NCBI GenBank assembly: GCA_964436315.1
Contig: CAYTCZ010000001.1
Span: forward strand, 8,741-72,740
Origin: an uncultured Gaiellales bacterium
GTDB lineage: Bacteria; Actinomycetota; Thermoleophilia; Gaiellales; Gaiellaceae
Length of the DNA stretch: 64,000 nt
Direction: 5' to 3'
Positions 1-64,000 of this stretch are shown here, one piece after another. The translations under genes were made by a program, and so were the position numbers. The number at the start of each line of letters is the position of its first letter. Positions within the stretch are counted from its first letter, which is position 1. A model generated the notes under the pieces. That model ran no database searches, had not been told where the DNA came from, and saw only the letters and a program-made list of their open reading frames with translations.

Positions 1-1191
1 ACCTTCCCGGGATTTCCGACGCTAGACGACGCTCTCGCCGCGGGTTCTACGACCGTGCACTCGACCGTCGAATCGCGTGAAGCGCAGATGCGCGAGGCCG
101 TAACGGCCGCGAAGCGCGACTCCGTGACGTGGCGCTCGGTGGGGCAGCTCGTCAAGAAGTCGGGCCGGGCCCGGAAGTACGAGGACGGCGTCGGTCCCGA
201 GGGGGGCCAGGTGGTGCACCTCACGATGGCCCACTTGAACCTGCACGAGGAAGCCGAAGCGCTGAAGCCGCAGCTCCCGGCGCTCGTCGACTCTTTCGCA
301 GCGCAGGAAGGCGTCGACGACGCGACGCGTGAGAAGTGCCTGGCGATCGTCACCAACATGCTGGAGCACCCCGTGTTGGAACGCGTGCGGCGTGCCCCCG
401 AGTACTGGGTCGAGACGCCGTTCAGCTATCCGGCGAAAGGAATGATCGTCTCGGGGATCATCGACCTCTGCTTCCCGACCGACGATACCCGTCGGACGTG
501 GGTCGTGGTCGACTGGAAGTCGAACCTTCCTCCACAAGGTACTCCCGAGCGCGCATCCTACGAGAAGCAGCTGGCCTACTACGCGAAGGCGCTGATCGCC
601 GCGGTCACGCCATGCGAGAGCGTCGAGACCGTGCTGGTCGGCCCCCATCCGGAGCTGCTGACGCAGACTTCCCTCGAGGACGCGCTGGAGATGGTCGATC
701 CGGACCTCTCCGACGTCCTCGCGCGACTCGTTGCTGATGGAGCGGCGGTCCCCGACGTCGGGATCGATATCGGCGAGCCGGTGGTCGGGGTGCTGGAGCT
801 CGCGTGGCCCGAGCTCGGCTTCGGTGTGTCGCTCGACGCGACCGCCGAAATGATCGCGGGGATGGAGCAGGAGGGCTGGACGGTGTTCGACGCCCGCACC
901 AACCATCCGACCTGGACGGAGCGGGTCTACGACGCCGTGACCGAGCAATTCGGTCTACGGGTTTCGAACGACGACGAGGAACCGTCGCTTGAGGAACACC
1001 TCTCCGAAGTCAGCGAAGCGACGGATGTCGTCGTGCCGGTCGAGGCGAGCGAGCTCCGGGACATCCCCGGCGTCGTCGGCGTTCGCGCCGAGAAGAGGAT
1101 CGCGTACACCCGCGGCATGTCGCGAGCCGACCGCCTCGACCTCGTCGCCAGAGGATGGATGGTGGTCGACGCGCCCGCGGAGGACTCGTGA
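1..1191 (+). CDS. C-terminal part of a helicase-nuclease (UvrD/AddA-type PD-(D/E)XK nuclease domain plus ~170-aa extension); 5' end lies outside the window
   Basis: Frame 1 has no stop from nt 1 to 1191, so the gene enters from upstream. The tail carries the nuclease signature of AddA/UvrD-nuclease fusions: GIIDLCFP ... TWVVVDWKS ... YEKQLAYYAKAL. Stop TGA 1189-1191 overlaps GTG 1188 of the next gene. Confidence 0.6.
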   Translation, partial: TFPGFPTLDDALAAGSTTVHSTVESREAQMREAVTAAKRDSVTWRSVGQLVKKSGRARKYEDGVGPEGGQVVHLTMAHLNLHEEAEALKPQLPALVDSFAAQEGVDDATREKCLAIVTNMLEHPVLERVRRAPEYWVETPFSYPAKGMIVSGIIDLCFPTDDTRRTWVVVDWKSNLPPQGTPERASYEKQLAYYAKALIAAVTPCESVETVLVGPHPELLTQTSLEDALEMVDPDLSDVLARLVADGAAVPDVGIDIGEPVVGVLELAWPELGFGVSLDATAEMIAGMEQEGWTVFDARTNHPTWTERVYDAVTEQFGLRVSNDDEEPSLEEHLSEVSEATDVVVPVEASELRDIPGVVGVRAEKRIAYTRGMSRADRLDLVARGWMVVDAPAEDS

Positions 1192-4100
1192 CCGAAACCG
1201 CCGGCAGGTTCGCTTCGTGGTCAGACGTCCGTGAGACCTACGAGAATCACATCACGCACTACGCAGACCACGGAGGAGGCGAAGCAGCAATGCTCGGGCT
1301 GAACGCCGAGGGTGCCGTGCGCCTTCAATACGCGGGGCGGGTCGTGTACGAGCTCTTTCAGAACGCGCTGGACCGTGCCGACCGGCGAATCGTGGTTCGC
1401 TATTCCGAACGCACCCTGCTCGTCGGCAACGACGGTGCGGGCTTCACAGTGGATTCCGGCTACGACTACTCCTCGCCTACCGAGGGGGAGGGTCGCTCCG
1501 ACTTTCACGCCCTCTGCGCGCTTCACACCTCCAACAAGGCGGCCGACCGGCAGTTTGGAAACAAGGGGATCGGCTTTCGCTCGGTCTTTGGGGTGTCGGA
1601 CACGGTGACGATTTGGAGCCGCTGCGCTGACGCAGGCTGGTGGGGGCTCGAACTCCGCTGGCGTCTGGTACCTTCCGAGTGGCGGGGCACCTGCCTCTCG
1701 GCGCTGGATGCACGTGTTCGCGACATGGGGCGCCAACCTCGACCGAGCTTCCACTTTCCCCGCCTCCTTCGCTCGGAAGAAGCGCCGCACCCAGCCGCCA
1801 AAGCTCTCAGCACTTGTGTCCTTTTGGACGTCGATAACAGCGACCACCGGAAGCAGGTTCTGGGCGAGGTGGAACGTCTGCGGACCACCCGGTTCCAGTT
1901 TGTCGGGCTTCGACGACCAGGCCTGGAACTCGACATCGGAGGTGACCTGATCGACTCGACCTCAGGGTGGAATCTCGTCACGAAAAGCCGACACCACGAC
2001 GGATTTCCCGAACTATCGAAACTCGCCTCCGCGGCGGGGCATGCCGTCACTGCGCCGACACTCGCCGTCGCCTGGAGGAGTGAGACCTCGCCGGCGGAAC
2101 GAACCAACGGCCTCTTCTGCAACTATCTCCCCTCTCGCATGAGCACCGGTCTGCCGATTGACGTCCACGGCGACTTCCAGATGAAGGCCGACCGTGAAGG
2201 AATGGCGCTCGAGAAAGACAACGATGTCGGTCGCTATAACGAGGCGCTCCTGCGTAGAGCGGCCGAGGCCCACGTCAGCGCACTGCGAGCAGAGGCCCGC
2301 AACGCCGACCCACGCCCCGACTTCTGGCAACTGGCGGGACGCCCCCGGGATGCTTCGGCCGCGTGGATTGCAGCGCTGCGCGAGGAGCTGTTTCCTGACC
2401 GCTCCCTCGAAAAGTGGACCACGATCGCCGAGGACTACTTCGACGAAAGCGTGAGCACGGACCAGTGCCAGCAGTTCTGGAACGCGAGCCGCGATTGGCT
2501 TCCAGAAGTATGCCGCTACAGCTCGAGGTCACAGGCATGGGCCGACCTGCACCGGAACTTCTGCGATCTCCTCGCCGAGGCGGCCACTCCGGTCATTCCT
2601 GTCGAATCGAGCGAGGGGACTCGAGCCGTGCCCCTTCCTTCGCGCCAGAAAGCAGGGGACGCGGCGGACCGACGAGTCTTTTTCTGGAGAGAACGCGAGG
2701 ACGAGTCCTTTCCCGTGATCCCGCGCGTCCTGCTGGAAAACGGCCGTGTCGTCACCTCGTTCGATCTCGAGTCCTTCACGAAGCCAGCAGGGGTCCGACC
2801 GTTCGCCGAGTCCGACGTCCTGACCGACCTTCGGCAGGTTCCTATTGATGCGTCTAAACTCTCCATAGACGCTCCCCTCCGTGATGAAAAGCAAGCAAGC
2901 CTCCTCCGCTTCGCCTTCGAGCTCACCAGAAAGCGCCGCTCCAATCCGCCGCACTTCGCGTGGCGCGCATTCGCGGATTCGTCCGACAGCGAAAAAATCG
3001 GACGAGCCCTCGCGACGCTCTTCCTCCCGACGACCGACGGTCGTTGGGAGCCGGCTCGGCAGATGAATCGAGACCGGGTCGACGCTCAGCAACTGGCTGA
3101 GATGGTGGGCGACGCGAGTGATCTGCACGCGTTCTTGGATGTCCTCGGCGTCGCACCTGCCGGAGCAATCCCACTGGTAGAAGCTGGCGAAGATGGTCTC
3201 ATCACGCCGCAACCACGCGCGCCCCGACCGCAGGCCCCGGGGAACATCGCGATCCCTCCCCTCCTCCCGGTGTTCACCGACTCGTCGCCGTCCTCGGTCT
3301 CGCAGTCTGTGAAAGGACTCCCGGAAGACTCCAATCGTTCACGCGTCAGAGAGGCGGTTCGCACTTCGGCATGGCTGGACTCCGCTCTTTTTCGCCCCTA
3401 CGAAGGCGTGCCCGCTCTGCCTCCGAAGATCTCTCCGCAGGACGTGGTTCTGACGCAGAACGACCGCGTGCAGGTCTTTTACGGGGTGCTCATAGATAGC
3501 GCCCATCGCGGGATCCTGCGAGACCTCGGGGCGCTGGAGCGTGCCGATGACGAAGCAGTGGAAGGTCGTGTCGCGGACGTCTTGTACGCGCTGCGAAGTC
3601 GCGTCCCCGACCCTTCGGCCCTGCCACCGTCGGTCGCACTCGCGCTGGAAGAACTCTTCAACAGGTTGATGACCCGGGTCACCGACGAGGATCGTGGCGT
3701 GCCGGCACTCGTTCGACGCGAAGGGACGCTCGCGTGGCTGAGCGAGAACGAAGATGCGTGGATTGCCGAACGCGCAGACCGTCAGGAACTCCGCCGCTTC
3801 TTTCCCAGCCTTCCGCTGGTGACCGCCGAGCACCGTAGTGCGCTTCCCCAGGCCCTGGGCGTGAAGAAGGTCGGGTTGGAACGACAGGTATTCCCGAGCA
3901 TCGCCGGTATCGAACCCACCGATCTAGCCCGAAGCATCGTCGATCGCATCAACCCGCACATCGCCCTGCTTGCCGCAGTTGCAGACCAGAGCCAACGGGC
4001 TCGCTACAAGCTGTCGCCTGAGCACGTTCTTCGGGCGTGGCGGATGAATGAGCCGATCCTTCAGGTTGCCGACGCCTGGGTTGAGCTTCGAGCTACCGGC

Positions 4101-5531
4101 CCCGACCTCCAACCGATCGCCTGGCGAAAGAACGAGTTCGAGGACGTCTTCTTTCTGTCGGACGGTATCGAGCCGGACACGGGAGTCGTGATCTTCGACG
4201 TCCCTCCCGATTGCGAGGAGCCCGCGACGCATCGCCTGCCGCTACGGCTATTCGGCGAGGCGCTCGCCAGGCTGCTCACCAACAATGCCGCCCTGCGCCA
4301 CGACTTCGCCGACGTCCTCGCGGCGATCGACGAAGATCGCGTCTCGAGTTTCATCGAACGTCATCATCTCGGTGACCTCGTACAAGAGTGGCAGCAACAA
4401 TTGCGTCCGCTCTCCGACGAGCAGGTCGAAGAGATCGTCGCGGCACTTCGGCAGATCTGCACCGAACCCGACCGGGTCCTCCGCGCCGGGAGAATCCGCA
4501 CCCGTGATATCTCGAAAGAGGTCCCCCACCGCACGGCGGAGGAAATCGAGCAGTTTCTCTCCGCCGCCGTGGCGCCGGAAGCGCGGGGATTTCTTCCGAC
4601 CGTTCACGTTCGACTCGACAATCTCCGGACCTGGAGCGAGTGGTTCGCTCGCAGGCTGACCGCCCTGGCGGCGGTCGCGAAGAGTGCGGACTCCTTCCCC
4701 CAAGATTGGAAGGACGCCATCGAGGACTACGCGCTGGGCGAGTCGTCGAACATCGACTTCGACCCCTGCCGCGTGGCCACGCAGTTCCTGGCGCGACACG
4801 ACTGCATGGTGGATGATCTCGAAGCATGGCTGGACCGAATCAGCCCGCGCTTCGCTTCGCCGACGTCGCCACCGGTTTCCCCTTCTCAGCTGGGGTGGTT
4901 CGCGGGGCAGGGACGCGAGGGGGCCGGAGGATTGGCGCCGCATCGGAAAATATCGACTGAAGATCTTCTCGAGGAAGCCATTGCTCGCGGAGCCGTCGGC
5001 GACGCAGGAGAACTGGCACTTCTGGAGTGGGCCGTCGCCGACATTGAGCGATTCCGGGAGCACCCTGAGTTCACAGAGGCCCTCTTGGCGGCCTTTCAAG
5101 CCGGTACCGGGACGTGGCGCAAGGTTCGCGCTGCGCTGACGAACGGTAATCTGCCCGCCGCGCTCCACATCGCAGCCCTCTGGTCGGGAGCTGGTTTCGA
5201 CGTCCTCGGGCTGGAGGAGACGCCCGACGGTCTGATTCCGGTCCGCTACGAGTGCAAGGCGATCTCGGCGAGCGGCTCCAGCTTCCGTGTTCATTTGTCC
5301 CGCAACGAATTGGCGGTGGCTAGGGATGTCCGTCGCAACGGCCCCGGGCGCTGGGTGTTGGTCGGGATCCAGCCCGATGGGCAGTGCGTCGACCTGACCG
5401 ACTTCCTCGAAGACCTGATCGACGGCGAGCGGACGCCCCTCCAGCCTCTACATGACCGTGGACTCGAACCCGACGGGCTGCGTCTGGTGGTCCACCGCAG
5501 CCCGGATGGCGAAGATGATCGAGTGGAATGA
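1188..5531 (+). CDS. Giant GHKL (sacsin/HSP90-like HATPase) protein with C-terminal DUF3883-like restriction-endonuclease-fold domain (~1,447 aa)
   Basis: N-box YELFQNALDRA, G1 GNDGAGF and G2 FGNKGIGFRSVFG near the N-terminus. C-terminus reads GDAGELALLEW ... GFDVLG ... RYECKAIS ... HLSRNELAVA, which resembles DUF3883. Start placed at GTG 1188 (GTGA overlap with the upstream stop); ATG 1155 is the alternative. Confidence 0.75.
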   Translation: MTETAGRFASWSDVRETYENHITHYADHGGGEAAMLGLNAEGAVRLQYAGRVVYELFQNALDRADRRIVVRYSERTLLVGNDGAGFTVDSGYDYSSPTEGEGRSDFHALCALHTSNKAADRQFGNKGIGFRSVFGVSDTVTIWSRCADAGWWGLELRWRLVPSEWRGTCLSALDARVRDMGRQPRPSFHFPRLLRSEEAPHPAAKALSTCVLLDVDNSDHRKQVLGEVERLRTTRFQFVGLRRPGLELDIGGDLIDSTSGWNLVTKSRHHDGFPELSKLASAAGHAVTAPTLAVAWRSETSPAERTNGLFCNYLPSRMSTGLPIDVHGDFQMKADREGMALEKDNDVGRYNEALLRRAAEAHVSALRAEARNADPRPDFWQLAGRPRDASAAWIAALREELFPDRSLEKWTTIAEDYFDESVSTDQCQQFWNASRDWLPEVCRYSSRSQAWADLHRNFCDLLAEAATPVIPVESSEGTRAVPLPSRQKAGDAADRRVFFWREREDESFPVIPRVLLENGRVVTSFDLESFTKPAGVRPFAESDVLTDLRQVPIDASKLSIDAPLRDEKQASLLRFAFELTRKRRSNPPHFAWRAFADSSDSEKIGRALATLFLPTTDGRWEPARQMNRDRVDAQQLAEMVGDASDLHAFLDVLGVAPAGAIPLVEAGEDGLITPQPRAPRPQAPGNIAIPPLLPVFTDSSPSSVSQSVKGLPEDSNRSRVREAVRTSAWLDSALFRPYEGVPALPPKISPQDVVLTQNDRVQVFYGVLIDSAHRGILRDLGALERADDEAVEGRVADVLYALRSRVPDPSALPPSVALALEELFNRLMTRVTDEDRGVPALVRREGTLAWLSENEDAWIAERADRQELRRFFPSLPLVTAEHRSALPQALGVKKVGLERQVFPSIAGIEPTDLARSIVDRINPHIALLAAVADQSQRARYKLSPEHVLRAWRMNEPILQVADAWVELRATGPDLQPIAWRKNEFEDVFFLSDGIEPDTGVVIFDVPPDCEEPATHRLPLRLFGEALARLLTNNAALRHDFADVLAAIDEDRVSSFIERHHLGDLVQEWQQQLRPLSDEQVEEIVAALRQICTEPDRVLRAGRIRTRDISKEVPHRTAEEIEQFLSAAVAPEARGFLPTVHVRLDNLRTWSEWFARRLTALAAVAKSADSFPQDWKDAIEDYALGESSNIDFDPCRVATQFLARHDCMVDDLEAWLDRISPRFASPTSPPVSPSQLGWFAGQGREGAGGLAPHRKISTEDLLEEAIARGAVGDAGELALLEWAVADIERFREHPEFTEALLAAFQAGTGTWRKVRAALTNGNLPAALHIAALWSGAGFDVLGLEETPDGLIPVRYECKAISASGSSFRVHLSRNELAVARDVRRNGPGRWVLVGIQPDGQCVDLTDFLEDLIDGERTPLQPLHDRGLEPDGLRLVVHRSPDGEDDRVE

Positions 5532-6411
5532 CCCGTCGCTTGCAGTGGCCAGCGACGATGCGCGACGACGTCGGTTTCGAGCGCTCCAATCCTGGTACCG
5601 ACAGCATCACCTTCAGCTACCTCCGGGTGAGGACAAGCGCGGGATTGTCCGTGGGAGTATGCTTCCGCACGATGCACCGCGCTCGGCGAACTTCCTGAGC
5701 CCGGCAATCCACGAATACGTGGAGGCACGCGTGCCCGTCGTAGTCGGCGAGGGAGGCACGCTCGAGCAAGATCGACTCTTCCGGAACATGCTCTCGTCGA
5801 TGCCGCTCTGCTTCAATCTCTTCGGAGCTTTCCGAGTCTTCCCGATCTCGGCCGCGCGGGTGCTGGCCGCGGCGACGGGGTTGGACGTCGCATCCCTCAC
5901 GCGCGTCGACGTGGAATGGACGCCGCCCGGGGACCACCCCCTCGGCGATCGTACGGCGTTCGACGCGTACGTGGAGTACAGGAACTCGCGCAACGACCGC
6001 TGCTTCTTCGGGGTCGAGACCAAGTATACGGAACCGTTCTCACAGCGTGAGTACCGCACCGAGCGGTACGACGAAGTCACCGCCTCGCCCTCCTCCGGGT
6101 TTGTCACCGGTGCTGCCGACAACCTCGTCGCGAAGCACTCCAACCAACTCTGGCGCAACGCGATGCTCGCGGTCGCCGTGCGGGAACGAGGCGGGTTCGC
6201 CGAAGGCCGGGTGCTCGTCATGGCACTGGACGGCGACGAGAGTGCCCGGAAGGCGACCGACGCGCTGCGAGCCAACCATCGTGCCCCCGATGCGTTGCTG
6301 GCTGCCGTGAGCCTCGAGTCACTCGTGGCGGAGGCCGCGACAACTGAGACGCTGGCCGAATGGTCGGAAGCCTTCGAGACCCGCTATTTGAAACTTCCAC
6401 AGCCAGCGTGA
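5506..6411 (+). CDS. PD-(D/E)XK nuclease-like protein (~301 aa)
   Basis: Motifs NMLSSMPLCFNLFG, then FDAYVEY ... CFFGVETKYTE (a D ... E-x-K arrangement). ATG 5506 or 5515 overlaps the upstream stop at 5531; the exact start is uncertain. Confidence 0.5.
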   Translation: MAKMIEWNDPSLAVASDDARRRRFRALQSWYRQHHLQLPPGEDKRGIVRGSMLPHDAPRSANFLSPAIHEYVEARVPVVVGEGGTLEQDRLFRNMLSSMPLCFNLFGAFRVFPISAARVLAAATGLDVASLTRVDVEWTPPGDHPLGDRTAFDAYVEYRNSRNDRCFFGVETKYTEPFSQREYRTERYDEVTASPSSGFVTGAADNLVAKHSNQLWRNAMLAVAVRERGGFAEGRVLVMALDGDESARKATDALRANHRAPDALLAAVSLESLVAEAATTETLAEWSEAFETRYLKLPQPA

Positions 6412-6459
6412 GAGCTCTGACATTCCACGCAACTGAACGATCCACCGAGGGGAAATCGA

Positions 6460-8658
6460 ATGTCCGTCTACAACCGAATCCTGGACTGGTCCAAAGACCG
6501 CCCGTGCTGGCAACGCGATGCGTTGCGCCGCCTGATGTACAAGGAGAGCCTCGACGCGTCCGACATCTCGACGCTCGCCGACATCTGCGAGTGTGAGTTC
6601 GACGTGCGGCACGACGACCCGCAGTTCGAGCCATTGACCAGCGCCGACCTGCCTGTCGCCCGAGAGGGGCACGGCACGGTGACTCTGCGCGGCCTCGAGC
6701 AGATTAGAAACATCGATCTGCTGGCGGACGGAATCGAGTTTGCCCCGACAGGGCTCACCGTGATTCACGGACCGAATGGATGCGGCAAGTCGGGGTATAG
6801 CCGCATCCTCAGAACGCTGTGCCGTGCCCGCGGGAGCGAACCGGAGCTGCAACCGAGCGTCCTCGACCACGGTGCGGGCGACCCCGGCGTCACCGTCCGC
6901 TACGAAGTGGCAGGGGCGGACTACCGTTTCGCGTGGGACGAGTCGGCCGAGCCTCCCGACGCACTGCGACAGGTCAGCGTATTCGACGCAAACGCGGCAG
7001 AGGTGTACGTCGGCGGCAAGTCGCCCGCCGCGTATCGACCCGCGGGGCTCGATGTTCTCACGCGGCTCGGGGCGGTCTGCGACGATGTTCGACGCGAGCT
7101 CGAGCGCCGGAGCAAGGCGGTGACGGAGCAGACCGCGGCGCTCCCGAAGGTCCCCGAGGGAACGAAGGCCGAAGCCTTCCTCGACGACCTGTCGGCGAAG
7201 ACGAAGCTGGTCGACATCGAAGCGGCGTGCACGGTGAGCGAGGATCTCGATGCCCGAATCGGCGAGGTGACGGCAAGGCTCGCCGCGCTCGAGCCGAAGG
7301 AGTCGAGCGCGAAGGCGGCGGCGCTCAGAGAGAAGTCGCAGCGCCTCACCACGCTCGCGAAGCAGCTCCGCGCGCTGCAAGAGGTTCTGTCTGATGCGGC
7401 TATGAACGAGCTTCGAGAGGCAAAGTCGGCGGCGGTCGATTTCGGAGAAGCCGCGCGAGCGGCCGCGACCTCACGGTTCTCGGACCACCCTGTGCAGCCG
7501 GTGGGCACTCGCTTGTGGTCGGCGATGATCGAGAGCGCGATGGCTTACTTCGAAGAGGCGTCCACCGGAACGTTTCCGGGCGACGACCGGTGCATGCTGT
7601 GCCAGACGCCCCTGACGACGGAGTCGAAGGGACGGCTGGAAGACTTCCGTCGATTTCTCGAAATGCAGGCGAAAGGTCGAGCCGAAGATGCCGACCGTCA
7701 GCTCACCACGCTCACGACGCGGCTCGATGAACTCGACTTTTCGGCGCAGTTCTTCTCGCTGATGACCGACGAACTCGCGTCGACACGGCCCGAGCTCAGC
7801 CAGGCCATGAAGGAGTATCTCGACCGCGCATCGTCCCGACGCGATGCGTTGCTCGGGGCCGTCGAGAGCGACGACTGGAGCGTCGACTCGATTCCCCCCG
7901 CCCCCGTCGACGCTCTGACCGAGTTCGCTGACGAGATCGCTGCGGAGTCGGCGACTCTGTCAGTTCCCCCCGACCCCGAGGTGAAGCGGCGTCTCCAGGC
8001 CGAGCTCGCCGAGCTGAAAGGAACGGAGGCGCTTGCCAACTCGGTGGACGCGATCAAGGCACACCACAAGGCGCTGGTGAAACAGAAGCGATACGACAAG
8101 TGCATCCGTTCGGCAAAGACTACGACGGTGTCTCGCGAGAGCGGCAAGATGCTGACCGAAGCGGTCACCGACCGCCTCACCGCCGCGTTCGAAGAAGAGT
8201 GCCGTCGTTTGAGCCCGACCCCCTACCCGGTGACACTGGGCAAAGGCGGGACGCGCAAGGGCGAGGTCCTTCACAACGTCACCATCGACGAAGCTCCACC
8301 CAAGACATCTCCTTCGGAAATTGCCAGCAGCGGCGAATCACGGCTACTCGCCATCGCCGGCTTCTTCGCCGAGCTCGCCACCGCCGAGGCGCCGTCGGCC
8401 GTCATCTTCGACGACCCCTCCACCAACCTCGACGCTCCCAACGTCGACCGCCTCGCCCGCCGGCTCGCCGAGGAAGCCGCGCTCCGGCAGGTCATCGTCT
8501 TCACGCACGACGATCGGTTCGTCGAAGGCCTCCGCGACCGCTGCGAGGCGAACGGCGCGGCCCAGTCGTTCAAAGAACTTCGACGCGACGGTGCTCGGAC
8601 CGGGGTCTCGTCGGCCACTCCTGTAGCCGGAACTGATACCCAGGTCACTGTCTCGTAG
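6460..8658 (+). CDS. AAA_13/SMC-like ABC ATPase with coiled-coil insert carrying a CxxC motif (732 aa)
   Basis: Walker A GPNGCGKSGYS, Walker B and D-loop region AVIFDDPSTNLD, long Ala/Glu/Leu-rich insert containing DDRCMLCQTPL. A GAGGGGA Shine-Dalgarno sequence precedes ATG 6460. Confidence 0.75.
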   Translation: MSVYNRILDWSKDRPCWQRDALRRLMYKESLDASDISTLADICECEFDVRHDDPQFEPLTSADLPVAREGHGTVTLRGLEQIRNIDLLADGIEFAPTGLTVIHGPNGCGKSGYSRILRTLCRARGSEPELQPSVLDHGAGDPGVTVRYEVAGADYRFAWDESAEPPDALRQVSVFDANAAEVYVGGKSPAAYRPAGLDVLTRLGAVCDDVRRELERRSKAVTEQTAALPKVPEGTKAEAFLDDLSAKTKLVDIEAACTVSEDLDARIGEVTARLAALEPKESSAKAAALREKSQRLTTLAKQLRALQEVLSDAAMNELREAKSAAVDFGEAARAAATSRFSDHPVQPVGTRLWSAMIESAMAYFEEASTGTFPGDDRCMLCQTPLTTESKGRLEDFRRFLEMQAKGRAEDADRQLTTLTTRLDELDFSAQFFSLMTDELASTRPELSQAMKEYLDRASSRRDALLGAVESDDWSVDSIPPAPVDALTEFADEIAAESATLSVPPDPEVKRRLQAELAELKGTEALANSVDAIKAHHKALVKQKRYDKCIRSAKTTTVSRESGKMLTEAVTDRLTAAFEEECRRLSPTPYPVTLGKGGTRKGEVLHNVTIDEAPPKTSPSEIASSGESRLLAIAGFFAELATAEAPSAVIFDDPSTNLDAPNVDRLARRLAEEAALRQVIVFTHDDRFVEGLRDRCEANGAAQSFKELRRDGARTGVSSATPVAGTDTQVTVS

Positions 8659-8773
8659 GTCGACCTTCGCCGAGGCTGCGAAAGGGGAAAAACGTCGCCC
8701 GGCCTTCGAGAGCGGCCGAGCGACGGATACAAGACGAGCCGACGACTAGCGCGTCGCTCGCCCGACAAGCTAC

Positions 8774-9130
8774 TCAGCAGTCACCATTTTCATCCTCGCT
8801 CGCCATTTGGTCGGACAACGCGTCACCGAGGGTGAAACCCCGACGCTCGATCCGACCGCGAGTTGAAGAAGGGGAAGGTTCGTCCCGGCGAAAGACGGTA
8901 ATCACCACATCGCGGCAGCCATCGAGTACGACCACTACATTCTGCAGACGTTCGGGGACGTGGCGCGGCAGGTCCGCAAGCTCTACCCGTCGGTCTTTGC
9001 TCCGCCAGGTGTGGACGCCGTATTCCACGATCAGGTAGACATCCGCGTGGCTAAACCCCCGCTGCTGCATGCGTTCGAGGGCGTGGTCCGTGAACTCGAG
9101 GACCAGGCAGGGTACGAATTCACTCCCCAT
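8774..9130 (-). CDS. DUF4258-like small protein (~118 aa)
   Basis: FTDHALERMQQRGFSHADV ... VVVVLDGCRDVVITVFRR fits the DUF4258 pattern. Internal ATG (codon 59 of the track ORF) is preceded by GGAGGGG and overlaps the pVip stop by 11 nt. The upstream ORF extension is Arg-rich shadow sequence. Confidence 0.55.
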   Translation of the reverse strand: MGSEFVPCLVLEFTDHALERMQQRGFSHADVYLIVEYGVHTWRSKDRRVELADLPRHVPERLQNVVVVLDGCRDVVITVFRRDEPSPSSTRGRIERRGFTLGDALSDQMASEDENGDC

Positions 9131-10604
9131 GATTCCCCTCCCCGTTCGCAGCTGCCTTCGCGCGGTGCAGCGCCTCCTCGACGCGGGCCAAGAGTTCGTC
9201 GATCGTGCCGTCGTTCCGAACGACAATGTCCACGTCCGAACGTTGCAGCGCAGAGGCGGACTTCTCCGTCGGATGTTCCGCGGATCCGCCGGGCGCACCC
9301 GCACCGGGTCGCAGGATCAAGAGGGTGACTGCGCCCAGTTCTCGCGCAGTCTCGACCTCTCGCGGCATTCGCACGTCCGGGCACACGACCCGCTCTCCTC
9401 CCGCGAGGGCTGCTTCGACTTCCTGTCTCCAGAGCTTCACCCAGATGTCTGGGTCGATCCGACGCATCGCGTCCCCCAGCCGCTGGTAGAGGCGGCGGGG
9501 TGTGGTCCCCCACCGTGGATCGACAACATCGCGTTGCTCACCCCAAAGCTGAGCATCCTCTAACTGCCAGAGTTCCTTCGCCGCGAACTTCAAAGGGTCA
9601 GCGATCGCGATGCGACGAAACCCTCGCTCGAGCAAGGCTGATGCAGCCGCGTCCTTCCCTGCACCGGAGACTCCGGCGAAGGCGACGAATCGCGGCATGT
9701 CGGCGGGCGCCCAGTCGTACACCCCTCCTCGATCCTCGTAGGCGTCTCGGGCGAAACTGACCTGTTGGAAAGCCGCGTCGACGCCAATCGTTAGAATCGG
9801 CTCGGAATACGAGTGCCTCCCCAGGGAACTGTCGTAGAAGCGACCAGCGGGGTCGATCATCGCGTAGGTACCGCGCATCTCGTCGTTGGCTTCGCTCACC
9901 ATCTCGACGCCGTACCCCTCGACCGCTCGATGTCGCTCCAACCAGTTCGTGAACTCGGCCTCCTCGATGCGGAACTGGTCGATGTGAGCGCCGTTCTGGT
10001 CCTCCACCGGCAGGACCTGGAAAATCTTCCATCGTTCGGGCCGAAGAGCCTCTACGAACTCGACCATCGATTCGTCGAGATTGAGCCGATGCACGACCGT
10101 GTTCAGCTTGATGCGAACTCCCCTGCGACGTGCCGCTTCCGCGTGAGAGACCAGTTCGCCCGGCGAGAGGACCCCACCCCGCTTGTCGGCGCGGCCAGCC
10201 TCGACGTTGGTCTCGGGCGTCACACTGTCGACGCTCAACACCAGCCAATCGAGGTGCGGGTAGATTTTGTCTCCACCCACCTGGTGCAGACGAGAACCGT
10301 TGGTCACGACCATCGTGACCATCCCCAGCTTCTTCGATTCAGCCAGAAGACGAGGTAGTTGGGGAGACAGCGTGGGCTCCCCGCCCGCGAACGTGATCTT
10401 CTCGACGCCCGCCTGGGCGAGCCGACGCAGAATCTCCAGCTGAGACTCGAGCGGAAGCTGCCCTTTGCCGAGGTACTCGGCGGAATCCTCGAAGACGGCG
10501 AAGCAGAACTTGCAGTCGAAGTTGCATGCTTTTAGCAGGTGGAAGTTGACGGAAGGCGGGAGGGAGCACGCGCTGCTCCTCCGTTTCGAATCGTAGCGAG
10601 ACAT
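9120..10604 (-). CDS. Prokaryotic viperin (radical SAM) fused to a C-terminal P-loop (d)NMP-kinase-like domain (494 aa)
   Basis: VNFHLLKACNFDCKFCF (CxxxCxxC radical-SAM cluster in viperin-like context), ITFAGGEPTL, VVTNGSRL. From about aa 305: FAGVSGAGKDAAASALL (Walker A) ... VCPDVRMPREVE, reminiscent of T4-type dNMP kinases. AAGGAG lies 6 nt before ATG 10604. Confidence 0.85.
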   Translation of the reverse strand: MSRYDSKRRSSACSLPPSVNFHLLKACNFDCKFCFAVFEDSAEYLGKGQLPLESQLEILRRLAQAGVEKITFAGGEPTLSPQLPRLLAESKKLGMVTMVVTNGSRLHQVGGDKIYPHLDWLVLSVDSVTPETNVEAGRADKRGGVLSPGELVSHAEAARRRGVRIKLNTVVHRLNLDESMVEFVEALRPERWKIFQVLPVEDQNGAHIDQFRIEEAEFTNWLERHRAVEGYGVEMVSEANDEMRGTYAMIDPAGRFYDSSLGRHSYSEPILTIGVDAAFQQVSFARDAYEDRGGVYDWAPADMPRFVAFAGVSGAGKDAAASALLERGFRRIAIADPLKFAAKELWQLEDAQLWGEQRDVVDPRWGTTPRRLYQRLGDAMRRIDPDIWVKLWRQEVEAALAGGERVVCPDVRMPREVETARELGAVTLLILRPGAGAPGGSAEHPTEKSASALQRSDVDIVVRNDGTIDELLARVEEALHRAKAAANGEGNHGE

Positions 10605-10683
10605 TGAGACTCCTTGTGCATGGCCATTGTCGGCCGTCGTGAAATCCGACTCGGCGAGCCGGTCTCCTGAACTTGCCCAAGAA

Positions 10684-10725
10684 GTGCTGCAAAATAATCA
10701 GACCAAATTGAAACATGTGCAGCAC
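10684..10725. promoter_or_regulatory. 8-bp inverted repeat (GTGCTGCA / TGCAGCAC, 26-nt spacer) in a low-GC divergent intergenic region
   Basis: Read directly at 10684-10691 and 10718-10725, inside the AT-richer 192-nt gap between divergent genes starting at 10604 (-) and 10797 (+). Operator function is only inferred. Confidence 0.25.
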
Positions 10726-10796
10726 ACAACTAAACTCGTCATAGATGCGGGAGACACACCTTGCCGTAGTTTGTCCTCATCAGAGCGGAGGAGTGG

Positions 10797-13700
10797 ATGA
10801 TGCGTATTGAAGACATGCCTGTGCGACTCAGCGACGAAGGGGCGGAACGCTTTCGAAGGGAAACCTTCGCGCTCGTATCCTCCCATCGAGGAACAGAGGT
10901 GGATCGCGACAGCCTCCAAGAACTTCTGGAAGCGGAGACTGGGAATGCGGACGAACGGTCGCCGCTGTCGCGGTTCCTCAACCAGGGACAGGAGGTTTAC
11001 GCGTGGTTGTCGAAGGACGGGAACAAGCGCGGAAAGGCGCTCGCGCGGCTGGCAGGGCTGACTGTGCAAGAGTTGCGCTCGCGACTTCTCGCCGCGTATT
11101 CGGGCCTCGGCCTGCCTTGGACTGCGGAGCTCGTTCGAGGGCTCGAGCTTCGAGGCGAGTACCGGCCGGGCCCCTACGCGGAGTGGCGTCCCTGGGGCTC
11201 CTTCGACCAACTGCAGGAACTCGCAAACGAAGCAGAAAACGATCGATGGAAGACGGATGGCACCAGGTCACCGGTTTCGTCCCGACGTAGCCCGTTTCGG
11301 AAACCGAGCCCTCTCGCTGCCTCCCTCTATGAACTCCACTCTGGTGTTGTCTCCACCGGCGATGTGTTGCCGTTCCTTCCGACACGTGCGGCATTGGAGA
11401 GCTGGTTCAAGCACTTGCATTCGACGGAGAAGATTGGCGAAGGAGAACTTCGCCGGCTTCTCGACGCGCGCGGAACTGCGAGCCTCGGGAACCTGTTGGA
11501 TGCGGACGAGCTCGTGCTCGCGGTCCGCGATTTCCTCGATCGGAAGATCGTTTCTTTCGAGCAGGAGGAGCTGGAACGTCGGAGGGAGGGTTGGGCGCTC
11601 GAAGCGAGCCGACGCGCCTCAAGTCCAGAAACGGCGGAATGGTGGGAAACCGCGGCTCTGGGATTGCTGACGAGCTGGGTATGGAAGACCGGATCCCTGG
11701 AACGCTCCCTTCCCGAAGACCTGGTGGGAGTCTTTCTGGAGCACGGAAACTCTCCTGTGCCGGTTCCCCAACTGATCGCTGAAGATATCCTGGTGCGGGA
11801 CGAGGAAGCTGCCAGCAGGTTGGCACTGTGCAACGGACTAAAGCGCTATGGCCGTGTCCGCCTTCCACGAACCCTGTCCGCCGAAGACTTCCGTGCCTCT
11901 GTGCTGCCCCTGGACGGGTTCCTGCTGTCGGAAACTCTTGGACTGACGGAAGACCTAGGAGGTTGGCTTGCGGCTCTCGACGCTCGAGCAAGCTTCGCCA
12001 TCGAACCGCTGAACGAACATCTCTCCGCGCTAAAGGGAGTCTTTCGGCGCCCAGACGAGGAACTCGCCAACTCGATGGACGCAGTCGAAGCGCTCTGGCT
12101 ACGCATCCTCACCATGGTGATGGAAGAAGAGCCTGAAGTGATGTCGCTCTTGGAACCCGAGACGTGCGCTATCCTCGAAGCCGCGAGTGCGCGACTGGCC
12201 GAGCTCGGCGTGGCGACGTCTCTAGCCGCCCCGTTTGATACGGGGGTAGCGCATGCCGGCGTGGAGCTTTCTCGGCAAGGCCAGGAAGTTCTGGCACTCC
12301 TGGCTCCTTACCAGACATCCCTCGACTGGCAGAACCACGACGCCCTCGCCCGCCGCCCATGGAAGGACATCGATCGTCTGTATCGCCATCGTGCGAACGT
12401 CGGGGACGTCACTGCCCGCCAGGCGCTCATCGATCCGAATCTAGAGGCCGGACCGTTTGGTCCGTCCCTCACGCAGCCGCCGTTGCGGGATCGCCTCCGG
12501 TGGGGGGTCGCCTCCTATGATGACCTGTCCGGATCGGCTCGACGCGCCATTGCGGAAGAAGCAGTGCAGGCGCTCTCCGATCCGAGCCTACGAACCGAAA
12601 CGATCGCACTCCTCAAAAAATTGCTATCCGCCTCCAACCGGCACGAACTTCCCCCGCGAATCTTCAAAACGGTCCAGGCCGTCGAGCTTCTCGCATCCGG
12701 ACAAACGGCCGATGCCATCCAATCCTGGTTCCGCGTGTTCCCATCAGCCAAAGGAGACGAGACTGCGGACGACGAGCTGCTCGTTCTTCTTGCGGCACTG
12801 GAAGATCGTTCCGACGCCCTCGAACGGCTCGCGACCCTCGATTCTGATGACATCACGCCAGACTTCCCGACGGCGCACTGGTCCGACGACGGCCTCCGCT
12901 TTCCCGAGCTGGAACGGCTCGCACGGATCCGTGAAAGTGCGCTGCTCGCACTCTGCGAGGCTTATCCGAACACCTCCTTGAGCCCCGCTCGGGTCGTCGA
13001 GCGGCCGTGGGAGGTGACGAATAACTGTATCTGCGCGGCGACGCAGGACCGTCTGGCGCTCACCCGATTTCTTTCCAACCTTTCGGGCGATGAATTCGCT
13101 GACGACGCGAAGTGGGCCGACTTCCTGCGAAGCGAGCTCGGGCTTGATCCCAAGGCCCTCGGCATGCTTCCGACCGAGGTTGACGAGCCATTCTGGCTCT
13201 ACGCGGTACTACCGGAAAATCGCGGCTCTGCGCTCAAACAGTTCTCGGAAAGGTTGTTCACATACCGCTACTACAACTCGGCCTCCCCGTTCTGGGTCAG
13301 GGTGAGAGAGCAACTTCGACCAGGCGACGAAGCTTTGGGCCGTTGGACCGTACCCAACGAGCTGCAGCGAGAGCTGGAGATAATCGCAATTCGTCGGTCC
13401 GACGAAGCATTGCGCGCCTGGTGCGAGCGGGAGTGCTTGACCGAGGGCGGCGCCGACCCTTCCAACGAAGCGATGAACCTCCTCTTCCGAAACCTCGAGT
13501 CGCTTGGTGACCGCGCATGGCGCTTCCTCTCGGCAGAGTGCCGCTACCGGCTCATCGACCGTCTGACCGAACTTCCCGAGCGCTCCGTCTGGTTCGGGCG
13601 CACCCGCACGTTGAGGCTTCGTCAGCGCTACACGCTCATGAAGAGACATGGACACAGAGGCGAGGCGATCGCCGCGGCCGCTTTGATGGTTTGCGAGCTT

Positions 13701-14510
13701 GGTGACCCCTGTCGCCGGTTGGAGCAGTGGCGCGAGTTTATGTACGGAGACCGCACCGGCTGGGGATACGACGGAATCCACACGGACGTCGATCACCTGT
13801 TGGGCTGGCTCGGCGAGCACCTCCCCGATGAACCAGCGATGCCAGGTGCTCGTCGTAAGGCCGAAGGCGAGGATGCTGCTGACCACCCATCCACGACATC
13901 CCCTGATCAACTCGACGACCGCATCCTTCTGGCCTGGGAAGTTCTGACGTTGGGAACGACCTGGCTGGCGAAGGAGTTGAAGGACGAGGGCGTCGAACTC
14001 GGGGATCGCCTCGAAAAGATACTCATTCACTTCGTCTCGCTTCGTAAGCAACCGGCAACGCCGCCGACGAACGAATCCATCGTTCCCGGCCTTCGGGGGT
14101 TGTCGACCATCCTGGACAACTATTTCACATCGGCGCGTGCCGAGGTGGTGACTCAAAGGGCACGTCCCTACACCGACATCGAGCTCCCCGTTGACTTGCG
14201 AAAGGCGCGCGACGCGATGGCGGGTGGCAACGGCGTCCCGAAACATCCACGACTCTTCTCAGGGACCGAAACCTCTCAGCTCACCTTGCCTGGCGATGTC
14301 GAGTCGACCACGGAACTGGTGAATCATCTCCATCAGTACCTCTTCGTCGCTGGGGCGCCTCCAATGCGCTGGGTGGATGCCCAGTTGGCGAAGCAGCGAG
14401 TGCTCACCCATGACGAGTTGCGCGAAGTAGTCCGGGCGCTCGTCAGGACGGGTGTCAACCCGGAAGACGTGGAACGTACCTGGCGAAAGTACTTCCCTGC
14501 GAGCCAATAG
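10797..14510 (+). CDS. Large hypothetical protein (1,237 aa) with no catalytic motif I can recognise; predominantly helical-looking composition
   Basis: Long uninterrupted ORF with protein-like composition (unlike the Arg/Pro/Ala shadows). GGAGGAG precedes ATG 10797. No P-loop, nuclease, protease or methylase motif found by eye. Confidence 0.6.
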   Translation: MMRIEDMPVRLSDEGAERFRRETFALVSSHRGTEVDRDSLQELLEAETGNADERSPLSRFLNQGQEVYAWLSKDGNKRGKALARLAGLTVQELRSRLLAAYSGLGLPWTAELVRGLELRGEYRPGPYAEWRPWGSFDQLQELANEAENDRWKTDGTRSPVSSRRSPFRKPSPLAASLYELHSGVVSTGDVLPFLPTRAALESWFKHLHSTEKIGEGELRRLLDARGTASLGNLLDADELVLAVRDFLDRKIVSFEQEELERRREGWALEASRRASSPETAEWWETAALGLLTSWVWKTGSLERSLPEDLVGVFLEHGNSPVPVPQLIAEDILVRDEEAASRLALCNGLKRYGRVRLPRTLSAEDFRASVLPLDGFLLSETLGLTEDLGGWLAALDARASFAIEPLNEHLSALKGVFRRPDEELANSMDAVEALWLRILTMVMEEEPEVMSLLEPETCAILEAASARLAELGVATSLAAPFDTGVAHAGVELSRQGQEVLALLAPYQTSLDWQNHDALARRPWKDIDRLYRHRANVGDVTARQALIDPNLEAGPFGPSLTQPPLRDRLRWGVASYDDLSGSARRAIAEEAVQALSDPSLRTETIALLKKLLSASNRHELPPRIFKTVQAVELLASGQTADAIQSWFRVFPSAKGDETADDELLVLLAALEDRSDALERLATLDSDDITPDFPTAHWSDDGLRFPELERLARIRESALLALCEAYPNTSLSPARVVERPWEVTNNCICAATQDRLALTRFLSNLSGDEFADDAKWADFLRSELGLDPKALGMLPTEVDEPFWLYAVLPENRGSALKQFSERLFTYRYYNSASPFWVRVREQLRPGDEALGRWTVPNELQRELEIIAIRRSDEALRAWCERECLTEGGADPSNEAMNLLFRNLESLGDRAWRFLSAECRYRLIDRLTELPERSVWFGRTRTLRLRQRYTLMKRHGHRGEAIAAAALMVCELGDPCRRLEQWREFMYGDRTGWGYDGIHTDVDHLLGWLGEHLPDEPAMPGARRKAEGEDAADHPSTTSPDQLDDRILLAWEVLTLGTTWLAKELKDEGVELGDRLEKILIHFVSLRKQPATPPTNESIVPGLRGLSTILDNYFTSARAEVVTQRARPYTDIELPVDLRKARDAMAGGNGVPKHPRLFSGTETSQLTLPGDVESTTELVNHLHQYLFVAGAPPMRWVDAQLAKQRVLTHDELREVVRALVRTGVNPEDVERTWRKYFPASQ

Positions 14511-14635
14511 CCTTCGGCAACCCGCCGCCGATCGGTCGTCCGACGCTTGCAGCACGCCCTTCTTGCTCGATGTCTTGTCGGGCGAGTTCGCCCTTCCAAC
14601 AGCTCAACAACGTCCGACTGTCCCTTTTCTCCACA

Positions 14636-14665
14636 TTGACCATCGAAACGGCCGCAGCGTAAGGT
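14636..14665 (+). promoter_or_regulatory. Weak sigma70-like promoter candidate for the lipoprotein gene (TTGACC, 18-nt spacer, TAAGGT)
   Basis: TTGACC at 14636-14641 and TAAGGT at 14660-14665, about 30 nt upstream of the proposed TTG start. The -10 match is poor (3 of 6). Confidence 0.2.
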
Positions 14666-14697
14666 GTTCAAACAGCAACGAAACGAGAGGGGAAAAA

Positions 14698-16989
14698 TTG
14701 CGAAGAAAGCATCGACGAATGGTTCTGTCCGTTCTTGTAGCCAGCCTGCTGGGCGGCTGTGCCGGGAGCAAGCGGGCGCTGTACGAAAGGAGCTTCGAGA
14801 GCCTACGCCACGACGAGGTGGCAAGCACGCACGTCAGCGTCATCTCCGTCGCGCCGTGGGACCAGTACATGAGTTCGCTCGCTCCGCAGTTCGACTGGTC
14901 GACCAAGAAGGCGCTCGCCGAAGTAATGCCCGAGACGAGACGTCGGCAGGAGCGCTTGCTGCAGGCAGTCAATGCAGCGGCTCGGGTGGCCCTCCCGTCC
15001 GTGAGTTCGTCGAGCACTCTGACTACGACTCGGGAACGTGAAGGAAGAGAGCACACGCGAAAGTCGCGGGCCGTGACCGAACGATCCGCTGCTCCCGGCG
15101 ATGTCGAGGGACTCGACGCCGACGCCGATTTCGGACGTTCTCTCGATGGCGATGGACTTGGAGCGCTGATGGAGGCCGAGGGTGCGCTGGGTGTCGACCC
15201 GCTGATGAAGTACCGGATGGCGACCGCGCTCTACCAAGAAGTCCAACTGCTCAATCAGTTCGTCCTGGACCTCGCGGAACGAACGGACACGACGCCCCAC
15301 GTCGTCCGTATGCAGATCTCCCTGATGCCTCGCGCGCGCCACGTCCCGTTCGACGCTTACGTGAACCTGTCTTTCTACGACGAGGGAAAGGGCGGCTCGA
15401 GTTCCCAACCAAGCACAGTCGTTCCGTTGTTGGTGACGGACAACGTCGAGGCCACGGCAGCCACCGCGGGGAGCACCCAGGTCGAGCAGCTGGCCCTCGC
15501 CGTGAGCGGAATGCTGTACAACTCGGGTTTCCAAGCCGAAGCGGCACGACTTGAAGAGGCCGCCACAGCCAGCATCGGCAGAGACTTCAACAGCCTCCTG
15601 ACAGTCGGCGCATTAGGCGAAAATGGACTGCGGGTTCGCCTCGGTGCCCTGCAACGAACGCTCCCGGTTGACGGTCCTGGATATGCCGCACTCCCACAGA
15701 CCCACAACGTCACCTTCGTGCTCTTCACGAAGCGGCAACTAACAGTCGAAGCGTACGAGGCTCTGGCGGAGGGAGGAAGCAAGGCAGGGGTCGCCCGAGA
15801 CACCCCTGGCTTCAGAGATCCAGAGGTACGCACCGTCCGGTACGCGGCGGACGTCGACTTCGTCCACGCTCTTACTGGGAAAAGTGTTGAAAAGCGGAGA
15901 TTTGAGTTCAAGGAAGACAAATTCCCCGAACTTGCCAAGACCTATTGCGAAATCGCGACCCTGGAAGAAGGAGGTTGCAGAGCCTACGAAAGCGTGCTCG
16001 GCGAACTCGCACTCGCTGTCCGAACTGGTGATTTCAAGACGTTCAGGGCACACGCCAAGTTGTCAGCGGCGGAGCCACACCAACTGGAACAATTGTGGGC
16101 ACTGCTGCTTGCGGCCGATGTCGGCCGCGGGCGGACAGGAGGTTCGTTCCAGGTCCAGGAAGTCCTGCCGCGTTTCGGCGCGGCGCTCGACGACTACAAA
16201 CCCGATGGCGGCTCGCGACTGCTCGCAATCGCCGACGACTCGAAGCAGTCCCGAGTTCGAATTCCCGACGTGGAAGACGCTGTGCCGATGTTCACGCAGA
16301 TCGAGGCGCGATGTAAAACTCGTTCGAAACCACCGACGCCCGGAGCTACGCCGCAGCGGGTGGGATACTGCGCCGACGCCGAGGCGGGCTTGGAGTTCGC
16401 CGTGCCGGCGAACCGCATCGAAGCCGACCGTCTGAACGGCCACCTCATTGCGACCTTCCCGCCGTTGAGCGCGATGGAAAAGCGCGTCGCGGGCAAGACC
16501 TGCACATGCGACTGGACGGTCGGACTCAGCTACCGCGACCCGCGCATCGACGACCTGAGGGCGAAGTTCGAGCTGAAGGCCCGCGTCGTTGCGAACAAGG
16601 TCGAGGGGGAGACCAACCACAAGGTCGTCGTCGCCAACCCGTTCATTCGGCCGGTCGCCAACGCCGGCATGCTTCAGTTCACCGTGCTCCCCAAGCCCGA
16701 AGCGGAGCACGTCGATATCACCATCAAAAATGCCACGGTCGACTACGCGAAGACGAAGTTCGTGTCGTTGGACCCCAAAAAGCCGGATGCGTGCGGCAGA
16801 GTCGAGCAACCTTCTTCCGGAGCGCACTTCCGACTGAAGGCGAACTGCCGCGTAGATGCGGCGCTCACCAACCTCGTCGGGCGGCACCTCAGTGTCGAAT
16901 CTAAGCCAAAGACGGGTTCCCCTGGTACGGCAGTTACGATCTACGTCCTCGATGAAGAACGGCCCAAGCCCGAAAAACAGAAACAGTAA
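14698..16989 (+). CDS. Large lipoprotein (~763 aa), function unknown
   Basis: TTG 14698 preceded by GAGAGGGGA gives the signal peptide (M)RRKHRRMVLSVLVASLLGG-C-AGSK: positive n-region, hydrophobic core and an LLGGC lipobox. ATG 14719 is the alternative start. The ORF portion 14452-14697 is a likely non-coding extension. Confidence 0.65.
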   Translation: MRRKHRRMVLSVLVASLLGGCAGSKRALYERSFESLRHDEVASTHVSVISVAPWDQYMSSLAPQFDWSTKKALAEVMPETRRRQERLLQAVNAAARVALPSVSSSSTLTTTREREGREHTRKSRAVTERSAAPGDVEGLDADADFGRSLDGDGLGALMEAEGALGVDPLMKYRMATALYQEVQLLNQFVLDLAERTDTTPHVVRMQISLMPRARHVPFDAYVNLSFYDEGKGGSSSQPSTVVPLLVTDNVEATAATAGSTQVEQLALAVSGMLYNSGFQAEAARLEEAATASIGRDFNSLLTVGALGENGLRVRLGALQRTLPVDGPGYAALPQTHNVTFVLFTKRQLTVEAYEALAEGGSKAGVARDTPGFRDPEVRTVRYAADVDFVHALTGKSVEKRRFEFKEDKFPELAKTYCEIATLEEGGCRAYESVLGELALAVRTGDFKTFRAHAKLSAAEPHQLEQLWALLLAADVGRGRTGGSFQVQEVLPRFGAALDDYKPDGGSRLLAIADDSKQSRVRIPDVEDAVPMFTQIEARCKTRSKPPTPGATPQRVGYCADAEAGLEFAVPANRIEADRLNGHLIATFPPLSAMEKRVAGKTCTCDWTVGLSYRDPRIDDLRAKFELKARVVANKVEGETNHKVVVANPFIRPVANAGMLQFTVLPKPEAEHVDITIKNATVDYAKTKFVSLDPKKPDACGRVEQPSSGAHFRLKANCRVDAALTNLVGRHLSVESKPKTGSPGTAVTIYVLDEERPKPEKQKQ

Positions 16990-17021
16990 GCCATCCGACT
17001 CCGCTCATCGGTCTTCGTCTC

Positions 17022-17861
17022 TCACGAAGACCGCCCGCAGCATCGCTTGTACTTCTTGCCGGAGCCGCATGGGCAGCTCGCGTTGCGGGGCGTCTTCTCC
17101 ACGCGTACCTCGGCGGGGATTGCGATGGCGCGCATCGCTTCTGCTCGCTCCAGAAGCTTCGAGCCGTACCGCGCGACTGCTTTGAACCAGAGGCGGCTGA
17201 GCTCTGCGGGCGGGCCCCCGGAAGTCTCGAACATCTCCCACGCGCCGACGCTCGCCGTGACGGCGCCCAGCACCTCATCACTGTTCATCCCCAAAAAGCT
17301 GACCGTGACGGCGTTGCAGTGGCATTCCGCGCGCAGGCAGTACGCGTCGTTCAGCAAGACAAAGCCTTGCTCGTCGTCTTTCAGCAAAAGGTGAAATTCA
17401 CGGGGAAAGGCCTCCTGATATTCGACGAGGTACTCGCGGACCAAGTTGCGAGGTCGGAACCGCGGGTCGTCGCGAAATCGGGGGTCACCGAGCCGCCCCC
17501 GGATCCGGCTGACGCGCCGCGACATCCACTCCTGCCGGTCGGGGGACTCGAGCTCGCTTCGCACCCGCTCCAAGACGTCCTCGGAGTCGTCGCGCGCGCT
17601 CACCTCGGGCCGACCGGTCCTCATGTCGACCGTGCCGACGATCCCTTCGTAGAGTTCGCGTCCGGGCATCAGGTAGAACCGCAGCGGCGACCGCGTGCAC
17701 CGGCACTCCAGATTGGTGCACACGATCGGTTCGACGGCGACGGTCCGACCGTCGCCAAGGTCGAACAGACCTGCCGGAAGCCCGCTGTCGATCACGATCT
17801 CGTCAACCAACTGGCCATCCTCGCTGTCGAATGCCGGAAACGGATGGGACGTGGAACTCAT
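17022..17861 (-). CDS. SEC-C motif protein (~279 aa), C-terminal SecA-type zinc-binding tail
   Basis: C-terminus ASCPCGSGKKYKRCCGRSS. Two internal C-x4-C-x-C repeats (VCTNLECRCT and YCLRAECHCN). ATG 17861 is preceded by GAGGTG. Confidence 0.7.
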   Translation of the reverse strand: MSSTSHPFPAFDSEDGQLVDEIVIDSGLPAGLFDLGDGRTVAVEPIVCTNLECRCTRSPLRFYLMPGRELYEGIVGTVDMRTGRPEVSARDDSEDVLERVRSELESPDRQEWMSRRVSRIRGRLGDPRFRDDPRFRPRNLVREYLVEYQEAFPREFHLLLKDDEQGFVLLNDAYCLRAECHCNAVTVSFLGMNSDEVLGAVTASVGAWEMFETSGGPPAELSRLWFKAVARYGSKLLERAEAMRAIAIPAEVRVEKTPRNASCPCGSGKKYKRCCGRSS

Positions 17862-17991
17862 GAGCACCTCTGGCCGGGGACGAATGTCGGCGCGACGACC
17901 ATCTCTCCATCGGACGGACGTCGTGCGATCTCACCACACCACCCCCACCCTGTCGAGAGTCTCCCCTTCCTCGGGAAGTAGCCGAGGTAGT

Positions 17992-20358
17992 TCAATCGTC
18001 GAACGGAGGGTCGAGGCTGTACTGGCGCTCGATCACCGCGGCGAGGTCGGGCCCCTTCCAGTACGGCTCGATCCAGCGCATGCGTTGGTCCTTCCAGTTC
18101 GGATTGGGGCGTCGCCAGTGGCCGCGGACCATGAAACGATGCATGAGCCTGCCTCCCCCTGCGCCGCGTTCCAAGGTCTGATACCCGCGGACCGCCGCGA
18201 TCGAGATCTTTCCGGGAAGGTAGAACAGGCCGCTACTCTCACCGTCGCCCGCTGCACTTCGGGCTGCCGTAGTGCGATGGGGTGGTCGGAGGACCGGCTC
18301 GACGCCGGCGCTCGTCGCGTAGAGGATCGCGTTGACGACAGTATGCGTGAGCTTCTCGAGGGGAGTGCGCATATCCAGCTCCTCCTGCTGGCCCTCCTCG
18401 CCGAGCCAGACAGGTTCGCGCTCGTCGTCGCCGAAGATCGGCTGGTCGTCGCGAACGGAAAGGGTGTGCTGCACCACCTGCGGCACGCCTTCCCCCAACG
18501 TGTCGAGCGCGAAGTCGAACACGACGGTGCGCTCGTCGTCGGAGTCGTGCGGAAGCTCGCGCACGAAGACCGTCAACACCCGGGCCATGTGACCGCTCAT
18601 CGGCAGCCCGGCTCCGGCGACGTGGCGCTCCGCGAAGGAGAGCGTGCTTCGGTCGGTGAAGACGAGCGCGAAGCTCGGAAACGGCATCCTCAGGTCGTGA
18701 CCGACGACGTCGGTGTCCGTCTTCTGCAGCATGAATGCGAGCGACGCCGACACCCAGAAGGTTCGTCGACGATGGAGCTCGTGGTTGAGCGCTGCGACCA
18801 GGACCGATTCGGTCAGGAGCGGATCATCCTCGACCTCTCTGGCGAGACGCCGCGCGCTGAGCCGGCGTCGCACGTCGCTCGGCTCGACCACCGGTGGCTC
18901 ATCGCCATCGGCCTCGTCGCGGAGTTCGCCCGCCATCGCCGCGAGCTCTTCGTCCCACTGAAAACGCTCCGCCCAGCGTTCGTCCGCCGTGGGGGGCGCC
19001 TGGTGCTCGGCGTCCTCCTTCAGGCCGAGCTCCGCCCACATCCACGAGGGGTCGTACGCAGGCTCCCCGTGACGCAGTGCTCGCTCGTACAGCCCTTCGA
19101 GCCCGTGGATCAGCGACTCCACGCGAGGTCGCATCGACGCCTTCTTCGCCGAGTCGCGAGGTGTCGCACCGTCCAGCGCGGGGATCGGGTCGTCCACCCA
19201 CGAACGGTAGTGCTCCTCCTGGTGCCGCAAGAGAAGCGCCTCGCGGATCCGCGGATCCATCTCCGGCGCCCGCGACGGACCGAGGCGCTTGCTGAACTCC
19301 TCGACACTCTCGTGGGTCGTGTGACGATGGCGCAGCGCACTCCCGAGGAGCTCTTCCAGCAGCGCCCGCCCGCGCTCTCCCCTCTCCGCCGTCAGGGTCA
19401 TCAACACCAGCTCGGCCCCTTCCAGGCTCACCGAGCCGAGCGGCTTCCGGTCACCTGGCGCCAGGGTCTCGACCCATTCCCACCTTTCGTCCTCTTCGAA
19501 GTAGAAGAAATCGGGATGGGCCTCGAGGAAACGGACGAGCGCCTCGGTCTCTCCGTCGACCACCTCGAAGTGGGCAAGGGTCGGGAGAACGTGATGTCCG
19601 TCGGCGTCCACTATGTCCGGCATCCCCCTGTCGAACGCGCGGATCCACGCATCGTGCATCAAGAGAACGCCTTCCTGCTTGTAGAACGCCAGCGAATCGG
19701 CCCGGGGGTCGTCCGCGCGAAACTCGTCACGAGTCGCTCGGAGGTCCTCGATCAGCGACGGGACTATCCACCGCGGAAAATGCAGACACCCGCCGTCGAT
19801 CTCGGGCTGTCCCGACGGACCCATCGAGTTGATGCGCGCCCCGACGAGCGTGCCGCGGTGCATCGTCCGCGAAGCAGTCTGCTCGCGCACCTTGACCGTC
19901 GTACCTTCCAGAGGTTGCCGCAGTGAGATCGACTGGCCCGGAACGATGTCGACGACCTCCCACGGCTGGAACGCGCTCCGCGACATTCGGGTGAGGTACT
20001 GATGGGGGCCGCAACCCTCGCGAAGGTCCCCGGCGACGTGCTGAGCGGGTGTTCGCCCTTCGGCGAGCGGCCGATCGAAGCGGAACCAGCCGAGGAAGAC
20101 GTCGATCGAGTTTCGCTCCTCATCCCCCAGAAACGGCAGCGCACCTCCGTCCTCGCCCCAGAAGTCGAGCATCGCCGCGTCGATCTCGTCGGGAAAGACG
20201 TGCTGTTCGTACTCCAGCAGTCCCGCGAGCGCGGCGCCACGGTCCATCGTCGCCTCGTCGCGACGATGCGCGTTCTGCTCGGCGCGAAGACAGCATCGCT
20301 TGTACTTTTTTCCGCTGCCGCAAGGGCAGGGGTCGTTTCGTCCGACGTCAGCCATCAT
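17992..20358 (-). CDS. SEC-C motif protein (788 aa), N-terminal SecA-type zinc-binding motif, central DUF2384/Xre-antitoxin-like segment, unknown C-terminal half
   Basis: N-terminus NDPCPCGSGKKYKRCC. IPALDGATPRDSAKKASMRPRVESLIHGLE resembles the MbcA/ParS/Xre antitoxin-type (DUF2384) helix bundle. The C-terminal basic motif HRFMVRGHWRRPNPNWKDQRMRWIEPYWKGPD is not assigned. Confidence 0.7.
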   Translation of the reverse strand: MMADVGRNDPCPCGSGKKYKRCCLRAEQNAHRRDEATMDRGAALAGLLEYEQHVFPDEIDAAMLDFWGEDGGALPFLGDEERNSIDVFLGWFRFDRPLAEGRTPAQHVAGDLREGCGPHQYLTRMSRSAFQPWEVVDIVPGQSISLRQPLEGTTVKVREQTASRTMHRGTLVGARINSMGPSGQPEIDGGCLHFPRWIVPSLIEDLRATRDEFRADDPRADSLAFYKQEGVLLMHDAWIRAFDRGMPDIVDADGHHVLPTLAHFEVVDGETEALVRFLEAHPDFFYFEEDERWEWVETLAPGDRKPLGSVSLEGAELVLMTLTAERGERGRALLEELLGSALRHRHTTHESVEEFSKRLGPSRAPEMDPRIREALLLRHQEEHYRSWVDDPIPALDGATPRDSAKKASMRPRVESLIHGLEGLYERALRHGEPAYDPSWMWAELGLKEDAEHQAPPTADERWAERFQWDEELAAMAGELRDEADGDEPPVVEPSDVRRRLSARRLAREVEDDPLLTESVLVAALNHELHRRRTFWVSASLAFMLQKTDTDVVGHDLRMPFPSFALVFTDRSTLSFAERHVAGAGLPMSGHMARVLTVFVRELPHDSDDERTVVFDFALDTLGEGVPQVVQHTLSVRDDQPIFGDDEREPVWLGEEGQQEELDMRTPLEKLTHTVVNAILYATSAGVEPVLRPPHRTTAARSAAGDGESSGLFYLPGKISIAAVRGYQTLERGAGGGRLMHRFMVRGHWRRPNPNWKDQRMRWIEPYWKGPDLAAVIERQYSLDPPFDD

Positions 20359-20745
20359 TCGCTCCTCTGGAGGTCGAGAAGAAGCTATTCCTCATCCGAC
20401 CGATCGAGCAAGCCACGCAGATAGTGCTCGGCGAGCTCGACGCGGAGGTCGCATTCTCGCGCCCAGACCGCGACCGGGTCCTCCCGGCGGGCGAGCGCGC
20501 ACGCCGCCACGACACCTCGACGACGCGAGTGAGTCGGACGCCAGAGGTTCGCGGAGTTGCCGGACCTTTCACGTCACGGCATCTCGACGCGTGCGTCGGC
20601 AACGCAAGCATACGTTTCGGGATCCGGGTATTGCTCCGGGGTCCAACCGACCGTTTCGAAGCATTCTTCGGGGATGCGAAGAAAGTAGGACCGCTCTCGC
20701 CGTCGGCGCCTCGAAACCGTGCTCGATGGCCCTGGCGAAACGTTC

Positions 20746-23700
20746 TCAGTCTGACATTCCGTGTCTGAGTCGCTCTACATCAAGGTGGTAGAAGCCTTCG
20801 TCGTCGCTACTCAAGACGGGAACACCACGTACGTTCAGCGCCGTCTTCAGGGCTCCCAGTGATCTTCGAGTCCGGCCCATCGTGACCCCGGCCGACCGGG
20901 CGACTTCGTGAAGATGGGGGCGACGATGCTGCATGAGCGCGACCATGATGGTGCGGGCGCCCTCGTGATCCAACTGACGTTCCCGGAGCCGGCGGCCCCA
21001 GCTGCCCGACTCGAATACCTGTTGCACAAAAGCTTCTGCCTCCGCCACCTTTCTGCCGGCCCCGACTGCCCTCACATGATCCGGCAAAGCGACCTTCTTT
21101 ACCGGTGCGCGGACCTCTGAAGGCTGCGTACGCAGCCGCTTCATCGTCATCTCCTCGACCTCGAGCATCTCATCGATTTGATCGACCTCGGAGCCGCTGT
21201 CCTCCGTCAACACCACCCCGATCGCCTCGACAGAGAACGAGAGGTCGGACGACTTACGGATCACCGAGTCCGCCAGTTCAGCCTTCTCCCGCATGAGTTG
21301 GTCGATCCGCTGGTCTACGGTGAACAGCCCATCCGCGGTAGCGATCGGTACGTGCACCGCGACGGGCCGCGTCTGGCCGATTCGATGCACGCGGTCGGTC
21401 GCCTGGTTCTCTTTGGACGGGTTCCATTCGCGGGTCAGGTGGATGACATGGTTGGCCGCCGTGATGTTGAGACCGAGGCCTGTCGCCTGCGGCGACAGAA
21501 CGATGACGCCGAACCCCTCGGCCCGCTGGAAGCGCTGAATCTCGTCGTACCGTGCCGTCGCGGACTGCTCTCCGTTCACCACGACCGGGCGAAACCCGAA
21601 CTCGTGTCGAACAGCCATCTGCACCAGGGGCTGAAGGACTCGCCGGCTCGTGAAAATGACCGCTTTTTCGCCCCGACGCTCGATCTCCCGCAGCTTGTCC
21701 ATCATGAACTGGAACTTGCCGCTCGAACGTACGATCGCGTTCGGGTCACCATCGTGTTGGTCGAACAAGTCGGCCAGCCCCAGCTCATGAGCTCTATCCC
21801 GCAGCGCCCACGGATGGGTGCTGCACACGACGAGTTCATTGATCGCCGCGAGGGCACCCTTCTGCCCCGAACGGTGTTCGGCAACGACCGCCTCGTAGAC
21901 GGTCCGCTCGAACTCCGTCATCTTCACGGCACAGGTGTCCACCGTCTTCTCTGGCAAGTCCGTAAGAAGGCTCTTCATCCGCCGCAGATAATGGGGCCCC
22001 AGCGTCTGCAGCGTGCGTGAACTCGCCTCGGCCGCTCTCTTGCCCCCGCCTTCGATCGGGCGGACGACGTCTGCCATGAACTGCCGCATCGTGCCGAGCA
22101 GGCCGGGTTGAGCGAACTCGATCACCGCCCATAGTTCCTCGAGCCGATTTTCGACCGGAGTCGCACTCAGCGCGAGCCGTAGCTTCGCGTCCAGTGCGCG
22201 CGACGCACGAGACCGCTTCGTACCGTGATTCTTGATGTAGTGAGCCTCGTCGAGGACCGCGACCTGAAAAGGAATCCGGGCAAAGACGCGCTGGTCGTTC
22301 GCCATCGTGTCGTAGGTGACGGCCACGATGTCGTGGCGCACGAGTTCGGCGGGGTCGCGGGTGCGGGATGGGCCGCGGTGTTGATACACGTCGACGTCGC
22401 GCCCGATGAACTTCTCGATCTCGTCCAGCCAGTTGCGTACGACAGCTCCCGGACCGACGATCAGCGAGGGTCGAAGCGCGCGAGTCTCGTGCAAATGCGC
22501 CAGCAGCGCCGCGACCTGAACCGTTTTGCCCAACCCCATCTCGTCGGCCAGCAGTCCACCCTGTCCATGGGCCTCGTTCTGCGCCGCATCCCAGAGGTTC
22601 CGTAGCCAAACGTGACCTTCCTCCTGATGGGGGCGAAGGCGCCCTTGGAAGGCACCTGAGACCGTGTAGCGGGTCAACTGAGAGCGGAGGGCTTCGGCCG
22701 TTCGGGCGGAAAACTCGAGCTCGTCGACATTGTCCGCGACCTCCAGGACCACGACCGGTGGTTTCTCCACGCCCTCCGGCGACGAGTCGTCTTCGGTTTT
22801 CGGGGTCGGCACGCGACGAGCGTCGTCTTCCGCAATGCTCAGAAGGCCCGGACCACCGCGCGGTGCATAGCTCGGTCCCGGCACATACTCGACCTCGCCC
22901 CTCACCCGTGGACCGAAGTTGGCGACATCGATCTCGGCCAGCCGTTTCGCCGCCGCACTGAAGTCCATCTCCGCCGCGGCCTTTGCGAGGTCCGGGCGAG
23001 CCCGCCCGACCCTGGATTCCACGTACCGTCCGGGATCCTGAGCAAACTCCTCGACCTCGGCCGCAGGGACCTTCGGAACCGCGCGAATCACGTCGATCCG
23101 CTGGCGGACCTCCTCGTCGTACGCGATGCGCTCGCGCCCGCGACCGTGAAGCCCCGTCTGCCGGCTCATCACGGGGGCCACCCCCGTCTCCATCAGTTCG
23201 TCAGCCGCTTCGAACGACTCGTGCCCTGGCAGCGTCGGCCGAATCTCGAGGCCCCCGTCGGGGGTCGGCCGAATCTCGGCCTTCACTTCGTCGGCTCGAG
23301 GTACCAGGTAGCGTTCGCTCTTCAGTTGCTGACTGACCGCGAGTCCCCCCTCGGGGGCCACGTCCGCTCCCTGTTCCGCGAGTTCTTGTACTTGTTGTAA
23401 GAACGCGTACTCGTCACTCACCCGGTCGAACCGCTCCGGTTGGGACGCGATCCGCGCTCGCATCTTCGCGAATTCCCGCGGCAGGATGTGGAGTCTCGAA
23501 TGCTGCCGATCCCAGAATCCGCAGTCCACGGGCACGAAACGGTCATTCCCTTCACCGACGAAGGTGTCGTCCCACGGGGTCTGCCAGTGGATCCGAACTT
23601 TGGGACTCCCCCTGCCGATCGGTGCCGACGGTCTCGCCTCGGCCTTCCATCCCTGAGACAACTCCAGACCGAATGCCGCAAGCTCGATCGGCTCGAACTC

Positions 23701-23955
23701 GGCCACGGTCGAGAACGGCATGACGTTCCCCTGGACGTACCCCTCGTCGGCGAGCAGTTCGAGGTCCGAAAAGACCTGCCGCGCTCGGGGCAGCGCGTGC
23801 TCCAGCGCCTCGGCGTCATCGAGGGATCGACGTTCCCCTTCGTTCGACTCCCAGTAGAACACGACCCCGCCGCGGTTCACGTCGGGCAAACCCCGAAGGT
23901 CGTAGGTCGTCGTGGCACCGCCCTTCCGACGTCGAATTCGATCCAGGAACCGCAT
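20746..23955 (-). CDS. zorD: Zorya type I ZorD, SNF2-family helicase (1,069 aa)
   Basis: LADEMGLGKTVQVAALL (motif I), VLDEAHYIKN (II), LSATPVENRLEELW (III), DRVHRIGQTRPVAVH (VI). ATG 23955 immediately follows the zorC stop TAA. Confidence 0.85.
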   Translation of the reverse strand: MRFLDRIRRRKGGATTTYDLRGLPDVNRGGVVFYWESNEGERRSLDDAEALEHALPRARQVFSDLELLADEGYVQGNVMPFSTVAEFEPIELAAFGLELSQGWKAEARPSAPIGRGSPKVRIHWQTPWDDTFVGEGNDRFVPVDCGFWDRQHSRLHILPREFAKMRARIASQPERFDRVSDEYAFLQQVQELAEQGADVAPEGGLAVSQQLKSERYLVPRADEVKAEIRPTPDGGLEIRPTLPGHESFEAADELMETGVAPVMSRQTGLHGRGRERIAYDEEVRQRIDVIRAVPKVPAAEVEEFAQDPGRYVESRVGRARPDLAKAAAEMDFSAAAKRLAEIDVANFGPRVRGEVEYVPGPSYAPRGGPGLLSIAEDDARRVPTPKTEDDSSPEGVEKPPVVVLEVADNVDELEFSARTAEALRSQLTRYTVSGAFQGRLRPHQEEGHVWLRNLWDAAQNEAHGQGGLLADEMGLGKTVQVAALLAHLHETRALRPSLIVGPGAVVRNWLDEIEKFIGRDVDVYQHRGPSRTRDPAELVRHDIVAVTYDTMANDQRVFARIPFQVAVLDEAHYIKNHGTKRSRASRALDAKLRLALSATPVENRLEELWAVIEFAQPGLLGTMRQFMADVVRPIEGGGKRAAEASSRTLQTLGPHYLRRMKSLLTDLPEKTVDTCAVKMTEFERTVYEAVVAEHRSGQKGALAAINELVVCSTHPWALRDRAHELGLADLFDQHDGDPNAIVRSSGKFQFMMDKLREIERRGEKAVIFTSRRVLQPLVQMAVRHEFGFRPVVVNGEQSATARYDEIQRFQRAEGFGVIVLSPQATGLGLNITAANHVIHLTREWNPSKENQATDRVHRIGQTRPVAVHVPIATADGLFTVDQRIDQLMREKAELADSVIRKSSDLSFSVEAIGVVLTEDSGSEVDQIDEMLEVEEMTMKRLRTQPSEVRAPVKKVALPDHVRAVGAGRKVAEAEAFVQQVFESGSWGRRLRERQLDHEGARTIMVALMQHRRPHLHEVARSAGVTMGRTRRSLGALKTALNVRGVPVLSSDDEGFYHLDVERLRHGMSD

Positions 23956-25038
23956 TTATAGCCCCAACCTTCGCAACAGATACCTCGTGTTCCCCTGCCA
24001 GTTGGCGGAGTGAATGATGCGATCGATAGCCCGCGAACGATTCTTCAAGCTCCCGACCCAATGCATCTTCGCCTTCAGCTCTTGAAAGTAATCGGCGGGA
24101 TAGACGTACCCGGCATTTCCGACGTCTGCGAACTCGATCACGCCGAACGCCCCGAAATCGAGAAAAACCGCATCCCGAGACGAGTCCACCTGAACGTCCG
24201 TCGCCACATCCAGGTATCTGCTCCAAAACGCAAAACGTTCGTTGTCCGACCAGAAAAACTCCTGCAGTCGCAGAAATCTCACCAGAGTCCCGAGAAATCT
24301 TCGGACCTCGTCCGTGAGGTCCCACGTCTCCCACGCACGTCCCTCGCACTCCATGACCAGCGAGCGAACGCTCGGCACCTTCGACACGGACGAAGGGTGT
24401 ACCGAACTGGTGTAGAGTCGCGTCATCGCCGACGTCAGGAGCGTGTCGGATGCCGTCGAAAACATCGTCCGAAGCTCCTCCGGTTCGAAGAGATCCCAAA
24501 CTTGGGTCGAGCCACTTTCAACCGCCGCGTTCCGCAGACCTTGACGCCACCGCTCACTCCGTACCAGCGTTCGCTCGCATGCTTCGTCGAAGGAGTACCC
24601 GGACTCGTGGGCGAGCGACAGGAACTGCGGGCCTTCGCCTTCCAGCAGCAACCGCTGCCCCGCGCCGAGATCTGGACGTTCCATCAGCAAGCGCGCGAGG
24701 TTCTCGTGATGTTCTTGTGTCGAGGGATTCTGGACCCCCAGCCATAGAGAACGCGTCGACACGAGCGTGGTGTCGAGCGCCAGCAGCTCCAGAACCCGCC
24801 GCGATACGTCGGGGGAAGGATGTTCCAGGAGCGCGCCTACCAGGCGACGCTCCGTGCTGCTCAGTGCGGCGAGCAAACGTCTCGGTTCCGAAAACGACCG
24901 AAACTTGCGGATGAGGTGCTCGACGAGCGGCGAGCCACTCGAAATTCGACCGTCCTCGAGGTCGGACCCCTTCTGTCGGTGATTCTCTCGGACCTCATCC
25001 AGTGCGGAGAGCAGACGGCTCGGACGAAAGGCTCTCAT
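23956..25038 (-). CDS. zorC: Zorya ZorC, EH-signature-domain-like protein (360 aa)
   Basis: C-terminal FWSDNERFAFWSRYL ... VFLDFGAFGVIEFADVGNAGYVYPADYF resembles the EH_Signature family. Position between zorB and zorD; ATGA overlap with the zorB stop. Confidence 0.75.
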   Translation of the reverse strand: MRAFRPSRLLSALDEVRENHRQKGSDLEDGRISSGSPLVEHLIRKFRSFSEPRRLLAALSSTERRLVGALLEHPSPDVSRRVLELLALDTTLVSTRSLWLGVQNPSTQEHHENLARLLMERPDLGAGQRLLLEGEGPQFLSLAHESGYSFDEACERTLVRSERWRQGLRNAAVESGSTQVWDLFEPEELRTMFSTASDTLLTSAMTRLYTSSVHPSSVSKVPSVRSLVMECEGRAWETWDLTDEVRRFLGTLVRFLRLQEFFWSDNERFAFWSRYLDVATDVQVDSSRDAVFLDFGAFGVIEFADVGNAGYVYPADYFQELKAKMHWVGSLKNRSRAIDRIIHSANWQGNTRYLLRRLGL

Positions 25039-25808
25039 TGGATGAACATCTTGCTGAGCATGACCAGTGCGATCTCGTCTTTCAGCCGGAACCGGACCTC
25101 GAGCCTTCGCGAAGCGTCTTCGTCCTCCTCCCCCGCTTCGTTTAGGACCGGTCGCGAGCTCGAGTAGCCGATGGCTGCCAGAATCCCGCGCGGCGAGTAG
25201 GCGCGGCCCAGCTGTTCCTCGATGACGAACTCCATCGCGGAATAGGCGCGCGCCTGGGACAGCTCGAGGTTGAACAGATAACCCTCGTCGACGCTCTTGG
25301 TCCGACGGAAGTTGGAGTTCGTATGGCCCTCGAAGATGATCTGGTCGACGTAGGGCCTGAGTTCCTCGTCGCCGAGCAGCGCGTCGAAATAGTCCTCGAT
25401 GAATCCGGCGATCACCCTTTTCCCACCGGCGGTCAGTGTGGCCGAACCCTCGGCGAACAGAACGCGGGACCCCAGCGTCACCGTCCCTCGTTCGACGTCG
25501 AACGTCACGTCCTGTCGGCCTTCGAACGTCTTGCGAAGTCGTTCGGTGATCTTCGCGCGAGTCTGCAGGGCCTTCCGCGCCTGGTCCTGCAACTCGAGCA
25601 GCCTGGAGGACTGCTGTTTGATCCGCTGCTCCTGGTCCTGTAACTCCTTCTGCTGGTCCACCAACTGCTGACGTTGAGTTTCGATGTCGATCTTCGCCGC
25701 GAGGATCGTACCGATGAGCAGCACGATGAACACCAGCAGCAACCCTGCCATCAGGTCGGAGTACGACATCCAGTAGTCGTGCACACCGGGTGAGGAGCTC
25801 CGTCTCAT
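25035..25808 (-). CDS. zorB: Zorya ZorB, MotB/OmpA-like stator subunit (257 aa)
   Basis: N-terminal plug and TM segment YWMSYSDLMAGLLLVFIVLLIG. C-terminal OmpA-like EGHTNSNF ... NLELSQARAYS. ATGA overlap with the zorA stop. Confidence 0.85.
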   Translation of the reverse strand: MRRSSSPGVHDYWMSYSDLMAGLLLVFIVLLIGTILAAKIDIETQRQQLVDQQKELQDQEQRIKQQSSRLLELQDQARKALQTRAKITERLRKTFEGRQDVTFDVERGTVTLGSRVLFAEGSATLTAGGKRVIAGFIEDYFDALLGDEELRPYVDQIIFEGHTNSNFRRTKSVDEGYLFNLELSQARAYSAMEFVIEEQLGRAYSPRGILAAIGYSSSRPVLNEAGEEDEDASRRLEVRFRLKDEIALVMLSKMFIQ

Positions 25809-27424
25809 TCAGCCCCTCCGTCCTGGGCGATGTTGATCTTCTGCGTCCGCGCCGAATCGGCCACCCCGCTGGTCAGCTGCGTGCGCGCCGAATCGGCCAC
25901 CCCGCTGGTCATCAGCTGCGTCACTCGGTCGAGCTCGTCCAGCCGTACCGACAAACTCATCAACGTGCCGTTGAAACGGTTGACGACCTCGGCGGTCGCT
26001 CCATCGAATACACTGAGCGTTTCCTGAAGGCTTTGCTCGGTGTTGGAGAGCTGCTGATTGAGCAGCGCCGAAAGGCTGTTGACCTTTTCGAGCGCGACAT
26101 CGAGTGCCTCGACGTTCTGCGACATTCCCTCCTGTAGTTCCATGCCGAGGCGCTGCGCCGACTCGCCGAACCGTTCCATCGTCGTCGGGAGCTCGTTGAC
26201 GGCCGAACGGATTCCCGCCTGCGCCTCTCGCAGTTCTCCGAGGCCACGGTTGAGATCGACCACCCCCGAATGAACCTGAAGCGCCGCTTCTCGAAGTCGA
26301 TCGCTCGTCTCGTCATGGCGTTCCGTATGCTCGCGCCAGGCGATCGCCAACTCGCGCTGGAGGACCGCGTTGCCGTCCAGTCGGTCTAGAAGCTCTTGCA
26401 GCCCCCGCTCGGTCTCCCGATGCCATTCGAGCGTCCTATCGAGGGCCACCCCGAGGTCGTCGAACTGTTGGCTCAGCTTTTCGTGAAACGACGAAGAGAA
26501 ACCCTCCATCATCGAGCCCAGCGCTTCGCGGTGAGCGTCTTGCGACGCCTCCCCGATCTTGGTGACCGCGTTCTGGACCCCCTCGAACGATGGCGTCAGC
26601 GCCGTCGCAATCGCCGCCGGGAGGTCGCTGACCAGGGTTCCCAGGTAGCCGCCCTGCTCCTCGGCCGCGACCACCATCTGCTGGGCCGCTTTCGAGATCT
26701 TCTTCAGGAGCTCGTCGTTGGACTGGTGTTTGAGCCGCGAAATGCTCCCCGCGAGTTCCGTCGCGACGGACTCGACCTCCGAGCGAACCAGGCGTCCCGC
26801 GACGAGGCTCGCCATCGACATGCAAATTCCGACGATCGACGAGTGAAACGCAACCGATACGCCAGCGAGCAGCGTGTTCATCCCCACCATCATCGCTTCG
26901 CTGCCAGACGTCGAGTCGAGCCCCCCGAGCCCTCCCACGAGTCCGATGAAGGTGAACAGAATGCCGAGCGCCGTGAAGAGCGGAGGTGCGAGGTCGATCA
27001 CCGCGCGCACGGTCATCGGTGCCGCCGCCATGATGTCGTCTACCCATATCTCGGCCGCGTCATCCCTCACTCGGCCCTGCTGAAAGATCCTCAGCTGAAG
27101 CGGAGTCGGAAGTAGGATCACGACGTGGGGGATGCCGCGGTCTCCGCCCGCGGAGAACGTCGATGGGTCGACGTCCTGCAGACGGACACGAGCCTCCTCC
27201 ACCCGCTCTACCAGGGTTCCCAGGCGCCACACCGCCACGACTGTGAGTAGCGTCCCGGCGAGCATCGCTCCCCAGAACACGACCTCCGGTGGAGTGACGA
27301 CTCCATCACCCGGTTCCAATGCCAGATAGGTCCCGGCGACGAAGATGAACGCCAACGCCGGGATCACTCCCCAGGCGCCTGGTCCTCTCAGTTTTTTGCT
27401 TCGGCTTTCTCCCTCTCGCGCCAT
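25805..27424 (-). CDS. zorA: Zorya ZorA, MotA/ExbB-like membrane protein with coiled-coil tail (~539 aa from the preferred start)
   Basis: TM segments WGVIPALAFIFVAGTYLAL, VVFWGAMLAGTLLTVVAVW, LAPPLFTALGILFTFIGLVGGLGGL and LLAGVSVAFHSSIVGICMSMASLVAG, then a ~250-aa helical tail. Preferred ATG 27424 (codon 67 of the track ORF) is preceded by AAGGGGG. The maximal ORF start is 27622. Confidence 0.8.
   Translation of the reverse strand: MAREGESRSKKLRGPGAWGVIPALAFIFVAGTYLALEPGDGVVTPPEVVFWGAMLAGTLLTVVAVWRLGTLVERVEEARVRLQDVDPSTFSAGGDRGIPHVVILLPTPLQLRIFQQGRVRDDAAEIWVDDIMAAAPMTVRAVIDLAPPLFTALGILFTFIGLVGGLGGLDSTSGSEAMMVGMNTLLAGVSVAFHSSIVGICMSMASLVAGRLVRSEVESVATELAGSISRLKHQSNDELLKKISKAAQQMVVAAEEQGGYLGTLVSDLPAAIATALTPSFEGVQNAVTKIGEASQDAHREALGSMMEGFSSSFHEKLSQQFDDLGVALDRTLEWHRETERGLQELLDRLDGNAVLQRELAIAWREHTERHDETSDRLREAALQVHSGVVDLNRGLGELREAQAGIRSAVNELPTTMERFGESAQRLGMELQEGMSQNVEALDVALEKVNSLSALLNQQLSNTEQSLQETLSVFDGATAEVVNRFNGTLMSLSVRLDELDRVTQLMTSGVADSARTQLTSGVADSARTQKINIAQDGGAE
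25841..25912 (-). repeat. 36-nt in-frame tandem duplication in the zorA tail (TSGVADSARTQ x2)
   Basis: Protein reads LMTSGVADSARTQLTSGVADSARTQK. The nucleotide units share a perfect ~28-nt core (CGCGCCGAATCGGCCACCCCGCTGGTCA on the + strand). Confidence 0.8.
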
Positions 27425-27688
27425 CAGCGGCCCCCTTACTTCCTGGCCTGTCCAGCCATCGCCAGTCCCGCATCCCATAGGCAACGCTCGTCGGGCGACG
27501 AAGCGTTGGAGCGCGTCGCATGAGCCGATGCCGATCTGGGAGACCACCGTTGTAGCATCGATTGTCCCGTGGGACGAGGTGTTGGATGAAGCGAGGCGCC
27601 CCGGACTCGTGCCGGCGGTCATCGCCAGTTGGAGGCCCGCGGAGTGGCGCCAGTGCGCTGCCGTACATGCCTACCTCGCGACGAGGGG

Positions 27689-28504
27689 TCACTTCGGAAC
27701 ACGCGTCCTTGCGCCGTTGCAATCGTTGGCTATCAGCGCCTCCATCCACGCGATCAGATGCTCGCTCTTCTCGTCGAGCTTGCCTTCGACAGCTCGGTTG
27801 AGGGCCGCGATCGCCGGCGGCGCGGACTCTGTCTCGGACGACTCCTCCTCCCTGTCGGGGCGAACTACTTCCAGCGTAGGGTAATGGCAGTGGAACACCA
27901 TCAGACACCGCACGTCTCGCTTCGACTTCCGTGCCAGCTCTTCGAGTTTCTCGAGGCTCTTCCGCGAGGGAGCAGGCCCGGACATGGTGTCAGCGAGAGG
28001 CACGCAATCTTTGTCTCGTTTCTCGAAGCCGACCGGTATGCAGGGATTGAGCTCTCGGCTGCAGTAGGTGGCCTCCGTCCCCACGACGACCTTCAGTGTC
28101 CAGGGGGTCCCCCGAGGGTCCGTCACCCCGTACTCCATCTCCACCCTCACGTCTTCGGGGAGGCTCCCATCGCCCTCCCAGTCGGACGTCTCTAGAAAAT
28201 CGGGCCAAGGCTCCGGTTTGTCGGTCTCGTCATCGTCGTCGAACGAATGTGTCGTCGGTGCGACGGGACCCGGTTGCGACCGGACTGGCGACTTTGGCAG
28301 GGTCGCCGCCCCCGGACTGTCGGGCGCCGGCTCCGCCACCTCCGGTTTTCGCTCACCTTCGATGGACATCTCCGCCACTTCCACCGCCACCGGGCTCGTC
28401 GCTTGCGCAACTTCCGTGCCTCTTCCGTCGCACGCGCTCATCCACAGGAGTGCCACCGCGCACGCGCCCACTACGTTGCCCACCGTCCTGCTGTCGTTCT
28501 TCAT
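27689..28504 (-). CDS. Lipoprotein (271 aa), function unknown
   Basis: MKNDSRTVGNVVGACAVALLWMSA-C-DG signal peptide with lipobox. Acidic Pro-rich linker followed by a Cys-containing globular part. GGGGAGG precedes ATG 28504. Confidence 0.55.
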   Translation of the reverse strand: MKNDSRTVGNVVGACAVALLWMSACDGRGTEVAQATSPVAVEVAEMSIEGERKPEVAEPAPDSPGAATLPKSPVRSQPGPVAPTTHSFDDDDETDKPEPWPDFLETSDWEGDGSLPEDVRVEMEYGVTDPRGTPWTLKVVVGTEATYCSRELNPCIPVGFEKRDKDCVPLADTMSGPAPSRKSLEKLEELARKSKRDVRCLMVFHCHYPTLEVVRPDREEESSETESAPPAIAALNRAVEGKLDEKSEHLIAWMEALIANDCNGARTRVPK

Positions 28505-28666
28505 GTCCGCCTCCCCGGTCGCCGGTCGCCTCCCGTGGACCGTAACGCCTCATCCGGTACAAACCGTGCCCGGCGCGATCGACTAGAGTAAAGGCTGCGG
28601 TCTTCTGTTGGGTGATGTCGTCTCATGGAAAGGAGGCCCGGCGGCATCGACTCAGCGGCAATCGAC

Positions 28667-31021
28667 TCATTCCTGCGAGCGCGCGCGGTTGCGTTCAGCA
28701 ACGCGCACCTGCAGCGTCTGCCGAATCTGAGTGTAGAGGCGAGCGTTCTCGTTCTCACGGTCGCGAATCTTCACGACCAACGCGTACGCTTCGAGTTGCT
28801 CGACTACGGACTCGCCCCAGTACGGGTCGTTCCGCGTGACGACCACGAACATTCGATTGTCGCGCCGTTTCGCCGTGGGGGATTTGAATGTCCATCGTGA
28901 ACACTGGACGGTGCCTTTGTTCCGCCTCGTCGTCGGGTGCGAACGCCCGGTATCCAACTCGGAAATCGTTTCGTGCTCGTCGTCGTCAGTGGCTGCGTCA
29001 AACGCCTTCTTCGCGTCTGCCAGGGACGGCGCTTCAATCAAATGAAAGTAGATTTTCGCAGCCCGGTAGTCAGCACGCGTGGAACGAACGGGCGGTGTGT
29101 ACGCCAGCGAGACGACGACCTCCCGACGTCTGAGCCCCGCACTGAAGAAGTCCGCGGGCACCGGAAGCTCGAAGAAGTGGTGCTGCTTGTTCGCGATCTT
29201 TTCGCGGACGAGCAGACAAACATCGTCCTCCGCGGACCGGAACAACGTGTCGTCGTCGACCACTCCGTAGCCGCACAGGCGGGCCACGCGTTCGTGGTCG
29301 CTGGCAGTTGGTTTTGCGTTGTAGTGCAGGAGGTCGACCGATTCGGGCGATGGCGCTGCGTTAGCGACCAGAAGCGCCCGGGCGAGGTCTGGGGTCATGT
29401 CATCGTACTCTCCGAAGAGTCTCGTCGCGAGGTGAGCGACGTGCGGCGCCGCGAAGCTCGTCCCTGCCATCTCCGTGAGCGGCTTACCCGAAGCGAAGTT
29501 GATCGACAGCGTCAGTCGCCCGAGTCCTCGCTCGGTGCTTTGCTTGCTATACCGATCGACCACCGAATTGCCACCTACCGCCACCAGGTCGGGCTTCATG
29601 GCGCCACCGATCGACGGCCCGCAACGAGTGAACGGAGACGGCTGGCCGCGCATCGCAATCGGAATCTCTTCGATGGTTTCTTTTCCCCTTGCTGCTTGAC
29701 GAGTTGCGCTTCTACCACGCTCCCTCTCCGCGATGGATCCGACAGTCAGGGCGTTCAGGGATGTGCCGGGATCCGCAACCCGCTGTTCGAGGAGGTAGTC
29801 GGGGTAGTCGGCAGCCTGGTCAAGAAAAGGTGGGGCGTTGCCCGCCGGCACGACGAATAGAACACCTTCTTTCCGAGACAGCTCGTCGAGGGTGACGGCG
29901 AGGGGGCGCAGGCCCCTGCCGTCGAATGCGAGACGCGCGTCCGAGATGGATAGGACGAACACTCGGCAGGCATACTCCTCCCGAAACTCACGGACCGCCG
30001 CGATCACACGATTCTCGATAAACTCGTTGTCATATGAATTGTCGTCTTCCAGAACCTTCCCGCTGAGGATGGTCAGTTGCGGGGCGAAGGAGAGCGACTC
30101 GAGGCGCGCCTCGACATCGCCATACAGGCCTATCCCTGCCACCGCTGTGCCGTGCCCATGCTTGTCAGCGGGGTCGGTGATGCCTTCGTGGAACGACTGG
30201 GTATCGCCGACTGCAGGCGCGAGGAGCGGATGGTTCGCGACTATCCCACTATCGAGCACTCCGAGTGCGGGCGCGTCAGCGGGCGGGCGGGGGATCTCGT
30301 CTAGCTCGGAGATGGCGATGTCGAGCAGAGCTGGCTCGAAGCTGTATGTCGGCGGCAGGTCTACGAGTCGGACATCGCGATGCTCGAGAAGCCAATCCAA
30401 GTCCGCCTCCCGCACGGAAAGCCGGAAGATGGTCATGGCATCGAGCCGCAGCGTGCCCTTTACTGTGAGTTCTCTCTCTCGGAGATGTTTCTGAAACGAT
30501 GACTCGATTTCCTCGCGGTCTCTCAGCAGCGGCCAGAGCTCCACGTCGACCAGGAACGGAGAATCGCTCGGGACTCCTTCGCGCGATAGGAGCTGTCCCA
30601 TGCGATCGTTTCGAGTCCACGTCCCCATGCGGTCGAGCGCGAAGAGCAACGCCTTTCGGGTCGGAATGCTCCCGCCAATGAGTTGCTCGATCCGCGAGCG
30701 GAACGTCAACAGACCGTGTTCATCCGCAAAGACGAGGACGACATCATCCCCCGCCTGAGAGACGAATTCTACGCCGCTTATGAACTCGAAATCCGTGGGA
30801 CGGAGGCGATGACCGACGGTCAACTTCAGCAAGAGCCTGGAATCGTAGCCCGGGTGAAGAGCTCCGGCCTCGTGCGTCGCCTCTTGGAACTCCTTGGCCA
30901 ACGATCGCCCATACGATCGAATGTCAGCGGGAGTCTCGGGGCCACGAGGAGGCTGCCCTGAGCGACGGTTCGTCTCGAAGTTCTCTCGCTGGAATTTCAG
31001 GTGTTCGTACGAATCGGCCAT
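28667..31021 (-). CDS. ietS: S8 (subtilisin-family) serine peptidase with unknown N- and C-terminal domains, IetS-like (784 aa)
   Basis: Catalytic triad contexts LGVLDSGIV (Asp), KHGHGTAVAGIG (His) and GTSFAAPHVAHLA (Ser). Lies 30 nt downstream of an AAA+ gene on the same strand. Confidence 0.8.
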   Translation of the reverse strand: MADSYEHLKFQRENFETNRRSGQPPRGPETPADIRSYGRSLAKEFQEATHEAGALHPGYDSRLLLKLTVGHRLRPTDFEFISGVEFVSQAGDDVVLVFADEHGLLTFRSRIEQLIGGSIPTRKALLFALDRMGTWTRNDRMGQLLSREGVPSDSPFLVDVELWPLLRDREEIESSFQKHLRERELTVKGTLRLDAMTIFRLSVREADLDWLLEHRDVRLVDLPPTYSFEPALLDIAISELDEIPRPPADAPALGVLDSGIVANHPLLAPAVGDTQSFHEGITDPADKHGHGTAVAGIGLYGDVEARLESLSFAPQLTILSGKVLEDDNSYDNEFIENRVIAAVREFREEYACRVFVLSISDARLAFDGRGLRPLAVTLDELSRKEGVLFVVPAGNAPPFLDQAADYPDYLLEQRVADPGTSLNALTVGSIAERERGRSATRQAARGKETIEEIPIAMRGQPSPFTRCGPSIGGAMKPDLVAVGGNSVVDRYSKQSTERGLGRLTLSINFASGKPLTEMAGTSFAAPHVAHLATRLFGEYDDMTPDLARALLVANAAPSPESVDLLHYNAKPTASDHERVARLCGYGVVDDDTLFRSAEDDVCLLVREKIANKQHHFFELPVPADFFSAGLRRREVVVSLAYTPPVRSTRADYRAAKIYFHLIEAPSLADAKKAFDAATDDDEHETISELDTGRSHPTTRRNKGTVQCSRWTFKSPTAKRRDNRMFVVVTRNDPYWGESVVEQLEAYALVVKIRDRENENARLYTQIRQTLQVRVAERNRARSQE

Positions 31022-31051
31022 GTCATCCCCCGTTCAGGCTCGAAGCAATTC

Positions 31052-32047
31052 TCAGGTAGCGGTCTCCGACGATGCGCGTCGCGCAGCCTCTTTCTGAAGC
31101 GCCAGTTCCAGGTGGCGCAAGCGCAGAAAGTCTCCCCCTCCCACGACCATCTCCTTCACGCTGCGGATGAGCACGCGCTCGATGTCGGCGAACGACCACC
31201 CTGCAAACCATTCCGCGACGGGAATGGTATCCAGATCCATGTCCAACCGCACTCCGCGCAGCCGGCGACGTACGAACTCTACGATCTCGCCGTCATCCGG
31301 CGGAGCGAACAGCAGGACCTCTTCGAAACGACGCCACACCGCCGGGTCGAGCATCCTTTCGTGGTTGGTCGCTGCCACAATCAGGCTTTCGCCCGTGTAA
31401 TCGTCCATCATCTGAAGGACGGAGTTCACGACGCGACGCAGCTCTCCGTGGTCACTTCCATCGGCCCTCGCCTTCCCGATCGCGTCGAACTCGTCGAAGA
31501 GCGCGACGCATGGTGCTTTCTCGATGAAATCGAAAATGCCGCGCAGGTTGGCCGCGGTCTGCCCGAGGAACGACGAGACGACGCCGTCGATGCGGATCAC
31601 CGCCAACGGCAGATCGAGCTCGTATGCGAGCGCCTCGGCCGAGGCCGTCTTCCCACACCCCGGTGGACCATAGAACAGCATCTTCGAAACGGGTCTCAGA
31701 CCGTACGACGAGAGTTCCTCACGTCGTCGGCACTCCAGCAGCACTGACTCGATGGTCTCGCGGGTGGGATTCGCGAGAATGAGGTCGTCGAGCTGCCGGG
31801 CCGGTTCCCGAAGGGTTAGCAGTGGTAGCCCACGCTCCGAGTCTGTCGGGATCTCGTGGGTGAACCGTTCGGACCGCGACTGGTCCCGGGATCGACCGTA
31901 CAGAATCCGCTCGAGGTCGTTCGCCAGCAGATGATGTTGCTTCTGCCGCTCCTGCCGGATCACCTCTTCCGCGGCCTCACGGAAGGAGTCCCGGTCTCCA
32001 TCGGACCCGGCACGCACCAGTTTTCGCAGCAGTTTTCCAGACGCCAT
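31052..32047 (-). CDS. ietA: AAA+ ATPase (classic single-module AAA), IetA-like (331 aa)
   Basis: Walker A GPPGCGKT, Walker B VALFDEFDAIG, second region of homology VAATNHERMLDPAVWRRF. Confidence 0.8.
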   Translation of the reverse strand: MASGKLLRKLVRAGSDGDRDSFREAAEEVIRQERQKQHHLLANDLERILYGRSRDQSRSERFTHEIPTDSERGLPLLTLREPARQLDDLILANPTRETIESVLLECRRREELSSYGLRPVSKMLFYGPPGCGKTASAEALAYELDLPLAVIRIDGVVSSFLGQTAANLRGIFDFIEKAPCVALFDEFDAIGKARADGSDHGELRRVVNSVLQMMDDYTGESLIVAATNHERMLDPAVWRRFEEVLLFAPPDDGEIVEFVRRRLRGVRLDMDLDTIPVAEWFAGWSFADIERVLIRSVKEMVVGGGDFLRLRHLELALQKEAARRASSETAT

Positions 32048-32185
32048 CTAGCGAGCCCTCTCTTCGCCACCCACTACCTTGACACAGGGAGCGGGGCGAG
32101 GCGAGCGAATTGGAGTCCCGCCGCCAGCCGTTCGGCCCGTTCGCCGGCTGCGCCGTGAGCAGACGCTTTCGGTGGCACGGCGTCT

Positions 32186-32257
32186 AGCCGGGCGGGACGC
32201 CCGCTCACCGAGGTCGGTGGCATGGCCTCGAGCCGGGCGGGGACGCCCGCTCACCGA
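32186..32257. repeat. Two copies of a ~26-nt GC hairpin unit (AGCCGGGCGGG(G)ACGCCCGCTCACCGA) in the gap upstream of ietA
   Basis: Copies at about 32186-32211 and 32231-32257. Each contains a CGGGCG-GGA-CGCCCG stem-loop. Located between the stop of the 231-aa ORF and the ietA start. Confidence 0.6.
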
Positions 32258-32287
32258 TGTAGCGGGCATCCTGCCGTGTCGAGGCCG

Positions 32288-32983
32288 TCAGCCACTCGCG
32301 TCCCCCGCGGTTGTCCACAACACACGGTCCTCCTCGTCCCGAATCTCCACCTCGGCGTCAAAGACCGCGGGCAGCAGGGCGTTCGGAACGAGCGGCAAGA
32401 AGTCGCCGTGAGCCCGCTCCAGTTCAGCCAGTACGTCGGCATCGACCCGGAGGTCCGTCGCCGAGTCGTACGCGTCTTCGACCGTGAACGAGTACGATCT
32501 TCCGTCGAAACGACGTCGGATGATCATCGGCGGTGGCGGCTGCGCTGCGGCGAGGCGCCGACTCAGGATGACGAGGTACCTCCCCAGCGCGCCGAACTCG
32601 TCGTTCGCGGGTGTTGGTATCCGCTGGCTGACGAAGAGGCGAAATCCGAGTCCGGATTCCACGAACGCCTCATTGACCTGACTCCCCGTCGTCCTCGCGA
32701 TTCGATGTTCGGCTGCGGAAAGAATCTGTTCCAGCCGGGCCGGGTCCCGCAACACGGCGTCGGGGCCCACTACGTCCAGGTAGCTGTCTACGAAGTTGCC
32801 CCCTCTCGGTACCAGGATCTGCTCGACGAGTACCTCGCCACGCACCGGTTCGGCGACACGTTCTTGCTCGAGCGCGACCTCTTCCCCATCCGCGCCGTGA
32901 GCGTGAAACGCAGCGTTGACGCCGCTCGCCGATGACGTCTCGCCCGACGAAGAGCGTACCCTGTGTGCAAACGCGTAGATCAT
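32288..32983 (-). CDS. Hypothetical protein (231 aa)
   Basis: Protein-like composition. ATG 32983 overlaps the upstream ORF stop (ATGA). No motif recognised. Confidence 0.45.
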   Translation of the reverse strand: MIYAFAHRVRSSSGETSSASGVNAAFHAHGADGEEVALEQERVAEPVRGEVLVEQILVPRGGNFVDSYLDVVGPDAVLRDPARLEQILSAAEHRIARTTGSQVNEAFVESGLGFRLFVSQRIPTPANDEFGALGRYLVILSRRLAAAQPPPPMIIRRRFDGRSYSFTVEDAYDSATDLRVDADVLAELERAHGDFLPLVPNALLPAVFDAEVEIRDEEDRVLWTTAGDASG

Positions 32984-33336
32984 GCTGCGATTCGGCGCGG
33001 AGTATCAGCGTCGTCGGACTCGACGATCGTCGATGCCCCCCACGCTCTGGGGGTGGTCAACACTCTCCCGCGGGCAGGGACGAAAGGTCCCTCTACGAGA
33101 TCGAACGCCGCGCCTGACATCATCAGATGGTGCGGAGCCTCCTCGACGAGGAACCTGGCGTCCGCCAGAAAGACCCAGCCGTTCCCCCCCACCGGTCGAA
33201 GGTTCTCTAGAACGAGCGTGAACGGGACGGGAGTTCCATCGATTCGAACCGGAGCCGCATATCGCTTCTCCGGCGGCGCCGGACGTCGCTCAGGGTCGAA
33301 AGATACGGTGACGAGAACAGTCCTGTCATCAATCAT
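32980..33336 (-). CDS. Hypothetical protein (~118 aa)
   Basis: ATG 33336 (codon 14 of the track ORF) is preceded by GAGGGTG and overlaps the upstream stop by 8 nt. No motif recognised. Confidence 0.45.
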   Translation of the reverse strand: MIDDRTVLVTVSFDPERRPAPPEKRYAAPVRIDGTPVPFTLVLENLRPVGGNGWVFLADARFLVEEAPHHLMMSGAAFDLVEGPFVPARGRVLTTPRAWGASTIVESDDADTPRRIAA

Positions 33337-33652
33337 GGTCACCCTCGGTGATCTCGCAGCGGGCCAGTTGTTCAAAGCTCAGGAACCAGCCCGGGCCAAT
33401 CGAGTCCAGATTGCTATCGATATAGTACGCACCATCAGGAACGTACTCCAATACCTCGATCCGCAGCACACCCCCTCCACCTCCGAATCGAGCTGCCCAC
33501 CCCAGGGCGAACTCCACCGTCGTCGTCGCATACTTTCCGTCGTACGAACTCATCTCGCAGGGTCGCAACCTCCCTTCGCTACGAAAGTCAGCGAGTTCGG
33601 CGTCCTCGACCCATCGGAAGAACACCGCCGGAAACTGGTCTCCCTCAGCCAA
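33329..33652 (-). CDS. Hypothetical protein (107 aa)
   Basis: First ORF of a three-ORF coupled string. Sequence VFFRWVEDAELADFRSEG ... GKYATTTVEFALGWA ... VLRIEVLEY is protein-like but unassigned. Confidence 0.45.
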   Translation of the reverse strand: MAEGDQFPAVFFRWVEDAELADFRSEGRLRPCEMSSYDGKYATTTVEFALGWAARFGGGGGVLRIEVLEYVPDGAYYIDSNLDSIGPGWFLSFEQLARCEITEGDHD

Positions 33653-34007
33653 GTCGAGCCTTCTCGACCGCCTCGAGACCGACGCTCAGCGCCGAGGCTT
33701 CCTGGGCGACGAAGCCTTCGAGGTAGTCGCCGAAGCGGATGCCGAACTGGGGGTCGAGCTCGTTGTGCCACTGCTTGACCCAGGGGACGAGGTCGTGGAT
33801 GCCGGCGAGGACGAGGGTGAGGCGCTCGGGGTCGAAGCCGAACTCGTCGCGGGCCTGGTAGAAGAAGGTGGCGAGCGCTACGTCCGAAGAGAACGTGGCA
33901 TCACCGACTTGGAAAACCTCAGGTATGGCTTGATCTTGCAGGGACGGGATCGAAGTGTCAACCAGTGGAAGCCACAACGAAGACTGACGGCATGTTACAT
34001 ACCGCAT
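33645..34007 (-). pseudogene. Truncated duplicate of the pglX 3' end (last ~76 codons) fused to 43-44 unrelated N-terminal codons
   Basis: Residues 45-120 (LATFFYQARDEFGFDPERLTLVLAGIHDLVPWVKQWHNELDPQFGIRFGDYLEGFVAQEASALSVGLEAVEKARLG) are near-identical to the PglX C-terminus at 36350-36577. Nucleotide identity is high over about 228 nt. Confidence 0.75.
33648..33875. repeat. Direct repeat copy A (pglX 3' end)
   Basis: Aligned by eye to 36350-36577 in the same orientation, with a handful of mismatches. Confidence 0.8.
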
Positions 34008-34280
34008 CGCTCATTCTCGCGCAGTCGTTGGTCGCGAGGTCGCCCGCTCTCTGGCGGTCGATGCAGCGACGATGCATAGAAGTAGTCGCCGGGAAGGATG
34101 CCCACCCGGGTCGCCGCCGGAGGTGGCTGACAAAGTGTCTCTGGTGTTAATCTGGCGCGGGGCGAGGTTGATTGACCAAGGTCACTCTATGCCGTTTGGG
34201 TCCCCCCCCTCATGTACCGCGCACCGCGCGCGGTTGGCAGCGGCGATGCGCAAGTGTGAATCGTACGGAGAACCGAAGCG

Positions 34281-36014
34281 ATGCCTTTGACGTACAGAGC
34301 GGCACATGTCGCGGCGCTGCTCGACCAGCTGGAAGAGAAGTGCGCTGACGAGCTGGAGGGACAGGACCTCGACTTCAAGGAGTGGGATTCCAGCAGCATG
34401 AACAAGTCTGTGCGCACCGTCGTGGACATGGCGGTGTGCATGGCGAACGGTGGGGGCGGCACGGTTGTTTTCGGTGTGAAAGACAAGGTAGTGGGACGAA
34501 CGAATGCCGTGATCGGGATACCGAACGACGTGGACGTCGATCGGCTCAAGAGAGCGGTTTACGACAGAACGGACCCCAAGATCACCCCGTCGTTCGTCGA
34601 GATGACCGTTCCCGAAGGAACTGGACGGATCCTGGTGATGGAGATCAACGACGGGTTACCGCCTCATACCGATTCCTCGGGCCGGGGAACGATCCGGGTG
34701 GGAAGTGACTGCCAGCCCTTGACCGGCACAGTGCGGAGGACGATCGCCGTAGAGCGCGGGGAATCAGACTTCACGGCCGGCACGATCGACGGTGAGCTCG
34801 GAGCCATGCTGTCGCCATCGGCTCTGGCCCAGTTGCGGGAAGCGAGCGCGGCAGAACGCGTGCCCGATGATTTCCTCCGTCTCTCGGACGTCGAGTTGCT
34901 CGAGAACCTCCGGCTCACCCGCAACGGCCGGTTGACCCGTGCCGGTCTGCTCCTGGCCGGTCGCGCCGACGCGATCGCGAGGCACGTCGACAAGTATCGG
35001 TGGACGTTTCTCCGAATGCGCAGCGATGTCGAGTACGACGACAGGCTCGACGGTCACGACGCCTTGCCGCTTGCACTTCAGCAGATCGAAGCGCGACTCA
35101 TGGCGCACAATCCGTTGACGACGGTTCACGAGGGTCTGTTCCACTTCGAGTATCGGGTCTATCCAGAGATTGCCCTCCGGGAGGCGCTTCTGAACGCCTT
35201 CGCGCACGCCGACTTCCAAGTCCACTCCCCCATCATGATCAAGCTCTACCCCGACCGTCTGGAGATTTCGAACCCCGGTAGGTTCGTAGGGGGCATCTCG
35301 CCGTCCAACGTGTTGCATCATCCCCCCGTGGCACGAAATCCACTGCTCGTGGACGCCTTGCAGAAATTGAGGCTGGTGAACCGTAGCAATCTGGGTGTCC
35401 CGCGAATGTTTCGCGAGATGCTATCGCAAGGAAAGGAACCGCCGGTCATCGAAGAGCTAGGGAACAGTGTGCGTCTCGTGTTCCGAGCGAGCGAGTTCTC
35501 CGCAGCGTTTCGGACGTTCCTGGAAGAGCAGCACGCGGCCGGGGTCAACCTCAGCGTCGACCATCTGCTGATCCTTCACTTCCTCACGCGTCGCGCGGAA
35601 ATCGACACGGGGGAGGCTGCGCGAATTTGTCAGCGCTCCGAGGACGAAGCGCGAGAACGGCTGAGCCGAATGGAACTCGAATTGGGACTCTTGGAGCGCG
35701 GCGGAGGAGGCCGTGGGACCTACTGGCGACTTCGGAGCGAGGTGCACGAGCGCTTGGAGGCCGGGGGGGATGCCGAACGTGACCGCCGGATATCGTGGGA
35801 TGCCGCTAAGACCCGCATCCTGTCAGTGCTCTCCGAACGAGCGAAGGCTGGTGAGGGTATGTCGAACGAAGACGTACGTCGAATCGCGGCCCTCGACCGT
35901 TTCCAGGCGACGCGATTGCTCAACGAACTACGTGATGAGCACGGTGTCTATTGCGAGGGAGACCGTCGGTGGGCCCGGTGGTTTCATCCCGGCGCACGGA
36001 ACACCGAAGCCTGA
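34281..36014 (+). CDS. AlbA_2 (Schlafen-like divergent AAA) + HATPase_c_4 + C-terminal wHTH putative DNA-binding regulator (577 aa)
   Basis: LDFKEW ... VVDMAVCMANGGGGTVVFGVKDK (AlbA_2 pattern). REALLNAFAHADFQVHSPIMIKLYPDRLEISNPGRF (HATPase_c_4 pattern). ILHFLTRRAEIDTGEAARICQRSEDEARERL (wHTH-like). Confidence 0.75.
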   Translation: MPLTYRAAHVAALLDQLEEKCADELEGQDLDFKEWDSSSMNKSVRTVVDMAVCMANGGGGTVVFGVKDKVVGRTNAVIGIPNDVDVDRLKRAVYDRTDPKITPSFVEMTVPEGTGRILVMEINDGLPPHTDSSGRGTIRVGSDCQPLTGTVRRTIAVERGESDFTAGTIDGELGAMLSPSALAQLREASAAERVPDDFLRLSDVELLENLRLTRNGRLTRAGLLLAGRADAIARHVDKYRWTFLRMRSDVEYDDRLDGHDALPLALQQIEARLMAHNPLTTVHEGLFHFEYRVYPEIALREALLNAFAHADFQVHSPIMIKLYPDRLEISNPGRFVGGISPSNVLHHPPVARNPLLVDALQKLRLVNRSNLGVPRMFREMLSQGKEPPVIEELGNSVRLVFRASEFSAAFRTFLEEQHAAGVNLSVDHLLILHFLTRRAEIDTGEAARICQRSEDEARERLSRMELELGLLERGGGGRGTYWRLRSEVHERLEAGGDAERDRRISWDAAKTRILSVLSERAKAGEGMSNEDVRRIAALDRFQATRLLNELRDEHGVYCEGDRRWARWFHPGARNTEA

Positions 36015-36349
36015 CCCGGCACACTGTCAGAGGGCCAACCGAGCTCACCAGCGGTTCTCGACACGTGTGTACACGCTGCACAGGGAACGAGCCGCTCATG
36101 GCTCTCATAGCCAATCTCATAGATTTCATAGGAGTTCGATCGTGGCTGATTCCTCACCACGGCCCACGACCCCCTTCCTTACAATGCGAATTTCATCAAC
36201 AATATCAATCACATACAATTCAGCCACCCCGGATACATCCGAGCTGGAGGACGGCGGCGGGTTGGCCCCACCACGATGCGCTCTCTTAGAACGCTCTTGG
36301 AGTCTCATAGAAGACTTTTGGCGTTCCTGTCGCTGAATTGGCGTCGCCT

Positions 36350-36577
36350 CTACAGTCGAGCCTTCTCGACGGCCTCGAGCCCCACACCGAGCGCCGAGGC
36401 TTCCTGGGCGACGAAGCCTTCGAGGTAGTCGCCGAAGCGGATGCCGAACTGGGGGTCGAGCTCGTTGTGCCACTGTTTGACCCAGGGAACGAGGTCGTGG
36501 ATGCCGGCGAGGACGAGGGTGAGGCGTTCGGGGTCGAAGCCGAACTCGTCGCGGGCCTGGTAGAAGAAGGTGGCGAG
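36350..36577. repeat. Direct repeat copy B (authentic pglX 3' end)
   Basis: Partner of 33648-33875. Confidence 0.8.
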
Positions 36578-39500
36578 GGCCTGGGCGCGCTGCTTGTGAT
36601 CGAGGCCCGCCCAGGTGACGAAGGTGTGGCCGTCGTGGTCGAGCGACGGGTAGCTGGTGAAGCGTTCCTTCGGGACGTCGAGCTTGCCGCGCAGGGTGTA
36701 GACCGTGCCGGACTGGAAGTCGCCCTTGGTGTACTTGGGGGGCTTGGGGATCTTGACCTTCTCGCCGGCGTCTTCGCGGCGCTGGAGGTCCCAGACCTTC
36801 TCCCAGGTGCGGCGCTTCTTGATGCCGCCCTTCTTGTATCGCTGGGCGGGGAGGAACGGGACGGACTCGCCGGCGACCAGGTCGGCTATGAGCTTGTCGA
36901 CCAGCACGTTGGGGTTGTGGGTGTAGCGTTCGGCGACCTGCATGAAGTCGGCATCTTCGCGGGCGCGGTCGGCGAGCTCGGCGAGGCGGCGCAGGCGGGG
37001 CTGGGGGTCGTCGCGGTCGCCGAGGTATGCCGGGGTTTCGAGGCGATCGAGGAGCCAGCCGCGCAGCGCGTCCTGCTCGCGGTCTTCCCAACTGTCGCGG
37101 TTCCAGCGGCGCTTGTATTCGGGCTGCTCGATCAGGCGGACGAAGCGGCGCTCGGCGATGAGGTCGATGCGGCGCTGGACGAGGTCGCGGTACCACGCCG
37201 GCCAGCGGTCGGGGATTTCGGTGATGGGGGTCGAGCCGTGGCGATCGAACCAACTGGTGGCGAGGTCGCCGGACTCGAGCTTGCGGGCCATCACGATCTC
37301 GAACGCGCGCTCGCCGAGCTTCACCTGGGGGACGTCGTCGAGGTCGTCGGCGAGCGGAGCCTCGCCGTCGTCGAGCAGGCCGTAGAGTTCGTAGCAGCGC
37401 CAGTCGAGCTCTTCCTGCAGGGCGACCATCTGGCGTTCGAGCGACTCGGCGTTATCCCGGGCGTCGTCGAGCGCCGCGGCGGTCGGCGTGCTGGCGTCGG
37501 CGAGCGATGCGGGCTGCAGCTCGCCGAGCCGTTGCGCGAGCCGGTCGAGCTTCGTCGCGAGCTGGAGCGGTCGCGTTTCGGTGAGGGGGAACTGTTTGAT
37601 TTTGGTGCCGTCGAACTCGTAAAAGTCTTCGAAGGCCTCGTCCCGCGTCCGAGCGCCCTTTGAATCAGCGCCATAGCCCTTGTTGAAGAAAACCTGCTTC
37701 ATCCAGAAGCACGCCGTCGAGCTGTTCAGGAGGCCCAGCAGTCCCAGGTGGTCGTCTTCCGTCGCGTCGGCGGGGAGTTTGATGACCGGTGCGGACTGTT
37801 TGAACACCTTGCCACCGCGGTCGAGGACGAAGTGGTTGTGGGTGGCGACGAAGGCGAACGTGATGGAGAGCGGGGTTCTGAGTCGATACTCGTAGTGCTC
37901 CAAGTGCACAAAATACGGTTCGCCGCGTTGTTCCAATGATTTGCCGAACACGGTCCGCCGCTGTAGCAATTCGCGATTTCGCCAGAAATAGGCAACGGGC
38001 ACTTCAGTAATACCGAGCGCGGCTCCTCCCATCTCTTCATAGGGGTACGGGGCGATTGTTCGCGGCACGATTTGATAGTCCCTCACATCCTGTCCTGTGA
38101 CGACCGGGACGGATAGCTTTGAAAGCCCTGCGCGCCGAGAACTCGCGGTATCGTGGAGCCATGCATCGTCTTCGCCGAAAACGGTTGTACGACCGATGTC
38201 TCCGCTCGTCTGCTCAAGGACGACGCCCTCGCCATCGAGGACCTGCTTCACCTCCAGCGCGCCACCACCACGAAGACTCCAAGGATGAGTCGACAGAAGT
38301 TCACCCTCCAGATCACTAACGGTCACGAAGTCGTTCTCGAAGCCGACCTCATCGGTGTGCTCGGAAATGGAGCGCCAGACTTTTCCCATCCGCGGATCGT
38401 CGGGTGTCTTGGGTTCGCCGCGAATCCCGAGGATGGCGCGTACCTCCGGGGAAGACGGCGCCTGGTTGCGGCCGAAAAGGATGACGGTGGGGGTGCCGTG
38501 CCCCGGGATGTAGGCGCCCGAGGTGTCGATGACGTGGGTGAGGTCGGTCTGCGGGATGACGCTCTCGATGAGCTTCGAGCCGAACTCGCGCTTCATGAAC
38601 GAGTTGGCGACGATCTGGCCGACGTAGCCGGCCTGGTCGTGCGGCCAGCGCTCGCCCGAGAACAGGTCGTCGCCCAGCCGCTCGCCGCCGGCGAGCTCGA
38701 AGAAGCGCTCGTAGAACGGGCAGACGAGGGCGTACTGGCGGTAGCAAGACTCGTAGAGGTCGCGGTAGGCGTCGCGGGCGGCCTTGTCCTTGGGGGTGAT
38801 GTAGGGCGGGTTGCCGACGACGGCGTGGTACTGCTGGCCCAAGACGTAGTCGATGAGGTCGTTGTCCTCGGTGACCCAGCGGTCCTGGTCGGTCAGCTTG
38901 AACTGGTTCAGCTCGAGCTGGGCGACGTTCTTCGTCGCGCTGGTCTCGAACCGGGGGAAGCGCTTGCCGTGAATCAGCGTATCGCCGACGGCGATGTGGA
39001 GCGGCAGGTCGGGGACGTCGTCGAGCTTGAGGTCGACACTGACCGCGGTCATCGCGGCGATGAGGAGGCGGAAGCGGGCGATGGCGACGGCGAAGGGGTT
39101 GAGGTCGACGCCGTGGGTTGCGTCGAGGGCCTCGCGGACGAGGTCGATGCGGGGGACGCCGGGGCGCGCGGCGAGCTTCTTCTGGAACAGCCGGCGGAAG
39201 CCGCCGAGGAGGAAGTGGCCCGAGCCGCAGGTGGGGTCGATGAAGCGGACGGTGTCGAGGCCGAAGGTCTCGATGGCGGGCTCGAGGGTGTAGTCGAGGA
39301 TGTAGTCTTCGACGAAGTCGGGGGTCTGGAGGAGGGCGAAGCGTTTCTTCGCGTGTTCCGAGAGCTCCTGGTAGAGATCGCCGAGGAAACGGGTGTCGCG
39401 CTGCGCGCGACGCTCTGCGCTCTGCGCTCTGCGCTCTGCGCTCTGATGGCCGGGACGGCCATCCACCGATTTCTCGTCCGCCGAATGATGGCCGGGACGG

Positions 39501-40027
39501 CCATCCACCGAAGAGGCGAACTCGCGCTTCAACCGACCGGTGTCGGGGTCGATTTCGCGCCAGAACTTGAGGATTGCGCGGCCGGCATCGGCGGACGGGC
39601 GGACGTTGTAGAGGGGGTTTCGTTTGGGGCCGAAGAGCGCCCCGGCGGGGAGCGTGGCGAAGTGGCGGAAGACGTGGAGGAGGTAGTCGGTCTCGGAGTC
39701 GGTGGGGTGCTTCTGGAAGTACTCGTCGGTGCGGTCGCGGGCGTCTTCGCCGGCGCGGTCGTCGCCGGCGATCCAGACGCCGTCGACTAAGACATTGTCC
39801 TCCAGAAAGCGGACGAAGACGCTGGTGAGGACCCAGGCGACGGCGACCTGCGTGAGGTAGTCTTCGAGCCACGCTTCGAGCTCGTCGGCGGTGCGGGACT
39901 TGTCGACGGCTTCCTGCCAGGCGGCGGTGAGGCCTTCGCGGACTTCGGCGTTGGTGTCGACCTGGCGATCGAGGTCTTCGACGAGATCGGTGACGAGCGA
40001 ACGGAGTTCGGAGATGTCGTACTTCAT
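36350..40027 (-). CDS. pglX: BREX N6-adenine DNA methyltransferase PglX (1,225 aa)
   Basis: True start is ATG 40027 (MKYDISELRSLVTDL...), codon 512 of the maximal track ORF. SAM motif I FIDPTCGSGHFLLG and motif IV VVGNPPYITPKDK. The upstream 511 codons are Pro/Ser/Ala shadow overlapping another gene. Confidence 0.9.
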   Translation of the reverse strand: MKYDISELRSLVTDLVEDLDRQVDTNAEVREGLTAAWQEAVDKSRTADELEAWLEDYLTQVAVAWVLTSVFVRFLEDNVLVDGVWIAGDDRAGEDARDRTDEYFQKHPTDSETDYLLHVFRHFATLPAGALFGPKRNPLYNVRPSADAGRAILKFWREIDPDTGRLKREFASSVDGRPGHHSADEKSVDGRPGHQSAERRAQSAERRAQRDTRFLGDLYQELSEHAKKRFALLQTPDFVEDYILDYTLEPAIETFGLDTVRFIDPTCGSGHFLLGGFRRLFQKKLAARPGVPRIDLVREALDATHGVDLNPFAVAIARFRLLIAAMTAVSVDLKLDDVPDLPLHIAVGDTLIHGKRFPRFETSATKNVAQLELNQFKLTDQDRWVTEDNDLIDYVLGQQYHAVVGNPPYITPKDKAARDAYRDLYESCYRQYALVCPFYERFFELAGGERLGDDLFSGERWPHDQAGYVGQIVANSFMKREFGSKLIESVIPQTDLTHVIDTSGAYIPGHGTPTVILFGRNQAPSSPEVRAILGIRGEPKTPDDPRMGKVWRSISEHTDEVGFENDFVTVSDLEGELLSTHPWSLRGGGALEVKQVLDGEGVVLEQTSGDIGRTTVFGEDDAWLHDTASSRRAGLSKLSVPVVTGQDVRDYQIVPRTIAPYPYEEMGGAALGITEVPVAYFWRNRELLQRRTVFGKSLEQRGEPYFVHLEHYEYRLRTPLSITFAFVATHNHFVLDRGGKVFKQSAPVIKLPADATEDDHLGLLGLLNSSTACFWMKQVFFNKGYGADSKGARTRDEAFEDFYEFDGTKIKQFPLTETRPLQLATKLDRLAQRLGELQPASLADASTPTAAALDDARDNAESLERQMVALQEELDWRCYELYGLLDDGEAPLADDLDDVPQVKLGERAFEIVMARKLESGDLATSWFDRHGSTPITEIPDRWPAWYRDLVQRRIDLIAERRFVRLIEQPEYKRRWNRDSWEDREQDALRGWLLDRLETPAYLGDRDDPQPRLRRLAELADRAREDADFMQVAERYTHNPNVLVDKLIADLVAGESVPFLPAQRYKKGGIKKRRTWEKVWDLQRREDAGEKVKIPKPPKYTKGDFQSGTVYTLRGKLDVPKERFTSYPSLDHDGHTFVTWAGLDHKQRAQALATFFYQARDEFGFDPERLTLVLAGIHDLVPWVKQWHNELDPQFGIRFGDYLEGFVAQEASALGVGLEAVEKARL
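39411..39445 (-). repeat. Five perfect tandem copies of a 7-nt unit (CAGAGCG on the coding strand) inside pglX
   Basis: The + strand reads CGCTCTG x5. It encodes QSAERRAQSAER (PglX codons 195-206), upstream of the methyltransferase motifs (about aa 263 and 406). Confidence 0.85.
39434..39511 (-). repeat. 42-nt in-frame duplication (SVDGRPGH...) in pglX; each copy contains the perfect hairpin ATGGCCG-GGA-CGGCCAT
   Basis: Protein reads SSVDGRPGHHSADEKSVDGRPGHQSAE, with copies starting at PglX codons 173 and 187. The palindrome was read directly on the + strand. Confidence 0.8.
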
Positions 40028-40088
40028 GTGTGCGTCCCCTGTGTGGCGAGAGGGGGAGGTATAGCACGCGGCGGGGGGAGGAGAGCAA

Positions 40089-40322
40089 GCCGCACGCTCG
40101 CGCGTGCGGTGACCGGCGCGCTGCGCGCGCACGCCGGCTGACGCCGGCAGAGAAAGGGTAGGGAGAGACTGCACGCCGCACGCTCGCGCGTGCGGAGACC
40201 GGCGCGCTGCGCGCGCACGCCGGCTGACGCCGGCAGGTGAAGGGTAGGGAGAGACTGCACGCCGCACGCTCGCGCGTGCGGAGACCGGCGCGCTGCGCGC
40301 GCACGCCGGCTGACGCCGGCAG
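40089..40322. repeat. Tandem 86-bp structured repeats (two full copies 40151-40236 and 40237-40322, plus a partial ~62-bp copy) in the pglX leader
   Basis: Unit: ...GGGTAGGGAGAGACTGCACGCCGCACGCTCGCGCGTGCGGAGACCGGCGCGCTGCGCGCGCACGCCGGCTGACGCCGGCAG. Each unit holds three GC palindromes (CCGCACG..CGTGCGG, GCGCGC..GCGCGC, GCCGGC-TGAC-GCCGGC). No unique spacers are present. Confidence 0.85.
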
Positions 40323-40343
40323 GGGCGGCGAGCGAGGGACGAT

Positions 40344-41639
40344 TCAGGGCAACATGACAAGGAGATCGCGGAGGAATGCTTGGAGGGGGCGGGGGTCGGG
40401 GGTCCCGGGACGAAGGGGGATGACGCCGACGGTTTCGGTGACGCCGAAGAGGCGGCAGGAGTGGGTGTCGAGGGGGGCGATGGCCCAGGCGCGGCGGGGG
40501 TGCTTGATGACGGGGACGCCGGCGATGTGGCGGGGCTCGGCGCGGACGAGGGTGCGGGCGTAGCGGCCTTTGGTTTCGAGGTGGTCGGGGGCGAGGGCGA
40601 GGGTGGGGTCGAGGACGATGGACTCGACGGAGTCGTGGGTGGTGACGTTGAGGACGAGGTCGGGGGTTTGCTCGGAGCGTTCGGTGGTGCGGAGTCCGCA
40701 GGGGTGGAGGTTGGGTCCGATGCGGGGTTCGATCCAGAGTTCGACTTCGGTGGAGCCGGAGCCCGATAGCTCGACGCGTCCGCCGAGGAAGACGGCCCAG
40801 ACGGCCTGGCTGTCGGAGTCGGGGGTCCAGCCGAGGTCGGCGAGGGCCGCGAGGAGCTGCAGTGCGCACCAGCGCTCGTAGAGGAACGGGAGGTCGGCGA
40901 TGTCGACCGGTGAGCTGAGCGTGCGGTCGAGGTGGCTCTCGAGCGACAGGGCGGGATCGAGCCAGTGGCGGACGAGGCGGCGCAGGCGCTGCCAGGTCGC
41001 GCCGCGTGGGAACGGTCGCGGGATTCGCTCGCGCGGGAAGACGGGGCCACCGGCGCGGAGCTCGATGACGCGGCGGGCGCGGTCGAGGCGTTCGGTGGCA
41101 GCGTCGAGGCGCTGTGCGGTCTCGTCGAGGCGCGCGAGCTCGTCGTCGGACCAGGACGACTGCAGGCCCTGGCGGACGCTCCGGAGCTCGTCGAGCTGGG
41201 TGGCGAAGCGCTCGCGCAGTTCCTGGAGTTCGGAGGCGACGCGCTCGACGATGAAGACGAGCCAGCGGAGGGCGTCGGGGGAGGTGGTCTCGACGACAGC
41301 GGGGCGCAGCCAGTAGCGGGGAGTCCAGTCGCCGTCGTCGGAGCGTTCGAAGGCCCAGGGGGCGCGGGAGAGGTGTGCGCGTGCGGGGCGTTGTGTCCGC
41401 TCCATCCGTTCGGTGGAGAGGACGGACTCCATCGACTCGGCGAGGAGCTTCGGGGTGGATCGGGCGAGGACGTCGGCGGCGTGCAGGGCGCCGGCGATCG
41501 AGGTGAGGGGCGCGGGTGCGAAGTCACGGAGGGCGCGGCTGACGCCCTCTTCGCGGCCACGTTCGAGCAGGAAAGCCGCCTGTCGACGCAGGTCGAGGAC
41601 CATCGCGGCGACCATCTCGTCGTAGGTGACCGCGGTCAT
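40344..41639 (-). CDS. McrC-like / DUF2357-type PD-(D/E)XK nuclease partner of the upstream AAA_5 ATPase (431 aa)
   Basis: Start ATG 41639 (MTAVTYDEM...) overlaps the upstream stop (ATGA). C-terminal TPDLVLNV ... IVLDPT ... LETKGRY is compatible with a D...E-x-K site. The rest of the track ORF (41640-43277) is out-of-frame shadow. Confidence 0.55.
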   Translation of the reverse strand: MTAVTYDEMVAAMVLDLRRQAAFLLERGREEGVSRALRDFAPAPLTSIAGALHAADVLARSTPKLLAESMESVLSTERMERTQRPARAHLSRAPWAFERSDDGDWTPRYWLRPAVVETTSPDALRWLVFIVERVASELQELRERFATQLDELRSVRQGLQSSWSDDELARLDETAQRLDAATERLDRARRVIELRAGGPVFPRERIPRPFPRGATWQRLRRLVRHWLDPALSLESHLDRTLSSPVDIADLPFLYERWCALQLLAALADLGWTPDSDSQAVWAVFLGGRVELSGSGSTEVELWIEPRIGPNLHPCGLRTTERSEQTPDLVLNVTTHDSVESIVLDPTLALAPDHLETKGRYARTLVRAEPRHIAGVPVIKHPRRAWAIAPLDTHSCRLFGVTETVGVIPLRPGTPDPRPLQAFLRDLLVMLP

Positions 41640-43468
41640 GCCTGGACCACGTCGAAGCCGGACTCGAGCATCGCGCGCCATCGTTCGAAGCGCTCGGCGC
41701 AGAGAGGAAGCCGTGCTCCCCAGTCGTCGGCCCACGTCTCGGAGAGGTCGGCGATCACCTCGTGGTCCCCGGGCTCGCCGACGAAGAGTCGGACCTTGCT
41801 GAGGACCTGGGTGACGAGGACGAGGTCGATGACGTCCCAGCGGGTCGCGCCGAGCTCTTCGAGGCCACCGAAGGCGTCCTGGATGGCGAGGGCGGTGCGC
41901 ATCGAGAAGACGGCGCCGCGGGATTCGAGGCGGTAGTGGAGGTCTTTGATCGCCTGCAGCTCGTCGGGCTCGAGGTCGACGTCGAGGCGTTCGATCATCG
42001 CCTCGGGGGAGAGTTCGACCTGGATGAGGGTGACGCGGTCGAGGACGCGGGGGGAGAGGTCGCGGGTGGTGTGGTCGGAGTTGATGGTGCCGACGATGCG
42101 AAGCGCGGGCGAGAGTGTGACGGCGGCGCGTTCGTCCTCGCTGTTCCAGTGCTCGGGGGCGGTACCGCCGAGCTCGATTCGGCGGCCGTCGAGGTCGTCG
42201 GGCGCGTACTGCGAGCGGACGAGGAGGTCGGAGAGCCAGTATTCGGGCGGGCTGAGGTTGAACTCTTCGAAGACGACGACGAAGGGGTCGCGGACGCCTT
42301 CGTTCCATGCACGTTCCGCCCGTTTGAGGAAGTCGGTGAAGGGGGTGGGGCGGAAGGTGCCGGTCATCGGGTTGGTGTAGCCGAGCAGGTCTTCGCGACC
42401 GCGCCAGGTGGAGGGGACGGCCTCGACGTGGCGGCGGTCTTCGTCGGTGACGCTGAGCGCGAGGCGCGACTTGCCGATGCCGGGGGCTCCGCGCAAGAGG
42501 ATCATCGCGTTGGGGCGGCGGCCGGCGAGCCAGAGGGCTCGGACGACGTCCTCGCCGTACTGCGCGCCGATGCGGCCGATCTGGCCGAGCTCGAAGAGGG
42601 GTGGGAAGGCGGGCGCGGGTTCCTCGGGGACGGCGACGGGCTCCGCCACTGGCGCGTCGGCGGGGGTCTCGGGCTCGGCGGCGACCTCGGGCTGGGGCGG
42701 CTCGGCGGGTTCGTCGGACTTCGGCGGCGCCTCGCTGGCCGGCGCGGCACGCTTCACCGGCTTGAAGTTCTGGAGCTGGCTGAATGGGGAGTCGAACCCG
42801 GCGCTCTCCTCGACCCACCTTCGCCCCTTCCGATTGCGGCGCTTGTCGTTGAGGGTGGCAGCGTTCTCGAGCGGTCCTTGGAGTCGCTTCAGGCTCTTGC
42901 GTCGTGGATCGTTGCCGATTCCGTTGCGGACGAACGCCTCGTCGAGGTGGTCGAGCATCCGGGCGACGGCGGTCGAATCGAAGTGTCGCATGTAGGGGCG
43001 TCCGACGCTGTCGTAACGCTGCGGCTCGACGCGCAGGTCGGACAGATGGATCGACCAGTCCTTTCGCGGATGGACCTTGTAGATGCTCTTGTGCCCGATC
43101 GAGATCTCTTCGACCTGTTTGACGACGTAGAGTCCGGCGAGGGTGTGACGCCCGTTTCCGACGGATCCGGCGGGCTCTTTGAACTGGTGGGTGAAGAGGA
43201 AGAGCACCTGGTCGTCGAGCGCGCGGGCATCCTCGTCGAGGAGCCACTTGGCCCCCTTTTCGTCGATGATGAACCACGGCTTTTGCGCATCGAAGAGGTA
43301 GACCTGATAACAGCGGTCGTCGCCGCGGTCACAGTAATCGGCCCGGAACTGCCTCTTGGCGCCGCAGTCCCAGTTGCACGGGTCGTTGCAGACGGTCCCG
43401 TTCCATCCCGCGCGGTGCGCGTTGACCTGGCAACCCCAGGCTCCTCCAGTTTCTGGCCAGAACGACAT
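41636..43468 (-). CDS. McrB-like AAA_5 ATPase/GTPase with Cys-rich N-terminal domain and Pro/Glu/Ala linker (610 aa)
   Basis: Walker A RGAPGIGKS, Walker B FVVVFEEFN, VGTINSDHTTRDLSPRVLDR. N-terminus WGCQVNAHRAGWNGTVCNDPCNWDCGAKRQFRADYCDRGDDRCY. GGAGAGGGGA precedes ATG 43468. Confidence 0.75.
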   Translation of the reverse strand: MSFWPETGGAWGCQVNAHRAGWNGTVCNDPCNWDCGAKRQFRADYCDRGDDRCYQVYLFDAQKPWFIIDEKGAKWLLDEDARALDDQVLFLFTHQFKEPAGSVGNGRHTLAGLYVVKQVEEISIGHKSIYKVHPRKDWSIHLSDLRVEPQRYDSVGRPYMRHFDSTAVARMLDHLDEAFVRNGIGNDPRRKSLKRLQGPLENAATLNDKRRNRKGRRWVEESAGFDSPFSQLQNFKPVKRAAPASEAPPKSDEPAEPPQPEVAAEPETPADAPVAEPVAVPEEPAPAFPPLFELGQIGRIGAQYGEDVVRALWLAGRRPNAMILLRGAPGIGKSRLALSVTDEDRRHVEAVPSTWRGREDLLGYTNPMTGTFRPTPFTDFLKRAERAWNEGVRDPFVVVFEEFNLSPPEYWLSDLLVRSQYAPDDLDGRRIELGGTAPEHWNSEDERAAVTLSPALRIVGTINSDHTTRDLSPRVLDRVTLIQVELSPEAMIERLDVDLEPDELQAIKDLHYRLESRGAVFSMRTALAIQDAFGGLEELGATRWDVIDLVLVTQVLSKVRLFVGEPGDHEVIADLSETWADDWGARLPLCAERFERWRAMLESGFDVVQA

Positions 43469-43620
43469 GTTCCCCTCTCCTCGTGAGAATGTATCGACGA
43501 CAGAATGCGGGGGTGGGGTCGTCGAGGCAAGAGGCGGAGTGGGCAGAGTTCGACGAGATGGACCGCCGGGCTCCTTCCCGGCGCGGTCGGACGGGCGCCG
43601 CCGCCGGCTCTCGCGGCGAG

Positions 43621-43711
43621 CGGACGGAGCCCCGGCCGAAGGCGGCTCTCAGCGCCGATTCGCGCGTCGCGCGAATCGAACTTCGAGAGCCTTCGGCCGG
43701 GGCTCCATCCG
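43621..43711. repeat. Nested palindrome: 18-bp perfect inverted repeat (43626-43643 / 43689-43706) enclosing a 21-nt palindrome (43657-43677)
   Basis: GGAGCCCCGGCCGAAGGC ... GATTCGCGCG-T-CGCGCGAATC ... GCCTTCGGCCGGGGCTCC, in the 554-nt gap between divergent genes (43468 on - and 44023 on +). Confidence 0.8.
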
Positions 43712-44022
43712 CTCGCTCGCCGAGCCGGACGCTCGCTGGCCCTGGCTCCTTCGTCGCCAGGACCGCTCGCTCGGAGCCTTCCAATGGTCGAAAATTGGGT
43801 CGCAGGCAGGGCGTGTGAGACCGGTGCTGACCGCATACGCAGACGCCAGGTCGGACGGGTACTGCTCGCTCTACGTCACGACGTTGTACGTGTGCCAGCG
43901 GCGAGAGTCGACGGGGGGTGAACCCCGGTGGGTCCCGTGCACGGGGGTCCGGGAGCGCCCTGCTTGTGGGTCGTGGGGTCGCAACGTAGCATGGACCGCA
44001 AACCTATCTACGAGGGGAGACG

Positions 44023-44973
44023 ATGAACGAGTACGAGATTTGGACGGTGCGGGAACGTGACATCGACTTGATGTTGATGCGCGCGCTGGCAGAGAATCGC
44101 GATTTCAGGAGCTGGTTTTTCGATCGGACCGGGATGCCCTCCGACGCGGTGGACGGAAAGGTGAGTGTCCGGCATTCGGTCACTCACGGAAACGGGGAGA
44201 TTGACGTGGTCGTGGAAGTCGAACGAACCGAGAGCGAGGATAAGACGAAGCAGGTCATCCTGATCGAGGACAAAATCAACGCGCCGCTTCAACCCGACCA
44301 AGACAATCGCTACCGGGAGCATGCAGAGGGATTGCGCAACGAAAACACGTCATGCCGAACCGTGCTCTTCGCCCCGGACGACTACCAGCAACCCTGCGAC
44401 TTCGACTTTCGTGTGTCGTACCAGGACACGAAGCGATGGTTCGACGAGCATCGCCCAGGGAGATACGAGAGCGTGGTCTTGGGCTGTGCGATCGACCCGA
44501 ACCGCAGATACATCGCGAAGATCGACGACCAGAACACGGTCTTCTGGCGCGAGTACTATGAGGCAACGCTTTCCTTTCGCGACCGTCGGGGCATCGACCT
44601 CGCCATGCCGGAGCCAGGTGAAAAGCCAGCGGGCTCGACCTCCATTCAGTTTGGTCCTCCGCTGCCAGCGGGCGTGTCGCTTTGGCACAAGTTCACCAAC
44701 GGAATCGTCGATCTGGAGGTGCGAGGTGCAGGGGCACGACGGGCCGAACTGGAACGTCGGCTCGAGCCGTACCGACCCGCGGGATGGGAGGTGGTCGAGG
44801 CGGGAAAGTCTGCCGCAGTCCGCCGAAACGTGGAGCGGTTGAATCCGACGGAGATTGCCAGCAAGCAGAGCGAGCAGATTCTGCGCGCTCATGAAGCCGT
44901 TGCGGATTTCATCTGGTGGCTCCAGATGCCTGGTGTCCGGGCCGTCTTGGCCGACTTTGGCCAGACGCGTTAG
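44023..44973 (+). CDS. PD-(D/E)XK nuclease-superfamily protein (316 aa)
   Basis: ERDIDLMLMRALAEN ... GEIDVVVEVE ... VILIEDKINAPL (D ... E-x-K). GAGGGGAG precedes ATG 44023. Confidence 0.55.
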   Translation: MNEYEIWTVRERDIDLMLMRALAENRDFRSWFFDRTGMPSDAVDGKVSVRHSVTHGNGEIDVVVEVERTESEDKTKQVILIEDKINAPLQPDQDNRYREHAEGLRNENTSCRTVLFAPDDYQQPCDFDFRVSYQDTKRWFDEHRPGRYESVVLGCAIDPNRRYIAKIDDQNTVFWREYYEATLSFRDRRGIDLAMPEPGEKPAGSTSIQFGPPLPAGVSLWHKFTNGIVDLEVRGAGARRAELERRLEPYRPAGWEVVEAGKSAAVRRNVERLNPTEIASKQSEQILRAHEAVADFIWWLQMPGVRAVLADFGQTR

Positions 44974-45092
44974 TCCACGCCTGCGACGAAGGCCCCAAGG
45001 GATGACGTCGCTGGCATCGGGCATCCATCGCGCACTCTCAGCTTTCCCGCTGCCCCTTCGAGGAAGGGAGCGTTACGCTACCGCCTCTCACG

Positions 45093-47927
45093 ATGGAGTT
45101 CATGATGGTTGAGAAGGAAGGTCTGACGATTCCCGAGAAGCGCGTGGGGGAGCTTCGCGAATGCGTCGCGGAGTTCCTCGAGGCGTATGATGTCCGAAAG
45201 CACGTGGAAGAGACCCGCGCCAGTCAAGAACAAGGGCGGGCGAACTTCGACAAAGTGCTGCAACACGGAAAGATGGACGAGGAGGGGCAACGGCTGGTGT
45301 TCAGTGGGCTGATGCCGCACGGCAATACTCCGTTTGTTCGGGAGGAGGGACGCTGGATATCGATCGCGCCCTCGGTGACGCGTGAGATTCGGGTCTGGTT
45401 CGAAGGCGCGAAATGGGTGCAGCCCCATCAGTGGCCAGACGTCGGCATTGCGATCGTGGACTTTCTGCAGACCGCGCTCGACGGCGACTTGGAGGCAGCA
45501 TGCCAGAGATTCTCGGAGATCCCCGTCTGGGGGTTCCAGGGCGGCATCGTGTCGCCGATTCTCAACGCGCTCGATCCTGGGCGATTCTCGATCGTGAACA
45601 AGAAGCCGGTCGACGCGCTCAATCACTTCGCGGGCGCGGGAGCGCATACGGGGATTCACGAGTACCCGCGCGTGAATCGGCAGGTCTTCGCATTCTGCGG
45701 CATCGTCGCCGAAATGGCGGCGGGGCACTCTGCTGTCGAGGGACTCACCCCGTGGGAGATCGGGGACACGTTTTGCCACTGGGTCGTGTCGGTGAAGAAG
45801 CAGACGCAGACGAAGAAGAAGCTGCGGTTCTTCAAGATCGCCCCGGGGCGCGAGGCCAATCTGTGGGAGGAGTGCCGTACCGGCGGTTGCATTGCCGTCG
45901 CATGGGACGATCTCGGGGATGTCGGCGGGCTCTCGAGAGACGAATTCAACGCTCGAATGGACCTCGTTCGGCAGTCCGATCCCTCGATCACCAAGCAGGC
46001 GATGTGGCAGGTTTGGACGATGTCGCGGCTGAAGAAGGGCGAGCACGTACTCGCGAACCGCGGCACCACAGCTGTGCTAGGATTTGGAGAAGTGGTCGGC
46101 GACTACTACTACGATGACGATGCCGAGACCCATAAGCACCGTGTTCCGATTCGTTGGTTCGACACGCAGCCTCGAAGGGTCAACCAGGGAGGCTGGCGAA
46201 AGACTGTCATCCGTCTGAGCGAGGAGGATTGGGAACAGCTCCTCGCCGCTCCGAAACTGCCTCCGAAGCCAGATCCGAAACCCTCACCTCCAGATCCTGA
46301 GAGAGTGACGGACGCGGCGCCATCTATCGCGACGAACCTCATTCTCTACGGTCCTCCGGGGACCGGAAAGACCTACGCGACTGCTCGACGTGCGGTGGAA
46401 CTGTGCCTCGATCCGGAAACGACCCTCGAACGGGCGGTGGTGGTCGAAGAGCTACGCCAACTGAGTGCCGACGGGTTCGTCGAGTTCGTCACCTTTCATC
46501 AGTCGTATGGCTACGAGGAGTTCGTGGAAGGTATCCGGCCGGTGATGGACGGGCAGAGCGGCGAACTCACCTACAAAGTCGAAGATGGACTTTTCAAGCG
46601 AGTCGCGCTGCGGGCTGCGGCGGAAGGTGTGGTCGACGAGACATCGGAGCTACCGTTCGACTCGCTCTGGTCGCAGCTACTCGACGAGATCGAGGCCGCC
46701 GCCAGTGGGTCCGAAGAGGCTCACGCTACGGCGGCGAACGGAAACACGTACGCGCTCTCGCTCACCTCGCAGGGAAACATTCGAGGTCATCGGGTAGATA
46801 CTGAAGATGACGGCAAGCCTGTGGTCACCGAGGCGTATATGACGGCGCTGAAAGTGTATGCGGAGGCTCTATGGCGACGTCGGGACGACCTCGGGACGGA
46901 GCCGGGCGATTATTCGTACGGATTGATGACGCGCATCATCGCAGAGGAGATGGGTACGCAAGGTGGTCACCACGGCGCCCTACACTGGCTTGTGCATCTG
47001 CGTCTGCGTGATCTCGCCGCTCTCCACCAGAATCTTCCCCGCGAGTTTGGCCCCTCCGAACGTCGGAAGGTGTTGAACGAGATTCTACGGACCGGAAAGA
47101 CGTCCTCCCTCAGCTATGATGGAGCCAAGCAGTACGTGCTGGTGATCGACGAGATCAATCGCGGGAACATGAGCAAGATTCTGGGTGAGCTGATCACCCT
47201 GCTGGAGCCATCGAAACGACTGACGCAATGCGACCAGTTGGTCGTCCAGCTTCCGTACTCCAAGTCGAAATTCGCAGTACCGCCGAATCTGCATGTGGTC
47301 GGCACGATGAACACCGCGGATCGGTCCATTGCGCTCATGGACGTGGCGTTGAGGCGCAGGTTCGAGTTCGAGGAGATGATGCCCGACGTGGCCGTGCTGG
47401 TGGACGCGCTGCAACGCGACGTCGCGGAGAGTGTGCATGGCGGAAAGGAGGACTACGTCAACCTGGTTGCGGCACTTTTTGAGTGCATCAACGCCCGCAT
47501 TCGCTTTCTGTACGACGAGGACCATCAACTCGGGCACTCGATGTTAATGACAGCCACATCGTACCTGGAACTTCGAAAGGCAGTGGTGACCACGGTCATT
47601 CCCATGCTGCAGGAGTATTTCTATGGCTCGTGGGATCGGGTTTGTTCGGCCCTCGGATGTCCATACGTCGACGGCGCGCCTGCGAGGAAGGAGTTAGTTC
47701 ACGAGGGTGCGTATCGTGCCCCGTTCATCGAAGCGGTCCCCGTATCTGAACGCGACCTTCTAGGTTTCGACCACGTTTCGTATGAGGACCAGATGGAGTA
47801 TCGACTCAGCTCTGGTCTTGGCGGGGCACAAAGCGCCGAAACCCCGCGACGGGTTCGTCAGATGTGCATCGATGCCCTCTCCGGAGAGCACGCGAAACGG
47901 TTCGAAGCCCGGGCGTACACGCGGTGA
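45093..47927 (+). CDS. mcrB: McrB-family AAA+ GTPase with extended N-terminal (PUA/EVE-like reader) region (944 aa)
   Basis: LILYGPPGTGKTY, VLVIDEINRGNMSKILGELITLLE, VVGTMNTADRSIALMDVALRRRFEFEEM. N-terminal FFKIAPGREANLWEECRTGGCIAVAWDDLGD ... HRVPIRWFD resembles reader domains fused to McrB homologues. Confidence 0.85.
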   Translation: MEFMMVEKEGLTIPEKRVGELRECVAEFLEAYDVRKHVEETRASQEQGRANFDKVLQHGKMDEEGQRLVFSGLMPHGNTPFVREEGRWISIAPSVTREIRVWFEGAKWVQPHQWPDVGIAIVDFLQTALDGDLEAACQRFSEIPVWGFQGGIVSPILNALDPGRFSIVNKKPVDALNHFAGAGAHTGIHEYPRVNRQVFAFCGIVAEMAAGHSAVEGLTPWEIGDTFCHWVVSVKKQTQTKKKLRFFKIAPGREANLWEECRTGGCIAVAWDDLGDVGGLSRDEFNARMDLVRQSDPSITKQAMWQVWTMSRLKKGEHVLANRGTTAVLGFGEVVGDYYYDDDAETHKHRVPIRWFDTQPRRVNQGGWRKTVIRLSEEDWEQLLAAPKLPPKPDPKPSPPDPERVTDAAPSIATNLILYGPPGTGKTYATARRAVELCLDPETTLERAVVVEELRQLSADGFVEFVTFHQSYGYEEFVEGIRPVMDGQSGELTYKVEDGLFKRVALRAAAEGVVDETSELPFDSLWSQLLDEIEAAASGSEEAHATAANGNTYALSLTSQGNIRGHRVDTEDDGKPVVTEAYMTALKVYAEALWRRRDDLGTEPGDYSYGLMTRIIAEEMGTQGGHHGALHWLVHLRLRDLAALHQNLPREFGPSERRKVLNEILRTGKTSSLSYDGAKQYVLVIDEINRGNMSKILGELITLLEPSKRLTQCDQLVVQLPYSKSKFAVPPNLHVVGTMNTADRSIALMDVALRRRFEFEEMMPDVAVLVDALQRDVAESVHGGKEDYVNLVAALFECINARIRFLYDEDHQLGHSMLMTATSYLELRKAVVTTVIPMLQEYFYGSWDRVCSALGCPYVDGAPARKELVHEGAYRAPFIEAVPVSERDLLGFDHVSYEDQMEYRLSSGLGGAQSAETPRRVRQMCIDALSGEHAKRFEARAYTR

Positions 47928-49318
47928 AGCGGATCTGGGTCACCGAGCACGAACGTGTGTACAAAGGCGCACAGGGTACAAAATCGGAGAGGATCGGTGG
48001 GCGAGTTGTCTTGTCGCGCCGACACTTCGAGCGCCTGCAGCGATTCGACGAGCGGGCTGCGGATACCGAAGGACGTCAAATTTTCGAATGGCGCTCGCGC
48101 TACGCAAGGGCAACCCAATGGGTCGGCGTGCTGCAGGTCGGAGAGTTGTCCATCGAGGTTCTGCCGAAGATCGAACGTGGCATTTCCGACGGGGCGTACG
48201 GTCGCGAGGCATTTGCGCGGAAGAATCTCCTCTACATGCTCTCGCTCACGGGAGAACTTCCGCTCCGAGACCGCGACATCGCCAGCCAGGCGGCCTACGA
48301 GGCGCCAATTCTCGAGACTTTGATCCGCATTTTCGCGGAGCGACTACTGAAAGAGCTGCTCCGTGGGTTGGACAGCGAGTACGTCGACCGAGAGCGCAAC
48401 ATCGGAACGGTTCGGGGGAAGCTGCTCTTCTCCGAGGACATTCGTCACAACGTAGGGCGTCGCGACCGGCTGTTCTGTAAGTTCGACGAGTTTCTCGCCG
48501 ACACCGTCATGAACCGCGCCTTTCGAGCATGCTGCCGGCGGCTCCTGTTGACTTCGAGCGGGACGAGCACCCGCGAGAAGCTCTCCCGTTGCATTGCTGT
48601 TCTCGACGACGTGGCCGACGTGGAGATTTCACCCGAAGCGCTAGAGCGTGTCGTCCTTCATCGCCAGAACGAGCGATTCCAAGAGCTGTTCAACTTCTGC
48701 AAGCTCATCCTCTCGAACCAATCTCCTGCTGGAACCAGCGGTTCCACGTCCGCGTTCTCGCTATTTTTCGACATGAACGTGCTCTTCGAATCCTACGTGG
48801 CCGCGATGCTGTCACGGTACGTCGCGCCGATTCGTTCGAGCCCTACGCGGGTGTATCCCCAAAGCCGAGGCAACCTGCGGCACCTCGTCTTCTCTCCGAG
48901 AGGCGAGGTCACGGACGGCTACGACCCCGAACGCGACGGCCACAAGAGCTATCCGCTGAAAGCGGACATTCTCGTTCACGATGAAACGGGATGGACGGTG
49001 CTCGACACGAAGTGGAAGAGGCTGTCCACGAAGAAGGCGCGTCAGGGCGTCGGACCGGCCGACCTCCTGCAACTGTATGCGTATGCAACTCGCTACGAAG
49101 CCTCCTCGAACATCCTTCTGTATCCCGCGGTCCCCGATGCGACACCACAGGACTTCCATCTCCCGCTTGGGCCGAATGGCTTGCAGAGCATCCAGGTTCG
49201 ATTCATCGACATGAACCGGGATCTCCTGGTCGAACGGAAGCTGATCGCGAAGGAACTCGCGGCGTTGTTGGCGTCTGGGTCGGGCGATGAGCACTCGTCG
49301 CTCCCCATGTCTCCATGA
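47924..49318 (+). CDS. mcrC: McrC-family PD-(D/E)XK nuclease subunit (~464 aa)
   Basis: GTG 47924 overlaps the mcrB stop (GTGA). ADILVHDETGWTVLDTKWKRL catalytic region and LLQLYAYATRY motif. Confidence 0.8.
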   Translation: MKRIWVTEHERVYKGAQGTKSERIGGRVVLSRRHFERLQRFDERAADTEGRQIFEWRSRYARATQWVGVLQVGELSIEVLPKIERGISDGAYGREAFARKNLLYMLSLTGELPLRDRDIASQAAYEAPILETLIRIFAERLLKELLRGLDSEYVDRERNIGTVRGKLLFSEDIRHNVGRRDRLFCKFDEFLADTVMNRAFRACCRRLLLTSSGTSTREKLSRCIAVLDDVADVEISPEALERVVLHRQNERFQELFNFCKLILSNQSPAGTSGSTSAFSLFFDMNVLFESYVAAMLSRYVAPIRSSPTRVYPQSRGNLRHLVFSPRGEVTDGYDPERDGHKSYPLKADILVHDETGWTVLDTKWKRLSTKKARQGVGPADLLQLYAYATRYEASSNILLYPAVPDATPQDFHLPLGPNGLQSIQVRFIDMNRDLLVERKLIAKELAALLASGSGDEHSSLPMSP

Positions 49319-49411
49319 AGGTCGTGATGCCGCGGTGACGAGAACGACCATCGCCGTCAGACGTCGCGCTGCTCGCAAGTTGGGACGACGTGTCGTGCCT
49401 GCCAAAAATCG

Positions 49412-52363
49412 TCAGGAGGGTGGAGAAATCCCGTTACGGGCGCAGAGGCGATCGAGCTCCAGCATCACCAGGCCGTCGGAGCGGTCATAAGCGAGGTACT
49501 CATCGCCGCGGTTGAGGGCCGCGGCGACGGTGGTGACAAACCGGTGGCAGCGGGGAACGTTGAGGTCGAGGGACTCGGCCAGGGCTGCGACGTTGCTGCG
49601 GTTGCCGTTGTCGGCGAGGACGGTGAGAAGCACTGCGACCTTGTCCGAGTCGAGGCGGCTCTGCGTGAGGGATGGTCCCAGTCGTTCGAGCAACGCGGCG
49701 AGCCACGCGGGCGGCTCGGCGGGCGTGGATGGTGGGGGCGGCTGGATCAGTTCGGGCGCGGTGGTCTCATGTTGGGATTGCACTGGCGGCGACGGTGGCT
49801 CGGGCATGGATGCGTTGGGTCGAGGATGTTCTCTGGGGGCATCCATCAAGCGCAGCAAGGCAGAGCCAACCTGGACGGCCTCGGTGGGTGCGTCCCACTC
49901 GTCGGCTGTTGCCGGCGCTGGGGGAGCAGTGGGCGACGGCACAGGTTGCGCGGCTTTCGGATTCGTCGAGTTGTTGGGCGGAAGGTGAAATGCCCGGGCG
50001 GGGTCCTGCTCGATGTTCGGCTCGGGGACGGGAGTCTGGAACTCGCGGAGGGGGCGCTGCGGGGCGCGCGGAGGCTCGGGGCTGGAGTGTGCCGAGGGAG
50101 CCGGTTCGGGGACGACTTCCGCGGGCCGGACATCACCTCGCAGCAGACCGTCGAGCTGAAGGCGGAGGGTCTGACGTTCGATGATCGCGGTGAGCATGTC
50201 TCGTTCGGTTGCCTTCGGAGACATCGCCTTTGCGAGACTATCCCGAGCATAGGCGTCGAAATGACGACGTTTGCGTCCCAGGATCTCGAGGATGTCTTCC
50301 TCCAGTGTACGCTCGGCGAGGATTCGGTGGACCATGACCGAACGAATCTGGCCCATGCGGCGGAGCCGAGCGATCGCCTGATCTTCCGTGGTGGGCTTGA
50401 GCTGTGGTTCCATGAGGACGACGACGGACGCGAACTGCATGTTGAGACCGACGCCGCCGGCTTGAATCTGGGAGGCGAGAACGGCGAAGCCGGGCCGATT
50501 TCGGAAGGCGGCGACGAGCTCCTCGCGCGCGGCAGGAGTGAGTTTTCCCGTCAACGGCCCCATCACGACGCCCGGCCAGCGTGCCATCAAGGCATCGAGG
50601 ACCGAGTGGTAGTAGGAGAACACCACGATCTTCCGGCCCTCGTCGCGGTAGGTCTCGAAGAGCTCCGCCAGCCGTTCGAGCTTGGCCGATATGTGCACAC
50701 CGTCACCCACGATGGAGGCCTGTCGCATCCGATGCCAGTGTTTATCGCGGACCGCCTCGACATAGGCTGTGACGTCGGACGAGTTGAGCTGGACCCAGTC
50801 CTCGTGCTCGATCGTCTCAGGCAGCTCGGTGAGGACATCGCGTTGGTTTCGTCGGAGGTAGACTTCGGCGACGCGTCGCCGAAAGCGATCGGCGTCGACG
50901 ACCGAGTCGCTGCCGATTCGAACGGAACGAGCGACGTCGGGGGAGACCATCGCGATGAGATTCGCGAACTCGGAGGGCTTGTTCTCCATCGGGGTGCCGG
51001 TGAGAAGACAGGCAAACTCGGCCTGCTCAACGACCTGTCGGGTCGCCTTGCTCCGCTGGGCGTCTGGATTCTTTACGTAGTGCGCCTCGTCGAACACGGC
51101 CATGTCGATCTTTCGGCCCGTTTGCTGGAGGACCGGCAAGATCATACGGAGCGTGGCGTACGACGTGATCCCAACGCCCCCGTCCCGCGCCCACCGCTGA
51201 ATGGCAGCATCGCGTGAGTTCCCGTAGAGGAGCGTCGGCTGCAGGTTGGTTCGGTTGATGGTCTCGTTCTTCCAGTTGAAGATCAGTCCGGCAGGCGACA
51301 CGACCAGGAAGTGGGTCTTGCCGCGCGACGCGAGATGGCTGAAAGCGCCGAGGGTTTCGATGGTCTTCCCGAGGCCCATCTCGTCGCCCAGGATCGTGCG
51401 CTTACGAGCGAGCATGAAGCTCGCTCCGAACGCCTGGTACTTTCGCAGGGTGACGTCGAGACCACTGGTGTCGAGCGGGAACGCTTCGACACCGGCCGCG
51501 ATGTCATCGGCCAGATTGCCGCGCGCCGAATGGCGGCGGGCGTTTCCGCGGAAGTGCGGCTCGATGACCGCGCAGGCATCCGCGTAGTTGTCTGCGAAAG
51601 CGCGCCGAATCTCCTGATCCGACAGTCGTGGGGCGGCAATGGCGTTGGTGGGGATGCTCTCGAGACGACGCTCGAGAATTCCGGTGAGTTCGTCGGCTTC
51701 GGCCTCGCTGCGCCGAAATTCGTCGGTCGCGAGCACCGAGTCGCGGAACGACGTCGACAGGGCGCTGCTTCTGTCCCTGAGATCCGACCGAACCTCTCGC
51801 AGCTGACGCAGCACTGGCTCAGCGGTGTGCCGGAGCACCGCGCGCGCCTCTGTCGCACGCGCGAGTTCGAGCGCTCCGGGCGTCTCGAGCATCGGATCCG
51901 GCAGGGGAACCGGCCGTCTCGCCACCGAAGCGATTGCCTGGTCCACGGCGGTCCTGAGCCGCGCGGCAGAAGTAGCCCCCACCCCATCGAACGACTCGGC
52001 GTATGGGAGCACCTGCTGGAGCTGGCGCACGTTGGATATCCCCCGGGCCTCGAAAGCCGACCACCGCACGTTCTTTGCGCCATGAGCGCGGAGATCCTCG
52101 AGCGACATCGCTTCGAGCTGCGCCGTCTTGGTTTTCACTTCCCACTCGCGGGCAGCCGCCTCCAGCGCCTGATCCGCCCTTCGCAACGCCTGTTCGAGCT
52201 CGGCGACCTGGCGTTCGAGAGAGCCGAGTGCATTCAAGAGCTGTTGGTGACTTCGATACCCGGGAGAAAGGCGATATCTCCCGTAGAGAACCGCGGCTGC
52301 TGTGCTTCCACCGAAGAACAGCACGATGACCAGTACGATGAGAATCGCGACGACGGTGCTCAC
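49412..52363 (-). CDS. SNF2-family ATPase with N-terminal transmembrane anchor, coiled coil and HhH-like motif, Pro-rich linker and C-terminal wHTH-like domain (983 aa)
   Basis: N-terminus STVVAILIVLVIVLFFGGSTAAAVLYG. ESFDGVGATSAARL (HhH-like). LGDEMGLGKTIETLG, VFDEAHYVKN, LTGTPMENKPSEF, RLRRMGQIRSVMVHRIL. GTG 52363 overlaps the brxHI stop (GTGA). Confidence 0.8.
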   Translation of the reverse strand: MSTVVAILIVLVIVLFFGGSTAAAVLYGRYRLSPGYRSHQQLLNALGSLERQVAELEQALRRADQALEAAAREWEVKTKTAQLEAMSLEDLRAHGAKNVRWSAFEARGISNVRQLQQVLPYAESFDGVGATSAARLRTAVDQAIASVARRPVPLPDPMLETPGALELARATEARAVLRHTAEPVLRQLREVRSDLRDRSSALSTSFRDSVLATDEFRRSEAEADELTGILERRLESIPTNAIAAPRLSDQEIRRAFADNYADACAVIEPHFRGNARRHSARGNLADDIAAGVEAFPLDTSGLDVTLRKYQAFGASFMLARKRTILGDEMGLGKTIETLGAFSHLASRGKTHFLVVSPAGLIFNWKNETINRTNLQPTLLYGNSRDAAIQRWARDGGVGITSYATLRMILPVLQQTGRKIDMAVFDEAHYVKNPDAQRSKATRQVVEQAEFACLLTGTPMENKPSEFANLIAMVSPDVARSVRIGSDSVVDADRFRRRVAEVYLRRNQRDVLTELPETIEHEDWVQLNSSDVTAYVEAVRDKHWHRMRQASIVGDGVHISAKLERLAELFETYRDEGRKIVVFSYYHSVLDALMARWPGVVMGPLTGKLTPAAREELVAAFRNRPGFAVLASQIQAGGVGLNMQFASVVVLMEPQLKPTTEDQAIARLRRMGQIRSVMVHRILAERTLEEDILEILGRKRRHFDAYARDSLAKAMSPKATERDMLTAIIERQTLRLQLDGLLRGDVRPAEVVPEPAPSAHSSPEPPRAPQRPLREFQTPVPEPNIEQDPARAFHLPPNNSTNPKAAQPVPSPTAPPAPATADEWDAPTEAVQVGSALLRLMDAPREHPRPNASMPEPPSPPVQSQHETTAPELIQPPPPSTPAEPPAWLAALLERLGPSLTQSRLDSDKVAVLLTVLADNGNRSNVAALAESLDLNVPRCHRFVTTVAAALNRGDEYLAYDRSDGLVMLELDRLCARNGISPPS

Positions 52364-54495
52364 TCGATCCCCGTCGCAGCGCTCAAGTCGAGGAAGTGGA
52401 AGGGACCGATGGTGGCGAGCTCTTCGCGACCGTTGCCGAAGAAGCGAGCTTCGGCGGCGCGCTGGAGCAGGTCAGGGGGGAGGAGCGAGTTGAACTTGAG
52501 CTGCTCGAGCAGGGGGTGGTCGGGGTCGATCATGGGGCCGATGCGCCGGATGGCGTCGAGGTCGAGGGCGGTCTCCATCTGGCCGAGCATCTTGTCGGTC
52601 TTCACGGTCACGGCGAGACCGTCGGACGAGGTCTTCTCGCCGGTGAGCTGGTCGAGCATGGCGGCGAGGTAGCGGTTGGCGTAGTCACCGGCGAAGGTCC
52701 AGAGGCGCATCTTGCCGTCCTCGCGGAGGACGATGGTGCCGTGCGGCTCGACGAAGCCGTGCTCCATGCGGATCCCGGTGAGCTCGTCGCCGGCGCGTTT
52801 GGACCAGTGGGGGGCGCCGAGCTCGCTTCCGAGGAAGACCTGGCGGTGGGCTTCGGCGAGAGCGCGGGACATCGGGTGACCGGTGCCGACCCAGCGGGAT
52901 TTGCCCGTCATCTTCAAGGGCTCGACGTAGGCGCGGCGGCGCTTCCAGTCGATGTCTTTGACGAACCACGTGCGGCCGGCGAGCAGGATGACGAGTGGGC
53001 TGTCGTCCTTGTCCTTTTTGTCGAAGAAGGTGCTCTGGTGGACGTCGCCGATCTCGCGGGTGGTATGGAAGACCTTGAAGATCGGGGGGGTCGTGAAGAC
53101 GGTGACGAGCTCCATGAAGTGGCGATAGCCGAAGTCGGCTTCGCCCTCGGTGCCCATCCCCATCCGGACGCCGTCGGTGAAGAGGAAGTCGTGCTCCATC
53201 AGGGAGCGGAAGACCTCGGTGACAACGTCTTCGGATTCGCCGGCGAGCAGGGCGAAGCGGAGCGCTGCGTCGCGGAAGCTCGGGACGACCTCGCCGGGGC
53301 ATTCCAGCGAGCGGGCGAGCATCTGCTGGGCGAGGATGTGGTAGGGGTGCGCGGGGGGGATGGCGGGTTCGACGTAGCCGCGCTTCCACAGTTCGAGTAT
53401 CGCGGCGCCGCGGGCGAGTCCCTGGCGCTCGGTGGCGAGCATCAGCATGTTGGGAGTCGTGCCGGGGCGGCGGCCGGTGCGTCCCATTCGCTGCAGGAAC
53501 GAGGCGACGGAGAACGGGGCGTCGATCTGAATGACGCGGTCGAGGTCACCGATGTCGATGCCGAGCTCGAGGGCGGAGGTCGAGACGATGACGCCAGGCT
53601 GGCCCTCGGAGAAGGTCCGCTCGGTTTGCCGGCGCTCGGCCGCGCTGAGCGAGCCGTGGATCAGGTGGGTGCGGACGCCGCGGTCCCGGAGGAGACGCGT
53701 CAGCTTCTCGCTGAGGATTCGGCTGTCGCAGAACACCAGACGACGCTCGCCGCGATGAAGCTGCGAGATGACGTGGGCCGCGTTCGAGAGGTTGGCGACC
53801 CAGTCGAGGGTGACGTCGGGTTCGGTCGCGGTCGGCCGTGGAGGATCGACGGTCGTGCGGGCGTGCTGCGAGCCTCGGGAGAGCCAGTCGACGATCTCGT
53901 CTTTGTTGCCGACGGTGGCGGAGAGCCCGATCCGTTGTATGTCGCGGCCCGACCACTGCGCGAGTCGGTTGAGGACACCGAGCAGGTGCCAGCCTCGGTC
54001 GTCGTCGGCGAAGGCGTGGACCTCGTCGATGACGACGGCGCGCAGGTTCCGGAACATCTTCTGTGCGCTGGTGGTGCGCGAGATGAGCATCCCTTCGAGC
54101 GACTCGGGGGTGGTCAGCAGGACGGTCGGCGGCTGGTCGCGCATGCGCTTCTTGTCGGTCTGGGCGATGTCGCCGTGCCAGACACCGACTTCGTGTCCGA
54201 TGAGGCGGAAGAGGTTCTCGAGGCGTTCGTACTGGTTGTTGAGGAGCGCCTTGAGCGGGCTGACGTAGATGATGGCGAGCGGCTCCCAAACCTCTTCGAT
54301 GACCCGGGTCATCAAAGGGAAGAACGCGGCCTCGGTCTTACCGCCGGCGGTCGGCGCGAGGACGACGGCGTTGTCGCCCTCGAGGATGGGACCGATGGTC
54401 ATCTCCTGGACCGGCCGCAGCCCCGCGGACCATCCGAGGTTGTTGACGATGAGCCGCCGGACGTCGGGGTGGAGTCGTTCGAACTCAGAGCTCAT
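52360..54495 (-). CDS. brxHI: BREX Lhr-like DEAD/DEAH helicase BrxHI (711 aa)
   Basis: VLAPTAGGKTEAAF, VVIDEVHAF, VSTSALELGIDIGDLD, QRMGRTGRR. The start overlaps the brxD stop by 11 nt. Confidence 0.8.
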   Translation of the reverse strand: MSSEFERLHPDVRRLIVNNLGWSAGLRPVQEMTIGPILEGDNAVVLAPTAGGKTEAAFFPLMTRVIEEVWEPLAIIYVSPLKALLNNQYERLENLFRLIGHEVGVWHGDIAQTDKKRMRDQPPTVLLTTPESLEGMLISRTTSAQKMFRNLRAVVIDEVHAFADDDRGWHLLGVLNRLAQWSGRDIQRIGLSATVGNKDEIVDWLSRGSQHARTTVDPPRPTATEPDVTLDWVANLSNAAHVISQLHRGERRLVFCDSRILSEKLTRLLRDRGVRTHLIHGSLSAAERRQTERTFSEGQPGVIVSTSALELGIDIGDLDRVIQIDAPFSVASFLQRMGRTGRRPGTTPNMLMLATERQGLARGAAILELWKRGYVEPAIPPAHPYHILAQQMLARSLECPGEVVPSFRDAALRFALLAGESEDVVTEVFRSLMEHDFLFTDGVRMGMGTEGEADFGYRHFMELVTVFTTPPIFKVFHTTREIGDVHQSTFFDKKDKDDSPLVILLAGRTWFVKDIDWKRRRAYVEPLKMTGKSRWVGTGHPMSRALAEAHRQVFLGSELGAPHWSKRAGDELTGIRMEHGFVEPHGTIVLREDGKMRLWTFAGDYANRYLAAMLDQLTGEKTSSDGLAVTVKTDKMLGQMETALDLDAIRRIGPMIDPDHPLLEQLKFNSLLPPDLLQRAAEARFFGNGREELATIGPFHFLDLSAATGIE

Positions 54496-55840
54496 CGTCG
54501 TCGTCCCCGCCGAGGTCGAGCGCGATGTCGTCGACCGATGCGATCACGGCGTGCTCCTCGTCGGAGAGGTCTTCGCGCCCGACGGTCAGCTTGTAGTGGA
54601 CGCGGGGGTCGAAGGTGTCGTGCTGTTCGACGCGGTCGAGAACCTCGGCGACGAGCTTCTTGAGGAAGACACGCGGGGCGAGCTGCACCTTGCCGCCCAT
54701 CTGTCCCACGAGGGCGTGGGCGAGGGTGCGAACGTAGTCGTCGTCGCAGACCGTTCGGACGCGTTCGGGGGCGCTGCAGCCGTCGGCGAAGAGGTCGCGG
54801 ACCTTGATACCGAGCTCGACGAGCTGGTCCTGGCCGAAGCCGAGGAGGCGGATCTGCGCCGCGCGGGGGTTGTCGAACTCGGGGGGCGTGTCGAAGTCGG
54901 TGGCGAGTCGCTGGGCGAGAGGTTCGAGGCGTCGCACGCCCTGGGAACCGGTGAAGAAGGCAGGGGTTCCGGTGATGACGACGTACATTCCGGGGAACCG
55001 CCCGCGGTCGAGCTCGTCGATGAGCTGCCGGAGGGCGTTGAGGGACTTCTCGCGGACGTCGGACCGCGAGCGCTGGAGCGTCTCGACCTCGTCGAGGACG
55101 AAGACGAGGCCCTTGATGTTGGAGTCGCGGAGCACCGTGAGGAGTCCGCCCAGGAAGCTGAGGGCTCCGGCATGGTCGACGTCTCCCTTCAGCCCAGCGT
55201 CGCGCTTCACCCCCTGTGCGACGTGGGGCTGACCGGCGAGCCAGGCGAGCAGACCCTGCGCCTTGGCCATGTCGCCCTCGGCAAAGGCCTGCTGGTAGCC
55301 GCGCAGCGCGGCGGCGAACTGCGGGGCGGTGCGGCTGACCTCGGCGAGGCGTTTCTCCATGAGCTCGCCGATCGCGCGCTCGAGAGCGGCTTCGTTCTCG
55401 TCGAGGGTGGGATCGCGTTGCAGCACGTCCATCTCGAGGCCGTAGAACCACTGGTCGATGATGTCCTGGAGGGCTCCGGGTCCGGCGGTGGCCGTGCGGA
55501 GCTGCTCCATCGCGCGGCGGTAGACGGTCTGGAGCCGGTGCAGCGGGGTTTCCGTCTCCGAGATTTGCACCTCGGTGGTCGCGAAGCCTTTTCGGCGGGC
55601 GAGCTCCTCGATCCAGCGGACGGTGAACGTCTTGCCGGTGCCGTAGTCACCTCGGACGGCCTTGAACGCGCCGTTCCCCTTGCCGACGTACTCGAGCTCC
55701 TCTTCGATCGCGCCGGCGAATCGGTCGAGGCCGACGGCGAGGAGGTCGAGCCCGTTGCTCGGCACCGATCCCTTGCGCAGCGCGTGGAGGACCTGCTCGC
55801 GGCGCTCCGGGCTGACGTCATGCATGCTGCGATTCCCCAT
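54485..55840 (-). CDS. brxD: BREX ATP-binding protein BrxD (DUF2791-type P-loop, 451 aa)
   Basis: AVRGDYGTGKTFTVRW (Walker A), LVFVLDEVETL (Walker B). Lies 12 nt downstream of pglZ. Confidence 0.75.
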   Translation of the reverse strand: MGNRSMHDVSPERREQVLHALRKGSVPSNGLDLLAVGLDRFAGAIEEELEYVGKGNGAFKAVRGDYGTGKTFTVRWIEELARRKGFATTEVQISETETPLHRLQTVYRRAMEQLRTATAGPGALQDIIDQWFYGLEMDVLQRDPTLDENEAALERAIGELMEKRLAEVSRTAPQFAAALRGYQQAFAEGDMAKAQGLLAWLAGQPHVAQGVKRDAGLKGDVDHAGALSFLGGLLTVLRDSNIKGLVFVLDEVETLQRSRSDVREKSLNALRQLIDELDRGRFPGMYVVITGTPAFFTGSQGVRRLEPLAQRLATDFDTPPEFDNPRAAQIRLLGFGQDQLVELGIKVRDLFADGCSAPERVRTVCDDDYVRTLAHALVGQMGGKVQLAPRVFLKKLVAEVLDRVEQHDTFDPRVHYKLTVGREDLSDEEHAVIASVDDIALDLGGDDDDEL

Positions 55841-55852
55841 GGGAGTTCCTCG

Positions 55853-58486
55853 TCAGAGATGAAACTGGTGTTTCAGCGTGTCCCGGTCGAGGCGCACGAC
55901 GTCCTCGCTCCGGTCGAAGTCGAGGGCGCGAAACCCTTCGACGTTGAGTAGCTTTTGAAGCGTCGGGATCCGTCGTCGCATGCGGACGAGCGGCATTTCG
56001 ATCGCCTCGGCGAGGGTGGCGACGTAGGCCCTGTTCTGGTTCGCGTCGAGGGTGGCGAACAGCGTGGCGAGCTGGTCGTCGTCGAACGAGCCCTTGAGCC
56101 CGCGTCGCCGCTCGTCAAAGGTCTTCGAGGCGAGGAGCTTCGCGATCCAGGGCGCGAGCTCGCCGGACTTCTGTGGGACGAAGAACGACATCTGTGGGTC
56201 GTCGGACGCCGGGGTCGGATCGTGGGCCGTCGCGGCGACGCGGGCCTCTTCGTCGCGGAAGTGCCACCATGCGGGCTTGTCCATCGACAGGGAGGTCCAT
56301 CGCTCCGAATCGGGAGGCCGAGTGGTGAGGAGAATGCAGGGGGCGACGAGCTCCTGCAGGCTGACGCCGCCATGGTATCCGCGTTTGTTGCCGGTGTAGC
56401 GGATGCGTTCGGAGCACGCTACGACGAGCTTCTTCCCTTCCCCGGAGCGGTTGATCATGTCCCCCTGGACCTCGAACTCTCCGTCCGAAGCCGCGGGGGG
56501 AAGTTCGCGGTGCCGGGCCGACTTGCCGGCCCCCTCGATGTTGGTCCCGCCGTCCCAGATGTACCCATGGTCAGCGACGACGAGGACGTCGCGACCATGG
56601 GCGGACGCCAACTGCAGGAGGGACTTCAGGGGTGGTACGGCGTCGATGTCCCATTCGAACGCGAGCTGATCGGAACCGCCGAGCTGATCGTCGACCGCGT
56701 TGAGCACCACCCCGACGACGCGGTACTTCGCGTCCGCGATCGCTTCTGCGACCGCCGCGCCGACCTTGCCGGGTCCGGGCGCGTCGAGTTCCTTCTTGTG
56801 GAAGAGGACGCTCTTACGCTTGTTGCCGATCGCGTTCTGCAGATGGGGCTGGCTCTCGAAGCCCTTCTTCTCGACAGACTGGCCCCCCTTCTGGAGGACT
56901 CCGGTGAGGAGGGATGTGCGCGAGAAGGTGGTGATCGACGGGACGGCGGCCAACATCGGGCGCAGCTTGCCCTCTTTCGCGGGGACGTAGGCGAGCCACT
57001 CCTCGAACCCTCGGTCTTCGGTGATCTGGCGTGCGACGAACCAGGAGAGCCCGTCGATGACGACGACCAACACGTCGCGCTCCTTGCTGAGAGGAGCGAG
57101 GACGTTGGGCATCATCTCGTGAACGAAGAACGCTCCCGAGACGTGCCCGGTCTTTTGGAGAGCGTGGACGACCGCGGCGCCGAAGTGGAGGTTTCGTTCC
57201 GTAGAGTGCTCGAGCGCGAGGTCCAGAACATGGGAGGCCGCCTCGGCCAGGTTGGTCCCGAGATCCCCCTGGGCGAGAGACTCGCGCAGGGCGTCGATGT
57301 GGCTGCCGGTTTCGACGTAGTCGCGCGCGAGGCTCCCGGGATCGTCGGGGTGTTGCGTGGCGCCGGTCTTCGCGAGCTTTGCCGTGAGTCGAACCAGCGC
57401 GTCGACGCGGTTTCGGAAGGCGCCGTTTTCCTTTTGGAAGCGGCGGTGGCGGCGGACGAGCTCGTGAGAAGCGAGGAGCTCGGTGAGGGGGCGGGACCCG
57501 CGAAGATGGTCGACACAGGCATCACCGAGTCCGCGTGTACGCGCCTCGTAGCCGATGTTGCTGATGTCGCTGTAGAGGGCGAGGCCGGTGGCTCGCTCCT
57601 GCTCCAGGATCGCGTCGAGGGCCTTGGCGATCGCCTCGGATGGAGCCGTCGTGCGGAGAACTTCGGCGGCGAACTCGCCGAGCCACTCGGTCTTCAGCGT
57701 GCTCTTCTCGAAGTAGTCTTCGAGGCGCGTTTGAAACTGGACGGAGGCGACAGTCTCTCCGGCTCGTTCGGCGCCGACGGTGGCGCGGGCTGCGTGTGCC
57801 AGGGCGTGCAGTCGAACGCCGATGTCGGCCCCTTCCGCGATGGCGCGCGACGCGGCGCGGAACACCAGTTTCACCGTCTCGCCGCAGCGAGAGCGGGCGC
57901 GGTCGAGGACATGGTCACGCAGCGCGGCGTCGTCGAGGAGCTCCGCAGCCTTCGCAGGCGAGTTGATGAACCAGCGGACCCACGCGTCGGTTTCGGCGGG
58001 CTCCTCGGTCATCGACAGAACGCAGGTGAAATAGGCTCCCCACGCCTCGTCTTCACCGAGCACGCCTGTGCGTGCCGGGGGAAATTTCGCCGCTCCGGCA
58101 CATCCGAGGAGGGCGCGGCCGAGGGCATCGTTCTTTCGAAGCCGGCTGTCGGCACCGGTGGCCTCGAAAAGCGGCAGCAGCGACTGCCAGCGGTCGAAGC
58201 TGAGGAGCTGGTGGTTCGCGATGCGGGCGCGCACGTCGCGACCGAGATCTCTCGTCTCGAGCGGGGTGACGATCGCGAGCCGCGAGTCGTCGTCCGACTC
58301 GATCATCGCTGCGCGTATGGCGAGCTCGGAGGGGGCGAAGACAATCCGCCAGCGGTCGTCCGCGACGTTCAGCTCGCCGGGGAGGTCGCGGACCCGGTCG
58401 TCATGAAACGCAAACACCCGCGAGTCGGCAAACCGCCGGGCCGCCGTCTGCAGATGTTTCGCGAGTTCTTCCAGCGCCGCGGTCAC
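55853..58486 (-). CDS. pglZ: BREX alkaline-phosphatase-superfamily protein PglZ (~877 aa)
   Basis: VVVIDGLSWFVARQ and DVLVVADHGYIWDG (PglZ-domain metal-site contexts). GTG 58486 is preceded by GAAGGAGAAG and overlaps the pglY stop. The track ORF's first 115 codons overlap pglY and are rejected. Confidence 0.85.
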   Translation of the reverse strand: MTAALEELAKHLQTAARRFADSRVFAFHDDRVRDLPGELNVADDRWRIVFAPSELAIRAAMIESDDDSRLAIVTPLETRDLGRDVRARIANHQLLSFDRWQSLLPLFEATGADSRLRKNDALGRALLGCAGAAKFPPARTGVLGEDEAWGAYFTCVLSMTEEPAETDAWVRWFINSPAKAAELLDDAALRDHVLDRARSRCGETVKLVFRAASRAIAEGADIGVRLHALAHAARATVGAERAGETVASVQFQTRLEDYFEKSTLKTEWLGEFAAEVLRTTAPSEAIAKALDAILEQERATGLALYSDISNIGYEARTRGLGDACVDHLRGSRPLTELLASHELVRRHRRFQKENGAFRNRVDALVRLTAKLAKTGATQHPDDPGSLARDYVETGSHIDALRESLAQGDLGTNLAEAASHVLDLALEHSTERNLHFGAAVVHALQKTGHVSGAFFVHEMMPNVLAPLSKERDVLVVVIDGLSWFVARQITEDRGFEEWLAYVPAKEGKLRPMLAAVPSITTFSRTSLLTGVLQKGGQSVEKKGFESQPHLQNAIGNKRKSVLFHKKELDAPGPGKVGAAVAEAIADAKYRVVGVVLNAVDDQLGGSDQLAFEWDIDAVPPLKSLLQLASAHGRDVLVVADHGYIWDGGTNIEGAGKSARHRELPPAASDGEFEVQGDMINRSGEGKKLVVACSERIRYTGNKRGYHGGVSLQELVAPCILLTTRPPDSERWTSLSMDKPAWWHFRDEEARVAATAHDPTPASDDPQMSFFVPQKSGELAPWIAKLLASKTFDERRRGLKGSFDDDQLATLFATLDANQNRAYVATLAEAIEMPLVRMRRRIPTLQKLLNVEGFRALDFDRSEDVVRLDRDTLKHQFHL

Positions 58487-61400
58487 ACCTTCTCCTTCGT
58501 GACGCGGATGTTGAGGACGGTACCGTTCTCGAAAAACTCTTTCGCTTTCGGGTCGGTCTTCAATGCATCGACGAGCTGGGCAAGCGCCTGATCCGGCCCT
58601 CCCTGCACTTTGAAAGTGACTTCGATTTGCTCGGCCTTCGAGTGGGGGGGCGCAGGGCCACCACCATTGCCAGACGGGGTGTCGATCAGCGCGATTGCTC
58701 GTTTCGTCAGCTCGGAGAACTTCTCGAGCGGATGAACGTGCTCTCGGGCGAGCAGGTGGGCCCGGGACTCCTCCATGAACTTCTGCGCCACCGGTTCGTT
58801 CTTTGCCGCGACGATCGGATAGATCTCCCACTGGGTCGAACTCAAGACCTGCAGCATCGTGGCGGTGCGCGGCAGGGACATCTTCATGCTCCCCATGTCG
58901 TCGGCGCCGATCTGGAGCTCGGCGATCGTCTCGATGGTGGTGGTCGCATCTTCGTCGAGCGCCGCGACGATCTCCGCCAGGAGCGTAGCGCCTCGATGCC
59001 GGTCGCTCCCTTCGACCGCCTCACGGTCGAGGTCGAGCTTACGACCAGCTTCGACGAGCTTCTCGGGGATTTGCCTGAGAGACGGCAGCTTTCCTTCGGC
59101 GCGCTCCTGCATGTCGGTGACGAGCCGCTCCACGTTGCGGGCGTTCTTCATGCGCCCGGGCGTGACGCCGAACACGCCGGCGGCCACGCGGCACGCTGCT
59201 TCCCAAGCGTCGTCTCCGGGCATCTTCCGGTAGACCAGGCGGGCGGCATCGGGAAGGTCCCCGACCTGGGCGGCGATGCTCTGCTGCCCGACGCGAAAGA
59301 CCATGTTCTCTTGGGCAGCGTAGACCAGGATGATGAGATCCTGCAGCACATCGGGGATCCCGCTCGGGTCGTCCGGTGGATCGATGAGGCGGCGCAGTTC
59401 GCCGACGACGACGTCCTGGTCCCCTTTCGAGAGTCCGCGGTTGAATCGTTCCCGCCAGTTTCCCGAGGGGGCGAATCGGTTGTCCCCCATCTGCCCGAGG
59501 TCGAGAGGAACGGCCCATTGGGCGAGTTCCTTCCGCATGGCGTTGTCCTCCACGAAGGCGCTCGCCTCGCCGCTCTCGACGATGTCGACGAGGAGGTCGG
59601 CCATCTTCTGCGCGCGCCCCCTGGTCGTGGTGTCGTCGGGGAGGTTCGGCGCGGCGGGGAATCCGGCGCCGAGCGCGGCCTCGACGATCCTGCGCAGGGC
59701 GTCGTCGAACGGCACACCGCCGGGGACCCGCGGTTCGAACCCCGGCCTCAGCGAGACGAGATGTCGCTGGGGCTGGTTTGCATGGTCGACGAGATCGTTC
59801 TGCGGGTCCTTGTCGATCCCGTAAGAGATGCGGAGCGCCTGGCGCAGATTCTCCCGCAACGACGACCGCAGACTCTGGAGCGCAGCGCGGACGGTCGGCC
59901 GGTCGCTCGTGGCGAGGTGCTCGACCTGCTGATCGAACCGGTCGATGATGTAGTCGATCTTGATGATGCGGCCGAGCGCCTCACGCCCTCCGGCAGAGAG
60001 GAAGGAGGGGAGCCAGGCGAGGGTGTCGGTGCCGTCTTCGTAGTACTCGGCGAACTTCTGGAGCTTCTGGAAATCGTCGGTCGGGAAATGCTCGTCATCG
60101 TCGAACGGGTAGTCGATGATGACCTGCCAGCGTTCACCGTCGGACTCCATCTGGTCGAACGCCATCTCGCGGACGTTTCGGTACGAGACCTGGACCTTGC
60201 GCTGTGCACCGCGCCACGGAATTCGATACTCGGTCCAGAGGTCGCCGCCGAGGTCGAGGCCGAACCACTGGAAGAGCATCTCCTGAATCTTGCGACGACG
60301 GTTGCCCTCGTTGTCCTGAGCCTGGACGCGCTGCAGGAGCGCCTCGAGGTCGACGTTCGAGAGCTGGAGCGAGACGGTGGGGTTGGCAGCTTCGGCCCCC
60401 AGGCGAATCTCACCGACCAGCGCCGCCCACTGCCGCAGCTTGTTGACGAGCGCGCTGACCTCGCCGCCGGCGATAGGGGTCTTCACCGCACCGTAGTTCA
60501 GCGCGACGAGCCGCGCCGCGGTCATGTCCTTGAATGCTTCGACGCCGGGGACGAGGGTCGAGACGAGGAGGGTCTTGATGATACGGTCGTCGTTGCGAAA
60601 GAACTCGGAGTCGGGTTCGTCCCCCGGCTGGAAACCGTGCTGCTGGAGCAGCATCGGCCGAAGTCGGGTGTCGTAGAGCTTCTGGGCGCTGCGGAACGTC
60701 TGGAGGATGACGTCGGAGAACGGTTCCTGCTGATCGGAGATGACGTCCCAGAGATCTCCGACAGGGATCACCTGGCCGAGCTCGAGGTCCTCGCGACGGT
60801 TCACGAGCAGCATCAGGAGCAAGCGGAGGGCCGTACGCTCGCGGTGCAGGAGCGCCGAAAGCGCGACCAGCGCCTGGACCAGCACGGGGCTGAAGGGGAA
60901 GACGGCAGCGAACAGTGCCTCGTCTGCCTCTCGCCCGAGCATGATGTCGCGCTCGGCAGGTTTCATCCGCGCGACCGTCTTGCCGAACGACTGGCGGATC
61001 TCCTCCTTTTTGTGGCTGTCCTTCGGCTTGAGGAGTCGTTGTTCGACGATGACGGGGAGGTTTCGGTCCTCGAGCTTGATGGTGTCGAGGCCGCGGTCCC
61101 AGTACTGAAGCTGCGTCCAGACGCGGAACTGCTCCATCCCGGGATGCTGGTCGCCGATGAAGTCGCGGAGGTCCCGCTGCTTGGCGACGAAGCTGATGAT
61201 GGGGATTGTGCGGTTCGCGTCCTGCGCCTCGATGAGCTTGGAGATCTTGGGGCCCTCGCGGTCGAGGAACGCGAGGTCTCCGGCCCGGCTGGCAAGCCAG
61301 AGGACGAGCTCGTCGAGAAAGAGGATGAGGCCTTGGTATCGCTGGTTGCCGTTCTCGTCTTCGAGGGAGGCCGCGTGGCGAGAGATGGTGGCGAGGCCCT

Positions 61401-62157
61401 CGTCGAGGTCGACGAACCCGTGCTGACCGGCGCGCGCGGTGTCGATGGTGGCGGAGAGCAGCTTGGCGACGACGTCGCCGACGAGGTTGGTGAGGCTCTC
61501 GGAGCCCGGCTCGGCGTGGCGCGCGGCGGCGTAAGTGTCGGCGTTCCAACTCTTCTGGAGCTTGCCCCACCCTCCTCCTCCACCAGAGCCGGCCCCCTCG
61601 TTGAGGCTGGCGAAGAACTTGTCGTCCCCCATCTTCTCGCGGAGCTCGTCGGCGTTGGCGAGGATCTTCTCGGAGAGATAGACGCCGGGGAGACTTGCCT
61701 CGGGGTGGTTCTTGCGAATGAAGTCGACGTAGCCGCCGAGGATCGCCTGCTCCATGCTCGTCGCGTTCATGAAGTGATAGGGGATCATCAGGAAGCGGTT
61801 CTTCTCGATCCACTCCTGGTGTTCGGCGACGACCGGGCCGAAGTTTTCGAGCTGGCGGGCGGGGGGGAAGCCTTCCAGCAGAAGGTTGAGGACCGCCATG
61901 AAGTGCGACTTACCGGATCCGAACGATCCATGGAGGTAGGCCGCGACGCTCTTGTTGCCCTCGACCGCGGACCGGATGAGGCGAAGCGCCTGGTCGAAGC
62001 GTTCGGCGATCTGCGGCGTCACGACATACGTGTCGACCGTATGTTGCTTCTTCTGAACGCCTTCGGTCAGTTTCAGGACGAAGTCGTTCTTGTGAACCTC
62101 TTTCGGAATCTCGACGAGGTCTTTCCACAGCGTCATGTTTGTCCCCGATGTTGGCAA
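58483..62157 (-). CDS. pglY: BREX P-loop ATPase PglY/BrxC (1,224 aa)
   Basis: YLHGSFGSGKSHFMAVLNLLLEG (Walker A) and LILFLDELVLWL (Walker B). Size and position upstream of pglZ fit. ATG 62136 is an alternative start. Confidence 0.85.
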   Translation of the reverse strand: MPTSGTNMTLWKDLVEIPKEVHKNDFVLKLTEGVQKKQHTVDTYVVTPQIAERFDQALRLIRSAVEGNKSVAAYLHGSFGSGKSHFMAVLNLLLEGFPPARQLENFGPVVAEHQEWIEKNRFLMIPYHFMNATSMEQAILGGYVDFIRKNHPEASLPGVYLSEKILANADELREKMGDDKFFASLNEGAGSGGGGGWGKLQKSWNADTYAAARHAEPGSESLTNLVGDVVAKLLSATIDTARAGQHGFVDLDEGLATISRHAASLEDENGNQRYQGLILFLDELVLWLASRAGDLAFLDREGPKISKLIEAQDANRTIPIISFVAKQRDLRDFIGDQHPGMEQFRVWTQLQYWDRGLDTIKLEDRNLPVIVEQRLLKPKDSHKKEEIRQSFGKTVARMKPAERDIMLGREADEALFAAVFPFSPVLVQALVALSALLHRERTALRLLLMLLVNRREDLELGQVIPVGDLWDVISDQQEPFSDVILQTFRSAQKLYDTRLRPMLLQQHGFQPGDEPDSEFFRNDDRIIKTLLVSTLVPGVEAFKDMTAARLVALNYGAVKTPIAGGEVSALVNKLRQWAALVGEIRLGAEAANPTVSLQLSNVDLEALLQRVQAQDNEGNRRRKIQEMLFQWFGLDLGGDLWTEYRIPWRGAQRKVQVSYRNVREMAFDQMESDGERWQVIIDYPFDDDEHFPTDDFQKLQKFAEYYEDGTDTLAWLPSFLSAGGREALGRIIKIDYIIDRFDQQVEHLATSDRPTVRAALQSLRSSLRENLRQALRISYGIDKDPQNDLVDHANQPQRHLVSLRPGFEPRVPGGVPFDDALRRIVEAALGAGFPAAPNLPDDTTTRGRAQKMADLLVDIVESGEASAFVEDNAMRKELAQWAVPLDLGQMGDNRFAPSGNWRERFNRGLSKGDQDVVVGELRRLIDPPDDPSGIPDVLQDLIILVYAAQENMVFRVGQQSIAAQVGDLPDAARLVYRKMPGDDAWEAACRVAAGVFGVTPGRMKNARNVERLVTDMQERAEGKLPSLRQIPEKLVEAGRKLDLDREAVEGSDRHRGATLLAEIVAALDEDATTTIETIAELQIGADDMGSMKMSLPRTATMLQVLSSTQWEIYPIVAAKNEPVAQKFMEESRAHLLAREHVHPLEKFSELTKRAIALIDTPSGNGGGPAPPHSKAEQIEVTFKVQGGPDQALAQLVDALKTDPKAKEFFENGTVLNIRVTKEKV

Positions 62158-62211
62158 GACCCCTGTTTTAGAGGTTGACCGGCAATCGGGTCAACGCCGG
62201 GGCCTTCGATT

Positions 62212-64000
62212 TCATTCGAGTGAGCGAGGAACCTGAACGTACTCGGTGGGATGAAGCACCGGGATCTTCGCGCCGTCGATTTCGGGCGCCACGTGACGAC
62301 GGTCCCCCGGCACGAGGACCCAGACCATACGGGGCCCGTCGCTGGTGCCGGAGTGCTCGTGGAGCGCCTGCAGGATCGACATCGACTCGGCGTCTTCGTA
62401 GCGCGCGATCAGGCCAGGCTCGGTGAGCAGAACGTCCCCTCGGCGGCTCAGCAGGTCGTCGCGGACCGCTGGCAACACGTGGAACCGGAGGAGCTGCATC
62501 AGGTTGTTCCACTCGCCGTCGGACGCACGCGCGTCGGCTCGGAGGACGACTTCGAGATCGATCTCGAGCTCCGATGCCTTCCGTCGCAACACCTCGAAGA
62601 AGAGCCTGTCGAAGGAGACGTGCTCGACCTCGGGGTGCGCCTCGACGAGCCATCGCCGGGTGGCGTCGAGCTCCTGCGTCGGGGTCGTCATGACCAGAAA
62701 GCCTCCGTACTGGCGCTTGTAGTCGAGGCGTTCGGCGAACTGCCGTGCGACGCTGGCCTGCTCGGTCGGTGGAAGATGCGTGCCACTACTGAGCGACGTG
62801 GCCATCGTGCTGCGGGTGAGGAAGATGTCGTCGAGGTCTCGGTTGACGTAGGCCCCGCGACCTTCGCGGCGGGAAGTGTCCCATTGGAACCGCAGCCCCG
62901 CCGATTCGAGCAGGTCGGCGAGCTCGGGATGGTCGGGGATCGGCTCGGTACTCGGGTAGCGGCTGGCGACGCGAGAGGCGATCTCCTCGGGGGTAAAGTC
63001 TTCGCCGGCGGCGAAGATCCCGGCGCAGAGCTCGATCGCCCGGGCTGCCGCGAGTTTCTTGGAGGAGAGCTCGTTTCGGCTGGAGAGCGTCGCGTACTCC
63101 GACGCCTCGGCGGCCAGGGTGAGCAGTCGAAGCTGCGAGGGGGGCGCGATGCGGAGCTGCTCGCAGACTTCGCGCAGCGTTTCGGTCGCGCGAGAGGGGC
63201 TGACGACCTCGCTCGCGGCGACCATCTTGTCGGCCGCCTTGCCGAGCCGCGGCAGGAGGTCCATCAGCTCGTCGCGGTTGATGACGAACGCTGCGCGCGA
63301 CCAGACCCGTGCGAGGAACAAGCGCGGTTCGTCGGCGGCGAGTTCGGCTTCGATGGCCGCCCGCGACACCGCGGCCGCGGCGGCGAGCCGCTCGTCGGGA
63401 TCCTGCAGAACGCAGCCCCGCAGCCCCAGCACGCGGCGCGCGAGCTCGCGGTCGGAGATCGCTCCCTCGTTGTTCTCGACGAGCCGCACGATGTCGTCCC
63501 GAAGCGGAGCGAGCGCGTGCTTGCGCTCCCACTGCTGGCGAAGCTCCGCGAACTGTGCCTCGAAAGTCTCGCGATCGTACTCGGTCCTTCCGCTCATCAT
63601 ATCGAGGGTCGGCCACGGCAGGGCAGCCTGCACCTCCTCCTGCCCGAGCAGCGCGGCGACGAACTCGCGGTACGATTTGGAGTCCCGGGACAGCGTCCCG
63701 GTGAGCCGGTCGAGGATCTGGTCGACGGAGTACTCGTTCGCCGAGACGTCGTCGTCCTCGATGGACGTCTCCTGTAGCCCTCCGTCGGGGAAATGCTCGA
63801 GCAGCTTGTCGCGCAGAGCGAGGATCTCCGAGCGCACCTGACCGGAGAGCCCCTTTCGGAAGCGAAGCTGGCCGCTCGACGGCGCCACGAGATCGCGAAC
63901 GCTGACGATATTCAGCTTGTCGAGAGCGTCCTGCGCGACCGCCGACAGGCCGAGCGTCGAGAGCCGTGCATCGATCGGGGTTTCGGCGAGGCGGTCCGCG
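62212..64000 (-). CDS. 3' part (at least 596 codons) of a large gene whose 5' end is outside the window; candidate pglW, but no kinase motif lies in the visible part
   Basis: The minus-strand frame of the 62212-63888 ORF has no stop in 63889-64000 (checked codon by codon), so the gene continues upstream. The visible part contains an HhH-like LSTLGLSAVAQDALDKLNIVSVRDL. It lies 54 nt upstream of pglY. Confidence 0.5.
   Translation of the reverse strand, partial: ADRLAETPIDARLSTLGLSAVAQDALDKLNIVSVRDLVAPSSGQLRFRKGLSGQVRSEILALRDKLLEHFPDGGLQETSIEDDDVSANEYSVDQILDRLTGTLSRDSKSYREFVAALLGQEEVQAALPWPTLDMMSGRTEYDRETFEAQFAELRQQWERKHALAPLRDDIVRLVENNEGAISDRELARRVLGLRGCVLQDPDERLAAAAAVSRAAIEAELAADEPRLFLARVWSRAAFVINRDELMDLLPRLGKAADKMVAASEVVSPSRATETLREVCEQLRIAPPSQLRLLTLAAEASEYATLSSRNELSSKKLAAARAIELCAGIFAAGEDFTPEEIASRVASRYPSTEPIPDHPELADLLESAGLRFQWDTSRREGRGAYVNRDLDDIFLTRSTMATSLSSGTHLPPTEQASVARQFAERLDYKRQYGGFLVMTTPTQELDATRRWLVEAHPEVEHVSFDRLFFEVLRRKASELEIDLEVVLRADARASDGEWNNLMQLLRFHVLPAVRDDLLSRRGDVLLTEPGLIARYEDAESMSILQALHEHSGTSDGPRMVWVLVPGDRRHVAPEIDGAKIPVLHPTEYVQVPRSLE

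Follow-up and report, generated by a model that had tools for sequence, protein, structure and literature searches.

A perfect heptanucleotide repeat inside an intact BREX-2 pglX gene, a plausible but unproven slipped-strand on/off site

The Pgl system of Streptomyces coelicolor, the prototype of BREX-2, phase-varies at frequencies of 1e-2 to 1e-4 through a G tract in its methyltransferase gene pglX; the tract was observed to contract from G8 to G7 and, in one strain, to expand (PMC4365076, citing Sumby and Smith 2003). In the same species PglX is toxic without PglZ (PMC4365076). Other phase-variable genes carry repeats with longer units. The neuO gene of Escherichia coli K1, which encodes the O-acetyltransferase of phage CUS-3, contains a coding heptanucleotide repeat (5'-AAGACTC) and is ON when the number of units is divisible by three; between 3 and 53 units are found in genomes, 20 being the commonest number, and variation of the tract has been documented across 64 genomes and within cultures (PMC13001214). 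Screens for simple sequence repeats (SSRs) in Haemophilus influenzae regard at least three heptamer units as a candidate, and the switched genes that they name include hsdM and mod, both with SSRs (PMC2651432, PMC4525171). A different form of variation is found in BREX-1, where pglX is varied by programmed inversions in Lacticaseibacillus rhamnosus and Brevibacterium casei (PMC9881135). SSRs are generally avoided in coding regions, and their indel variability climbs steeply with tract length (PMC3315296). Our search of the literature found no report tying pglX to a repeat with a unit longer than that of a homopolymer.

The locus described here maps to a 64-kb stretch of DNA with a G+C content of 64.3%, which was analysed as a whole and is referred to as the window. 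It contains a pglX gene on the minus strand (36350..40027), running from an ATG at 40027 to a stop at 36350-36352, which encodes a BREX-2 adenine-specific DNA methyltransferase of 1225 aa and is intact (ON) with the five repeat units present. An earlier note on this DNA had taken the gene for pglX of a type 2 BREX system, and the identification was upheld by a match to the BREX-2 PglX equivalog model of NCBIfam (NF033451, aa 6-1221, 1505.6 bits for a cut-off of 400), by the PADLOC call of PglX (model PDLC02529, E=0), and by the presence of five partner genes in the window. The Pfam domains MmeI_Mtase, Eco57I and DUF7008 were detected, the latter at the C-terminus. The SAM-binding motif I (DPTCGSGHF, aa 264-272; 39212..39238, minus strand) and the catalytic motif IV (NPPY, aa 406-409; 38801..38812, minus strand) both occupy invariant alignment columns, and are located downstream of the repeat, very near the positions that the note had given for them (about aa 263 and aa 406, respectively). 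The protein has the motifs of gamma-class N6-adenine methyltransferases (motif I and NPPY) as well as the C-terminal DUF7008 domain. A sequence search of solved structures with PglX gave no match, so a comparison of folds was needed to tie the model to BREX-1 BrxX/PglX; these proteins were the top structural matches of the AlphaFold model of aa 1-676.

The remaining BREX-2 genes are encoded on the same strand as pglX and span 52363..63999, their coordinates being those of open frames, with the stop codon not counted in. All five partners were found: pglW (from 62215 to beyond 63999, cut by the end of the window), pglY (58486-62190), pglZ (within 55856-59020), brxD (54488-55852) and brxHI (52363-54543). 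The gene order is non-canonical, since pglY comes directly after pglW and pglX is located ~12 kb downstream of brxHI, instead of the pglW-pglX-pglY arrangement. The region between brxHI and pglX contains a SNF2 helicase gene, plus-strand genes (one of them for a McrBC-family protein), and a McrBC-like pair (40344-43468) whose two genes overlap by ATGA.

The window is a defence island, in which IetAS and Zorya-like genes are also found. Its content consists of defence genes and unassigned ORFs, and no recognisable housekeeping gene was found in it. The single tRNA call in the window falls inside pglY and is probably spurious. The spacer upstream of pglX is filled by 86-bp tandem repeats. Around the heptamer tract and these upstream repeats no known RNA family was detected (Rfam gave one sub-threshold match), and neither a sigma-70-like promoter nor an intrinsic terminator was found.

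The repeat itself, the candidate slippage tract, consists of five perfect CAGAGCG units on the minus strand (39411..39445). The plus strand of this interval reads cgctctg five times and the minus strand CAGAGCG five times, with zero mismatches, and TRF reported a period of 7, 5.0 copies, 100% matches and a score of 70. Both the strand read-out and TRF thus bear out the count of five units made in the earlier note, which had placed them inside pglX near codon ~200; they occupy codons 195-206 of the 1225-aa ORF, starting in phase 0 at codon 195 and finishing within codon 206, and three units encode QSAERRA. Directly 3' of the tract on the gene strand there are two decayed units, TCGCGCG and CAGCGCG (39397..39410, minus strand), which encode RAQR.

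A scan for perfect repeats over the entire window (units of 2-12 nt, at least 3 copies and at least 15 nt) detected the CAGAGCG tract as the sole perfect SSR. When the window was simulated 100 times with an order-3 Markov model, the longest perfect run with a period of 4-9 reached 16-22 nt, versus the 35 nt observed. The repeat is real and did not arise by chance. Its 5.0 perfect units are above the threshold of three or more used for heptamers (PMC2651432), and the placement is that expected of a contingency locus, with a 7-nt unit, not divisible by three, inside an ORF whose function would be abolished by a frameshift.

The codons of the tract include AGA and GCA, which are rare in the genes of the window (2.8% of the Arg codons and 10% of the Ala codons, respectively), and the probability of this codon choice given the peptide was ~8e-7 under the codon usage of the window. 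For this reason the periodicity is a property of the DNA and not of the protein, and the repeat originated at the DNA level. In the alignment with the closest homologue, the 3' flank of the tract (CGT CGC GCG CAG CGC GAC), which contains the decayed units, falls on the RGQRVD codons, and this suggests that the tract grew locally by slippage. Slippage of one unit at a time from two to five units would have crossed out-of-frame states.

The consequences of tract length were determined by rebuilding pglX in silico with 0-11 CAGAGCG units and reading off the frame and the stop. Tract lengths of 2, 5, 8 and 11 units kept the gene in frame, and every three units contributed one QSAERRA heptad. With 4, 7 or 10 units a stop was reached after 323, 330 or 337 aa, and with 3, 6 or 9 units after 554, 561 or 568 aa. 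Since the sequence from codon ~206 onward is out of frame in all these cases, the products lack motif I, NPPY and the C-terminal domains. The sequenced five-unit allele, with its intact frame, is the ON form. The predictions of the earlier note held in the rebuilt gene: a change of one or two units frameshifts pglX (323 aa at four units and 561 aa at six), and a change of three units stays in frame and keeps the QSAERRA periodicity.

As a slipped-strand on/off site, at present ON, the tract is plausible but unproven, and its anatomy fits such a site in every respect visible from sequence alone. In the proposed mechanism, the tract is a microsatellite that has grown by expansion of the DNA, in a loop of the intact BREX-2 PglX which is predicted to be disordered and accepts insertions, and replication slippage would add or remove one or two units, shifting the frame at codons 195-206. 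Four units would give the 323-aa product and six units the 561-aa product, neither of them with SAM motif I, NPPY or the later parts of the protein, and for lack of these both the methylation and the defence by BREX-2 would be OFF. One more slip would restore the frame and turn PglX ON again. Each step of three units would lengthen or shorten the loop by one QSAERRA heptad. We infer that slippage would occur at a rate well above ordinary mutation, and that loss of PglX would switch this BREX-2 system off. We consider the chances evenly balanced that the tract is a reversible ON/OFF frameshift hot spot, with a rate well above background; that it is an evolved contingency locus with high-frequency phase variation seems rather unlikely.

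The tract is contained in a 32-codon insertion, defined by alignment with the closest orthologue (V174-E205; 39413..39508, minus strand), which is an insertion relative to most other homologues as well. It maps to a loop that links the N-terminal helical domain of PglX to its methyltransferase core, just before the conserved DTRFLGDLYQ motif. In the AlphaFold model the pLDDT was 39-58 over aa 171-210 and below 50 over aa 175-195, and the flanks scored at least ~89 N-terminally and at least ~77 C-terminally. The loop is thus predicted to be disordered and, to judge from the low pLDDT between well-folded flanks, is tolerant of changes in length.

The insertion also contains two copies of a perfect 26-nt direct repeat, the first in gene order at 39486..39511 (minus strand), encoding SVDGRPGH, and the second at 39444..39469 (minus strand), 42 nt (14 codons) away. 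The last two bases of the second copy (39444-39445) overlap the first heptamer unit. Each copy contains the palindrome GATGGCCG-TCC-CGGCCATC. The 126-nt region comprising the tract and its neighbours is hairpin-rich and folds far better than its shuffled versions (z = -4.2). The 26-nt palindromic element was also considered as a dispersed REP or MITE, which was disfavoured, as only two copies are present in the window and none in viral contigs.

The loop is 13 aa long in 184 of the 205 homologues compared. Unrelated insertions of 20-70 aa, low-complexity or palindromic, are found at the same place in ~10 other homologues (~5%); several of them are hairpin-forming, with strong DNA hairpins in two, and among 120 full-length PglX homologues the loop is one of ~4 recurrent insertion hot spots of the family. 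These observations lend support to an explanation without any switch, in which the two palindrome-bearing 26-nt repeats and a short microsatellite would have gathered in a permissive surface loop of PglX as a neutral by-product. Five units would be too short for biologically relevant slippage, the tract would never have been selected as a switch, and pglX would be effectively constitutive. Since the loop accepts unrelated insertions in ~5% of homologues, a neutral origin would be sufficient to account for this one, and the predicted disorder of the loop, the presence of only five units and the intact pglX in the one sequence known are also in its favour. Several points count against it: a perfect 35-nt non-triplet repeat is very rare and has no other example in the window, the perfect units next to decayed ones point to recent slippage, and the gene belongs to the class best known for SSR switching, pglX itself included (PMC4365076).

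The comparison of pglX orthologues bears on both readings. The gene was intact in 78 of 80 orthologous loci. In a Nitrospinota MAG (L046) it is frameshifted by an 8-bp tandem duplication (GACGAGAC twice), located in the same loop as the tract, and the removal of one GACGAGAC copy restored FTDETWNTRF; another orthologue (L052) has an in-frame TGA stop. Non-triplet SSRs were found in a few intact pglX genes of other lineages. Two of these belong to culturable isolates, namely Amycolatopsis sp. A133, which has (CGCGA)5 at codon 794 (on NZ_JAVHJU010000059.1), and Micromonospora sp. CPCC 205739, which has a C8 run; a Burkholderiaceae MAG has G9, and a Thermoguttaceae MAG an 8-mer at 3.1 copies. SSR counts inside versus outside pglX in the 80 loci were 3 versus 5, 3 versus 2 and 3 versus 1 for minimum lengths of 18, 20 and 24 nt, respectively, and enrichment inside the gene relative to its flanks was absent (binomial p = 0.67, 0.30 and 0.17). 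Over-representation of SSRs in a family or genome is a supporting feature of contingency loci, not a strictly defining one, and it was not seen here. SSR switching in the pglX family is at best sporadic, and not a conserved trait. On the other side, perfect SSRs of 35 nt or more are represented by a single example in the 730 kb of orthologous loci, a 9-mer that is in frame, and this counts against a neutral origin of the heptamer tract. Weighing these points, a neutral by-product is nearly as likely as the slipped-strand switch, and is a serious contender even if we place it short of an even chance.

Recurrent G7/C7 runs were also found in the orthologues (~aa 783 and ~aa 1095). They fall on conserved Gly and Pro-Pro positions and are therefore dictated by the protein.

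Selection could also have acted on the peptide, with the QSAERRA-QSAERRA heptads forming a helical linker, its presence or its length favoured for the activity of PglX or the binding of a partner (much as the number of repeats tunes NeuO), and the DNA repeat being secondary. The AlphaFold model places a putative helix at aa 195-208, the second heptad still reads ERRA although some of its codons (CGT CGC GCG) are not part of the repeat, and NeuO activity has been reported to rise with repeat number (PMC13001214). However, the modelled helix is of low confidence (pLDDT 48-58), the 13-aa loop of the 184 homologues has no such element, and the rare codons and perfect DNA periodicity, so improbable under the codon usage of the window, argue that the DNA repeat came first. 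A function at the protein level is therefore considered very improbable.

Polymorphism in tract length is the main criterion of phase variation, and relatives and tract-length variants were sought in several collections. The best non-self match to full-length PglX in the protein collections searched was 59% identical, and the best among GTDB species-representative genomes 53% identical. Near-identical fragments, either ON or OFF, were not found among 5.8 billion proteins, JGI metagenome contigs and GTDB species genomes. A search with the N-terminal 330 aa retrieved only homologues of at most 50% identity, and no near-identical truncated fragments; the exact look-up of the protein gave no record. 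The junction pattern CCCGGCCATCAGAGCGCAGAGCG had a single match in the JGI metagenome contigs, which was unrelated, with two units, and arose by chance.

An assembly or sequencing artefact, by which the unit count or the tract itself would be wrong in an apparently metagenomic contig, is the least credible account: there is a single source (the PglX protein cluster has one member on one 77-kb contig) and repeats are prone to mis-assembly, but the 35-nt tract is shorter than typical reads, the 1225-aa frame is intact and was matched full-length by the family model, and an error of one or two units in the count would have disrupted it. A switch of the inversion or shufflon type was rejected, as long inverted repeats and recombinase genes are both absent from the vicinity of pglX.

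Returning to the slipped-strand switch, it is supported by a perfect tract, unique in the window and beyond chance, ahead of motif I and NPPY in a full-length pglX with its partners, and further by the hairpin-rich DNA of the tract, the length-tolerant loop, the L046 duplication and the non-triplet SSRs of other orthologues. Against it count the five units only, the capacity of the loop to take unrelated insertions, the lack of SSR enrichment and the 78 of 80 orthologues with an intact gene. The tracts of well-studied SSR switches are usually longer than five units.

A broader and frankly speculative scenario, to which we give little probability, is that hairpin and repeat DNA recurrently lands and grows in the PglX loop before DTRFLGDLYQ, where it could serve different lineages as a built-in frameshift toggle, the 5 x 7-nt tract and the Nitrospinota 8-bp duplication being two examples. 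Together with the 86-bp upstream repeats, this would place a potentially toxic methyltransferase of uncultured bacteria under several layers of control by mutation.

If the tract does switch, BREX-2 pglX would have a second known type of SSR switch, distinct in mechanism from the first, and on/off bet-hedging of BREX would not be peculiar to Streptomyces, but would have independent origins through different repeat types. Such bet-hedging could keep autoimmunity or the toxicity of PglX in check, or let in foreign DNA that is useful. The presence of an intact pglX in an assembly may then be no guarantee of active defence in every cell, and the pile-up of metagenomic reads at tracts of this kind could show the defence state of a population. 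If the tract does not switch, it would still illustrate clearly how large defence enzymes gather repeat DNA in their permissive loops.

The closest described system is S. coelicolor Pgl. The precedent invoked in the earlier note, a homopolymeric G tract in the pglX of Streptomyces, is borne out by the G8 tract that contracts to G7 (PMC4365076). In both cases an SSR is located inside a BREX-2 pglX and a change in its length frameshifts the methyltransferase, which turns defence off and on in S. coelicolor and would do so here. In S. coelicolor, however, the repeat is a homopolymer at a different place in the gene, not a heptamer, and its switching was shown experimentally, whereas here it is predicted. 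A G7 run in a Streptomyces orthologue maps to ~aa 783 of the present PglX and is only putatively the homologous tract, and the two PglX proteins are only ~43-45% identical.

The unit length brings the tract closer to that of neuO. Both are heptanucleotide SSRs in the 5' part of a coding sequence, in which one in three repeat-number classes gives a full-length protein and three units correspond to one 7-aa heptad, although the proteins and their functions are unrelated and neuO tracts are usually much longer. With the pentanucleotide repeat of H. influenzae hsdM and with the modA 'phasevarion' the tract shares a non-triplet repeat inside the gene of a defence or epigenetic methyltransferase (PMC2651432, PMC4525171); those are Type I and Type III enzymes, respectively, of host-adapted pathogens with many contingency loci, whereas no other SSR is present in the 64 kb studied here. 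As in the BREX-1 inversions, the result would be a heritable and reversible variation of PglX within a population. In those systems, however, the recombinase-driven shuffling of specificity segments alters the target motif and is not an on/off switch, and no recombinase or inverted pglX fragments were found adjoining this pglX. By analogy, the CAGAGCG tract would join the Streptomyces pglX G tract and the E. coli neuO heptamer, which are its known precedents.

The insertion-prone loop of the window's pglX (36350-40027, minus strand), which precedes the conserved DTRFLGDLYQ motif and is predicted to be disordered, contains a second repeat besides the heptamer tract (5 x CAGAGCG, 39411-39445). 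This is a 26-nt perfect direct repeat that adjoins the tract inside the loop insertion, and its two copies (39444-39469 and 39486-39511) are offset by 42 nt in the same reading frame. Each copy has an internal palindrome. Recombination between the copies would remove 14 codons and keep the reading frame. No further copies of the repeat were found in the window or in the viral contigs.

Unrelated insertions were found in the same loop in the homologous proteins P0027, P0096, P0033, P0038, P0091 and P0005, and in the orthologous loci L064 and L069. These insertions resemble palindromic, REP-like DNA translated in frame (e.g., HETHEK...FRVFGVFRG and KDEGGRMKDE...HPSSF), and those of L064 and L069 form long hairpins on folding. 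In a Nitrospinota MAG (L046, CAVPRW010000023.1), an 8-bp tandem duplication (GACGAGAC twice, 3500-3535) frameshifts pglX in the loop that carries the heptamer tract in the window, and removal of one 8-bp copy restores the conserved FTDETWNTRFLGDLYQ. Elsewhere in the protein, family-wide insertion hot spots are located at about aa 891, 1004 and 1088.

Four other intact BREX-2 pglX genes carry short tandem repeats with non-triplet units: (CGCGA)5 at codon 794 in Amycolatopsis sp. A133 (L073, 5381-5405), G9 at codon 385 in a Burkholderiaceae MAG (L014, 4153-4161), C8 at codon 602 in a Micromonospora (L045, 4804-4811) and (ACGCCAAG)3.1 at codon 880 in a Thermoguttaceae MAG (L057, 5638-5662). Two of the four belong to cultured isolates, and repeat-mediated switching is therefore testable there. 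Another locus, from a Gemmataceae MAG (L052, OY969623.1), has an in-frame TGA within pglX at ~4125, in the position of an Arg conserved in the family (AYR..Y.SCH); either the gene is a pseudogene or the stop arose from a sequencing error. A G20 homopolymer, whose length is uncertain if the assembly is from long reads, was also observed 1.2 kb downstream of pglX in a Spirochaetia MAG (L040, OZ251573.1, 7808-7827). It precedes the start codon (ATG) of a minus-strand ORF (6704-7783) by about 25 nt, and could be a promoter or 5'-UTR repeat.

Upstream of the window's pglX, the 316-nt spacer between the stop of the PD-(D/E)xK gene (40344) and the pglX ATG (40027) is mostly occupied by three copies of an 86-bp tandem repeat (40085-40342; 100, 94 and 80% identity; TRF count 2.8). 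Every unit contains a hairpin with an 8-bp stem, CCGCACGC-GCGA-GCGTGCGG, and the repeats showed no recognisable promoter or terminator and no match to an Rfam family. Expression of pglX could depend on their copy number. TRF also detected tandem duplications at the 3' end of the ZorA-like gene (25841-25911; 36 bp x 2.0, 97% matches) and just past the ietA start (32169-32257; 45 bp x 2.0, 90% matches). The 94-nt tRNA-Ser(cga) called by ARAGORN within the pglY coding region (59152-59245, minus strand) is probably a false positive.

The genes intervening between brxHI and pglX span 40344-52471 and comprise a SNF2/DrmD-like helicase gene (49415-52471), plus-strand genes including one for a McrBC-family protein (43990-49315), and a McrBC-like pair whose AAA_5-like (41636-43468) and PD-(D/E)xK (40344-41639) members share an ATGA stop/start overlap. 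The window's pglX, on the far side of this stretch and ~12 kb from brxHI, is displaced from its canonical place in the order pglW-pglX-pglY, and pglW adjoins pglY.
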